Shown: in pieces, positions 1 through 64,000 of the stretch
Layout: each line of letters begins with the position of its first letter
How positions within the stretch are numbered: position 1 is the first letter of the stretch
Origin: Mobula hypostoma
Lineage: Eukaryota
Reading direction: 5' to 3'
Length of the DNA: 64,000 bases
NCBI RefSeq assembly: GCF_963921235.1
Contig: NC_086108.1
Span: 42,162,001-42,226,000 of the forward strand
Program-made: the position numbers and the translations under genes
The notes under the pieces: generated by a model
What the model saw: only the letters and a program-made list of their open reading frames with translations
Told to the model about the DNA's origin: nothing
Database searches by the model: none

Positions 1-270
1 TCGATGCACTTGGCGCAGATGTAGACGTCCAGGAGGCTTGGAGACTCCAGGGCCTCCCACATCCGACACCGAGAACAGCAAACTGCCCTCACAGTCATAA
101 TGCCCCTCTCCTCAAATAGCAACAGAAAATGAATGTCAAACCTTCCTCACCTCGCCCGCTTCCGCCTAAGCCCGATGAGCCGAAGCTCTTAGGTCTTCAC
201 TCTGCTCCCGGCTCACTCCGCCGCCCGCAAACTACGCTGCCCGCTCTATGAGGCTTTGTTCCTTTGAATA
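1..270 (-). mobile_element. 5' end of a CR1-type LINE (5'UTR plus ORF1 N-terminus), continuing beyond the left edge
   Basis: Minus-strand ATG at 98 reads MTVRAVCCSRCRMWEALESPSLLDVYICAKCI, a CxxC...CxxC zinc finger typical of CR1 ORF1. Preceded by a CpG-retaining 5'UTR. Confidence 0.7.
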
Positions 271-279
271 GATGATAGA

Positions 280-1700
280 TGGAGGCAACAAAAGGCTTCA
301 GATAATACAACCTATAAGATCTAACAGAAGCTGGAGCATGGAACTAGATAAGGGAAGTGAGGTGAGCAGAAGGAAGGAGACCCATTGGAGGAGTGTGTGG
401 GTGATGGGCAGATGATGTGGATGAATAGGAACTGGGCAAAAGAGGAGAGAGTAGAGTGGGAAAATGGCCTGAATCCGGAGAATTAACGTTTATGTCCTGG
501 GTTGTAGACTACCCAGGCAGAATGAGGTGCTGTTACTCTAGTCTGTATTTAGTCTCGCCACTGTAATGTTCAAACAGTTCTGTGTGGGAATCGGGAGAGA
601 AATTAAAATGGCTAGTAACACACTCAAAATTCTGGAGGAACTCAGCAGGCCAGGGAGCATCTATGGAAAAGAGTACAGTTGACATTTCGGGCCAAGATCC
701 TTCAGCAGGACATGTGCTGTTTTCCATAGACGTTGCCTGGCCTGCTGAGATCCTCTAGAATTTTGTGTGTGTTGCTTGAATTTTAAACCTCTGCAGATTT
801 TCTCTTGTTTGAGAAATGTCAAAGAATTATGTGCCAGATATGCAGTCTGGTAGGTGGAAGGCAAGGACCAAGGGAACTGAGGGTGGGGGAGGGGGCAGAG
901 AAGAAGTCAGAGCACAAGTGCAGGAAAAGAGATGCAGATGAAGGCTCCATCAACCACAGATGTGTTGGGGGAGATGTGGAGGGAAGCCCATGTTTCTGAA
1001 AAATTAGACCTGAAGTGAAGGGTCTCAACTTGAGAATAAATGCCAAAGATACAGAGAAACAAAAAGGAATAGCTTTCTTTCAAGAGACATGCTGAGAGGT
1101 AGTGCGGGTCACTTGGTGAATCAGTGGGTTTGTATCGGTGGATACTTTGTCTCATGAGACGGAGACAGAGATCAAGAAAAGGGAGAGAAGTGTTGGAGGT
1201 GGTCCAAGCGAGGGTGGTTGATGAGAACAGAAGAATGAATCAGGGCATTGCAATGTGAGCAGCTACTACAAAGTGTTGAAAGGAGAGGAGAGGGGAAAAT
1301 GCACCCAGTGGTAAAATCCCTTTGAAGGTGACATAAACTGCAGAGAATGATCTTTGAATGCCAATGAGGTGCAAGACCAGAGCAACTCAATCTTTGTTCT
1401 GTTCCAGAGGGGAGGCGAGGGAATGAGAACAGAGGCGCAGGGAATGAATACCATGCGTTCAGGGGTTTCATTAACAATGATAGAGGAGAAGACAACTCGG
1501 GTAAAAGGAAAACATTTGCCAGGAAACTTTATTGATGCAGAATCATGGAGCAAATATGACAGTGACAGAGGAATTAGAAGAATGGAATTGAGTCCTTACA
1601 GGTGGAATAAAGAGTAGACGAGATAATTGTGGGAATGAGTAGGCTTATATTGGATGCGTAGTCAGCCTGTCTTCTGAGATGGATACTGAGATACCTAGAC
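280..1700 (-). mobile_element. Decayed Penelope-like element remnant, including an inverted terminal-repeat pair at about 618-790
   Basis: GA-rich sequence resembling the remnant at 60400-61750. Contains the terminal motif ggaggaactcagcaggcca...gcatctatggaaaa in inverted orientation. Confidence 0.5.
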
Positions 1701-2893
1701 AAACAATCTTCACTATTGCACAAATAAACACCATCTTGAAATATTTCTTATAAACTTAACATAGTACTTTTTCTTCAGGTCAACCTTTCTGCAAAAGCCT
1801 CATTCTGATAGATTTATCTCACATTTATAGTGAGCTTCAATTTCTAATTATCAATCACCTGAACAGGATTTTATCCCAAACTGAAATGAATTCTGCAGAA
1901 ACAATCTGTTCTGTCATTAATGCCAATACCTTTTGTACAATCTGACATAAATCCAACTTTTAGCCAGAACAATGAAAAATGCTATGACTGCTGATGTTAA
2001 AGGCAATCCTTTAGCATTAATAGGGTTTTGTGTGTATTTTTTTTATTCAAGTGATAATGCCAAACTTACATAATGCTTTTTCAAGTAAAGATGTTTGTGA
2101 AATTAATGACAATTTACAAATTGTGCTGATCTTCCTTCAAAATGCTCCAAAAGTTAGGCAATAGAAATGGTAAATTATATTACAGAAAATCATATATAAC
2201 AAAGACAATTATTAACCAAATGCATTATTCAAGATTCAAAACTGGAAGAAATCAAGTTTTAAATTAAAGCTTGAATGGATTATTTTAGGCATGTTTATAT
2301 AAAAAAATAAAGAAAATGAATGGGAGGGGTGCACATGCAGGTAAAAAGGCCATTTCAACCACACATCCCCCAAAAAACCTGTCAGATGTACATACACGAC
2401 TCAGTTAAAATGACTCTCCTTTTAAATTACAAAATACGCCATGATATCACTACAGAATTAACTATTATAACCAACTGCTCTAAATTTACAGCAATACCAA
2501 ATGTTTGAATGAAAACGTGCAATTTAAACCATCTGGATATTCTTCATGCATGTTTCAAGTCCATTCAAATCTACGAAAGAGATGGGAAATGTTTTTAACT
2601 CCCCAACTCTGAAACAAAGCTCCTTTAACTATACAAACACACCACTTTGGCACTTCATGCAGCGTCTGCATGACCCTGGATTTTAGAATTCAAGTGCATC
2701 ATGTGTGTAAGACATAAACTCAAGCAAATTTGTGTTCACATACATCGAAATTTCAAACAACGAATGGAAAGAAGAATCTCCTGCCCAAAGAGCCCTTTTA
2801 ATTATCATTTCAAAAATGTAATTTATGTATACAGTTGAAAATTTTGGTTAAAAAATATAATTTTATTTTGAATGAAGCCAAGATTTCTCTTAC

Positions 2894-3927
2894 CTATTGC
2901 TGAAAGGCCTCACTCGAACAGCCACAGTTACAGCACTGTCTTCTCCATTTGAACGTTCATTCACTGTGCATGGTCTTTGCAATGATACTTCTGCCTGTTG
3001 AATACTTCTTGTAAGCGTATCACTTCTGGGTGGCTTTTGGTCTCCTTTATTCCCTGAACTTAATGAATATTTTAAGTTACTCATTCCACAATCTACTTTT
3101 AGGTTTGTGGTTTGGAAATCTTTGGTCTTTGCTTTAACAGAAAAATCAGGTACATTTTTGGCTTCTGGCCGATTACCTAGCTTCATTGCTAATTTGATTC
3201 CATCACTAGTTAATGTCTTGTTCTGTTCAAAAGGCACTTTAAAGATACATTTGTCTGCTTTTTGCTTTATACCATTTTCATTAGGTTTACTAACTGCCAC
3301 CTTTTTAATAGGTGTTGTTGACCATTTGCTCAAAGTCTGTTCTTTCTTGACATTTATTGAGTTCTCCTGTTCCTTATCAACTGAGGTCTGCTTTACAAAT
3401 GTAGAAGGATAACTTCTGGTTTCTGCCACCTTATGCACTAATGAAGGCTCTGCAGAAGACCTGGAACCTATCAAATTGGTGTACTTTGATTGTAATGGGT
3501 TATTCCTTGGACACGGTGTTGAGGCTGCAGATATTTTGCCTTGTGAATTTTCTTGCAGATTGTTAGTTCTTCTTGGGTTACCCACTCTAATGCGGCGTTG
3601 CAAAGTAAGCCTCTTTACTTCTTCACCCACATCAATGTCAACATTAGTTTCATCACGAATACAGGAATTTCCTTTATCTGCAGCTTTTCTTCTCTGGAGG
3701 GTCAAACGAACTTCAGATTTAGATAGCATAGATGCTCCTGGAATTTTTGTGCTCGCAGACACTATGCATGTCCTGTTATTATCATTGCCTTTATCTAAGG
3801 AGAATGTTGACTCTCCTTGAGTGCAAGTGTCCTGCCCTTGGGCTGGAAGGTTATCAAATCTTCTGTTTCCTTTCTTCAAGATGTTGTCTGTATTTTTCTT
3901 CACTGAACTTAGCACACCAATTACCAT
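2894..3927 (-). CDS. KIF14: Kinesin family member 14, first coding exon (disordered N-terminus and start of motor domain)
   Basis: ORF ends DSAVTVAVRVRPFSN(R), the kinesin-3 motor start as in KIF14. Strong Kozak gccATGg at 3927, acceptor ttttcag ending at 3938, phase-2 donor AG|gtaaga at 2894/2893. Synteny with CAMSAP2. Confidence 0.9.
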
Positions 3928-4429
3928 GGCCTGATCTCTGAAAATGTGATATAAACAAACAATTTTCTTAGGGAAATTTGACAAAAGTTCAATTAAAAGT
4001 AAATATTCAACTTTTAACTACCCAGAGCAGAAATACCATCAGTGGATGTATGCATGCATGTTTATAAACTTCGCTAAAATATACAAAATTTCAAGGGAAT
4101 TAAAATACAATTTTTTAATATTTTCTGTAAAAGGGAACCCAAATAACACATATGGCTGGTAATGTTATACCTTTTACCGAGGTATTATATTAGCAGGCAA
4201 ATGCAGCAGTAATCCGTTCAGTATTTTATATAGATTAAAAAAGTGTGAAACATAATAATCATGAGCAATACAGTTTCAGATAAAATAAACATGAAACCTT
4301 TTTTTAAATGGTTTTCAATTTTTAAACCTTTGACACTGAGTATTCCATAAGCAAAATAGAATGGCTGTTTCATAATGTATTAGAAATCATCTCTCCTCAC
4401 TTTCACTCTGCTCTTGACCATTCATTCAT

Positions 4430-4795
4430 GTATTTATTATGTGCCACTTTATATGACATTGCCAATCATGGTTTTGGCCACAATTGCACAACTATTCTTG
4501 GCAGGTTTTTCTACAGAAGTGGTTTGCCATTGCCTTCTTCTGAGCGGTGTCTTTACAAAACGGGTGACCACAACCATTATCAATACTCTTCAGAGATTGT
4601 CTGCTTGGTGTCAATGGTCGCATAACCAGGACTTGAAATATGCACCAGTGGCTCAGCTCATAAGACCATTCACCACCTGCTCCCATGGCTTCACATGACC
4701 CAGATTGGTGGGGGTGCAACATCTTGACCCAGGTTAGCGAGGTGAAGGAGCACCTTACACCTCCTTTGGTAGAGACGTATCTCTACCCGGCCAGC
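4430..4795 (-). mobile_element. RTE-related non-autonomous SINE-like repeat (other copies at 30383-30750 + and 61940-62197 +)
   Basis: Three homologous copies in the window. This copy carries the BovB/RTE-like motif gaaggcaatggcaaaccacttctg. Confidence 0.6.
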
Positions 4796-6556
4796 CATCT
4801 TCACAATTAGAACACTTTAAATTAAAACCAATTTTCAGTCCAGATTCCAAGTTGGAACTTGTCAACTAAGCAGGTCTGCAAGAACTGAACATCACAAAAT
4901 AAACATTTCTGAAAAGAAGCTATTACAGAAAGCATAATGTTTCCTTGTTACCTTAAATCGGACCTAAAAAGTGTCACATCTTTGTGGGTTTCATCATGCC
5001 CAAGAGGTTATCCATAAGACGATAAGATATAGGAATAGAATTAAGCCATTTGGCTCATTGAAACTGCTCCACTATTTCATCATGGTAGATCAGCCCCAAT
5101 CTCATGTTTTCTCCCTGTATCCCTTCATGCCCTGACTAATCAAGAATCTATCAACCTCTGCCTTAAATATTCCCAGCGACTTGGCTTCTGCAGCAACGAA
5201 TTCCATGGATTCACCACTGTCTAGCTATAGAAATTCATCCACATCTTCTTTCTAAAAGGGCACCCCTTTATTCTGAGGCTCTTTCCTCTGGTCTAAGACG
5301 TTCCCACCATAGGAAACATCCTCACCATATCTACTCTATCAATGCCTTTCAACATTCGATAGGCTTCAATGAGATTCCCCCTCATTCTTCCGAATTCCAA
5401 TGTGTAGAGGCCCAGAGCCATCAAATGCGTTTCACATAATGCATTTCAATCCTGGAATCATTTTTGTGAACTTCCTTTGAACCCTCTTAGAAAAGGGGCC
5501 TGAAATTGCTCACAATACTCCAAGTGAGGCCTCATGAGTGTTTTAAAAAACGTCACATTACACCTTTGCTTTCATATTTTAGTCCTCTTGAAATTAATGT
5601 TATCATCGCATTTTCATTCCTCACCACCAACTCAACCTGCAAATTAACCTTTAGGGAATCCTGCACAAGAACTCCAAAGTCCCTTTGCACCTCAGATTTT
5701 TGCATTTTTTCTCCATTTAGAAAATAGTCTACCTGTTTATTTCTTCTACCAAAGTGCATGACCATACACTTCCCACCACTGCATTCTACCTCCCACTTCT
5801 TTGCCCATTATCCTAATCTAAGTCCTCTGTAGCTTCTCTACTTCCTCAATTCTGCCTGCCCCTCCACCTATCTTCCTATCATCTGCAAACTTTGCCACAA
5901 AGCCATCAATTCCATCATCCAAGTCATTGACATATAACATACAAAGAAGTGGCCCAAACACAGACACCTGTAAAACACCACTAGTCACCAGCAGGCAACC
6001 AGAAAAGGCTCCCTTTATTCCCACTCCTTGCCTCCTGCCAATCAGCCACTGCTTTATCCATGCTAGTATATTTTCTGTAATACCATGGGCTCTTAACTTG
6101 TTAAACAGCCTAATGTGTGGTACCTTGTCAAAGGCCTTCTGAAAATCCAAGTACAGAATATCCATTGATTCTCCTTTGTCTATCCTGCTTGTTATTTCTT
6201 CAAAGAATTCCAACAGATTTGTCAGGAAAGGTATTCCCTTAAGGAAACTACCCTGATTTCGGCCTATTTTATCATATGCCTCCAAGTACCCCAAAACCAC
6301 ATCCCTAACAATTGACTCCAACATCTTCCCAACTACTGAGGTTGGATTAACTGGCCTATAATTTCCTCTTCTGCCTCTCTCCCTTCTTGAAGAGTGGAGT
6401 GATATTTGCATTTTCCCATTCCTCCAGAACCATGCTAGAATCAATTGATTCTTAAAAGATCATCACTAATGCCTCCAGTGCGTCTTCAGCCACCTCCTTC
6501 AAGACCCTGGGTTGTAAACTTCTCTACCTTCAGACTTTCTGTTTCCCAAGAACCTC

Positions 6557-6977
6557 TGGGTGAGTGAACTTGGCTTTTTCTTCTTAGAGTAACGGAAGAT
6601 GAGAGGTGACCTGATAGAGGTGTATAAGATGATGAGAGGCATTGATCATGTAGACAGCCAGAGGCTCTTTCCCAGGGCTGAAATGGCTAACAGAGGGGGG
6701 CATAGTTTTAAGGTGCTTGGAAGTAGGTACGGGGGCAAGTCAGGGGTAAGTTTTTCCACACAGAGAGTGGTGGGTGTGTGAAATGCACTGCCAGTGACGG
6801 TGGTGTAGGCGGATACAATAGGGTGTTTTAAGAGACTTTTAGATAGGTACATGGACCTTAGAAAAATAGACAGCTATGCAGTAGGGTAGTTGTAGGCAGT
6901 TTCTAGAGTACGTTACACAATCAGCACAACATTGTGGGCCAAAGGGCGTGTAATGTGCTGTAGATTTCTATGTTCTA
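6557..6977 (+). mobile_element. CR1 3' fragment nested in the older CR1
   Basis: MRGDLIEVYKMMRGID ORF and ttctatgttct tail. Closely similar to 28259-28660. Confidence 0.85.
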
Positions 6978-7313
6978 ACCTTCTCCCTAAGTAATGGCAA
7001 CTTAACATACTTCTGCCCCCTGACACTCTCGAACTTCCGGCATACTGCTTGTGTTTTCCACAGTGAAGACTGATGCAAAATACTTGTTCAGCTTGTCCAC
7101 CATTTCCTTGTTCCCCATTACTACCTCTCGAGCATCAGGTTTCCAGTGATCTGATATCCACTCTCAGCTCTTTATTACACTTTATGTATCTGAAACTTTT
7201 TGTGTCCACTTTAATATTATTGGTTAGTTTACCTTTGTGTTCCATCTTTTCCTTCTTAATTACTTTTTTTGTTGCCTTCCTGTGGTTTTAAAAAATTACC
7301 AAGTCCTCTAACT

Positions 7314-8069
7314 CAGGGGTCCCCAACCTTTTTTACACCACAGACTGGTTTAATATTGATAATATTCTTACAGACCAGCCAACCCGGGGGGGGGGGGGGT
7401 TCAAGTAGGGTTGCCAACTTTCTCACTCCTAAATAAGGGACAAAAGTAGCAGTCAAATACGGGACACTTGTATTTACCCCAAGAAAGACTACCATGACCA
7501 TGAAGCCTTGTGCGGGCACCTGTGTGTGCATGTGTGACGTGCGCATGCGTGTACGCGCCAATTTGTTTTCTACTAATTGGTTTTGGCTTAATCTTCCCGA
7601 TTCTAAGTGAAACCACACTGTACATACATTATTTCTACTTTATATAGGCTGTGTATTTATCATATCATTCCTGCTTTTACTATATGTGAGTGTTATTTTA
7701 GGTTTTATGTGTTATTTAGTATGATTTGGTAAGTTATTTTTTGGGTCTGGGAACGCTCAAAAGTTTTTCCCAAATAAATTAATGGCAATTGTTTCTTCGC
7801 TTTATGCCATTTCGGCTTACGAACAGTTTCATAGGAACGCTCTACCTTAGCGGGGGAAATACGGGACAAGGGCGGTCCCGTATGGGAGAAACCAATTTAG
7901 CCCAATATACAGGATGTCCTGGCTAATACGGGACAGTTGGCAACCCTATGTTCAAGTTCAACGGTGCGTGACAGGGAATGAGGAAAGGTGTAGCTGACTC
8001 ATATCGTTTCATATTGCCAAATCATATTGTTTCCTTGCAGCCCGGTAGCACATGCTTTGGGGACCACTG
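7314..8069. mobile_element. hAT (Charlie/MER1-like) MITE
   Basis: TIRs caggggtccccaa / ttggggaccactg, with exact 8-bp TSD ctctaact at 7306-7313 and 8070-8077. Confidence 0.9.
7406..7948. mobile_element. Second hAT MITE nested inside the first
   Basis: 14-bp TIR tagggttgccaact / agttggcaacccta, 8-bp TSD ggttcaag / tgttcaag, and repeated subterminal aatacgggaca motifs. Confidence 0.85.
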
Positions 8070-9689
8070 CTCTAACTTCCCACTAATTTTTGCTCCATTA
8101 TATGTCATCTCTTTGACATTTATGTTGGTTTTGTCTTCTCTTGTTAGACACGGTTGGGTCATCTTGCCTTTAGAATACTTCTTCCTCTTAGGCATGTACA
8201 CATCCTGTGCATTCTGAATTGCTTCCAGAAATTCTAACCATTGCTGCTCTGTCATCATCCCTGCCAGTGTTCTTTTCCAGTCAATTTTGGCCAGCTCCTC
8301 TCTCATGCCTCTGTAATTCCCTTTACTCCACTGTAACACTGATACATCTGACTTTAGCTTCTCCTTCTCAAATTGTAGAGTGAATTCTATATTATGATCA
8401 GTTGCCCCAAGAATTCCTCAACTTCAAGCTCTCTAATCAATTTTGGTTCATTACAAAACACCCAATCCAGAATAACTGATCTTCCAGTGGACTCAACCAT
8501 GAGCTGCTCTAAAAAGGCCTTCTACCACAGGCATTCTAGAAATTCCCCCTCTTGGGATCCATCACCAACCTGAATTTCCCAACCTACCTGCATACTGAAG
8601 TCCCCCATAACTATCATAACATTGCCCTTTCGGCATGCATTTTTAATCTCCCATTGTAATTTGTAGACCACATCTTTACTACAGTTTGGGGGTCTGTATA
8701 CATCTCCCATCAGGTCTTTTTACCACTGCAATTCCTTAGCTCTAACAACAACGACTGCACAGCTTCTGACCCTATGGCATCTTTCTAATGATTTTATTTC
8801 TTTTTTTTTAAATCAACAGAGCCATATCACCCCCTCTGCTGGCCTCTCGTCATTTTAAAATAATGTGTATCTTTGGATGCTAAGCTCCCGACTACAATCT
8901 TCTTTCAGCCACCATTCGGTGATACCCACAACGTCATACCAAATTAGCATGCTAATTTTAAAACTAAAAACCCCATATTCTCTTCTTTACAAACAATATT
9001 CAGTTCTAGCTCTGAACCACTACCATAGCCCATCTGTCAAAACATTCATCTATGCTTTGACTAACTTAAACCTAATACTGTAACTCATACGCTCTCTTGA
9101 TCAATCCGTTATAAACTACAGGACGTTCAAAGAATCAGAATCAGGTTTAACACCACTGGCATATGTCGTGAAATTTGTTGCCTTTGCGGCAGCCGTACAT
9201 AATTTTAAAAACTGTGAATTACAATAAGTGTATACATATACAAAATAGCTCAATTCACTAGCCGTGCAGAAAAGTAGTGAGGTAGTGTTTAATGTCCATT
9301 CAGAAATCGGAAGGCAGAGGGGAAGAAGCTTTTCCTGAATCGTTGAAGTTGGTATATATTACTCAACCATTGCCCTGTTTCTTACCAACGGTATCCCTAA
9401 ACTTTAAGTCTAAAGCTCCCAATTCTTGTGTTGAAAGGCATTCATCCCCTCACCCCGCTTAACCTATGACCTTAATCCTTCGGTCGCCTGTGTATCCCTA
9501 CCTGTTCGGCCCCACCACGTACAGCGATCGGAAAAGGTGCAGATGTGGAGAGAGCGAGGTACTAGCGGGACGATTCGGGAAGTAGCACATCTGGCTCCCA
9601 ATAATCTCTCCTCTGTGTTCTTCCCCCCCCTTAACCCTTTAATTTCCGACAAACCCAACGAAAGTTTTGTTTACAGTGAAGTGAAGTGA

Positions 9690-9995
9690 GGACGGTGCGT
9701 GGCAAGGTGGGGGCCGTCGAGAATGGAGAGAGGAGGCCAGAAGCGAAGCGGACGATAAGGAAGAAAAGTCGGCCGAGCTGCGGTTGCTCGCTCGCTCTCC
9801 GGTTCACTCACCCGCCGGCGCCCGCCGCCTGCCGCCTCGCGCATTCGAATCTGGCAGTCCTGACCCCCATTGGTTGGTTCACGACCACGACGTCACGCGC
9901 GATGACGAACGGAGGTTGGGGAAGCTCCGCCCTCCGGAGGGAAAGCCGGGCGTTTCCAATGAGTTTTTAGTCCGCAGACTCGGGTCTTCAAAAGG
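9690..9995 (-). promoter_or_regulatory. KIF14: KIF14 CpG-island promoter and probable non-coding exon 1
   Basis: CpG-dense island in CpG-poor DNA. Minus-strand donor gtgagt at 9811-9806. CHR-like TTCGAA at 9844-9849 and TTTGAA (minus) at 9987-9992. CCAAT boxes at 9869-9873 and 9956-9960, CRE-like GACGTCA at 9889-9895, GC box at 9927-9932. Confidence 0.7.
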
Positions 9996-10299
9996 AAATG
10001 CCTTCTGCATTCTATGTTTGGGCACATTGGTTCCAGGAAGTTGCTGGCCAAAAAAACTTTTTATTTAAATAATCATAATCAAGCGAATGGTTTCAAATGT
10101 ACAGTAACCAGAACATAAATTTTGGATCTAAAGACACACTAAAAAATCTAAATATATTCCAATTAAACCACAGGATCATTTTAAGAATATTGTCACTTTC
10201 AAAACGATCTTATTAAAAATATCTGCATAAAGACTCAATTTGAGATAAAAGATCAACTGTAAATAAGTTCCTTTATTCTTCTGTAGTTTTCTTTTTCAG

Positions 10300-10725
10300 T
10301 TGCCTGTCAACTTTTCCATTATAAATTCCCATGTATTCAATCATACGTTAGGGAAACTGCGTAGGCATGTCTGTTGCTGTAATTCCAAGCTTCAGCTTGC
10401 GGGGGCGATGGAACAGTCCCATCTCCCAATGACCATTTACTGTAATAAATCCTTGGAACGACTGTCGTGTTAGTTTGCCCAACCAAAATGAAAACGAGAA
10501 TGTGAAGAATTTCTTATTCTGTCTTTTAATCATCCTTATAAGTGAGAATATATTTCTTAACTTAATCCTTAAGGAAAGTGTCACAGAAGGAAGCCATTGT
10601 CCTTGAGCTGGCATTTGGATGAAGATACACAATTGGTCCAATTCCCCTCTGATATGTTTTTATTTTTATCCAGTTGTCACACTTCTGGATCAAAACAACT
10701 TGCAGAATAAAAAAGAACATCCTGG
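10300..10725 (-). pseudogene. DDX59: DDX59 remnant, C-terminal helicase region and last exon
   Basis: Frameshifted blocks in order: VLF..CKL (10718-10696, cf VLVFVDCKL), IQK.VT (10690, cf VQKITG), RG.LD...MP (10650-10609, cf GRGLD...FDMP), IGR/GT.I (10430, cf IGR...NGTAI), M..I..K.DR (10332-10303, cf MDIIRKHD). Confidence 0.7.
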
Positions 10726-10794
10726 TTAGCTCTGGTATTCTATTTTGCATCTTAAATTTATCCTTTAGTTGCAAACTTTCTGTGAATTTATAAT

Positions 10795-10976
10795 AACACG
10801 CATAAAGTGCTGGGGGGACTCAGCAAGCCAGGCAGCATCTAGGAAAGAGTACAGTCGATGTTTCAGGTCGAAACCCTTCAGCAGGACTGGAGAAAAAAAG
10901 CTGAGGAGTAGATTTAAAAGGTGGAGGAGGGGAGAGGGAAACACAAGGTGATAGGTGAAATCTGGAGGGGGAAGGA
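10795..10976 (-). mobile_element. Short Penelope-derived insert with a degenerate hammerhead motif
   Basis: TSD tgaat(t/c)tataat at 10783-10794 and 10977-10988. Minus-strand core reads CTGCTGA...GAAACATC (mutated). Confidence 0.7.
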
Positions 10977-11039
10977 TGAATCTATAATGTTTGTTTTATT
11001 ACATATTGGACAGAGTTTTATTGTTTTCTTTAACATGCG

Positions 11040-11300
11040 CGCCATGGTATCATAGCAGTTAGCTCAACACTATTAAAGTTCAGGGTGTTTGAGTTCAGAG
11101 TTCAATTCCAGCATCCTCTTTCAGAAAGTTTCTTCCCATGGGCGTACGGGTTTCCTCCAAGTGCTCTGGTTTCCTCCCATAGTCCGAAGATCTAATGGTT
11201 AGTCTGGTAATTGGTCATTGTAAATTGTCCAGTGATTAGCCTTGGGTTAAAAAGGTGTGTTGTTGGGCAGTGCAGTTGGGCTGTGTATCTCTAAATAAAA
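11040..11300 (+). mobile_element. V-SINE-like tRNA-derived SINE (related copies at about 20950-21150 - and 49040-49270 -)
   Basis: Core gggtttcctccaagtgctctggtttcctcccatagtccgaaga matches the V-SINE central domain. B-box-like gttcaattcc. Confidence 0.7.
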
Positions 11301-11384
11301 TGTGGCATCAATGTCATTTTCTACCCTTGTTACCTGAATAGTGCAAGCACTGTGACAAACAATGTGTCATCATTTGATCTTGAA

Positions 11385-11570
11385 ATGTTTAAGTTTTGAG
11401 AAATTACATTCTTTTGTTCTATAAAACAATGAAAATAACCCTTATTTGCAAATGTTGCAAAGATACATCTATTTTCTGGTGAATAAATCAAGATTACGTT
11501 ACAACTTAGTGGTAACACAAGCCTGAGGAAGAATGTGCAAAGGAAGTGATCAGAACAAGATATCCAGGTT
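11385..11570 (-). pseudogene. DDX59: DDX59 remnant, middle region
   Basis: LDIL (11567-11556, cf QVLDILE) and C-NI-QI..V (11459-11443, cf LPCANVRQIILWV). Weak alone but collinear with the other blocks. Confidence 0.5.
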
Positions 11571-12239
11571 AGTTTTCAGACAAATTAATGTTCCTTTGAA
11601 TTATCTTTTCCAGCCCCTTAAATCCCTTTACTAAATTTCTGGCTCTGTGGGCATTCAGCAGAGCATTTTGTTGCACTTCTAGGCGACACACAGCATCACA
11701 ACAAAGCAATAATGTAACCACCTGGGCTTTAAACAGAAGTTATTAACTTGCTGTCAGACACTAGTACCATGATTGATTTTTCAAAGAAATAAACAATTTC
11801 TACCTCCCTGAACACAGAGTAATTTTCAAACCTAGTTACTTACCAGGGATGCGTGTTGAACTACTAGGAAATGGTGCATTCTGGTAAAGTTGATATATTA
11901 GCAGACTAGAAATACATCAAAGCTGGACATATGCTCAGGATACATGAGTTTCAGCTCTGCCACAGCAGCTTGGCAATTTAAATTTACTGAATGCTTTTAA
12001 AAAGAGAAATTTTTTGTTTAAAATGATTAAATGGTGGAACAGACTAAATGGGATGAAGGGCCTAATTCTGCTCCTATGTCTTATGGTTTTATCCCTTAAG
12101 GGGAAGCACAAAATATTGAATCATTTTTAGAAAACCTGTCTGCTTTAATTATTCCATCTAAGCAAAGAGGGATTATGCAGGTAGGAGAACTATAAAAAAA
12201 TCTTTGGCCCTCTGATTCACATTTGGGAAGCAACCAAGG

Positions 12240-12945
12240 AGAACATCGAGGAGTTCTTCATCCTCAAAGGTGTTCAGAAAGCAAAGCAGAGTCACAGGGA
12301 GCTGAGCCAAATATAGACAGGTTTGCAGCAGCCTCTCCTTCTGAAGGCAAAGGGATGGATTGAGAGAAGACCACTAGCGGTGAAGAGCCAGCAAGCTGCA
12401 TTCTCTGCTTCTAAATCCTCCAAGGTCATCTTCAGATACAGAGTCTGATTTGTGGAGCAGGATGAGATGTGTTCATGCTTCTTCTAAAATGTTCACAGGG
12501 GACCTTTTAGGGCTAAAACCACAGCCCCAAGGAGAAAGATTGCTCAGTAACATACTTGCAGGCAGATATACTGAGGATCTGCAGATCTTTCTATGGTGCT
12601 CTGTATGACACTAAAGACTGCAAACGTCACAGCTTCCCATAACTTCCTTTCCTCTATCATGGAGGTGTTAGATGATAGCAAGTGAGAGAGTCGGGATTAG
12701 CCACTGACCCTGGAGGAGCTGACTGGCTCCATCTGGTCCTTTGGCATGAATAAAAATCCAGGAAGCAATAGCTTACTGGCAGAGTTATATTCGGCTTTAT
12801 GAGACTGGATGAGCCTGAACCTTCTGGAAGTGTATAGCACTATGCTTCTGGCTGGCAGAAAGTCAGACTCAATGAGCTAGGGCCTCATTGCCCTCACCAA
12901 CAAGATGAAGCGGGAGAGAGAGGGCATTAGGAAATGGAGACGCAT
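12240..12945 (+). mobile_element. Old Tx1/L1-type ORF2 remnant
   Basis: Translates in pieces to SKVIFR.RV.FVEQDEMCSCFF and LEELTGSI...KNPGSNSLLAELYSA (cf KTPGxDGLPAEFY). Confidence 0.6.
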
Positions 12946-13847
12946 TTCAACTCCCTTTCCCATTGCTACACTGATTTGTCCAGTCTTGGCTTTTCTCCTA
13001 CCAGGGTGAAGTCTGACTCAAACTGGAGGAGTAATGCCTTATATTCTGCCTGGATATATTGAATTTCCAATTTTAGATAAATTCCCCGTACCCCACCCCT
13101 TCCCCCCTTCTTCTGATCCTTCCAATTTTGTCCCCCTTCCTACCCGCCCCAGACCCCTTTACCCATCTTCCTCTCCTGTCCCTCTGACTCTATCCACCCA
13201 CTTCACACACAGGATTCCCCACCCCCTCACCTCCCATTCTTCTCCAACAGCCGTTCACCCCTCCCTTCTCCTCAAATGGATCCCATCCTCAACTCCTCAT
13301 TTCCATTCTCAGCTCTGGTGATGCTTTGTGTTCCTGCTTGTCTCCCATCTTCACAACGACACCCCCCCCCACCCCACCTCAATCCCTCTGCTTTTTCCTT
13401 TTTCCTCTCTCTCTTTGTCTGCTCCATCTAGCATTCATCTGCCACAGGCTTCCAAACCCCACTCACTTCCTCACCTCCACACCCAGCTCTAACTGTCTGT
13501 CATCTTCCTTAGTCCCTTCTTGCCACTCCCTTTCACTCTAAACTGGCCATCTCACCTCTCCACTCTCTGTCCTGATGCAGGGTTTCAACCCAAAACATTG
13601 CCAGTTTCTTTCCCGTTCGACTTGCTGAGTTCCTCCAGCAGATCTGTTGTTGCCCTCTTCATGAAGTCTGCCTTTGTGTGTGGCTGTGTGGATCCAAAGT
13701 ACGTGGGTACCAAGATCCAGTATGTGCTGAGGCTCTACCTGTCTCTGGAGTTGTGGAGGATAGTTCTAGCTCCATTGCTGCACAACGTCCCAGTCAGCTG
13801 GATGTTGCTACGCTACATGTTATTTTTGGAAGAGTACTTCCAAATAA

Positions 13848-13938
13848 CACACAGAAAATACTGGAGGAACTCAGCAGGCCAGTCAGCATCTATGGAAAAG
13901 AGTCCATTTGATGTTTTGGGCTGAGACCCTTCAGCAGA
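13848..13938 (-). mobile_element. Short Penelope-derived insert
   Basis: Exact 12-bp TSD acttccaaataa at 13836-13847 and 13939-13950. Same terminal motif family as the other inserts. Confidence 0.75.
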
Positions 13939-14124
13939 ACTTCCAAATAAACACCTTTGACCTCAGGTCCATCAGGCAGTGCTCAGCAGTGAAATCCTTT
14001 AGATACTATGGGACAGGGGCTCTGCAGATATTGCAGGTGGTTTCCTGAGCAAACTTTGCAAATCATCTGGCAAGATGCCTCAATCAAATGTGTACTATTA
14101 ATAATAAAGCCAAAGACCCGGATG

Positions 14125-15910
14125 AGAGTTGTATACAGACTCCAACCCTCCCCCCCCCACCCCCGCCAAAAGTAGTAAGGATGTGGTCTACAAATTACAG
14201 TGGGAGATAGAAAATGAATGCCAAAAGGGCAATGTTGCAATAGTCATGGGGGATTTCAATATGCAGGTAGATTGGGAAAATCAGGTTGGTACTGGATTCC
14301 AGGAGGGGGAATTTCTAGAGCATCTATGAGATGGCTTCTTAGAGCAGCTCATGGTTCACCCCACTAAGGGATCAGCTAATCTAGATTGGGTGTTGTGCAA
14401 TGTTGCAGAATTGATTAGAGAGCTTAAGGTAAAAGAACCCCTAGGGGAAAGTGATCGTAATATGATCGAATTCACCCTGAAATTTGAAAAGGAGAACCTA
14501 AGGTCAGATGAATCAGTATTACAGTGGAGTAAAGGCATAGAGAGGAGTCGGCAAGAATTGATTGGAAAAGAACACTGGCGGGGTGACAGCAGAGCAGCAG
14601 TGGATGAAATTTCTGGAAGCAGTTTGGAAGGCCCAGAATATATACATCCCGAAGAGAATGACGCGTCCTAAAAGCAAGATGACACCGTGGCTAACAAGAG
14701 AAGTTAAAGCCAACATAAAAGCCAAAAGGAGGACATACAACAGAGCAAAAATTTGTGGGAAGTTAGAGGATTGGGAAGCTTTTAAATATCTAAAAGCCCA
14801 TGGTATTGCAGGAAAGATTCTAGTATGGATAAAGCAGTAGCTGATTGGTAGGAGGGCAAAGAGTGGGAATAAAGTGAGTCTTTTTTGGTTGATGCTGGTG
14901 ACTAGTGGTATTCTACAAGGGTCTGTGCTGGGACCGATTCTTTTACGTTATATGCCAGTGATCTGGATGATGGAATTGATGGCTTTGTTGCAAAGTTTGC
15001 AGATGATAAGAAGATAGATGAGGGGCAGGTAGTTTTGAGGAAGTAACGAGGCTACAGAAGAACTTAGACAGACTAGGAGAATGGGCAAAGAAATGGCAGA
15101 TGGAATACAGGGAGTGTATGGTCATGCACTTTGATAGAAGAAATGAAAGCTTTTGATACTTCCTAAGTGGAGAGAAAATACAAAACTGAGGCACAAAGGG
15201 ACTTGGGAGTTCTTGTGCAGGATTCCCTAAGGATAACTTGCAGGTTGAGCCTGTGGTGAGGAAGGCAATAACAATGTTAGCATTACTTTCGAAAGAACTA
15301 GAATATAAAAGCAAAGATGTAATGTTGAGACTTTATAAAGCACCAGTGAGGCCTCACTTGGAGTATTGTGGGCAGTTTTTGGCCCCTTATCTTGGAAAAG
15401 ATATGCTGAAACTGGACAGGGTTCAAGGGTGGTTCAGGAAAATGATTCCAGGATTGGATGGCTTGTCATTTGAAGAGCTTTTGATGGCTCTGGGCTGGTA
15501 TTTACTAGTGTGTGGAAGAATGAGGGGTGATCTCATTGAAACCTATCGAATGGTGAAAGGCCTTGATAGAATGGATGTGGAGAGGATGTTTCCTATGGTT
15601 GGAGAATCACCTATGGTGGACACAGCCTCAGAATAGAGGGGCGTCCATTTAGAACGGAGATGAGGAGGAATTTCTTTAGCCAGAGAGTGATGAATATGTG
15701 AAATTCATTGCCACAGACAGCTGTGGAGGTCAAGTCTTTGTGTATATTTAAGGCAGAAGTTGATCAATTCTTGATTGGTCAGGGCATGAAGGGATACAGG
15801 GAGAATGCAGGAGATTGGGGCTAAGAGGAAAATTGGATCGGCCATGATACAACGGCTGAGTGGACTCGATGGGCCAAATGGCCTAATTCTGCTCCTATAT
15901 CTTATGCTCT
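14125..15910 (+). mobile_element. Decayed, internally deleted CR1 LINE
   Basis: ORF fragments IVMGDFNMQVDW, LDWVLCN and RPHLEYC...MRGDLIETY. 3' tail ggcctaattctgctcctatatcttatg. Confidence 0.9.
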
Positions 15911-16503
15911 TACATTCTTAACTGTTTTCCTACATCACAAATTGCTAATATGTGGTTGGTATACTGATTTATATACCGATTTACCAGTGGCATCAAGGCA
16001 AGAACCTTTTAGCAACTGTTTTCTCTCTCCCTTCTCCCATTGGGCAGAAGATTCAAAAGCCTGAAAGCACATACCACCAGACTCAAGGTCAGCTTCTACC
16101 CTATTGTTATATAACTATTAAGTAGCTCCCTAGTACAATAAGATGGTCTCATGACCTCACAACCTACCTCATTATGATCTTGCACCTCGTTGTCTACCTG
16201 AACTGCAATTTCTCTGTAGCTGTTATACCTTATTCTGCATTCTGTTATTGTTTTACCTCGTACCACCTCAGTGCACTGTGTAATGATTTGACCTGTATAA
16301 ACAATATGCAAGGCAAGCTTTTCACTGTACCTTGGTACATGTGAGAATAATAAACCAGTTGCAATTCCAATTCCAGTTTTGTTTGCTCTGAGGTCCTGCA
16401 TTTGAACAGCTTTCACTGCATGGCATTATTTTATGTATGATTTATATATAATTTATATTCTGTGTATTGTCTGTACCTATATGCCCATGATACTGCTGCA
16501 AGC

Positions 16504-19500
16504 TGAGGAGCTATACAAACAAAGAACTGAACTTCAAATGGAACACAGTTTACTACTCTCGTCCTCGATTGTAAACCAATTAAAGAAAACAAGAAGTGAT
16601 TTTTATGTTCACAGTGATAAAATTGGCAAGCTGCTGGCTAATCAATTGAAATCTAATTATGTTAAATCTCAAATCAATCAGATTTATAACCAAAATGATC
16701 GATTGATATTGGATCATGTGGGGATTAAACAAACCTTTTGTGATTTTTATTCTTCTTTATATCAATCAGAGTCTCCTCGAGATTCTAAATATATGAATGA
16801 TTTTTTAGATAAGTTAGACTTCCCTCAGATTTCACAGGATATGTCTTCTTTATTAGATATTTCCATTACAATGGATGAGATTAAGAATGTTATTTTTTCT
16901 ATGAATCTGGGGAAAGCTCCTGGCCCTGACGGGTTTACCGTTGAATTTTATAAATGTTTTGCTTCTTTATTGATTCCTTGGCTCTATAAGGTTTTTGAGG
17001 CTTCTTTGAAACTTGGTAAACTTCCGGAATCTTTTAATAGAGCATCAATTTCTTTAATACTAAAGAAGGATAAAGACCCTGCTCAATGTGCATCTTATAG
17101 ACCAATATCTTTATTAAATGTTGATTCTAAAGTTTTTTCTAAGTTATTAGCAAATAGACTAGAAAAAGTACTTCCTTCTATTATTTCGGAAGACCAAACG
17201 GGTTTTATTAAAGGTCGTTACTCTTTTTATAATATTCGTACATTGTTAAATATCGTTTATACTCCCTCACAAAATGTTCCTGAGTGTGTTATTTCTTTAG
17301 ATGCCGAGAAAGCTTTTGATAGAGTAGAATGGCCTTATTTATTTAAGGTGCTTGAAATGTTTAATTTTAGCTTGAAATTTATATCCTGGATTAAACTGTT
17401 ATATCACTCCCCTGTAGCCTCAGTTTGTACTAACTCTTTAAACTCACCTTTTTTTCCTCTCTTTCGTGGTACTCGACAAGGCTGTCCTCTTAGTCCCCTA
17501 TTATTTGATATTGCATTAGAACCTCTTGCAATTGCTATTCGAGAATCTTCAAATATTACTGGGATAACTCGGGGATTAAAGTCCCATAAATTATCACTCT
17601 ATGCTGATGATTTACTTTTATATATTTCTAATCCTGAGAGATCCATTCCTGCTGTTTTAGAGTTATTAGCACAATTTGGTCTTTTCTCAGGTTATAAATT
17701 AAATCTTAGTAAGAGTGAACTTTTTCCGATTAATAAACATCTTCCCTTATATTATAAATTTCCATTTAAATTGATTAATAATTACTTTTCATATCTTGGG
17801 ATTAAAATTACTTGTAAACATAAAGATTTATTTAAGACTAACTTTTTACCATTAATAGACCATATTACTCAACTTTCATCTAAATGGTTTCCCTTATATT
17901 TAACTTTGATTGGTCGTATTAATGCAGTTAAGATGTTTTTTTTTGCCAAAATTTTTATATGTGTTTCAGGCATTACCAATTTTCGTTCCTAAATCTTTTT
18001 TTGATAAAGTTGACTCTAAAATTTCTTCATTTATTTGGCAGAATAAGAATCCGAGACTGGGTAAAATACATTTACAGAAAGCTAAGAGAGATGGAGGTTT
18101 AGCATTACCTAACTTTAGATTTTATTATTGGGCTATTAATATTCGACATATGAAATTTTGGTTACTTGACCGGGACATACTATCTATTCCTAAATGGGTA
18201 CCATTGGAATTACAATCTGTTCAGGGTTATACACTTGGTTCTATTTTAGGTTCCTCTCTTCCTTTTGATTCGAAACGCCTTAAGCAGGTTTCTAACCCGA
18301 TAGTTAAATATGCTTTGCGCATTTGGTTTCAATTCAGAAAATTTTTTGATCTTAATCAATTCGGGTTAGCGATTCCTATTTTAGGTAACATATTTTTTCC
18401 TCCCTCTTTTACGGATCGCGCTTTTCAAACTTGGAAGACTAAGGGTATTTTACGGTTTTTGGATTTATTTTTAGATGGTTCCCTTATGTCTTTTGAACAA
18501 TTATCTAATAAATATAACTTATCAAGAATACATTTTTTTAGATATTTACAAGTTAGAAATTTCCTAAGTACTATACTTTCTTCCTTTCCAATGCTTCCTC
18601 CTATATATATTTTAGATTCGATAATTAACCTTAATCCATGTCAGAAAGGTGCATCGGCTATGATTTATAATATTATTATGAAACTTAGGAAAGCTCCATT
18701 TGATAAGATTAGGGTAGATTGGGAACAGGAATTGGGGCTTACCATTTCTGTGGATGATTGGGGGCAGATTTTACAATTAGTTAATACTTCCTCTATTTGT
18801 GCTAAACATTCCCTAATTCAATTTAAAGTGGTTCATAGAGCACATATGTCCAAAGATAAGTTAGCGCGTTTTTACTCGCATATTAATCCTTTCTGTGATA
18901 GATGTTCGGGGCAGATAGCCTCTTTAACTCATATGTTTTGGTCTTGCCCTACTTTGGAAACTTTTTGGAGAGATATTTTCAATATTATTTCTAAGGTATT
19001 AAATATAGATATCTCTCCTCACCCTATTACTGCTATCTTTGGACTACCTAAAATTTCTAGTAATCTTTCCCCTTCAGCCCGTAGAATGATTGCATTTCTT
19101 ACTTTAATGGCGAAAAGATGTATTTTACAACATTGGGAAGAGCTTAATGCTCCAACTACCTTTTTTTGGTTTTCTCAGACGATTTTATGTTTGAATTTGG
19201 AGAAAATTAGAAGTAACCTTTATGATTCTTCATTTAAATTTGAACAGATTTGGGGACCTTTTATTCGATATTTTCATTTAATGTAATATTTACCCTTCTT
19301 GTTTTTTTTTCACTGTTTTAATGGAGGTCGGGATTGAGGACGTGATTTTAAGTTTAACTCTGTTTGGTTTCAAGTTAGCCCATTGCTTTGCCTTGCTTTT
19401 AGTTAGCTGCACGGTGGGTTTTTTTTGGGGGTTTTTTTTTTCTTTTTTTTCCATTGATATATATAAAATTTAGTATACTATTATGTTATCTTGGTTTCTT

Positions 19501-19644
19501 ATGCTTAAATTACATTGTTTGTAGCATTTTCTTTTTGGTATTGTTATCTTTTGGAATTTTATTATACTTTAACATTGTATTAATGTTTATATGGCTTACC
19601 TTTTTTGTATACTTACTCAATAAAAAGATTTAAAAAGAAAGAAA
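16504..19644 (+). mobile_element. Young 5'-truncated L1-clade LINE (ORF2 RT and C-terminal CCHC)
   Basis: GKAPGPDG, YRPISLLN, SLDAEKAFDRVEW, RQGCPLSP, LYADD and CDRC...HMFWSC. One frameshift in the T9 run at 17936-17944, stop at 19286, AATAAA at 19619, A-rich tail. Exact 15-bp TSD gatactgctgcaagc at 16489-16503 and 19645-19659. Confidence 0.95.
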
Positions 19645-20069
19645 GATACTGCTGCAAGCAAATTTTTCATTGTCCTGTACCTTATCATACTTGTGTACAT
19701 GACCATTGGCTTGATTAGAAAATATTAAAAACAATGACAATTAAGCTGTTGATGCCTCTCAACTTAATCTGAAGTAACATATCAGTTGCCAAAAGAAGCC
19801 TATCAGAAGACAGTTTTTGGCATGGCTCTCTTTTACTTGAAGCAGCATTTTTCAAAAGAAATGTGTTTGACCCAGCTTAAGTAATTAAAAGCTCTTGATT
19901 GAAATTAAGGGTCACAAACCTGATGAAGTTTCCCTATCCAGACCCATCCATTTTGTTAAAAACCATGAATAGGAGGATGTAGTAGCATAACTGCGTTGCA
20001 ACTTTACACATTTGAAATAATTCAAAAATCACATAGTAAATTTATGCATAAGGCATTAAAAATGCCAGC

Positions 20070-20380
20070 CTGGCCAAGCTGCATGGAGAGCATGAAGAGT
20101 AACACACAATATTCTCTGGAGTGAAGCTTGAATCTCCCTGTTTTGTTTAAAATGTTGTTTGTAATTTTCTGTGGAAACAGTGTAGTCCATCAGGAACCAC
20201 ACCTCTTCCTGGATATTGTTTGGCCTTTCTCCTGCTTGTCTGGTGCCCCAGTGACGTTGGAAAGCAGGAAAGCTGCAGAATTTTCCGGTGAACAGCACAA
20301 GCCAGAATATCATTTCCACCATCAACAATCGCATCAAGAAGGCAACCTAATTTAGATTCTGTCTAAGGACTATGAAATCC
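20070..20380 (-). pseudogene. DDX59: DDX59 remnant, DEAD domain around motif I to motif Ib
   Basis: VLRQNL (20370, cf VLNHNL), DILACA (20311-20294) + GK + SAAFLL (20279-20262) (cf DILASADTGSGKTAAFLL), RQAGE (20241, cf RQAKE), GL-LFPQ (20188, cf GLPLPPQ), KQHFK (20160, cf QQHVK), TP-RIL (20122, cf TPGRLL). Multiple frameshifts and deletions. Confidence 0.8.
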
Positions 20381-20627
20381 ATCTCTACCTTTTAGCAAAC
20401 ACTATTAACCCCTCTATTCTGTTGCATTGCTTGACTAGAGCAAAGTGAAATACTGTAACATCACAAAGAAAGGAAAGTTGATTAAAAGACTCCAATTATA
20501 ATTATATGTTTTTGGGATCTGAATAATTATCTTTAAGTTTATGTTTTCCTTATTCTATTGTATAATGAAACTTTGATTTTTGTTCAAGCAATTACATACT
20601 TCCTTTAAAGTTTTAAGGATGTAATAA

Positions 20628-20757
20628 CGTAAACATGAGGAAATCTGCAGATGTTGGAAATTCAAGCAACACACACAAAATGCTGGTGGAACGCAGCAGG
20701 CCAGACAGCATCCATAGGAAGAAGCACTTCATCAGGACTAACTGAAAGAAGAGATAG
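20628..20757 (-). mobile_element. Short Penelope-derived insert in the putative DDX59 zf-HIT region
   Basis: Exact 14-bp TSD taaggatgtaataa at 20614-20627 and 20758-20771. Confidence 0.8.
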
Positions 20758-22324
20758 TAAGGATGTAATAAATTACCTTACACCCAAGTTAACACCATAT
20801 TTATCTGCAACATCAAAGGAGGGAATTTGGTTCCCATCAAGTTCATGTCAACGCACAGAACAAAACTGTTCCCTATTATTTTTCCCCAAAACCTGTTTTT
20901 TCCACATTCATATCTACTCTCTGCAGATTCTACCACTCAAATCCATACTAGAGGCATTTTGCAGTAGGCCACTAATCCACCAAACCACCCATCTTCGGGA
21001 TGTTGTGGGTGAGGGATACTGGAATACCCAGGAGAAATCCTGCAATCACAAGGAGAACATGCAGATTCCATATTGACAGCACAAGAGAGCAGGATTGAAC
21101 CCAGGTCATCAGAGCTGTGAGATAGCAGCTCAGTTTGCTGAGGCACCTTACTGTCTATGCCACAAATAATTCATATTTAATGCTAAGATTGTTACTGTTT
21201 TTAATTCAGATCATCTGCCACCAAAGCCTTTGCTCATAAAATATCACCGGCAGTCCCGGCCACTTCATTGCCCTTCATCCACAGTCTCACCCTCCAGCTT
21301 CTATAGTTCCAGCTTCTCAAAGGTTCTGTTTATTGAACTCATCCTAGCCTTGTTCTGTTTACTTTCATCCTGTCTTCATTCTACCCTGTGTATACAGTAA
21401 ATGAAGTCAGTCAAAACTGTGCAGCTATTTGTTACATTACATCATTCTATTCATCCAATTTCTCTTTGTTTGCTAACCAACATTGGCTCCTGCCTAAATA
21501 TTCCATTATAAATTTCTGACCATTATTTTCAATTACCCCCATAGTCTAGCCCTTCCCTATCTCTATAATCTTCTCCAGCCATGTAACTTTCCAGATTTCA
21601 TGTAACTTTCCAATACAGTATCTTGCATAACTTTCCAATACAGTATCTTGCACACCTTCAAATTTAATCCCTTCATTGCTTGTGGCATGTCTTCAGTTGT
21701 TTGTGCTCTAAATTCCCTCCCAAAATCACTCCACCTAAATTAGTCATCTTTGTTTTGTTGAACCTGTGAAGAACCGTGAAGCTTTTGTCAGTCATTATTA
21801 TTAATGTTCTCTGTTATTGTCTCAGAATTGTTGACAATTATATTATGTTTTTGTGTAATTGTGTTTTCTTCATAATTATTCTAACAATTTCTGTCACAAA
21901 CAGAATTCTCACAGCATTAAATATCATTTCCCCAACCCCAACATCCATCATCTCTCCCACCGAAACTTAACATGTCCTTTGTTAAGGAAGAGATCCTTAA
22001 CCCCTTATTTTTTACACAACATTACAGCAAAGTTGTAATTAAACTGAAGGATTATGAGGACCAAAACCAGAGTAAATGGGAAGATTCTGTTTCCCATGGC
22101 AAAGGGTATCAAAGCAGGAAATACTGGTTTAAGTCAATAGTAGGAACATTAAAAAGAAAATGATGAAAGAATGTTACACCAAGGATAAAGAAGGGATTTA
22201 GAATCCAAGAAGAAACCTTCATCTCATTAAAAACCATATTTGGGCATGTGTTGGGAGATGATCCCAATGATACTCAGGTTTACAGTGTTAGTGCTGCCAC
22301 AATTCCTCATTGAAGGATATGCAG

Positions 22325-22960
22325 TGGAAAGTTGAGCAATTTCAGGTCCCTTGGTGCCCAGCACAAAGATACAACCATGACGAAGGCATGTCAGCATCCA
22401 TACTTTCTTGGAAGTTTAAGGAGATCTGGCATGTCATTAAAGACTCTGGCAAACTTCTATAGATGTATAGTGGAAAGTATTGTGACTGGTTGCATCACAG
22501 CCTGGTATGGAAACACCAACACAGGAGTGGCAAAGAGTACATAGCATGGTGTACTCAGTGAAAGGTTAAGGATCAACTGGTTGTACTCAGTCACAGGTAC
22601 AAATTTCCTTATCACAGAGGACATCTACAACAGGCAATATCTCAAGAAGGCAACAATCATCATTAAAGACCCCCACAATTCAAGCCATGTCCTCTTATTG
22701 CTGCAATTAGGCAGGAGGTACAGGAGCTTGGAGACCACATCTCAAGGCTCAATAAAACCTTCTTTCCCACTACCATCAGGTTCTTGAATGGACCTGAAAA
22801 CCCCACAATTTAATTATTTCCACAAAAATGTTTTTTGTTTATCGTGTCATTAAATAATTTATGTAATTTATGTTTGTCATTTTAGTAATGTAGTGTGCCG
22901 CTGCTACAAAAGTTAATTTTCATAGAATGTATACCCATGACAATAAACTCAAACTTGAAC
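22325..22960 (+). mobile_element. Rex/L2-like LINE 3' fragment
   Basis: YFLGSLRRSGMSLKTLANFYRCIVESIVTGCITAWYGN, a typical LINE ORF2 C-terminus. Tail acaataaactcaaacttgaact. Confidence 0.75.
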
Positions 22961-23016
22961 TTAAATATTTTGTAAACTGTAATGGCAGAATTCAGAGCAA
23001 CAAGTTCCATTATTTC

Positions 23017-23045
23017 TTTTTTGATCTTTAGGGCACTTATGACAT
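23017..23045 (-). pseudogene. DDX59: DDX59 remnant, start codon and N-terminal motif
   Basis: accATG TC ATA AGT GCC CTA AAG ATC AAA AAA reads M-(frameshift)-ISALKIKK, versus human MFVPRSLKIKR. Confidence 0.65.
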
Positions 23046-24517
23046 GGTGTCCAAAATGTGAATGTGAATCTGGTGTTAAGACATCCCCTGTAATTTCATT
23101 TATTGGGAATAATGTTGCAGCAACCAATTTGTTTCCATATCTTTTTGTTTCATGAGATAATATTTGACAGATGACAAGCAATGATTATTTTATAGCAAAC
23201 ATTTTCATTAGCAGCAACTTTGGGAAGGAGAGAGTTTGTACTGTAAACTATCTTTACATTTAATGATGAAAGATGTGATTAAACACATGTGTAAACAAAT
23301 GTTTTTTTTGTTTTACTATTATCTTCCTTAACCAAAATTGACAAAACAAACAAAAAGAATACTTCACCAAAAAATTAGTAATATTCTGTCACCAATTTTG
23401 GCATTGGATAGATTATCATTATTCTCCATGTAAGCTGCAATTTCTAAATCCTTGAATCATACTTAGTATGATTTTTTAAAATTCTAGTGCATTAAAGTTT
23501 GTGTATGCTGACACTTTTCCGTGGTTCTGAGTGACTGTTGCACTAACAGTACTGAAGTCCTTCAGTGAGAAGGCCCAGAGGACCTAAACGTCTACCACTT
23601 TAAAGAAGAGTGAGATGTATTGTAATAAACTGTAAGACGACACAGAATGGGTGGAAAAGTGGTATTAGTGGTTTGATACAAAGGAGTGTGAAATTTCCTG
23701 GAAAGAACAAGGAAACAAAGTATTACTTCAAAGTCTAAAGAGTGTGCATAATACCTCAGTTTTTAAACTGAGAAGCGTATGTCGCAAGTCCGTTTAGTAA
23801 GGCATGTGGGATCCTGCATTTCATAATTTTAAAAAAAGATTCACAGAATACAAAATCAGGAGGTTCAGTAACAAACTGTTTAGGCAATAACTACAGTGTT
23901 CCATTGTATATCAGTCAATTTACTTTATAAAGATCTGAAGATCCCAGAGAAAATGAGGAAGAGGTTTATCAGTATGTTTTCAGGAATGAGGGATTTCAGC
24001 TGCAAGACTGCACTGCGGAAGCTGAAGCACATGTCATTGGGGAAAAGAAACTTGATAGGTAATTGACACATAAGGTCATGGAAGATTTATGATGGGCAGG
24101 GGTTCCCAGCCTTTTCTATGCCACGGACTAATATCACTGAGCAGGGGGACTGTGGAGCCCAGGGTGGGAACGTCTGGAACAGAGAAAAACAGACCTCATT
24201 AGCAGATAGTTTCAAAAGAAATAGGGGATATTTGACAAAAGTGTATTTATGAAGTAAACCTCAGTGAAAACAAAAGCAATTGAGATTTCAAAAAGTAGTT
24301 GGGTTTCTGCTTAAAGGTAAATAATTGTAAAGACTATGTGGACAGGATGTGACAGAATAGATTAGGCTGTGTGGAGCTATCATTGGATTTAAGAGGTTGA
24401 ATTGCCCTTTTCTGTGTTATAATGATTCTGTAATATATACAAACACTCAAAGTGAATTATCTTTGAAAATTAATTTGAAGGAAATATTACTAAAGAGGAA
24501 GATAACTAAGAATAAAC

Positions 24518-24734
24518 AACGCAAACACGAGGAAATCTGCAGATGCTGGAAATTCAAGCAACACACAAAAAATGCAGGTGAACGCAGCAGGCCAGGCAGC
24601 ATCTATAGGAAGCGGTACAGTCTACGTTTCGGGCCGAGACCCTTCGTCCAGACCCGGCCGGAAACGTCGATTGTACCTCTTCCTATAGATGCTGCCCGGC
24701 CTGCTGCGTTCACCAGCATTTTTTGCGTGTGTTG
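24518..24734. mobile_element. Penelope-derived insert with inverted terminal repeat (about 80-bp hairpin)
   Basis: Arms at 24559-24636 and 24655-24734. Exact 11-bp TSD taagaataaac at 24507-24517 and 24735-24745. Confidence 0.85.
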
Positions 24735-25779
24735 TAAGAATAAACGGTTGAATGCATAACGTCAAATGCTCTGGGAACAAACCACAGTTGAATACAATGC
24801 ATCATTGACTGATTTTGTTTACCTCTTTGCTTAATTAACTCTAAATATTTTAATCTGTTGTACAAACGAGTTGTATTGAAAAGGTGTATCGGGTTTGATT
24901 TGTGTGCTACTACTCATTTGGTAGTACTGTCACCTTTTGAGCTGGAAGGTTGCGCGTTCAAGCCCCGCAAAAGCCGAGCAAAGAGTCTATGCTGACACTG
25001 CTCCACGGTCCTGAGTGATTGTTGGACTAACAGGATTGCAACCCTTCAGACGAGAAGTTAATTCTCTCAAGATGAACTAAAACTCTACAAAGACAGGCAA
25101 CTGAACTATCTTCGTGTCCTGTCCAATATTCATCCTTAATTCTTACAGCAACAATTAGGTCATTGCCACAATGCTGTTTGTGGCAGCCCGCTGTGCATAA
25201 ATTGTCTGTTGGGGCTCCGATTAAACTATAGGGACAATATTTATGGAATCCCGAAACGGACGTAAAAGTCCGTTGTCATCGGTCATTTGCCGTCGTTCAT
25301 TGTCATTTCCGAGCTAGTCCTTTAAACACCAAAGAATTGAAAATGTTCATGCAAAAAAATTCACATAAGCCATTTGTGTCAATATTATCCATAAAAGGAC
25401 AATAATTTATTTTTCGAGTTTAAATTATGTTTTATTTGTATTTTTCCCATTGCTGTTGTTGCTACAATAGTTCGCCTATTAATTAACGCGGTTGAATTAA
25501 TAGCATCAGCATTAGCGACGTCCGCATTGTGGTGGTTATTGTATTGTGGGATTCACCGTCTTCAAATGTTTGCTACTTTGAAACAAATTTATCACCTTTG
25601 GTTCATTAATCGTTATTTTAATATCCCAGTACAAACGATAAGTGTGGTATAAATATGAGAGCGAGAGAAAGAGATGTGATCGCAAAGTAATTTAATAGAG
25701 CTGAATTTGCCTAGGAAGTGAGGGCTCGCTATAATATGAAGCGATTGAATGGAAAATGAATGCATAATATATTGTAGTT

Positions 25780-26354
25780 GACGCGGCTGTTGCTTATTTT
25801 GAATGGCTCTTCGTCTTTTAGGAAAGAATGCGAAGAAAGACGAGGCCGGCGGGAAGGCAATAAATGCGGAGACAAACAATATGCACTGTCTGGAAAGGAA
25901 GGGGGAGGGAAGGTCCTAACTCCGACTGGCAGTGGCAGAGCGCGCGTTGCGCGGGGACGAGCTTCACCGAGAAATGAGCGGGGACGCGCAAACTTCACAC
26001 ACCCAGGACGTTGATGGGAACGCGCGGTGCGTGGGGTGGAGCTGGGAGGCGGCGGCGGCGGATTCCCGGTGCAGCGGCAGAAGCCCAGTGACAGGAGGCG
26101 GAGGATGGGAGCGGTTGGCCCTAGCTTCTGACCGTCACTCATCCGTACCCAGAGAAGCGGGGGTAGACTTGTCACTATAGAAAAGAAAAATATCCGGATC
26201 TTCCACATAAATTCACCGTCCACCAAAAAAAAACTGGTCCGAAGGAGTCGACACTTTCCGCGCTGCGGGGATGCCGTAAATCACGCAGGATTTTCCTTGC
26301 GGCAGAGCCAATTTTAAAGACGGAGTGAGCGGCTGTGGGCGCCGGGCTTCAGTG
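25780..26354 (+). promoter_or_regulatory. CAMSAP2: CAMSAP2 CpG-island promoter and 5'UTR
   Basis: CpG-dense sequence with a GGC repeat, directly upstream of the ATG at 26355. Confidence 0.75.
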
Positions 26355-26496
26355 ATGGGCGACACGATGGATCCGGGCAGAGAAATGAAGAAGACGTTCA
26401 TTGTCCCTGCCATCAAAGCCTTCGATCACTATGATTTTTCCAGAGCCAAGATCGCATGCAGCCTCTCGTGGCTGGTGGCGAAGGCATTTGGGACAG
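26355..26496 (+). CDS. CAMSAP2: Calmodulin-regulated spectrin-associated protein 2, coding exon 1
   Basis: MGDTMDPGREMKKTFIVPAIKAFDHYDFSRAKIACSLSWLVAKAFGT versus human MGDAADPREMRKTFIVPAIKPFDHYDFSRAKIACNLAWLVAKAFGT. Phase-1 donor G|gtaggt. Confidence 0.97.
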
Positions 26497-27288
26497 GTAG
26501 GTGGCGCGCTGTGTGCCGAGTGCGGGCTTTGCTCGGTTCGGAGATGGGAATGCAGCAGACAGCAGAGACAGAGACGGCCGGCCCTCTTTCCTACGACACA
26601 TCAGCACACTGGAAACTGCTGTGCGTCCTCCTTACACGCGGCTAGCCTCCGCCACCTTCCAATTTTAATTATGTTGAAACATCGGACGTTTTGTTTAAAA
26701 AAAAGTATAGACATTTGGCCGGTTCTGACTTAATAGGAAGGTTGTTGGGTCCTTATGCCCCAAAAGTGAATATCCCATTTGATCCTTTCCCATGTGCTGT
26801 GTTCATATGTTTTAGGAATGCATAACGAGTACAGGGATGTGTTGTTTCTATACAGATCAATCAACAACCGACACAATGTGTCCACAGTTTTTCTTTTGAG
26901 ATGGTGGTCGAGTAGTCGATTTGTTGACAAGATTATAATTATTCTTTTCTATGCCTGAATTTTGTTAATTATTTGCTTTTTCATTTATCAAAACGCATAA
27001 CGTGTTAATGCTATGGCATTAACATGCAAATACGGTTAACATTTATTTATAGATGTGTTTTATCTGTGCTATGTTTTACTGCAAATGCCTAAGGGCAGGT
27101 AAGACGAGGCCAAGGACGTGTAAAGGTAATTTTTTCTATATCGTCTGCAATGAACATTCGCACAGGAAAATACATCTGCGTTCTCTCTGCGTTATTTGCA
27201 CTCATTGTTGTAAAAGTGTATGGCTCTTTTGAAACTAAGTGAGAGCGAAGAGTGCCGATGTTGACTAAAAATAGGGTAAAGACTCAGT

Positions 27289-27326
27289 TAGTCCTGACGA
27301 AGGGTCTCGGCCTGAAACGTCGACTG
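27289..27326 (+). ncRNA. Minimal type I hammerhead ribozyme motif in a Penelope-derived insert (27291-27390)
   Basis: tagtc-CTGACGA-A-gggt(ctcg)gcct-GAAA-CG-TC-gactg: stem I, intact core, stem II and palindromic ACGT in place of stem III. TSD gtaaaga(c/t)tcagtta at 27276-27290 and 27391-27405. Confidence 0.75.
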
Positions 27327-27919
27327 TACCTCCACCTAGAGATGCTGCCAGGCCTGCTGCGTTTACCAGCAATTTTGATATGTGTTGGTTGTAAAGATTC
27401 AGTTACCTTGATTGGTTTCTTGATAAAGCCTTGACAATTCAGGGCAGTGTGGACACTTGTATGGCATCCCTTCCTCCCATAGAACTATTCTTTGTACACT
27501 GGTGATCAGCTGCACATTGAGCATTGCCTGATGTGGATAAGGAGAGCCCTCTGACATGGGACTCCCTGCCATGCTAGCTGCAGTTGAAGGCTGTGAGCTG
27601 TAAAGTGCAAAGTTTGCTGGCTTTTATTTCCTCTGGGTGGCTTTCTCAGCTAGTCAGGCTTTCCATTCTTTGGTGTCTCTTCTGAATCTGTCTTGAATAG
27701 TTAGCCTCTGGAGGTCCAGATCATTGACAGCTTCCATATCCCTAATGACCTTGTTTCCAGGTGTCTTCATCATGAAGGTATGGAGAGGAGGCCATTATCT
27801 AGTGGTCAGTTCAACATACAGGATATGTTTGGAATGATTTGGCACATGGTTGAACTTTGTTCTGCCAAGGGTTTCCAAGAAAATGTCTGAAGCAACAAAG
27901 GTGGACACTTAAGTATCCA

Positions 27920-28660
27920 TTAAGTGTGAAGTGGTTCATTTTGGTAGGTCAAGTTTGAAGTCGGAATATAATATTAACGGTAAGACTCTTGGCGGTGTGG
28001 AGGATCAGCGAGATCTTGGGGTCCATGTCCATAGGACACTCAAAGCTGCTGCACAGGTTGACAGTTTTGTTAAGAATGCATATGGTGTGTTGACCCTCAT
28101 CAACCGTGGAATTGAGTTCAAGAGCCATGAGGTAATGTTACAGCTATATCCGGTTCTGGTCACCTCATTACAGAAAGGATGTGGATACCATAGAGAGAGT
28201 GCAGAAGAGACTTACAAGGATGTTGCCTGGATTGGAGAGCATACCTTATGAGAATAGGTTGAGTGAACTTAGCCTTTTCTCCTTGGAATGATGGAGGATG
28301 AGAGGTGACCTGATAGAGGTGTATAAGATGATGAGAGGCATTGATTGTGTGGATAGCCAGAGGCTTTTTCCCAGGGCTGAAATGGCTAACACAAGGGGGC
28401 ATAGTTTTAAGGTGCTTGGAAGTAGATACAAGGGGGATGTCAGAGGCAAGTTTTTCACACACAGAGTGGTGAGTAAGTGGAATGCACTGCTAGTGAAGAT
28501 GATAGAGGGTCCTTTAAGAGACTCTTAGATAGGTACATGAACCTTACAAAAATAGAGGGCTATGCGGTAGGGAAATTCTAGGCTGCTTCTAGAGTGGGTT
28601 ACATGGTCGGCACAACATTGTGGGCCAAAGGGCCTGTAATATGCTGTAGATTTCTATGTT
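27920..28660 (+). mobile_element. CR1 3' fragment
   Basis: VHFGRS...RDLGVHVH and MRGDLIEVYKMMRG fragments, tail gatttctatgtt. Confidence 0.9.
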
Positions 28661-28683
28661 AAGTCTTTTCTCATGTCTTGTAT

Positions 28684-28897
28684 GCCAGTCGGTGGTGTAG
28701 TGGCATCAGCACTGGACTTTGAGGCGAGTGGTCCTTGGTTCGAATCCGGCTGGCTCCTTGCACTCTTTCCACCTGTGCTGGGTTGAGCGTTGAGCTAGCA
28801 ACTAAACCTTGTTTAAAAAAACAGACAAAGTGCTAAAGAAATGGCAAGGTTACCATCACCCAATGTGCCACAGGGCGGGGAGATGAATAACAACAAC
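28684..28897 (+). mobile_element. tRNA-derived SINE
   Basis: A box TGGTGTAGTGG and B box GGTTCGAATCC, followed by a non-tRNA body and a (caa)n tail. Confidence 0.75.
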
Positions 28898-28974
28898 TTG
28901 TGCCCTGTGTGCACTGTAGATATTTGTACTAAAGACACCAATTTGGTGAACTTGCAGTTTGCTGTTCTCTTATT

Positions 28975-29720
28975 CAAAGTACATTATGATCAATACTGGA
29001 TATTATCAAAGTATCTGTACTGTATACAACCTTGAGATTTGTCTTCTTGCAGGCAACCACTAAACAAAGAAACACAATAGAACCCCTTTTTAAAAAAAAC
29101 TACAGAGACTGTCAAATGCCCTTTGTGTGGAAAAAAAAGAATAAATCATGCGAACAATAAAAAAGTAAACGAAGAACAGATAGAGCATTAACTGCAGAGT
29201 TGCCGAAAGTGAGCCTGCCGTTACGGAGCCAGTTTAGCCCTGTGGTGAGTGCTGATGGTTGTAGGCCACAGCTGTAGAGTCATATCAGCGCTGAAACCCC
29301 TTGATCAAATTGTGCAAATAGTGAAAAAGAACACATGGAACATGAACTGCAGAGTCCCCAAAAGTGACTCCACAGCTGTGGCGCCCGTTCAGCGCTGGGG
29401 CGAGTGAAGCTAGTCCAGCAGCCCAGTGGCTGCAGGGCAACAACTGTTCCCAAACCTGGCAGCGTGGGTCCCAACACTCCTGCACCTCCTGCCCGATGGT
29501 AGTACTGAGAAGAGATGGAAACCAGTCAAACACGGGTTTTTTAAAAGGAATTCTATTGTGTTTCTTTGCTTTGTGGCAGATGGCAGTGAGCACCTGTTTG
29601 TTTTCTTCTCTCATCCTCGATGATTTTAATCCTGCTTGACACTTCAATCGGCGCAGGGTAATGGAGCCTACCTTGGGTTTGTATTCTGTCATCTGGCATT
29701 GATGCATGGTTCACCCCTAG
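28975..29720 (-). repeat. Dispersed repeat (LINE 3'UTR-like), homologous to 51045-51770
   Basis: Both copies share acaaccttgagatttgtcttcttgcaggca...gaacatgaactgcagag. Confidence 0.7.
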
Positions 29721-31548
29721 CGATGGCCACCCTGGTCCTACCTGTATTCCCTGGAGTCTAAATCACTGAATTGTTAGGTTGCTGTTGTTCCAAACTCTTT
29801 TGCTGAACTTGAATATGAATGGTTTAATTCAAGTCACAAGATGATCCATAAATGTCTTCACGAACTTTTTTCTTTTGTAGGTAGGCTTTTGAAGGAAATT
29901 TATTGATATGAAAGTTTATTTGCTTCCAATACAGATTTTTGTGTTGGGTTAGGTGACTGTGAGGACATAAGTAGCATAATGTTTATGGCAACATTAATTC
30001 ACTAGCTGGGTTTTTGGTTACTTCCCTTAATATCTCCTGTTTTGGTGGATTGGTGACAACTTTTGTTTCATAATGTTTCTGTAAGGTTTTATGGGAGCAA
30101 TCTAGTGTCTCTTTGAAAGTATAAAAGGGCTGCAAATGCTAGAAATACAAAATGAAGAGAAAGAAAATATGCTGAAATCACACAGCAGATCAGGCAGCAT
30201 CTGTGGAAGAAGAACCAGAATTAATGTCTTTGGTTGAAGACCTTTCATTATAATCAGATTTGACCAGACTCTGGATTCCTTTCGACAGATGTTGCTTGCA
30301 TTCGATTCTGTGAATGCCTTTTGTGACATGTATAAAGTTCCCATTTTCGGAACTTCTAAACTCCGAAGAGAATTCTTTTTATGGGCGGTGGGGTGGAGAT
30401 GCCTCCCTACTAAAGGGGGTGTAAGGTGCCCCTTCCCTCTGCAAGTGTGTAGGTCACTCTTGTGCAAGGTGTAGCACCTGCTTAGCCCCCTGATCATGGT
30501 CACATGAAGCCAAGGGGACAGATGGTGGATGGTCATATCAACAACTGGTGTATATGACAAGTCCTGGTTATGCGACCACTGAAGCCAGGTAGGCCATCGC
30601 TGAAGCATATTGATAATGGCTGGATCACCCATCTTGCCATTGCCTTCATCAGGGCAGTGTCTTTGCATACCACTTCTGTAGAAAAAATTGCTAGAAACAA
30701 TCACGGTCATGGAAAGGCCATGATTGCCCATGTCATACGACATGGCATGTAACAAACAAATTCCTTTTTAATAGAATTGAACTATTTGCTTACAGTTACC
30801 AAAGAAGCCTGATGAACATAAATATCCTTCTAAGGCAGTGCCTATCCTTTCCTTGATTGCCTTGTTTAAAATTTTCTTGTTGGATTCTTGCTCCTCCCAT
30901 GGCACTATAATGCCTCTGATTAAGGACATAGTGTTTGTTTATAAGATCATCTCATTTCTCTCATTCTTGATCATTATGTAACCAATAAGATGATTAAACC
31001 TAGCATGCTCTTTCAACTTCTCTGCACTGTCCATCTGTCTGATAAAATTAGAGAATTATTTGAACGGTTCCTCCAGCCACACCCATTTTGTTTCCTCCGC
31101 CTCCCAGGGGTTTTTTCTAGGCCTCCTGCTATATCTTGTCTCAGCACTATCCCTCGTAAGCCTGCACATCGGCAACACCCAGTTCCACTGTACCATCCCC
31201 AACTTTGACCTTCCACTACTGTCACATTGTTTGGTAAACGTCCAGTACTGATTTCCTTGATCTTGCCGAAAACTACCTGAATGTGAAGCAGTTGCTCACA
31301 GCTTTCATGGAATAACTTGTTAAGCTTCAGATTTTGTATCATTACCTATTTTCCATTCTGTGATGTTCTAGACCATGACTCTTGCTTTAGCTCATTTGCT
31401 GATGCTACCAACATCCATTGTCTTATGGCCAATGGAAAGTTTATTCCAATGCAAATCTGGCCAATCTCCCTCATTCCACCTTCTGTTATCAAAACTTTTA
31501 CTTCCCTTGTCCTAACGCACTCCCATGTTTTAATAGGTGTCTTCCATA

Positions 31549-32256
31549 TAGTCATAGTCATACTTTATTGATCCCGGGGGAAATTGGTTTTTGTTACAGT
31601 TGCACCATAAATAATAAATAGTAAAAAAAACCATAAATAGTTAAGTAGTAATATGTAAATTATGCCAGGAAATAAGTCCAGGGCCAGCCTATTGGCTCAG
31701 GGTGTCTACCCTCCAAGGGAGGAGTTCTAAAGTTTGATGGCCACAGGCAGGAATGACTTCCTATGACGCTCTGTGTTGCATCTCGGTGGAATGGGAGACA
31801 TGCAACTTGGACAGCATCCTCTTTTCAAACACCACTGTCAGAGAGTCCAGTTCCATCCCCACAACATCACTGCCCTTACGAATGAGTTTGTTGATTCTGT
31901 TGGTGTCTGCTACCCTCAGCCTGCTGCCCCAGCACACAACAGCAAACATAATAGCACTGGCCACCACAGACTCGTAGAACGTCCTCAGCATCATCCGGCA
32001 GATGTTAAAGGACCTCAGTCTCCTCAGGAAATAGAGACGGCTTTGACCCTTCTTGTAGACAGCCTCAGTGTTCTTTGACCAGTCCAGTTTATTGTTAATT
32101 CGTATCCCCAGGTATTTGTAATCCTCCACCATGTCCACCCTGACCCCCTGGATGGAAACAGGGGTCACCGGCACCTTAGCTCTCCTCAGGTCTACCACCA
32201 GCTCCTTAGTCTTTTTCACATTAAGCTGCAGATAATTCTGCTCACACCATGTGACA
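31549..32256 (-). mobile_element. Rex1/Babar-type LINE 3' fragment
   Basis: KKTKELVVDLRR...YKYLG...KKGQSRLYFLRRLRSF. Closely similar to 56910-57680 apart from two small deletions. Confidence 0.9.
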
Positions 32257-32860
32257 ATATGCTTGCTGATCTATGTTGGCTCGTAGTTCAACAATGTTTT
32301 CAGTTTTAAAATTTTCATCTTCACTTGTATATCCTTTGTTACATCTTTAGTGTCATCTTTAAGCTCTCAAAGCACTCTGCTATTGGTTTTGATTCCTCAA
32401 CCTCTCTTTCCTTCTTTCTCTTTATCCCTTTAGAATTTTCACTCCATCCAAGTACTTAACCATCTTCCACACTATTTCCATGTGAGGATTGGTATTAAAA
32501 TTTGTTTGTGAAGCATTGTAGGATGTTTTGCTCTACTAAAGGAAAAAAAGCTATCGATTGTTTCATTAAAATAAGAGAAATTATTTTCAATCTGTCACTC
32601 AGTGCAACTTGATTAAGAGCTTGTATGAAGGTTGTAAAATTGGCACATTTTATTGGTTATACTGGTTATACTTTTATTGGTTATAAATATGTTTGCATAA
32701 AACATATCTGAAACTTCAATCAAGTAGGTTTTTTTTATCCTTTGCTGATAATGTTTTACTTTGCCATTTAAGTACACTTCTAACAAGTTTCTTTTCTTTC
32801 AGCAACTTGCCTGACAAATTTCAAATCACTGCATTTTTTCCAATTTTGCTAGAGGAAGTA

Positions 32861-33865
32861 CAGGTCGACCTTCACTAATCTGGCACCATTGGGACCTGAG
32901 GAGTGCCGGATTAGTGAAAATGTTGAATTACAGAAGGAGCACATTAAGCAATAGCTACCTGCCTCATCATACCTTTAAAATATTATTTAAATCAGTACAA
33001 GTTAGATAATAATGAAACAGAAATATTAAATGAGTAGCACGTGAATTTTTAATAAAGTAATATACTGTGCAGGCACAGATAAAATAAAGGGTACAGGTAA
33101 ATGTACAGGAATTAGCTAATACAGAACAGTTGAGCACTTCCGCTTCTAAAGTGAGACGTTTAATATACCTTCAGGCAAAGTTACATGTCTGCAAGTGTGG
33201 GATTGTCAGGATCATCAACACCTTCATCTTGAAAAATGAGTCAAGCATCAGGAACTGGTGCTGAAACTGGCACAACAGTTTCTTCAAAAACTTGATGTTG
33301 GTGGCAGCACATCTGGGTGAGCAGAAGCAGAAGTCGGAGAAAGGAGGTCTTCTATACACCACATTTCACGCGACCGCCAGGCGGTCGGGGATTTGGTTCT
33401 GGACTCTTCCCTCTTCACTCGCAGTTACTGAGGAAATCCTCGTTAGTTTCTTTTCCTTCGCTTAGTAATATGTTTAAATTCAGCAGGTCACCACGTCTGA
33501 TCTAAGGTCGTAGGCAGAAGAGAACGGAGCGCCAGCCGGGCGATGCCAGCAGGCGGGCGAGAAGGCGGACCAACCCAGCATGCACCAGTTCCCCTGCCGC
33601 TGGCGGATGAGATGGGCAGGTGCCGGGCGGCCGCGCCTCACACAAATGATATTAATAAATGCAAGAAAACAAGCAGGAATCGCCTGTCTGTGCTTACAAG
33701 AGCACGCCAACACGTGAACAGATCTAGCGCAACCAGAACAATGCACAGCAGATTGGTACGGTGGCCTGAGAAATTTGAAATTACAGTTGTGCAGAGAATT
33801 TAAAATCAGTGCCAGATTATCGAAGGAACCGGATTACAGTTAGTCGGATTAGTGAAGGTCGACTG
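32861..33865 (-). mobile_element. Tigger/pogo-type non-autonomous DNA transposon containing an rDNA fragment
   Basis: TIRs cag(g)tcgaccttcactaatc / gattagtgaaggtcgactg with TA on both sides. Minus-strand LDSFFK motif near 33230-33250 resembles a Tigger transposase C-terminus. Confidence 0.85.
33335..33510 (-). pseudogene. Degenerate fragment of the 28S rRNA 5' end, preceded by GC-rich ITS2-like sequence (33511 to about 33640)
   Basis: Minus strand reads cgaccttagatcagacgtggtgacctgctgaatttaaacatattactaagcgaaggaaaagaaactaacgaggatttcctcagtaactgcgagtgaagagggaagag, the conserved vertebrate 28S 5' terminus with substitutions. Confidence 0.92.
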
Positions 33866-35070
33866 TATTCCCCAGCCCTTGATAAACATATAACCTTCTT
33901 GATTCCCATCATCTCAGGAGCCCACATTTGAAACAACATCCATTGATGGGATGGTTTTATTCTGAAGTTCTTGACTCACTAAAAGTTTAGATATTCTCAG
34001 GTTAGATCCTGAACCCAGTTCAAATTAAATTGAAAATAAAATAGACATCATTTACCATGAAGGCATCAAGTTCTGATCTTCATTTGTAGATATTTTAAAA
34101 ATGACTGACTGGAAGCTTGCTTGCATTTCTGGGTGCAGGATAAAGGAAATAGTTTGACTCGGCAGTGTTCTTGCTTCTGTATCAAAAGACTGAATTAGGT
34201 TATTACTACTCTAGATTCTTCTAGATTCTTGAGTGCAAATATGGGTTCACAGTGGCATTTTTCAGATGAGTCATAAAAGCAAGATCCATCTGTTCTCTCA
34301 GATGGACATTAAAAGATGCTGTGGCATTAATTTGAAGAGCAGGAGAATTAACTCCTAGTATTTTAACTGATGCCTTTCCTATATTCGTCATTACAGATTA
34401 TCTGGATGTACTGCTTGTAGAAGATTGCTTTGGGTAACTTGGGTGCCGTGTTTCCTAATCATATGGAACCTGCATGTCAGCAGCATTTCATTGGATTGAA
34501 AACCCATTGGGCATGTTGAAAGATTTTTTTCCCACCTTTTGACATTTTTGTGTTGTCTCCAAAAAAGTATCAAATAAGTATTTTAGGATGAAATGATAAA
34601 CATCTTCCTTTTTCATCTCAGCAACATGGTTATGTAAAACAGATAGAGGTCAATTTTAGTTTTCAATTTTCTACTGTATTGGTGGCTTTTTATGTATGCA
34701 ACTGAAAATGATCTTGAGAAATATTTCATCTTAGTTTTTTATATAACTGGCCTTTTGGAAAATTAGCCTCTTTTTTCCTGTTCATTTTCACAGTTCTAAA
34801 AGCAACATTAAAATGTGTTAGTGTGATGTTAGTGAGAGTTTGTCAGTATTTCAAATATGTTTAGTTATTTAAGGCTCCAAATTGCAGGTGTAAAAGAAGC
34901 CTCGGTGCCTAATTTAACAGTAATAAATTGCAAATTAACTAGGATACATTGGAGCAGGATACATTGCTATATATATCTCAGATTTTGTTTGCATGATATT
35001 TTTTGTTATGCTGATTAGAGAGAACAGTTGAAGGTTTATGTCCTCCCTAATCAATTGAGGTAAATTACAG

Positions 35071-35295
35071 CAACACACATAAAAGTTGCTGGTGAACGCA
35101 GCAGGCCAGGCAGCGTTTCTAGGAAGAGGTGCAGTCGACGTTTCAGGCCGAGACTCTTCGTCAGCACTGAGGGTCTCGGCCTGAAACGTCGACTGCACCT
35201 CTTCCTAGAGATGCTGCCTGGCCTGCTGCGTTCACCAGCAGCTTTTATGTGTGTTGCTTGAATTTCCAGCATCTGCAGAATTCCTGTTGTTTGCC
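35071..35295. mobile_element. Penelope-derived insert forming an 89-bp hairpin, with a hammerhead motif on the minus strand
   Basis: Arms at 35069-35157 and 35170-35258. Exact 13-bp TSD aggtaaattacag at 35058-35070 and 35296-35308. Minus strand reads CTGACGA-A-gagtctcggcct-GAAACGTC. Confidence 0.88.
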
Positions 35296-38200
35296 AGGTA
35301 AATTACAGGTGGGAGTTAACAGCCTCTTTCAGATATTCCACTGCATGGAACTAGAGTTCAGGAGAGTAAAACCAGAGTTTGAAAATTTTAAAGCAGAAAT
35401 ATTCAGAGGTGTACACTTTAATTGCATTAATAGAGTTACGTAATATCTTTAAATCCAGGTAAAAGAATTATCCCAAGGCATTTCATAAGAGCTGTATCAA
35501 ACAAGCATATAATTCAGGAGAGCTATTAGAGCAGCTGAACAAAGCCTGGTGCAAGATATAAATTTTAATGAATGTCTTAAAGGATGAAACAGGTAAAGAA
35601 GCAGAATGATGTTGGAAGTGGGAGCTGGGGGTTCAAAGTTTTAAGAGCCTTGGCTGCTGAAGAAATATCTCCCACTAATACAGCTATCAGATTCTAGGAA
35701 ACACAATAATCCAGAATTGGAGGAGCATAGATACCTTGTGCTGTGATAAACCTAGGAGTTGTCAGTGTTCTTGTGAAAAGTTACCTGGTGTTTGGATGCT
35801 GGTGCAGCAAGCATTTGAAAATATAAGGGAGTCAAATAGGAAGTGAAGGTGTGAGCATGGGAAGTAATTCTCTGGTTATGACTGGATAGATAAGAATCGA
35901 ATGAGAGAACAAACCTATCCAGCATGGGTGAAAGTAGAGCAGTTTTTTTGGAGGATGGTGTGGGTGATGTGTTAAAAAGACTGCATACAGGTGCAGAGAG
36001 GGGTTATTGCTATATAAATCCATTGGATGTTATCAGCTCCTTTGATCAGAGCTGTACAGTAGCAGGGAAATTACCTGTTAACAAGTGGTTCAAACAGGAG
36101 CTCTTCAACATGAGTACAAGATTGGGACACTGTGGGATGTAGGTTACCCTCTGCTGAGTAAGTGAGACTGGAGCAACAAACAATCTGCTGCAAGATCTCA
36201 ACAGGTCAGATATTGTATTTGAGAGGAAAGAAATTATTAATGTTTTTTGTAGAAATGCTGAATTAGGACTGTTGCAGGATTTCAACCTGAAACCTGAAGT
36301 TCAAGTTTAATTATCATTCAACCATACGTGAATATCCAGGAATACAGCTAAATAAAATGGTGTCCTCTGGGGCCAAGGTGCAAGGCACAGTACCGACAGT
36401 CATACACTGCACTAGGCAGATATAAGGTAGCAGTAAACATACAGTCACACAAAAAAATATATAGCCAAGTTCCTGAGTGACATGTCCTGTAAATTGATGG
36501 TACGTGGTTGTTATCGGCAAGAACAAGCAGATCTCAGTGGTCTGCAGACGAATGTATGCATGCACACACTTAATCCAGCTTGTCTTCAACTGAGTGGACG
36601 TTGGAAGGCAGCAGTGATGGGAGAGGCCAGCTGCCAACTCAACATGCTATACCTCTGACATCTCCTCTTCTGGACTGTGCAACAGGCAAGACTGCGGCTT
36701 GAGTCCTAGTCCTTGTGACCGTCAAAGTCACGCAGCTCCTCCGCCATCGGTCTCACCAATAAACAAGGGGAACGGATTTGCAGTATTTTACATTACCAAG
36801 CAAATGCAAGAGAAACATCCAAGAAAATCACTTGCTGTTTGACTGCACATTGCCTTCGTGCACCAACTCCAGTGCCTTTCTGACGCAGGTAGTGAAACAG
36901 TCTGCTCCAAGTCCAGCTCCTCCGCCAATAAGCAGCTTGTCAATGGAGTAAAAGCTGCAGTACTTGAAGTTCTTAATGTCTGCACTGTCTCGTGATCATA
37001 AAAAAGACAGGAACACTTCTGGTTGGTTCTGAAGAGGCTGCTGCTTCCGACCGTGCCTCCATCTTGCACATCAATTCTTTTCCTCCATTAATGCTGCTCA
37101 TCCTGCTGAGTTTCTCCAGCAGATTGTTTGTTGACTCTGCTGAGTTATGCAGATCATGAGTTGTTTTTTCAAATGTTAGTGTGATGAATATGAAGTATTC
37201 AGCAAAGATAAATACCAAGAAACTTGCACTACTGGAAAGTCAAATGATTGACTTTAAGAGCAGTGAGTGTTTGGGTTCATTTGCTTGGCAATGTATTGAA
37301 GCCTTTTATAGACACTTTAGGTCAAGCTGTATGCAATGAAGGGAAAACTAAGAGGATGAAGCTAATTGGGCTACATAATCTTTCCTTTTCTGCGACCTCT
37401 AATACTGCTTGTCTGTACACCCAATCGCAACAAATGTGGTTTAGCCAAACTGATGGGGATAAACAGGAACAAACAGATAGATTTGCAATTTATTTTAAAA
37501 GATGTAAGTGACATCATTTAAATCTCAACATTGTAATTAATATATCCTGTGAATAATTGTTAAGAAGCCCTTTTCTACAGAACATTTTGTGTGAAAATGC
37601 TTTTAGTTTTTAGCAGCATATGATTTCACATTTTTTCAGTAATGAACAGAATATCTTAAAACATTGCCCATTTTTAATACACTGTAAGTAAAATTAAGTT
37701 GGAATAATATCTGATACATTGATCACATTTGTAACTTTTGTATTCATAGAAAAGAGAAAATAGCTCATCTGGAACAAATAGGGCAGTTTATAATGTGGTG
37801 TCATTGCAATTACTGGGTATTAGCAATTGTTTCTTGTCATAGTTAGTCCCGTTTGAATGCAATTTTATTCTTCCATTATGTTAAGCTTCTGTATAGTTGG
37901 TTTTGGCTAACTTTCAACCTTATTGTATTTCTACATAAGGTACTGTATTTATTTTAGTTTTCAAAGTTTGCTGATGGACTTCACTTTCCCAAGACAGATT
38001 TATAAAATTATTTATTCTGTTTCAAATAATTTTCAAACTCTAATGGGACTGAATTTTTCTATTCCTTATATTGGGCCTGAATCTACTGGGAAGGGTAGTA
38101 GTTCAGTTTAGAACTGCTTGCATTTCTCCACCCACTTCCCTTTCCCTCTCCCCATCCTCTTAAGTTTCGGGAAGTTCAAATCTCAGCTCAAGCACGAAAA

Positions 38201-39046
38201 TGCAGAGCTTGCTGGCTATTCTATACTGGGGCTTTAGCCAACTGCAATGCAGTGTGAGAGAGCTCAACTTCCTGCAATATCTGATAGTTACTGTGTGGAA
38301 TTTTCCTACTGAACTTGTGCCAGATTAGATTTGCCACAGGGAACATCAAGTCATTCATTATGATGCAGAGGGTAAGAATTTGGCTTGATAATTTCGTGGA
38401 TTAATTGAGTTTGTTTTCAATTGTTTAAGAGCATTATAAATATTTTAATTTGTATTTTTCTTAAACTGTTCAATAATTTAATTAAGTTTTAAATCAGCTT
38501 TCGATGCCCAGAATTTTCAGAAGCATTCATTATCTTCAACAGGTTTGGAAGTCGATTAAGCCTGAGTGTATGGTTACCTGGTGGTCTTACATTTGTTCTG
38601 GACTTCTTGTATGATGGCATTGGGTTGACTTATGTAGCATTTGACCCAGCAGTTCTGTAGAGGGTGCTGTTACTGAATGAAGTGCTTTAGGAAAATACCA
38701 TGTCCAAAGCAGAAGTGTGGAAGAGTTTCACCAAATAGAGTGGGAATTTGTTATTTTAGGAAAAAACTGGAATTATTTTCAAATTAATTGAAATGAGGAG
38801 ATTTGAAAAAGTCTTAAGTTTATAAATATTTTTGTCAGTAAATGTCAAAAAATTTCTTCTTCCCAGTGATTGTAAATGCTGGATGTTCTTGACATTTAAA
38901 ACTTTAAATAATTTAAATGGTTAAAGAGTTTTTAAGTAAAAAACACAGATCAAAACATTGTTGGATCAGAGAAAATAACATGCTTTCCAGCTTTTTTGAG
39001 TTCTTTACGCAAATAACTGATATATGTCTTTGTTTTTATTATTAAG

Positions 39047-39306
39047 ATCATGTACCAGAGGAACTTAGAGAGCCATTTTACACAGACCAGTATGAACAGG
39101 AACACATTAAGCCACCTGTTGTCAACCTGCTTCTTTCTGCTGAGTTGTATTGCCGTGCTGGGAGTCTGATCTTGAAAAGTGATGCTGCCAAACCACTACT
39201 AGGTCATGACGCAGTTGTACAGGCGCTTGCACAGAAGGGTCTTTATGTCACAGAGCAGGAGAAACTAGTGACAGAGAGAGATCTTCGCAAGAAACCTATT
39301 CAGATG
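39047..39306 (+). CDS. CAMSAP2: CAMSAP2 coding exon 2 (260 nt, not in the supplied ORF track)
   Basis: (D)HVPEELREPFYTDQYEQEHIKPPVVNLLLSAELYCRAGSLILKSDAAKPLLGHDAVVQALAQKGLYVTEQEKLVTERDLRKKPIQM. Acceptor ttattattaag with phase matching exon 1, donor gtgagt at 39307. Confidence 0.98.
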
Positions 39307-41439
39307 GTGAGTATTTGAAAGAGATCAAATTGACTTTGAGTTGTTATGACACAAGTGTACTTTTTTCTTATACTATTCGTTATCTAAATTTGTCTTCAGA
39401 ACTAAGATCTGTATGGAAAATGTTATACAGGATTTGAAGCTATGGCTTATTGTATTGCATGAAATTAGTTTATTCCATTTGGTTTTGTTTGTATTGTTGA
39501 ACAAAATGGATGATTTATTCATGTGCATGAAATTAGATTTATGTAGTTGTGGTTTTAAGATTCATGCAGAGGCAGAAAGGTTAAGGCAATGGAGATGCAC
39601 TTCAATTATGATGGTGCCAGTGAAAGAAACTGCATGTGGAAAAATAATTATTTTAACGCTTTTACTGACAAAGGGTTTTTGTTTTCAACCACATGAATGA
39701 ACCATATTGCTATACTCTATATTCCACCTGGTCCTCTACCTTTGGCAGAAACCCAGAGTTGAGGAAGGGCCTTCCAAAGCTTTAGGCTAATTCAGGAGAG
39801 AAGGTGGTAAAATAGTTTTGCCGTCCTTCATTCTTGTTTTAAGTTTCTTCATGGCTTAACCATCCTGTGATTTCTTCAGGCCCTCTCTTGCTTCAGGGTA
39901 TTTTATTTATGCAGTTCCGTTCACTTAAGTATCCTTAATTTTAATCACTTCATGTGGGAGCTGTGCCTTCAGCTGCCAGGGCCCAATTCAGATGCCCTAT
40001 ACTATGATCCTTAAAATGTATCAATCTCCAATCTGCCCCAAGTGGATTGGAATCAAATTCTGCTTGATAACAGTCTTGACAAATGGCTCAAGATGTGCAA
40101 TTACATTCAAGATGTTGCACCATGCTTTTATTAACACCTATGAAACTGATAGTTGCATGCTAGAGATGTAAATTCCCTATTCAGCAGAACTCAGTCTGGG
40201 TTCTGTTTGGAGATCCAGAGATTTCAGTTTAGCCTTGATTCAATTGTAAATGAAAGAATTCACTTCCGAGGTGATGTAACAGTAAGGCCGTAAGGTGTTA
40301 AGGACTCCTAAAAATAAAGTCAGTGTATTAAAGGATGATATCTGGGTGTGGGAGTGTTTTTGTTCAAAGTCAGTCATTTCAGCCCAAGATGTTTTTAAAA
40401 CAGTATCCCAGGCCCAATTATCATCAGTTGCTTCATCAACTCTTTTAACATAAGGTCAGACCATTTTAAGCTCCCCCCCATAATGAAATCTAGCGAGATC
40501 TGGATAAGTTTCAGGCTTGGGCAATAAATGAAAAGACATTGTTACAAAAGAATTAGACGTGACTATTTAAATAATCATCTCCAACAGTGTTCAGTAACAT
40601 AATCACCACCAAGTCTTCCATTATTAGCCTTCAGGTGCCATCATTTAATTAAAATTTAGCCATTGGACTGCAGATGTAACTGAACTTGAACTTCTACAAA
40701 TCAAACTGAAAATAGTTGAAAGTTTCATTTATTTCTTTTATACACAATATTTATAAATAAATGCATTACAAGATGTTATTTGGTTTATAATATGTTTTAT
40801 ATACACCTATTTTGTGGTGTATTGATTCTTTGTGAATGCCTCTGTGAATCAAGCCTCCTTTGTCAGAAGTGTCATATAGCAATAGAAGATTCATACACTT
40901 TTACAATATTTGTGTTTGTGAAATTGTTTTCTGGTTTGTGAAATAATGAGGTTGCATTTGGCTTATGATATGGTAACATTGAGTGTACTAGGAAGGAATG
41001 GATCATGAAAGATTCATCTCCTGAAACATAAAGGGATTAACATTTTATTTGCTGGATTGATTTTTGTTGTCTGTGACTAGAATATACCCCAAATAGAAAG
41101 CAATTTTGTCTTGCCATTGTTTCATGGATTCTTATTGATTCTTTCATTCAACAGAATTAAAGACTTGAGCACAAAAATCAAGTCAGGCACAGCTTAATTC
41201 AATCAAATGATATTCTTTTCTATGCCACTTTAACTAAAATGCCGAAACCGATGTTAAAATAGGGAACAACATCTTATATAAGTGAATTGTTATCTGTTAA
41301 CTTAGCAAACAGTAATTTCTGTAACTTCATAGAGCCAACACACTAGAGGTGAAGCCGATTAAATCCATGAAGATTGTTAATAATAGTGGTCCACTTTATA
41401 CCTTTCTCTTCCTTTTTGTATACCTTTCAAGTGCTATTT

Positions 41440-44400
41440 TAAGAATATAATTGAATCTGCTTTCACCCATATTTGTCTTATCCCGTGGCGTCGGGTCTCA
41501 GCAGTAGTTATAGGTGACCAAACACAGCATTGGTGACAAGGTGTTGTTTTGTATTGACGTGACAATTTCAGAAGACTTGCATGCAATTCTGCAACAGCAG
41601 CAAGCTCAATTTGAGGCTGCCCAGCTGGAGGAATTGAAACCCTGACCATTCTGTTATCGGTGAGTCCAACAACATCGGTGTCTAACACTGAGCAGAACTT
41701 GTGTGAGTCAGTGATGCATCCATGACCAATTTCCAGTTTGATGCTGCATTGGGAGTTATGTTTGAATCATGGTTCAAACATTACGAAGATATATTCCAGG
41801 TCGAATTTGGCAATAAAGATGGCTCATGGAAGACACACACTTTACTCCGAAAACTGGGTATTGCTGGACATGAGCATTATTTCAAATTCATTCTAGCTGG
41901 GAAACCGCCTAACCTTTCATTTGGCGAAACTGTCCAATAACTCAGAAGCATTTTTGGAGAGCGGTCGTCTCTCTTCAGTGTTCACTACCACTGCCTGAAA
42001 CTCATCAAAAAAGATAGTGATGACTTCATCACAGATGTGTACTGGTGCCATCAATCACAAATGTGAAAAGTTCAAGCTGGGTAACATGATGGAATTACAG
42101 TTTAAGTGTCTGATTGTTTTCTTTGTGTGGACTTCAGGCACCTGGTGATGCAGAAATATGCAAGTCCCTGATATGTCTCTGCAAGCTGATACTCAGGAAT
42201 GTCAGCATTCGATCAACTTGAAGCAAGATTCCAACCTGGTCGAACAGAATCATGTCAATGCTGATTCCGATGATCCAGACATCATCACTCAGCAGGTCTC
42301 CAAGCGGACAAACACAGCTTGTTGGAATTGCAGTTCATGGCATTTTTCAGGAAGCAGCCAATACAAGAAGCATTTTTACAGCAAATGCCGATGGTTACCA
42401 AGAAGGCTTTTGCCATCCTTCACTGTCTTCTAGGTCAGTGAAACACAAGGACAAGAAATTTTAAAAGCCATCAAAATCTACAAGGAATTTAATGGTCACA
42501 ATCAGAGTTGACTTAATCCCCCCAGGAGAAGTTACATCAACTATTTATCAACAGTTAATTGGTCAAGCTACAACCTGATATAGTGTCAGACATCACCATT
42601 ATTTCCAAACGCACGTGTTGGGCAGTAGGGTCCCCACCAGTCAAATCAGAATCAGGTTTATTATCACTGGCATGTGACATGAAATTTGTTAACTTAGCAG
42701 CTGCAGTTCAATGCAATACATAATCTAGCAGAAATAGAGGAAAAAATAATAATAAATAAAATAAAACAATAAATAAACAAGTAAATCAACTATGTATATT
42801 GAATAGATTATTAAAAAAATGTGCAAAAACAGAAATACTGTATATTAAAAAAAGTGAGGTAGTGTCCAAAGCTTCAAAGTCCATTTAGGAATCGGGTGGC
42901 AGAGGGAAAGAAGCTGTTCCTGAATCACTGAGTGTGTGCCTTCAGGCTTCTGTATCTCCTACCTCATGGTAACAGTGAGAAAAGTGTATGCCCTGGGTGC
43001 TAGAGGTCTTTAATAATGGACGCTGCCTTTCTGAGACATCACTTCCTAAGGATGTCCTGGGTACGTTGCAGGCTAGTACCCAAGATGGAGCTGACTAGAT
43101 TTACAATTTTCTGCAACTTCTTTCCGTCCTGTGCAGTAGCCCCTCAATACCAGACAGTAATACAGCCTGTCAGAATGCTCTCCATGGTGCAACTATAGAA
43201 GTTTGTGATTAACTCATCACACCACCTACAATGCATCAGTGGAACACTCCAGCTGATTGGCCAGTTGCATTGTATGGTGAAGCTGAAGAGTAACCAAGTC
43301 AATGGTGTGTGTTACCTAATGGACCAGCCAGATCTGAATGTCCTTGGTATTGACTGGATGGACAAGTTTGATCCCTGGAGCATTATTCTGGATGAGGTCT
43401 GTACGAAGATATTGGTCATTTAGATCATGTCATTCAATGCCGTGCTACCATCAATACGTGAGACAGTACAACAATTACAACAGCACTATGCAGCAGTGTT
43501 TCAAGAAGGTTTTGATTGCTGTACCAAACTGCAAGCAGAACTCCAAGTCTGTTCAGACACAAAGCCAATCTTCTGTCCCAAAAGACCAGTACCATATGCA
43601 GCCTTACCAATCATGGTGCACGAGCTGGACCGCCTGCAACAAGCTGGTGTGATCAAAGCTGTCAGCTACTCATGTTGGGCAGCTCCAATAGTTATTATAA
43701 AGAAAGCCAACAGTACGGTGAGGTTGTGTGCAGGCTTCTCAACTGGTCCTAGTGTGGCTCTGGAGACACAGCAGTACCCATTACTGGTGCTGGCAGATGT
43801 CTTTGCCAAACTGAATGGTGGTGGCTATTTTGTGAAGTTGGACTTGGCTGAAGCCTACCTCCAGGTAGAAGTGGGGAAAATTCACAGGAGCTTCTCACCA
43901 TTACAAGACATAATTGGTGTATTTAATCCTCCTTTTGCCTTTTTGGGTAAGGCCAGCTCCTTCAATTTTCAAACAGCTTATGGACAGTGTTGCTGCTGAC
44001 CTCCACAATTTCATTGTGGGGGGCACGGATCAGGCAGATCTAAGCAATGCCTGGACTACACTTTGAACAAACTGCAAAAGTTTGGATTGTGTCTTCAGGC
44101 AGAAAAATGCAGCCTCCTGATGTCTTCAATCAAGTACCTGGATTCAAGTACCCGGTCATCACCCAGAACCCGAAAACATCCCTGCTATCTTAAAGATGTC
44201 TCCACCATCAGATGTCAGCACTTTATGATCATTTTTGAACACCATCAGCCATTATTCAGCATTTCTCCCAGCAATGCACCAGCCATGTGGAAATTGTCCA
44301 TACAATGCCAAGAGTCTTTTGATCAGGTGACGAATATGCTGTCATCCAACCTTTTGGTGCATTTTAACCCAGAGTTGTCAATCGTTGTCAGGACAGATGC

Positions 44401-46122
44401 ATCCAGCTACAGGGTGGGAGCTGTCATATCCCGTATCTTTCCTGATGGTTCCAATAAAACTGTTATGCATGCAGCCAGATCACTGACTACAGCAGAAAGG
44501 AACTATGGACAAATTGAGGGGGATGCCTTGGGAATCATCTTTGCTCTGAAGAACTTTCAAAAGATGTTTTATGGCAGACACTTCATTCTGTTTACTGATC
44601 ACAAGCTACTGTTGTCCATTTTCGGGTCTAAGAAAGACATCCTTCTGTATTCAGTTAACCATTTGCAAGGGTGGGCAATGATGGAATTGGCCTAAAGTGT
44701 TGAAATCAAGTACACATCAACCCAGGAACTTGGTCAGGCAGCTGCCCTCTCCAGACTTACAAATCAGCATAAAAACCCTGGCAAGAAGCTTTGTGTACTA
44801 CCTGGGTGTAGATGAAGATATCACAGCCATATGCAATCGGTGTACTTAGTGCTCTATGGCAGCAAAGAATCCAAGTAGAACCACTCCACAGCCATGGCGT
44901 CAAGCTACCAGATCTTGGAATTGAGTACATATTGCCTCCATTGGTCCAATCGTGGGTCTACCTACCTTGTCCTGGTTGACACCTATTCCGAATGGCCAGA
45001 AATATTATCTATGGTCAACATTGACAGAGGCTACCTTTCAACAGCTGCTGCAGATCTTCAGTTGCTTTGGGAGGTCAGAAACACTTGTTTCTGCCAATGG
45101 CACTCAATTCAATTCACAGCAGTTTGCTGCATTCTGCTAGAATAGTGGGATTATCCGCATTCACTCACCCCCATATCATCCACAGTCCATAGGCCAAGCA
45201 GAGAGGTTTGTAGATACCTTCAAACTGTCGCTTCCAAAATCAAGAGGGGAAGGCTGTCAACATATTTCTGCCGACATATTGAATTACACTGCATACAGGC
45301 CTCGAGGGGAAGTCAGCAGCTGAAGCACTTTTGGGAAGAAAACTGCACACAGTGTTGGATGCAGTGCTACCACAGCATCCAACATCTGAGGCAGCAGGTG
45401 GTCAGGTGCATAAAGGTGGCCACACAGACCTTGGTCAACGGGAGAAGTCATTCAAGCCTGGAGCTGCAGCATGAGTCAGACAGTATCGCAATGGGCAACA
45501 CTCCTGGGTACCAGGTCAGATTGGCAAATGAACGGGGAAAGTGCTCTACGAAGTTATCGTAGACAGATATCGGTGGCATTGCCACATCAACCAGTTGTAA
45601 CCACTGGTGCCGAAGGCACAACAAGTTTTTCAGACATATCATCAAACACAGAGCTGGACCTTCATCTACTGCAGGAAGGGTTTGATTTACCCCAGCTGAA
45701 CTGATCACCAGCCACAGCACAGTCGCAAGCAACATTGCAACAAGAAAGTGACAACCTGCAACTACTAAGAAGATCTGATCACTAGCATAAGCCGGTTGTT
45801 CCTATCCATTTTATCCCTCAGCTCAAATCCTACAGGTAATCGTCTTCAAGAGGGTGGTGTTAGGGTGAGCCAGATCAACTAACACCTATTGGTCAGAGAC
45901 AACCAATCTCAGACTGACTTTCACCGATTGGTTATTGTTCGTATCAACATTTTGAATGCTCTTGGGTAAACCATTTAAATAGTCGCGCTTTGGAATATAC
46001 TGTTGAGTTCTGGGTTTTGAGATTTTTGTGGCTTTACTGAATAAAGGTTATTTCATGTTCCGGCTTTGTTCTGTTATCTAGCTTCAGGTCTCATAAGTTG
46101 TTATAGGAAAGTGAACACAACA
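41440..46122 (+). mobile_element. Decayed Ty3/gypsy LTR retrotransposon, Mag/K02A2.6-like
   Basis: 5' LTR end at 41529 followed by PBS-like ttggtgacaagg. Gag (ILQQQQAQFEAAQL, FESWFKHYEDIF...LLRKLG), RT (WAAPIV, KLDLAEAYLQ), RNase H (TDASSYRVGAV, FTDHKLL), integrase (LVLVDTYSEWPE, SPPYHPQS). PPT aagagggtgg, then 3' LTR 45858-46122 (TGTT...AACA, AATAAA at 46040). The 5' boundary is approximate. Confidence 0.9.
42643..43205 (-). mobile_element. LINE 3' fragment inserted in the gypsy protease region
   Basis: Begins aatcagaatcaggtttattatcactggcatgtgacatgaaatttgtt, a tail shared with copies at about 9132 and 49373. Confidence 0.75.
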
Positions 46123-47851
46123 TATAATTAGTTTTGTTAGCATAGATTCATTTGCTGTCTGTGAATACAGGTACTCATGAGGGTGACCTCATGCCTTACC
46201 TCAAGCATTTTTTGAATGACCTTTTATCTTTATGCATGTCCATGTTGAGAAGCCAACCTTGCCTATTTAAACTGATCAGTTTCCAGGCCACTTGTCAAAT
46301 GCACTGTCTTGGTTTTCACATCAGCGCCTTGTGATTCCAAAGCTGTTCACTCAATGTGTCAGTTCATTCGTTCGAAGTATTTGTTAGCCAATATCATTTC
46401 CTTTTAAGTATTTAAACATGTATGCGTAAAAGTACCTGTTAATGTTTTTAAAACATTAGTCATATTTTTATTTAATTGGGCAGAATATCGGTTACAAAAG
46501 AGATCTTTTGTATTTCATGGGTACTCCATGCCTTTATCCCTCATGGACAATGTACTGAGGCCAGCTGCCTTATTCCGTGAGATTGCCTCTAAATATTATG
46601 TACACTTTGTGAATAGCTGATAAGTATCAAAGTGTTCAAGTGGAACTGTGCTTTACATATAATGTGAGGCTGAGACAGTGTTACTAATGGTGAACCTATT
46701 CATTAGTAGCAAATGCAATGGAAATCAAAAATGGGGAATAAAGGACTATTGAAGCCAATTAAAAAGCAACTGATACAAATCAAGTGAATAAATACTTGAA
46801 GGGAAAATAAAACAGCATGAACTGGTTGGACAGCTTTACCAAGGAACCGGCAGAAATATCATTTGAGAACCTGAAGCAAGAAAATGTGCTTTGCACATTT
46901 TTAAAATTAAAGTCATCCTTGCAAGCATTCCTGGCCTGAAGCTGGAATGTGGCATTGTTTTCACTTGTAATGCAAACTGCTGATTGAGCTGTTTGAATGA
47001 ACTGATTTATGGCTGCCGTGCATACATACCATGGATCATAAATGTGCAATAAAACCTTTTTTTTCCCAAAGCATTTTAGGTTAAAGGTAACTGATCAGGG
47101 TGCTGGGGTTGGAAAGGTGAATCGTGTCTGGTTAAACCATTGGCAGCTGGTAAAATATTCATTCTTGGGAATTGGGCAGCCCCAGGAGAGGCAGCATTCA
47201 CTTTCCATCCCTCATCACAGTCTGTGTGCCGCAGCACTTCTGATGAACAGGAGCATGAATGACTTTGAGGAAGAGATTAAAAGACTTTCGTGCCCCTTGC
47301 TTTTCTAAATAGAAGAGGTCGTGAACTTGAAAGGTGTCTTGGCTGTCTTCTGCTGTGCATCCCATGGGGGGAGAAAATTGGTATTTTTCAGAGAAAGCAC
47401 ACGTTTTTTATCATTCTTGGGATAAGGCGTCAAAAGGTGGTTGAGTTTTCTTCTTGATCTGTTGCAGTCCATGTGGTGAGGATGTTCTGAGAATACTATG
47501 GGTAGGTAACCTTAAGGTATTGGTGTAGTAACATAGAAGGACGACTGTTACGTGTCTTCTGATTAACATGAAGATGATTACAGTATGACATTCGGCCAAC
47601 ACATTTTGAAACAACACCACAGCAGCCATTCAGCCCATTGGGATTTGCTGGCTGCTTGGCAGAGCTGTCCAGTTGGATCCATGATGTTTTGTTCCCCCAT
47701 CAGGGAGTTATCCAATTCACTTGTCTTGGTTATTTTTGAATTAACTTTAGCAGTCGTTTGTTTCTTACTTTAGACCTATTGTGTCTGCTACTTTATCAAG
47801 AGTCTTGTATCCTTGAGCATCTTTTCTTGTTTGCACCCTACGTTTTTAATA

Positions 47852-48629
47852 CAGTCGATTCTGGTTAATTGAGACACATCGGGACCAGTATATTTTGGCC
47901 CAATTAAGCAGTTGCCTCAATTAGCCAGTTTCATGGAAATAGTTAAAAGGGTATAAAACAAACAGGGTAACAAATTATGTATTTATAAAAACTTGGTTCG
48001 TTCCTAATAATTATCAATAGAGGAATTCATTCAGTGTACACTACCGCGGTTCTTTTGATTGACTATAAATGAACAAAAGCAGTGCAGACACCCAGTACAG
48101 ATGATGGATTGCCTTCATACAATGCCTTCAATGATTGCATCCTCCAAATCTTCTTCATTTTCATCGTAACATTCAAATTGATTGTCGATACCTTTAAGTT
48201 CTTAATAGTTCCGAACTTGATGAAATGGTGAAATCGTTTCATTTTCACTCCTGGCCTTTTTTAACTTTTCCAAACCTGAATGCTTGAAACCGCAATGAGA
48301 AAAACAGTTCTGATTTGTCTCGCTGCTTATTTCGTGCCAATTATGAGACAGAAGTCACTGATTTTTGAACAGAATTACACACAACTGATGCTATTTAACA
48401 ACTGTTTGCTCGAGCACCGTGTAGTGTCTAATGGTCACAGAAGTGCACATGACTGACACTAGATAGAAACTGTAGAGCAAATGTGCCCTGCCCTAATTAA
48501 GTGGAACGATGTCCCAAATAAAGGAAGGGTATCCGGGTAATTTTTTCGCTTAGCTTTTGTTCTCAAAGAGTTGTCATAAATATTCAGCTACCCTGATTAA
48601 CTGATAGCCTAGTTAACCAGAATCCGCTG
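47852..48629. mobile_element. Tigger-like MITE (second, interrupted copy at about 49484-50442)
   Basis: Imperfect TIRs cagtcgattctggttaat / gttaaccagaatccgctg after a TA. Both copies share gagacacatc.ggaccagta.attttggcccaatta. Confidence 0.75.
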
Positions 48630-51600
48630 TGGAATTTTGAAGGAATGGTGGCTTTTATGTACTTCCCCCTTTCCCCACTCAGTCCATCATGAGAAGGTAA
48701 TTACTCAGTGAACTATCTCATTTTTCCCAAGTTTATATTTTGGATAGTGGACAGCATTGCTAAAGCCACTATTTATTGGCCATTCCTAATTGCGCCTGAG
48801 AAAATCTTGGTGAGTTGCCTCTTGAACCATTGCTGTTCAACACAAAAGGATATTCTAACACTGGGGACAATCCAAAGGAGGTGAACTAAATTAGTTCCTG
48901 ATGTAAGAGGATTGCCTTACACCAGTGGATGAAGGAATTTCATACCAACACTGAGGATCACTTGTTTGATCATCAATCTCTTTTACATCTAAATTTGCTT
49001 ATTCTGACTCAGAAGAAAGCCATTTATTTTCTTTCAATGATACAGCGTCAAGTAGGCCCTTCTGGCCCTTCGCACCATGCTACCCCAGCAACCCCTGACA
49101 AACCCGGTTAATCTACCTGGTGTGTCTCTGGACTGTGGGAGGAAACCAGAGCACCCGGGGGAACCCACGTGTGCCACGGGAAGGATGTACAGCGACTCCT
49201 CTCAGAGTGATGCCGGAATTGAACTCCAGAACGACCGGAGTTGTAATAAAGATAATCACTAAGCTACCACGGCACCCATTTGGCCCATTGGTCTTTGCCT
49301 GTTCTGAGCGGAGCGCTTCCTTCAGTTCCATTTTGTCTCTCTCTCTCAACTGCCATGGGATCAAGGATGACTTCAGAATCAGGCTTCATACCACTGGCAT
49401 ATGACATGAAATTTGTTGTTTTTAGCAGCAGCAGTAAATTGCAATAGATAATTTAAAAAATATAAATGATAATAAGAAATTTACAGTAGGTTCTCTTTAC
49501 TTGAGACACATCAGGACCAGTACATTTTGGCCCAATTACGCGGCTGCCCCAATTAGCCAAAGTTTCATGGAAGTAGTTAAAAAGGCATAAAAAAAGACCA
49601 ACTACCATTTAATTGGGTAACAAGTTATGTATTTAAATGAAATACAGAACAAATTAGAACATTGCCAATGCTACTGGTGGTTATGTGTAGAATCCGATGA
49701 TGAAAGGAAATCTGTGCGGGAGAGTTTTTAAAGTGGAAGAGCCGTTGTACTGGGGCAGTTCTACTTCCCCAACCTCGAAAGTCCAGGTCCAGTGAGACGG
49801 GTAGACGTTGCCACTGGGATCTTCCCTGGTTGCAATGGGTGACCATGACTACCTCTGTGCCTTGTCATGCTCTTTGCTCTCCACACAGAACCACCTTCCT
49901 GGACATTTGATCTCACTGTGGATCTCTTCCACCCGAGAGCTGACTTCGCGTGCTCGGACCACCACATCCCTATCTCACTGGAGTATGAGGCCAGCTGGCC
50001 TGGTTGCTGTTGCATGCAAATGGCTACTTGGTGAGAGCCGAGTGTCTGCTGGGGAATGAAAGTAACATTCAAGATGATTATTGATATCTTAATTCTTCGT
50101 AGTCCCTAACTTATTGAAGGAGTGAAAACATTTCATTTTCACTCTCAGTCATTCCAAACATTCCCAACTCTGAATACTTGAAACCATAGTGATCAAAACA
50201 GTTCTGAATTGTCTTAATGCTTATTTCTTGCCAACTATCAGTGACAAAAACGACTGCTTTTTGAACACATACACGCACGATTGATGCTCTTTTAAAAACT
50301 GTTCACTCTGAGCACAGTGTAGTGTCTAATGGCCACAGCAGGTGCAGGCAATAGATACTATTTAGAAAATGTTTGGTAACTGTCTCCTGCCCCTGTTAGT
50401 GGCTTAATGTCCCAAATAAGCTGCTGCCCCAATTAACCAGAATACAAAGCATATATAAAAAATAAATAGTCGTGCAAAAAGAGAGCAAAAAAAAAGCGAG
50501 GTAGTGTTCATGGATTTATTATCCGTTCAGAAGTCTGATGGAGAAGGGGAAGAAGCTGTTCGTGAAATGTGTGTCTTCAGGCTCCTGTACTACCACGTCA
50601 ACGGTAGCAGTGAGATGAGGGCACGGCCTGTATGATGAGAGTCCTTAATAATGGATGCCGCCTTTTTCGAAGCATCGCCTTTTGAAGTTGCCCTCGATGC
50701 TGGGGAGGCTAGTGTCCATGATGGAGCTGGCTGTTTACAGCTTTCTGTAGCTTTTTCTGATCCTTTGCGGTGACCCCTCCGTACCAGATAGCGATGTACA
50801 TAGTTAGAGTGCTCCCCCTTGGTATGTTTGTAGAAATTTGCGTGAGTTTTTGGTGACATACTAAGTCTCCTCAAATTCCCAATGAAATATAGCTGCTGTT
50901 GTGACTTCCTTGTAATTGGATCGATTATATTGGGCCCAGGATCCATCTTCGGAGATGTTGACAGCCAGGATCCTTTCCACTGCTGATCCTTTGATGAGGA
51001 CTGGTGTGTGCTCCCTCAACTTTCCCGTCCTGAATTCCACGAAGTTCTAAATTTATTATAAAAGTATGTATACAGTGTACAACCTTGAGATTTGTCTTCT
51101 TGCAGGCAGCCACAAAACAAAAAAAATGCAATAGAACCCATTTAAAGAAAAAACCCACACAACAAAACCATCAAGCACCCAATGTGTGAAAGAAAAGAAC
51201 AAATTCCGCAAACAGTAAAAACTAAATGAATGCCATTAACTGCAGAAACCCCAGACTCGAGTCCGTAGCTGTGGAGCCACTGAGGCAAGTGAAGCTGGTC
51301 CAGCAGCCCGATGGCTACAGGTCGTAGCCACTGAGCGCTGTGCTGATGGTTGCAGGCCATAGCTGCAGAGTAGGTTCAGCACTGAAGCATCTTGATCAAA
51401 TTGCGCAAATAGTAAAAAAGAATTAAACAAAAGCACAAGGAACATGAACTGCAGAGCCCCTGATAGTGAAGCCACAGGTGCGGAGCACATTCAGCGCTGA
51501 GGTGAGCAAAGCCCATCGAGTGGCCCGATGGATGCAGAGCACAGTTGCCCCGGAACCTGGTGGCGTTGGACCCAAGACTTCGGCGCCTTCCGTCCGCAAG

Positions 51601-54600
51601 CAGCGACAAGAAGAGACCAGTCAAACACGGACAGGCAGCGCTGAACACCTGTTCATTTCCGCTCTCGTCCTCGCCAATTTTAATCTTGCTTGACACTTTA
51701 ATTGGCATGGAGTAATGGCGCTGTTAGGAATCGATGCAGCATGCACCCTCAGCGGTGGCCATAGCTGCACTCATGCATCCTGCCAAGAATACTGTACACT
51801 ATGGAGACACAAGAGACTGATGAGGCTGGACTGCAGGAGCAAGGCAGAAGATGCTGGAGGAACTCAGTGGGTTAGGCAACATCTGTGCATGGAAATAAAC
51901 AGTCTGGATTAAGTTGGTGGTGAGCTGCTGTCTTGAAATGCTTCAGTCCTTGAGCTGTAGGTAGCCCCATCATGCTGTTAGGGACAGAGTTCCAGGGTTT
52001 TGACCCAGTGACAGTGAAGAAACAGTAATATGTTTCCAAGTTGGATGGGTGTGTGGCTTGGACCACAACTTCCAGGCGGTGGTGATGTTCCCTTGCATTA
52101 GTTACCCTTGTCCTTCAAACTGGTAAAGGTCATGGATTTGGAAATGCTGGTGCTTCAAAGTTATTATTCAAATAACAAAAATAATTATCACCTATCCCTA
52201 ATAATGTGAATGCATCTACATCAGGTGGTTTATCTTGAGCTTTCAGGAATATTTGCCTTCGGGCTTAATTTGCTTCTGTTCTCCCCGCTTTTTGTGGTAT
52301 TTTTTTTTAAAACATCCCCCAGCAGCTACTGCTGCAATAACTGGCACTCAGGAGCTTTTCCTGCTGGATGATGAACAGACAGGTCCATCATTCTGTCTCC
52401 CAACTGGCCTATACCCAATCCAGCAGGATCTTCACTAAGTTCAATAAATGAGTGTACTCCCCTGCCCCAAGTCCTTACATCATTCGTAGATCCCCAACTC
52501 CTTGTGATCCAGTGCTGGCATATGTTGGTATGTACCTGGAGGTTGGATATTTAGGAGTTGGAAAGAGGTGAATGGGGACTAAACCACTGCTGGAGACTTT
52601 TCCTGGGAAGGAGTGGTCTGTGACAACCTGGGGAGAGAAAACTGCAGTGTGCAGTTGGTAAGTATGACTGGCTTGTCAGTTATTGCGATATCTGCCCAAT
52701 TAGTATTCTCAGGACAGCGAAAGTCATTGCATAAGCAATGTCATTCCAGGTACCAAACAGCTACTTAACTTGAAGGGTACCTCATTCATATTCTGTGTTA
52801 TATTGGAACAATGTGATTATTTATCCAATGCCTTGGCCACTAACATTCTGTTGACATTAGCTGTTTCATCTTCAGAGAGAGGTGTAATCAGTCAGTTCTT
52901 TTAATGTTTCAGCACCTATAACCTTCCCACAGACTTCATAGTTCAAAGTAAATTTATTATCCAAGTTCATATATGTCACCCCATACAACCCTGAGATTCA
53001 TTTTCCTGTGGGCATATTCAACAAATTCAATAACCGTAATAGAAATGATGGAAGTGCACCAACTGGGCGTATAACCAGTGTGCAAAAGACCACAAACTGT
53101 GCAAATACAAAAAGAAAGAAAAAACAAACAAACAAACAAACAAATAAATAAATAAATACGTACATATGTAAGCAAGCAAGCAATATGGAGAACATGAGAT
53201 GAAGAGTCCTTGAAAGTGAGTCCATAGGTCGTAGGAAAATTCCAGTGATGGGCAAGTGAAGTTATCTTCTGATATATTTTAAATGTTGTTTTTGAAATAG
53301 CATTCATTGCAGAGAGAAAAATGAGCAACCAGGATTCTGGTTTTGAAGAAAAAGTGTCAGTGTACAAATGAAAATGAGCTAAGGAGTTTAATAATAGCTG
53401 CCAAAAGTGAATAACCATGAACAGTTGGTATCACCTAAAAGCCAACACGATTATAACTTCATGGTAGCATATCATCCTTTGGACGAAATAGCTCAGTACA
53501 GGGAACAATACAGGCTTGTAGGAATGTTCAGGGGTATGCACAATCATTTGAATACTTTTACAACTATCGTGTAATGCTGAAAAAGCTTGGCCTGGGCTGC
53601 AGTTTGGTTGATAAAATTCTCTCTTCAGTTCAATGATGGAGGGTTCAAAGCTCCCTCTAGAGTTTTGAGTTCAAAAATGATTAAACTGAGGGCCCATCTG
53701 CTCTCTTGGGCAGTGCAATTTTGTTTAAAAAAAAGCAAAATGCTGTTATCTCTGGTGTCTTAGCAGCTGTTTTAAAGTCTGTCTTTAATTCATTCTTTTT
53801 AGTGTATTGTATTTGGGGAGAACATTCAGTAAAGTTGCCTTGGCTGTTTTGTTGCAGCTGAAGGAGATGAAACTACAGTGACCTTGTAGAGTGATTGAAT
53901 CTGCACTTTGCAGTACAAATGCTGAATACAGTTGTACTTTTGTGTTTATACATACCTGGAAAATCTGGACCACGGTTAAAATTTTCTTTTAGAATTATGG
54001 CCTCCATATTTTCAGTGTTGTGAAAATAATACTGACATTTCTATTTCTTCCAAATTTTGATTGCTTGTCAAATTGTTGTGAAGTCAAATACTGGTGTAGA
54101 ATACTAAGCTGTTGCAGAGCACACCGAGCGGTATGGAATGCATGTTGGATAAGTACTTTTATTCTTAATTTATGTGGTAAGATTTCCAAAAATATGTTGC
54201 ACATCCAGTTATTCAGTGCCTTTACAATCTAAGGGTTATTTAGGTAGCATTCATTCAATGTGTTAAACGATGTATTGGTCGAAGATACCATTTTCCCAAT
54301 CGATCAAAGGTTGGTTTATGGTTGTTGATTGTTGACCAGATGCACTGTCCTGATCACTTGCTTCAATTTGGCATGGATGCGGCTCACGATGCTTTGGTGA
54401 TTTTATTACATCATTTGATTCCTTTTGTTGCAGGCAGCTAAGTGTTTTGATATCCTGATGGGGAAGGGAGTAAGTCTTGAATGAGTATTGGAGACAAAGG
54501 AGAACAAAACTGCAAACTTGGCATTTTGTAAACAATTTTACCTCTGTCATCCCACTGCCAGCATCTTTATATCCACTTTCAGGGTGCCACAGAAAGTTGA

Positions 54601-54849
54601 AATGGCTGACTTCAAGTGAATCTGGAAGCTCTTTGCCAGAGCTGGTGCCATTAATTTGCAGTGTTATACAGGTCCAGAAAAACTTGATTAATTCTTTACT
54701 GTTCACTTTTTTTTTGATGGTAATGAAGGGTATAAGTTTGTTTTAATGCAGGTACTGAGTGTGCTAGTGCCAGTGGTATTTGACACCATTGACATAGAAA
54801 GGGCTATAACTCAGAGTGGAGGCTCTTCTCTAAGAATAGAGGTTGAATG

Positions 54850-56890
54850 AATTGGGAGAAGATGAGAGAGCAACGCCACAAGATAGTGAGGGAGAGTGTG
54901 ATAGACCAGAGCAGAAATGCAAGTCAAAATATGCAAAGCAGAGCATATCCAGAGTGGTAATTAACTGTAAAAAAAAAATGAAAGCTAAATATTCTTTATT
55001 TTAATACACCTAGTATTTGCAACAAAACAGAAGAGTTGACAGCACAAGTAGTAACATATGAATATGATGGAGAAGACATGGTTATAGTGTGAGCAGGTGC
55101 AGTATATTCTAGGTTATATACTATTTCTAAAGGACAGCCAAAGGGAGAGGAAGTTAGGGTGAATATGGTAGTTACAGAAATGCACCTGAGCAGTGCTAAG
55201 AAATACTAAAATGGAAGTGTCTCAATAAATAAATAAATAAACACATACATACATACATACATACATAAATAAAATAGGTCTGTGTTAACATCATGAATAG
55301 TAGGGAAGGAAGACGCAGCTGGGAGCAGTCTATAGACTTCCCAGAATTTGATGTCTCAGTTAGTCAGAGAATAAATGGGGAAATGCCTGGGTCATTTTGA
55401 ATTGCAGTGAACTGAAGTTATCATGGGAGGTTCCAAACTGATTGGATAAGCTAAACTGGCAAGAGTATTTGAGATGAAGAATTCGCAGAATGCATTTGAA
55501 TTGCTTTTTACGGCAGTGCATTGCAAAGCAACCCAGGAATGGGCTGTTTTACATTTGGTCTTGTGTAATGAGGAAGCATGAATCAGGGAGCTTGTGAAAG
55601 ATTCCCAAGGGGATAGTAACCACAACATGATAGAATTCCAATACAGTTTGAGGATAAACACCATAGCTCCATAACCCATGCCTTCAATATAAATAAGGAC
55701 AATTATAATGGCACGATGGAGGATTTTTAAGATGGAGTAATTGAGCTATGAGTAGATGGACACTGGCTGCTGTTCAAGCAGCTGGTCTGCACTGCTCAGC
55801 AAGCGTTTATCCCAGACAAGAAGAAGGATCCCATGAGAAAGAGACACAATGATAGTTAACAAAAGAGGAAAAGAATTATGTTACATTGAAAAGTGGGATG
55901 CAAGTTTTTTTTTTAGGATCCAGAAGACTAACAACCTCAAAATGGGAGAAAATGAAGGAAGGAATTATTAATCCAGTATTACAGGAATCAATTCTTGGCT
56001 CAGAATAGTTCACTATTGACATTAAAGACCTGGAGGAAGAAACAGTAGAGCAGGTTTACAAATTAGCCAATGATATCATTGAGTATGTTGTGATAATGCT
56101 GCAATACTTCTATAGTATATAGACAGAGTGAGTGTGTGGGCAAAAGACTGGCAACTGGAGTTTAATGTGTGCAACTGTGAGGTGATACACTGGAAAGAGA
56201 AATCTAAAAACATCTCAAGTGAGAGAGGTTGCAAATGAGTGACGTACAGAGGCGTCTTGGTGTTCTGGTGCATGAATCGCAGAAAGCTAGGAGACACATT
56301 CAGCAAGTAGTTAAGGTAATCAACATTTTGTCTTTGCAAAGGGGTTGGAGTTTAAGAAAAAAGGAGGTTTTAATGCAGTTGGAATACTGTACACAGTTTT
56401 AGTCCTCTTGACTAAAAAGCACGTAGTCACAATATAGGCAGTACAAAGGGGACTGAGCTAGTCATGGGCAGAGCGTTGCCCTACACAGAGGTGAGAAATT
56501 GTTTGGGCCTGTATTCCTTGGAGTTTAAAAGAATGCGGCGTTACCTTATTCAAAAGTATAAGATCCTTCACAGGGAAGATGTTGGGACGTTTTCATTAGT
56601 GGGAGAGTCTGAAAGAAGGGGAGACGACTAGCAGAAAAGGGGCAGGTCATTTAAAAGAAAGGAATTGAATCTGTGGAATTCTCTGCTCCAGAAGGTTGTG
56701 GTGGCTAGATCATAAAAAAACGTATTTTAAAATGGAGGTAGGTAAATATGTGATAAATTGACAAATAAAGGACCAAATGCCATGGATAAGGAATTGGAAA
56801 CAAAGATCAGCTGTAACCATATTACTTGGTGGTCCAAGCTTGTTGGGCCTAATGGCTTACCCCTGCTCTATTTTCATGTATTCTTGTGTA
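54850..56890 (+). mobile_element. Very old CR1 remnant
   Basis: Degenerate endonuclease and RT-like segments, with a CR1-type tail ggcctaatggcttacccctgctctattttcatgt. Confidence 0.6.
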
Positions 56891-56894
56891 CTTA

Positions 56895-58635
56895 TAGATA
56901 GATAGATATACTTTATTGATCCCGAGGGAAATTAGGTTTCGTTACAGTTGCACCGACCAAGAATAGAGTATAAATATAGCAATATGAAACCATAAATAAT
57001 TAAATAATAATATGTTAATTATGCCAGATGGAAATGTCCAGGACCAGCCTATTGGCTCAGGGTGTCTGACCCTCCAAGGGAGGAGTTGTAAAGTTTGATG
57101 GCCACAGGCAGGAATGACTTCCTGTGACGCTCTGTGTTGCATCTCGGTGGAATGAGTCTCTGGCTGAATGTACTCCTGTGCCCAACCAGTCCATTATGTA
57201 GTGGATGGGAGACATTGTCCAAGATGGCATGCAACTTAGACAGCATCCTCTTTTCAGACACCACCGTGAGAGAGTCCAGTTCGATCCCCACATCACTGGC
57301 CTTACGAATGAGTTTGTTGATTCTGTTGTTGTCTGCTACCCTCAGCCTGCTGCCCCAGCACACAACAGCAAACATGATAGCACTGGCCACCACAGACTCG
57401 TAGAGCATCCACAGCATTGTTGGACAGATGTTAAACGACCTCAGTCTCCTCAGGAAATAGAGACAGCTCTGACCCTTCTTGTAGACAACCTCAGTGTTCT
57501 TTGACCAGTCCAGTTTATTGTCAATTCGTATCCCCAGGTATTTGTAATCCTCCACCATGTCCACACTGACCCCCTGGATGGAAACAGGGGTCACCGGTGC
57601 CTTAGCCCTCCTCAGGTCTACCACCAGCTCCTTAGTCTTTTTCACATTAAGCTGGAGATAATTCTGCTCACACCATGTGACAAAAGTTTCCCATCGTAGC
57701 CCTGTACTCAGCCTCATCTCCCTTGCTGATGCATCCAACTATGGCAGAGTCATCAGAAAACTTCTGAAGAAGGCAAGACTCTGTGCAGTAGTTGAAGTCT
57801 GAGGTGTAGATGGTGAAGAGAAAGGGAGACCGGACAGTCCCCTGTGGAGTCCCAGTGCTGCTGATCACTCTGTCTGACACACAATGTTGCAAGCACACGT
57901 ACTGTGGTTTGTCAGTCAGGTAATCAATGATCCATGACACCAGGAAGGCATCCACCTGCATCGCTGTCAGCTTCTCCCCCGGCAGAGCAGGGCGGATGGT
58001 GTTGAATGCACTGGAGAAGTCAAAAAACATGACCCTCACAGTGCTCGCTGGCTTGTCCAGGTGGGCGTAGACACGGTTCAGCAGGTAGACAGTGGCATCC
58101 TCAACTCCTAATCGGGGCTGGTAGGTGATCTGGAGGGGATCTAAGTGTGGCCTAACCATAGGCTGGAGCTGCTCCAGAACAAGTCTCTCCAGGGTCTTCA
58201 TGATGTGGGAGGTCAATGCCACCGGTCTGTAGTCATTGAAGCCGCTGGGGCGCGGTGTCTTTGGCACAGGGACGAGGCAGAACTTCTTCCACAGCACAGG
58301 AACCCTCAGGAGACTCAGGCTCAGGTTAAAGATATGGTGAAGTACTCCACATAGCTGGGGAGCACAGGCTTTGAGCACCCTGGTACTGACACCATCCGGG
58401 CCTGCAGCCTTGCTTGGGTGGAGACGTTTCAACTGTCTTCTCACCTGTTCAGCTGTGAAGCCCACTGTGGTGGTTTTGTGTGGGGGAGGGGTATAGTCAT
58501 GAGAGCAGGGTGGGGGGCTGTGAGGAGGGGTAGGAGGGGAGAGTGGAGTATGTGTTGGTTGGGGGCTGACAACAGATGAATCATGTGGGGGATGGGCAGG
58601 GGCCACAATGTCAAATCTGTTAAAGAACAGGTTAT
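56895..58635 (-). mobile_element. Rex1/Babar-type LINE, 5'-truncated
   Basis: KAAGPDG, DYRPVALTSHIMKTLERL, FFDFSSAFNTI, PQGTV, KFSDD and KKTKELVVD. (GATA)n tail at about 56895-56908. Confidence 0.92.
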
Positions 58636-59120
58636 TGTATTCATCTCAAAACCAGACCACATGGATTTAAGATGAGAAGTTAAGGGGTTAGGGGGTGATC
58701 GGAGGTAATTTTTTTCACCCAGAAGGTCGTTGCATTCTGGAATGCATGCCTGCAAAGGTAGTGACCAAGGACTATCACGATATTTATGTAGTATCTCGAA
58801 GCACTCGAATCAACAAAGCAAGGAAGGATGCTGATCAGATGCTCACAAATAGGATTAGTATAGATGGGCAGTTGGTGCATCCAAAGACCTGTTTCTATGT
58901 GGATGACTCTAATGTAAGAAGTGGAAAATGAGTATGCACATTAACCTTGCTTGCTCTTCTCAATGGTTGCAGATGGTGTGAAATGTCGTATGCCTGCTTG
59001 TGTCTTGACTCAAGAAGGAACTGTAAATTGATCTTTCTCACTACTTGACATTACCAGCACAATGTAATTGCAATTAATTATGGTGAAGTGATTCATCTTG
59101 CAGAACTCTTGCTATAATTT

Positions 59121-59281
59121 CAAACAAGGGAAAATCTGCAGATGCTGGAATTAAAAGTAATACACACAAAATGCTGGAGCAACTCAGAGTAAGAGTAAAT
59201 GGTTGACGTTTCGTGCCAAGGCACTTCATCAGGACACATCCAGATACATAATCTTGGCCCGAAACATTGACTGTTTACTCC
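59121..59281 (-). mobile_element. Short Penelope-derived insert with an intact hammerhead core (59202-59235, minus strand)
   Basis: gtc-CTGATGA-A-gtgc(cttg)gcac-GAAA-CG-TC-aac. Exact 11-bp TSD tgctataattt at 59110-59120 and 59282-59292. Partial inverted arm. Confidence 0.75.
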
Positions 59282-60394
59282 TGCTATAATTTGTTGAGTG
59301 GCTTTCACGTCACTAGCGAGCCAAAGACTGGGTGATGTTCTGCTGCTGTAAGGACCCGTATAAGTGTTCACACAGGCTTACCACATTGCTCGCTGGCCTT
59401 TAGTTCTCTCTGTGCAGCCTGGATGATGATATCAAGAAAATGTGACACTCGAGCTGGTCATAGATTCCACATTAACCAGACCTATTAATGGAAGGATCAA
59501 AGCTGATGACAAAATGGTGCTGGCACGTGCTTAGATCTTCTAAAAAAAACATTTTGCTTTTATAAGGTCATTGCTTATCAGTTGTCAGGAGTGTGCACTT
59601 GATTTTAGTTCCATAGTACCTGGGCCATACTGGTTCAATCATCTCTCCTATCTGAATTACAGTCCTTGACCTAGACATTAGACTCTGACTGTGCCTTTTT
59701 TTTTTACAGTGCATTCAGATCAATTGTAGATTGGTAAACCAGAAAACAGGCAGTTGAAATATTTTATGTCATACTTAGTGCTACAGAGAGAATTTGAGTG
59801 GCTATTTCTAGGATTCGATGTGATTTCTTGAACAATAGGAATTATTCTCCAGCCTCTATTAATCATTAGTCTATAGTCATTCCCACTATGAATATGTTTA
59901 GCAAAATTATGCTGGAAGGGTCCTTTAAATTTGCCTTTTTTATATACACCTATCCACATATAGAAATGAAGACCCCCCCCCACAACAAACTCATGACCAT
60001 TTCTGTTTCCCTGCTCCGAACTTCAACGTCACGCCCTCCTGAGCATCCATACCTCTAGCACAATTTATCCCCATGGTCTGCCCCATTCCTTATCTTCTCG
60101 AATGCCCAGTCCTACCCCATGATTCCTGGTCAACAGGTTTCTAATCACCTAATCTGACTACCTTCCACTTCCCTGCCATGGCTGTCTCTGCTTATTTTGA
60201 TGCAGATACTCTATAAGGCCTGAATAGTCCCAGGAACACCAGCATTCGCAGACAGCCGTATAAGGTTGGACTCTAAGGCAATGCAATATTTTAATGATGG
60301 ATCCATGGCCTAAAGATGTTATTCTGCGCCATTGTAATGAAGATGAGTGATCTGAGGAAATGTTTTTCTCCCTCCCAGAAGAAGGTTGCATTCT

Positions 60395-61760
60395 GGAATA
60401 CAAGAGATTCTGCAGAGGCTGAAAATCTGGAATCTGGAGTGACAAAATACTGGAGGAACTCAGAGGGTCGGATAGCATGTATAGAAATAAATAAACAGTT
60501 GACGATTCAGGCCGGGACCCTTCATCAGGACTGGAAAGGAAGAGGGAAGGAGCCAAAATAGGAAGGTGGGGGGAGGGGAAGGAATTCAAGCTAGGAGGTG
60601 ATAGGTGAAGCCAGGTGGGTAGGGGAGGGGGAATGAATTAAGAAACTCAGAGGTGATAGGTGAAGCCAGGTGGGTAGGGGAGGGGGAATGAATTAAGAAA
60701 CTCAGAGGTGATAGGTGGAAAAGGTAAAGGGCTGAAGAAGAAGGAAATCTGATAAGAGAGGAGAGTGGACCATGGGAGAAGGGAAGGTGGAGGGGCATCA
60801 GGGGGAGGCAATGGGCATGTGAGGAGAAGGGAAGAGGTAAGGGAGGACCAGAGTGGGAGGGGGGAGAGAGAGAAATCAATGGAAGTTAGAGAAATCGATG
60901 TGCATTTCATCAGGTTGGAACCTACCCAGATGGAATAAGAGATGTTGCTCCTCCAACCTAAGCGTGGCCTCTTCGTGGTAACAGAGGAGGCCATAGACCA
61001 ACCTGTCAGAATGCAATGGGGATTGGAATTAAAATGGTTAGCCACCAGGAAATCTGCTTTATCCAGATGGAACAAAGCTGCTCAGCAATCTGTGTTGGGT
61101 CCCCCAATCTATGTCAGGTCTTATCAATGTAGAGGAGGTCACATCAGAAGCACTGTATGTAGTAGATGACCCCAGCAGGTTTGCAGGTGAAGTGTTGCCT
61201 CACCTGGAAGGACTGTTTGGGGGCCCCAGTGAAGGTAAGGGAATAGGAATATGGGCAGTCTAGCACTTTTTTATGAATAAATGCCAAGAGGGAGATTAGT
61301 GGTCGGGGGCATGGATGAATGAACAAGGGAATTACAGCGGGAGCAATCCCTGCAAAAAGTGTAGAGGTGGGGGGAGGTAAAGATGTGATTGGTGGTAAGA
61401 TCTCATTGAAGATGGCAGAAGTTGTGGAGAATGGTGTGTTGGATATGGAGGCTCATGGGGTGGTAGGTGAGGACAAGAGGAACCCTATCCCTGTTAAGGC
61501 GGTGGGAAGAGATGTGAGTGTGGATGTCCAGGAAATTAAAGCGATGTGGGTGAGGGTAGCATCAATAGTGGAGGAAGGGAAATCCCGTTCTTTGCAGAAG
61601 GTGATTATCCCTGATGGCCTGGAAAGGAAGCCTCATCTTGGGAAAGGTGAAGGAACTGAGAAATGGGACTGGCATTTTTACAGGAAACAGGAAGGGAAGA
61701 GGTATAGCATTCTGGAGTGCTATGCCTGAGAAGTTAGTGGAGGTAGGACTATCAGTGATC
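60395..61760 (-). mobile_element. Penelope-like element remnant (terminal repeat plus GIY-YIG-region fragments)
   Basis: Minus-strand fragments FQVRQHFTCKPAGVIYYIQC and VANHFNS. Degenerate hammerhead at about 60497-60532. Confidence 0.75.
60595..60717 (+). repeat. Exact 55-bp tandem duplication (about 2.2 units)
   Basis: Unit gaggtgataggtgaagccaggtgggtaggggagggggaatgaattaagaaactca starts at 60595 and 60650, with a partial unit at 60705. Confidence 0.95.
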
Positions 61761-62649
61761 CACAGAGAAAACACTACATGTCAGAAGTGAAAAGTCTCCA
61801 GGCTCCATTAGCATATTAGAAATATTTAAAAGTCAAAGTCAAGTTGATGTATGCATAGATACAATGAAATACTTACAGCGGCATCACAAGCACATTGTCA
61901 AACTCAAAATCTATTTTCTGGATGGTAAGATGTTTCTTTGGGTGGTGGGGGTGGAGAAAAGTCTTCATCAAAGGAGGTGGAAAGTGCTCCTTCCCTCTGC
62001 TAACCTGCAAGTCACCCTTAGGTAAGGTGTAGCACCTACTTAGCCCCCCAATCAGGGTTTCGCGAAGCCAAGCAAGCAGTTGGCGGATGGTCGTATGAGC
62101 ATTTGGTGCATGTTTCAAGTCCAGGTTATGCGACCAGTGGCACCAGGCAGACAATCGCTGAAGAGCATTGATACGGCTGGGGTCACCTGTCTTGTAAATT
62201 TGCAGAATATAATATCAGGCCATCCATAAAAATAGGAAAATCAAAAAGTTCAGGAGATTGGTATTGTTTTACTTCGAGTATTCTTAGCTTTGTTTAATAT
62301 ATTGTACAGATACTTATATACAGCCATTGTATTGCATTTGGCAATTGCAACATAGAAGTATGTCAGTGTATTCACAACTCTGAGCTACTGTATTCTGCTC
62401 ATTCACTGATCCTTTTTATTAAACCTCTGAGGAACAGCCAGGTAAAAGTAGCCTTTTACCTACCCTCCTTTCATTTCATTCAACCTTTTTTAGAAAAAAA
62501 CTTAATTCATCCATATAGACACACGACACCGACTACAAGAGTTGGAATATCATGTTGCAACTGCACGTTAATTGAAATAGATGATCTTGTTTGGCAGACA
62601 TATATATGGGTCCCCTTCTGCGCTGTATCACTCTGACCTGCTGAATATT

Positions 62650-63500
62650 TAGAACATAGAACGGTATAGCAGAGTATGGGCCTTCTGACACTATGTTGTG
62701 TCAACCTATATAAGCATACATCATAGTCAATCTAACTCTTCCCTCCTATACAATTCACAGCCCACTATTTTTTCCACATACACATGCTCTGTCTAAGAGC
62801 CTTTTAAATATCCCATTTATTAGCCTCTACCAACCCCCCCCAGCAGTGTTTTCCATGCTCCCACCACTATCTGTAAAAAAAAATAATCAAATCCACCTCT
62901 GACATCTCCCGTAAGCTTCCCTCCACCACCTTAAGTGGATGTCATCTAGTATTGGCCATTGCAGCACTGGGAAAATGGTATTGCTTATCTACTATGTCGC
63001 TCATAATCTTGTATTCTACTATCAAGTCGCTTCTTATCTGTCACCCCAAAGAGAAAAGCCCGAGCTCGCTCAACATTTCCTCATGAGGCATATTCTCTAG
63101 CATTCCAGTAAATCATCTCTGCACCCCCTTTAAAGCTTCCACATCTTTCCTATAATGATGTTACCAGAAATGAACAAAATACTCCCAAGTGTGGTCTAAC
63201 CAACTGCAACATTATCTTGTAGCTCTTCAGATTAATTTATTTATCACAGGTACATTGGAGCTTCGTTTTCGTTAACAACCAACACAGCCCAAGGATGTGC
63301 TGGGGGGTAGCCCTCATGTGTTGCCGTACGTTCCAGCTCTTGAACACAATTACCCAACAAATGAAGGCTAACACATCACTGGCTTTCTTAACCACCCTAT
63401 CAACTTTCACAGCTCCTTCGAGGGATCTTGCACCCTAAGATCCCCCTGTTCTTCCACACTGCTGTGAATCACACCATTGACCTTTTACTTTGCCTTTTGA
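62650..63500 (-). mobile_element. Decayed CR1 3' fragment
   Basis: Reverse-complement similarity to the CR1 tails at 6557-6977 and 27920-28660. Confidence 0.65.
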
Positions 63501-64000
63501 ACAATTTCTAATTCTATTGCAGATTTCCACTGTTAGTGGTCTTTTATCATCTCACAACAATGCTGAAAGAACTTTCATTTTCTATTCTATTCAATTTTGT
63601 AAGCTGTGATTCCTCATCCTAGATATGTCTACTGTTTAGAAAAAAAAACATTTTTTCATTCCATGTTCTGTTTTCCTTAATTGAAATATTTGTGTTACAA
63701 ACCATAGCTGGCCCATTATTCTACAGATAAAAAAACAGGGTTTTCAACTCAGTCGTTGTCTGATATGAGGCTACACAAGAACAATGTTAAAGTAAATTCC
63801 TTCTGTATTAAAATTTAGTTATCTTTCCCAAAGTCTGGATTACATGATTACAGGAGGTGCTCTTAAAATCAGCTTAATCTGAGGTGTTGCCCTTATAGCC
63901 TGTACATGTACACACCCAAATGTAACTCGGGATTCGGAGATTGACATTCTGTGATGCAAGCCATTCTGTTAGATTATGGTAGACCTGAGTCTGAACTCCA

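Follow-up and report, generated by a model that had tools for sequence, protein, structure and literature searches.

A multicopy, TA-duplicating transposon of rays that probably carries an rDNA spacer–28S junction, found in an intron of Mobula hypostoma CAMSAP2

The DNA analysed here is a 64-kb stretch (hereafter the window) of Mobula hypostoma, and its principal gene is CAMSAP2. Two plus-strand exons at 26355-26496 and 39047-39306 match CH_CAMSAP2_N and enclose a GT..AG intron that follows the first coding exon (26497-39046). The best-scoring relatives of the second of these exons are elasmobranch CAMSAP2 proteins, and among the 12 proteins compared only the Mobula hypostoma cluster is identical over both exons (47/47 and 87/87 residues). 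A long KIF14-like exon, giving a weak match, lies on the minus strand at 2890-4017, head to head with CAMSAP2. In human, DDX59 sits between KIF14 and CAMSAP2; by eye, no DDX59-like frame is present at 9000-26300, between the KIF14-like exon and CAMSAP2, among open reading frames of at least 90 aa. The window also contains several retroelements, including a little-decayed LINE at 16406-19286 with two long overlapping plus-strand frames (528 and 458 aa; RVT_1, with zf-RVT just below cut-off), two copies of a LINE 3' part that are 94% alike (31799-32257 and 57228-57683, with RVT_1 at 57671-58645), and an LTR-retrotransposon remnant inside CAMSAP2 at 43424-45700, with RT_RNaseH domains at 44000-44692. 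Two further stretches, 60595-60717 and 21603-21652, are perfect tandem duplications whose periods are 55 and 25 nt, respectively.

Within the CAMSAP2 intron, inspection of the sequence delimits a 1005-bp element spanning 32861-33865, with TA at both edges (32859-32860 and 33866-33867). The terminal inverted repeats (TIRs) flanked by TA that the original prediction described are indeed present, and include a perfect 17-nt inverted repeat formed by 32864-32880 and 33847-33863. The element reads on the minus strand, such that its 5'-end TIR (33847-33865, minus strand) starts with CAGT and its 3'-end TIR (32861-32880, plus strand) starts with CAGG. We placed contigs from four of 24 listed runs (X1, X5, X9 and X15, from four organisms) on the window at 80% likeness, yielding 2853, 2696, 1319 and 67 placed contigs in the four runs; the detail given below derives from those listed, namely 32 pieces (of 7007), 15 joints (of 38) and 24 loose ends (of 363). 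Many contig loose ends begin before 32858-32859 in all four runs, and loose ends occur behind 33863-33867 in X1, X5 and X15, consistent with the flanking TAs constituting a target-site duplication (TSD). Next to the 3' end is a subterminal palindrome (32871-32918; a 16-nt pair, 94%) with a folding z of -3.33, lying within a 3' arm (32861-33180, minus strand) that is an AT-rich untranslated part, with a GC content of 32% in 32950-33180. The 5' arm (33642-33865, minus strand) is 224 nt long and a sequence scan found no ATG in it. No second copy of the element was found within the window.

The element had been proposed to be of Tigger type, and this holds for the ends only. We used a 14-nt motif derived from three insect Tig1-like Tigger TIRs (PMC7386202, supplement 3, rows 247, 248 and 253), and it matches twice at the left end, in the subterminal palindrome, where the chance mean is 0.17 and two matches were reached in 1 of 100 shuffles. 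TA target-site duplication is described as a defining Tigger trait (PMC9219625), and the element combines this with a short TIR (up to about 40 bp) that has a CAG start and the Tigger-type motif. These are also the features it shares with the Tig1-like Tiggers of Gao et al. (2020, PMC7386202), together with two that we recognise by eye: the 3' end has a palindromic motif repeat, and a second motif lies about 50 nt inward from the 5' end. TIR bases 5-12 differ, and the Tig1-like insect proteins, as far as their sequences of about 400 letters extend, appear by eye to end near a ..YFK motif, whereas the tail of the ray element is acidic. Of the four chondrichthyan Tigger rows in Table S1 of PMC9219625, none has the TIR of the ray element. 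A transposase core (CENP-B_N, HTH_Tnp_Tc5 or DDE_1, with a DD32-34D-type triad) is absent from the window copy, searches with the TIR and the tail found no autonomous parent or partner element, and a TIR pattern scan of metagenomes gave 0 matches. The ends suggest a Tigger-like parentage.

The central part of the element is derived from rDNA. The prediction that the 5' terminus of 28S is present on the minus strand is borne out by a match to Rfam LSU_rRNA_eukarya (RF02543) scoring 83.1 bits against a gathering score of 50, and this is the sole gathering-level Rfam match across the whole window. Position 1 of the 28S model maps to 33510 in a permissive Rfam search. The other end is less sharply defined by the model, and extension of the match past about 33340 was disregarded on account of its low posterior values; an alignment in X15 (record 12) starts at 33333, preceded by 30 unaligned letters, and the inner limit is therefore placed at about 33333. 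The segment thus corresponds to the 5'-terminal ~178 nt of the 28S rRNA gene (33333-33510), and comparison with contigs refines the extent of the whole rDNA block to about 33333-33641, or ~309 nt. The remaining matches of the permissive search fall far under their own gathering scores and were dismissed as chance. At the junction between 28S and transposon there is a 6-nt tandem duplication (33322-33333), which by gap counts is seemingly also present in record 28 of X9 and record 11 of X15; it could have arisen by templated insertion during repair, or by slippage at an earlier time.

The GC-rich sequence of about 130 nt that had been reported directly upstream of 28S is 131 nt long (33511-33641, minus strand), with a GC content of 71%, compared with 32-48% in other segments. 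We consider it very probable that this is the 3'-terminal part of ITS2, because it adjoins position 1 of the 28S model, because contigs continue it as GC-rich sequence, and because of its depth and CpG behaviour in X1 and X5. One contig each in X1, X5 and X9 follows the window to 33641 and then runs on into related GC-rich sequence and not the transposon arm, the continuations being visible as 17-30 letters each. In X1 and X5 the depth of about 2400-2700 at 33544-33589 is on a par with that of about 2300-2400 within 28S at 33385. Intact CpG makes up 0.94-0.97 of the ITS2-like depth in these two runs but mostly 0.65-0.87 at arm sites, apart from a value of 0.96 at one site in an X5 arm, and this contrast argues for a homogenised rDNA array as the source of the ITS2-like depth; X9 lacks it, with 0.92-0.95 in the ITS2-like depth and 0.97-1.0 in the arms. 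That the 131 nt could instead be GC-rich sequence of unrelated origin fused to part of 28S draws on the shortness of the visible continuations and on the lack of a reference ITS2 alignment, as the full texts and supplements of PMC9359134 and PMC13183237 provide no ray ITS2 reference. We give little credence to this explanation, as there is no break before position 1 of the 28S model, a contig in each of three organisms runs through into related GC-rich sequence, and the X1 and X5 depths are those of 28S. The behaviour of the upstream part therefore favours the earlier suggestion that the donor was rDNA or pre-rRNA, insofar as it can be judged from contig continuation and depth. A scan of metagenomes with a spacer–28S junction pattern gave 0 matches, and folding of the ITS2-like strand gave a z of 0.66. 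ITS2 is reported to be 1282-1365 bp in one shark genus (PMC3322161), and the 131-nt piece would therefore represent about the last tenth of ITS2. Loose ends in X9 at 33549 and 33606 indicate that the organism of this run (organism C) has a differing ITS2-like version beside that of the window, which would be expected had its rDNA spacer changed since capture.

Adjoining the 28S segment on its transposon side is a likely remnant of the transposase (33181-33332, minus strand; stop codon at 33181-33183). This segment had been read as encoding LDSFFK, but the same letters shifted by one carry the coding signal, in a frame running FEETVV..PTLADM* in 33181-33290. Among the 36 codons of this frame, 18 have G in the first position and 2 in the second, a contrast reached by 0 of 10000 shuffles, and we interpret the frame as likely being the acidic C-terminal tail of a transposase. 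The window copy has a private stop at 33241-33243 that rests on the letter at 33242; a different letter stands there in nearly all of the depth of X1, X5 and X9, and with it both the stop and the D of LDSFFK vanish. The window copy also lacks 2 nt behind 33291 that are present in about half of the contig depth. Homologues of the tail were sought in a word-index search (0 of 3 candidates scored), among 1.84 billion representative proteins (0 matches) and in Pfam (no family), all of them weak negatives for a low-complexity query of 35-41 aa. An ESM Atlas search with the LDSFFK frame gave no lead, its best score being 0.80 (recognition 1188). Published pogo transposases are 300-977 aa (PMC7386202), and given the shortness of the tail and the 5' arm without ATG, most of the open reading frame would be gone.

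The original prediction raised the prospect of a multicopy composite, and the contigs confirm it: diverged copies that span the rDNA–transposon junctions are present in four organisms. The right junction is bridged by at least 31 letters in five of the 32 listed pieces (X1 records 3 and 4; X5 records 19, 20 and 21). These differ from the window by 12-19%, compared with 0% (X1) and 2% (X5) for the flank of the locus, and the bridging pieces are therefore paralogues. Two of the 32 listed pieces bridge the left junction. One of these, X15 record 11, differs by 7.5% plus 13 gaps, compared with 0.5% in its own flank; the other, X9 record 28, may be an orthologue of the window copy. Record 19 of X5 covers the whole block together with 116 letters of the 5' arm and 11 letters of the left arm, and by the 31-letter rule no listed piece (n = 32) bridges both junctions; X1 record 2 and X9 record 29, which extend 30 letters past 33641, were left out of the bridging count. 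Summed depth in X1, X5 and X9 relative to the right flank is 107-432x in the left-arm bins checked and 5600-13600x at the ends, figures that are not copy numbers and that we take only as indicating many copies. The window insertion itself is present in organism B (56 element letters in X5 record 24), and 24 TIR letters in X9 record 32 are suggestive of its being shared with organism C. The family thus has the makeup of a Pack-TIR, with captured non-TE sequence enclosed on either side by sequence of a TIR element, a TSD, and occurrence at several loci.

Other forms of the family are evident from the contig joints. A joint of 32947-32950 to 33804-33805, found in all four runs, corresponds to a ~152-bp form consisting of just the two ends (32861-32950 plus 33804-33865). 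This is the most abundant relative, far commoner than the cargo-bearing form, and is likely the source of the very high depth at both ends. A joint of 33114 to 33406, with a depth of 115 compared with a flank depth of 7 in X9, and of 16 in X5, represents a deletion form of ~715 bp in which about 105 nt of 28S survive together with the ITS2-like part. Three X9 contigs exit the window at 33327 into non-rDNA sequence, so that block-free long forms likely exist; among the 15 listed of 38 joints, none removes the rDNA block alone. MITEs are short, non-coding elements with a size limit of a few hundred bp. The ~152-bp form, being short, abundant and equipped with TIRs, fits this description, but the 1005-bp composite, for which a Pack-type MITE family had been suggested, is better termed a non-autonomous deletion derivative.

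A plausible origin for the composite begins with a Tigger-like founder copy that would have been broken, either by excision or by replication-fork stalling. Repair may then have switched template to host rDNA, copying ~309 nt over the ITS2–28S junction, and rejoined within the last ~50 codons, with the consequence that rDNA would replace most of the transposase gene. With both of its ends intact, the founder could have been mobilised in trans by the transposase of an intact partner to many sites, of which the CAMSAP2 intron would be one; a later internal deletion would have generated the shorter form still holding rDNA, and the cargo would have decayed since capture as a passenger. Two routes have been proposed for the Pack-TIRs of animals, gap-filling and FoSTeST template switching (PMC8277862), and either may apply to the ray element. 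Microhomology at the breakpoints is frequent in Pack-TIRs without being required. We are fairly confident that the element belongs to a multicopy family of non-autonomous ray DNA transposons that duplicate TA and carry rDNA, and, jointly with this, that capture by template switching replaced the transposase core. Capture of the cargo from a DNA template, considered separately, also seems probable to us. The cargo looks like a passenger because the window copy has private, partly CpG-type changes and because the cargo-free short form is the most abundant, and we infer both mobilisation in trans and neutrality of the cargo.

Several other explanations merit consideration, and the ends of the block bear on more than one of them. 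Retroposed rRNA copies typically have their own TSD and an A-rich 3' tail. A check of the block revealed no direct repeat of at least 4 nt across its ends and no A run, and with this lack of a TSD and A tail, together with the bridging paralogues, we reject a one-off later insertion of rDNA with its own TSD into a single transposon copy, which had been put forward as the alternative to a spreading family. In favour of such an event one could cite the X9 contigs that depart from the left arm at 33327 into sequence other than rDNA, and the fact that 15 of 38 joints are listed, but none of those 15 skips the block alone, and the paralogous contigs bridge junctions in X1, X5 and X15. A one-off insertion is thus hardly credible, and we regard it as refuted, unless all of the bridging contigs are segmental duplicates of the window locus. 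The block and the likely transposase frame have the same sense, which an RNA template would also permit. In that case a LINE enzyme would have reverse-transcribed an ITS2-extended pre-28S RNA at a break in a Tigger-like copy, target sequence being deleted, and the composite would then have been amplified. Reverse-transcriptase remnants are plentiful in the genome, and capture of reverse-transcribed RNA at breaks has been reported (PMC4516963). We nonetheless consider an RNA source unlikely: the missing A run and TSD argue against it, the 3' end of the block falls inside 28S at about nt 178 and not at an RNA end, and replacement of most of the open reading frame would be explained more simply by gap repair.

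A closer partnership with rDNA can also be envisaged, in which the family sits in, or exchanges with, the rDNA as Pokey does, or in which selection maintains the cargo, for instance because it yields small RNAs antisense to rRNA or serves as a handle for recombination. The rDNA-derived repeats of Pokey evolve in concert with rDNA (PMC3849761), the ~715-bp deletion derivative retains the ITS2 side and part of 28S, and converted copies could be among the six X9 contigs that have another version of the ITS2-like stretch behind 33549. Arguing the other way, the block of the window copy departs from the majority sequence at many positions, several of them CpG (among the 16 listed of the 40 best-supported differences), the paralogous pieces across the junction are 12-19% apart, and the ~152-bp form without cargo is far more abundant. 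We therefore view a partnership of this kind as very improbable. There is similarly only a slight chance that the cargo aided the spread of a vertebrate Tigger-like family whose copies exchange with rDNA arrays or, from within host introns, feed antisense small RNAs against the processing junction of pre-rRNA. The antisense placement within the CAMSAP2 intron, to which the original prediction drew attention, stands as geometry, with a minus-strand block in a plus-strand gene, but not in any meaning of the orientation, since orientation is a coin toss and the copy has private CpG-type decay. Nothing favours a function for the antisense intron copy.

If the copies can be dated, they would constitute many frozen versions of an ancestral ray ITS2–28S junction, opening two questions, one on the origin of Pack-TIRs and the other on the turnover of rDNA spacers relative to neutral copies. 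In sharks, ITS2 serves as a species marker (PMC3322161). Dispersed copies could cause false 28S matches in ray rRNA annotation, in estimates of rDNA copy number and with probes for the 28S 5' end. We found no published description of the ray composite family in the literature, and there may be a Repbase or Dfam entry for it.

Among known systems, the animal Pack-TIRs resemble the ray element in having intact TIR ends and a TSD around captured host sequence, in renewed transposition, and in the template switching proposed for them. The survey of Tan et al. (2021, PMC8277862) reports 370 Pack-TIRs in 100 genomes, mostly single-copy; the multicopy ones are four from frog and alligator and, in addition, Ssk-FB4. 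A search of its main text for rRNA or rDNA gives 0 matches. The gaps in those elements have a median of 4.6% of the element, whereas in the ray element the cargo is rDNA, seemingly replaces most of the open reading frame, and is present in many copies. The ray family would accordingly be an uncommonly successful multicopy Pack-TIR.

A 2024 review of rDNA-derived transposon sequences (PMC10946416, section 11) gives Pokey/mPok as the sole DNA transposon and SINE28 as the sole carrier of 28S, and a TA-type vertebrate family with an amplified spacer–28S junction would be a new entry in its table. SINE28 of mammals is likewise a dispersed repeat containing 28S sequence (PMC10946416), but it is a retrotransposon, whereas the ray element is bounded by TIRs and a TA TSD, includes spacer sequence and lacks an A tail, and its rDNA block lacks the TSD of its own and the A-rich tail of SINE28-like retroposition. 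Pokey and mPok, piggyBac elements of Daphnia, are more similar in that a DNA transposon carries rDNA-derived sequence, including an ITS2 piece of ~48 bp, and has MITE derivatives (PMC3849761, PMC10946416). Pokey targets a TTAA site in 28S genes, whereas the ray element duplicates TA and is dispersed and intronic, with neither a TTAA target, nor piggyBac ends, nor a 28S insertion. In Pokey, IGS and ITS2 repeats are located in the 5' non-coding region of autonomous elements and evolve in concert with rDNA (PMC3849761), whereas the ray element contains one contiguous spacer–28S junction that includes rRNA-coding sequence and has decayed. Pokey is nonetheless the closest precedent, and the ray element is an uncommon but mechanistically ordinary capture of host DNA by a transposon.
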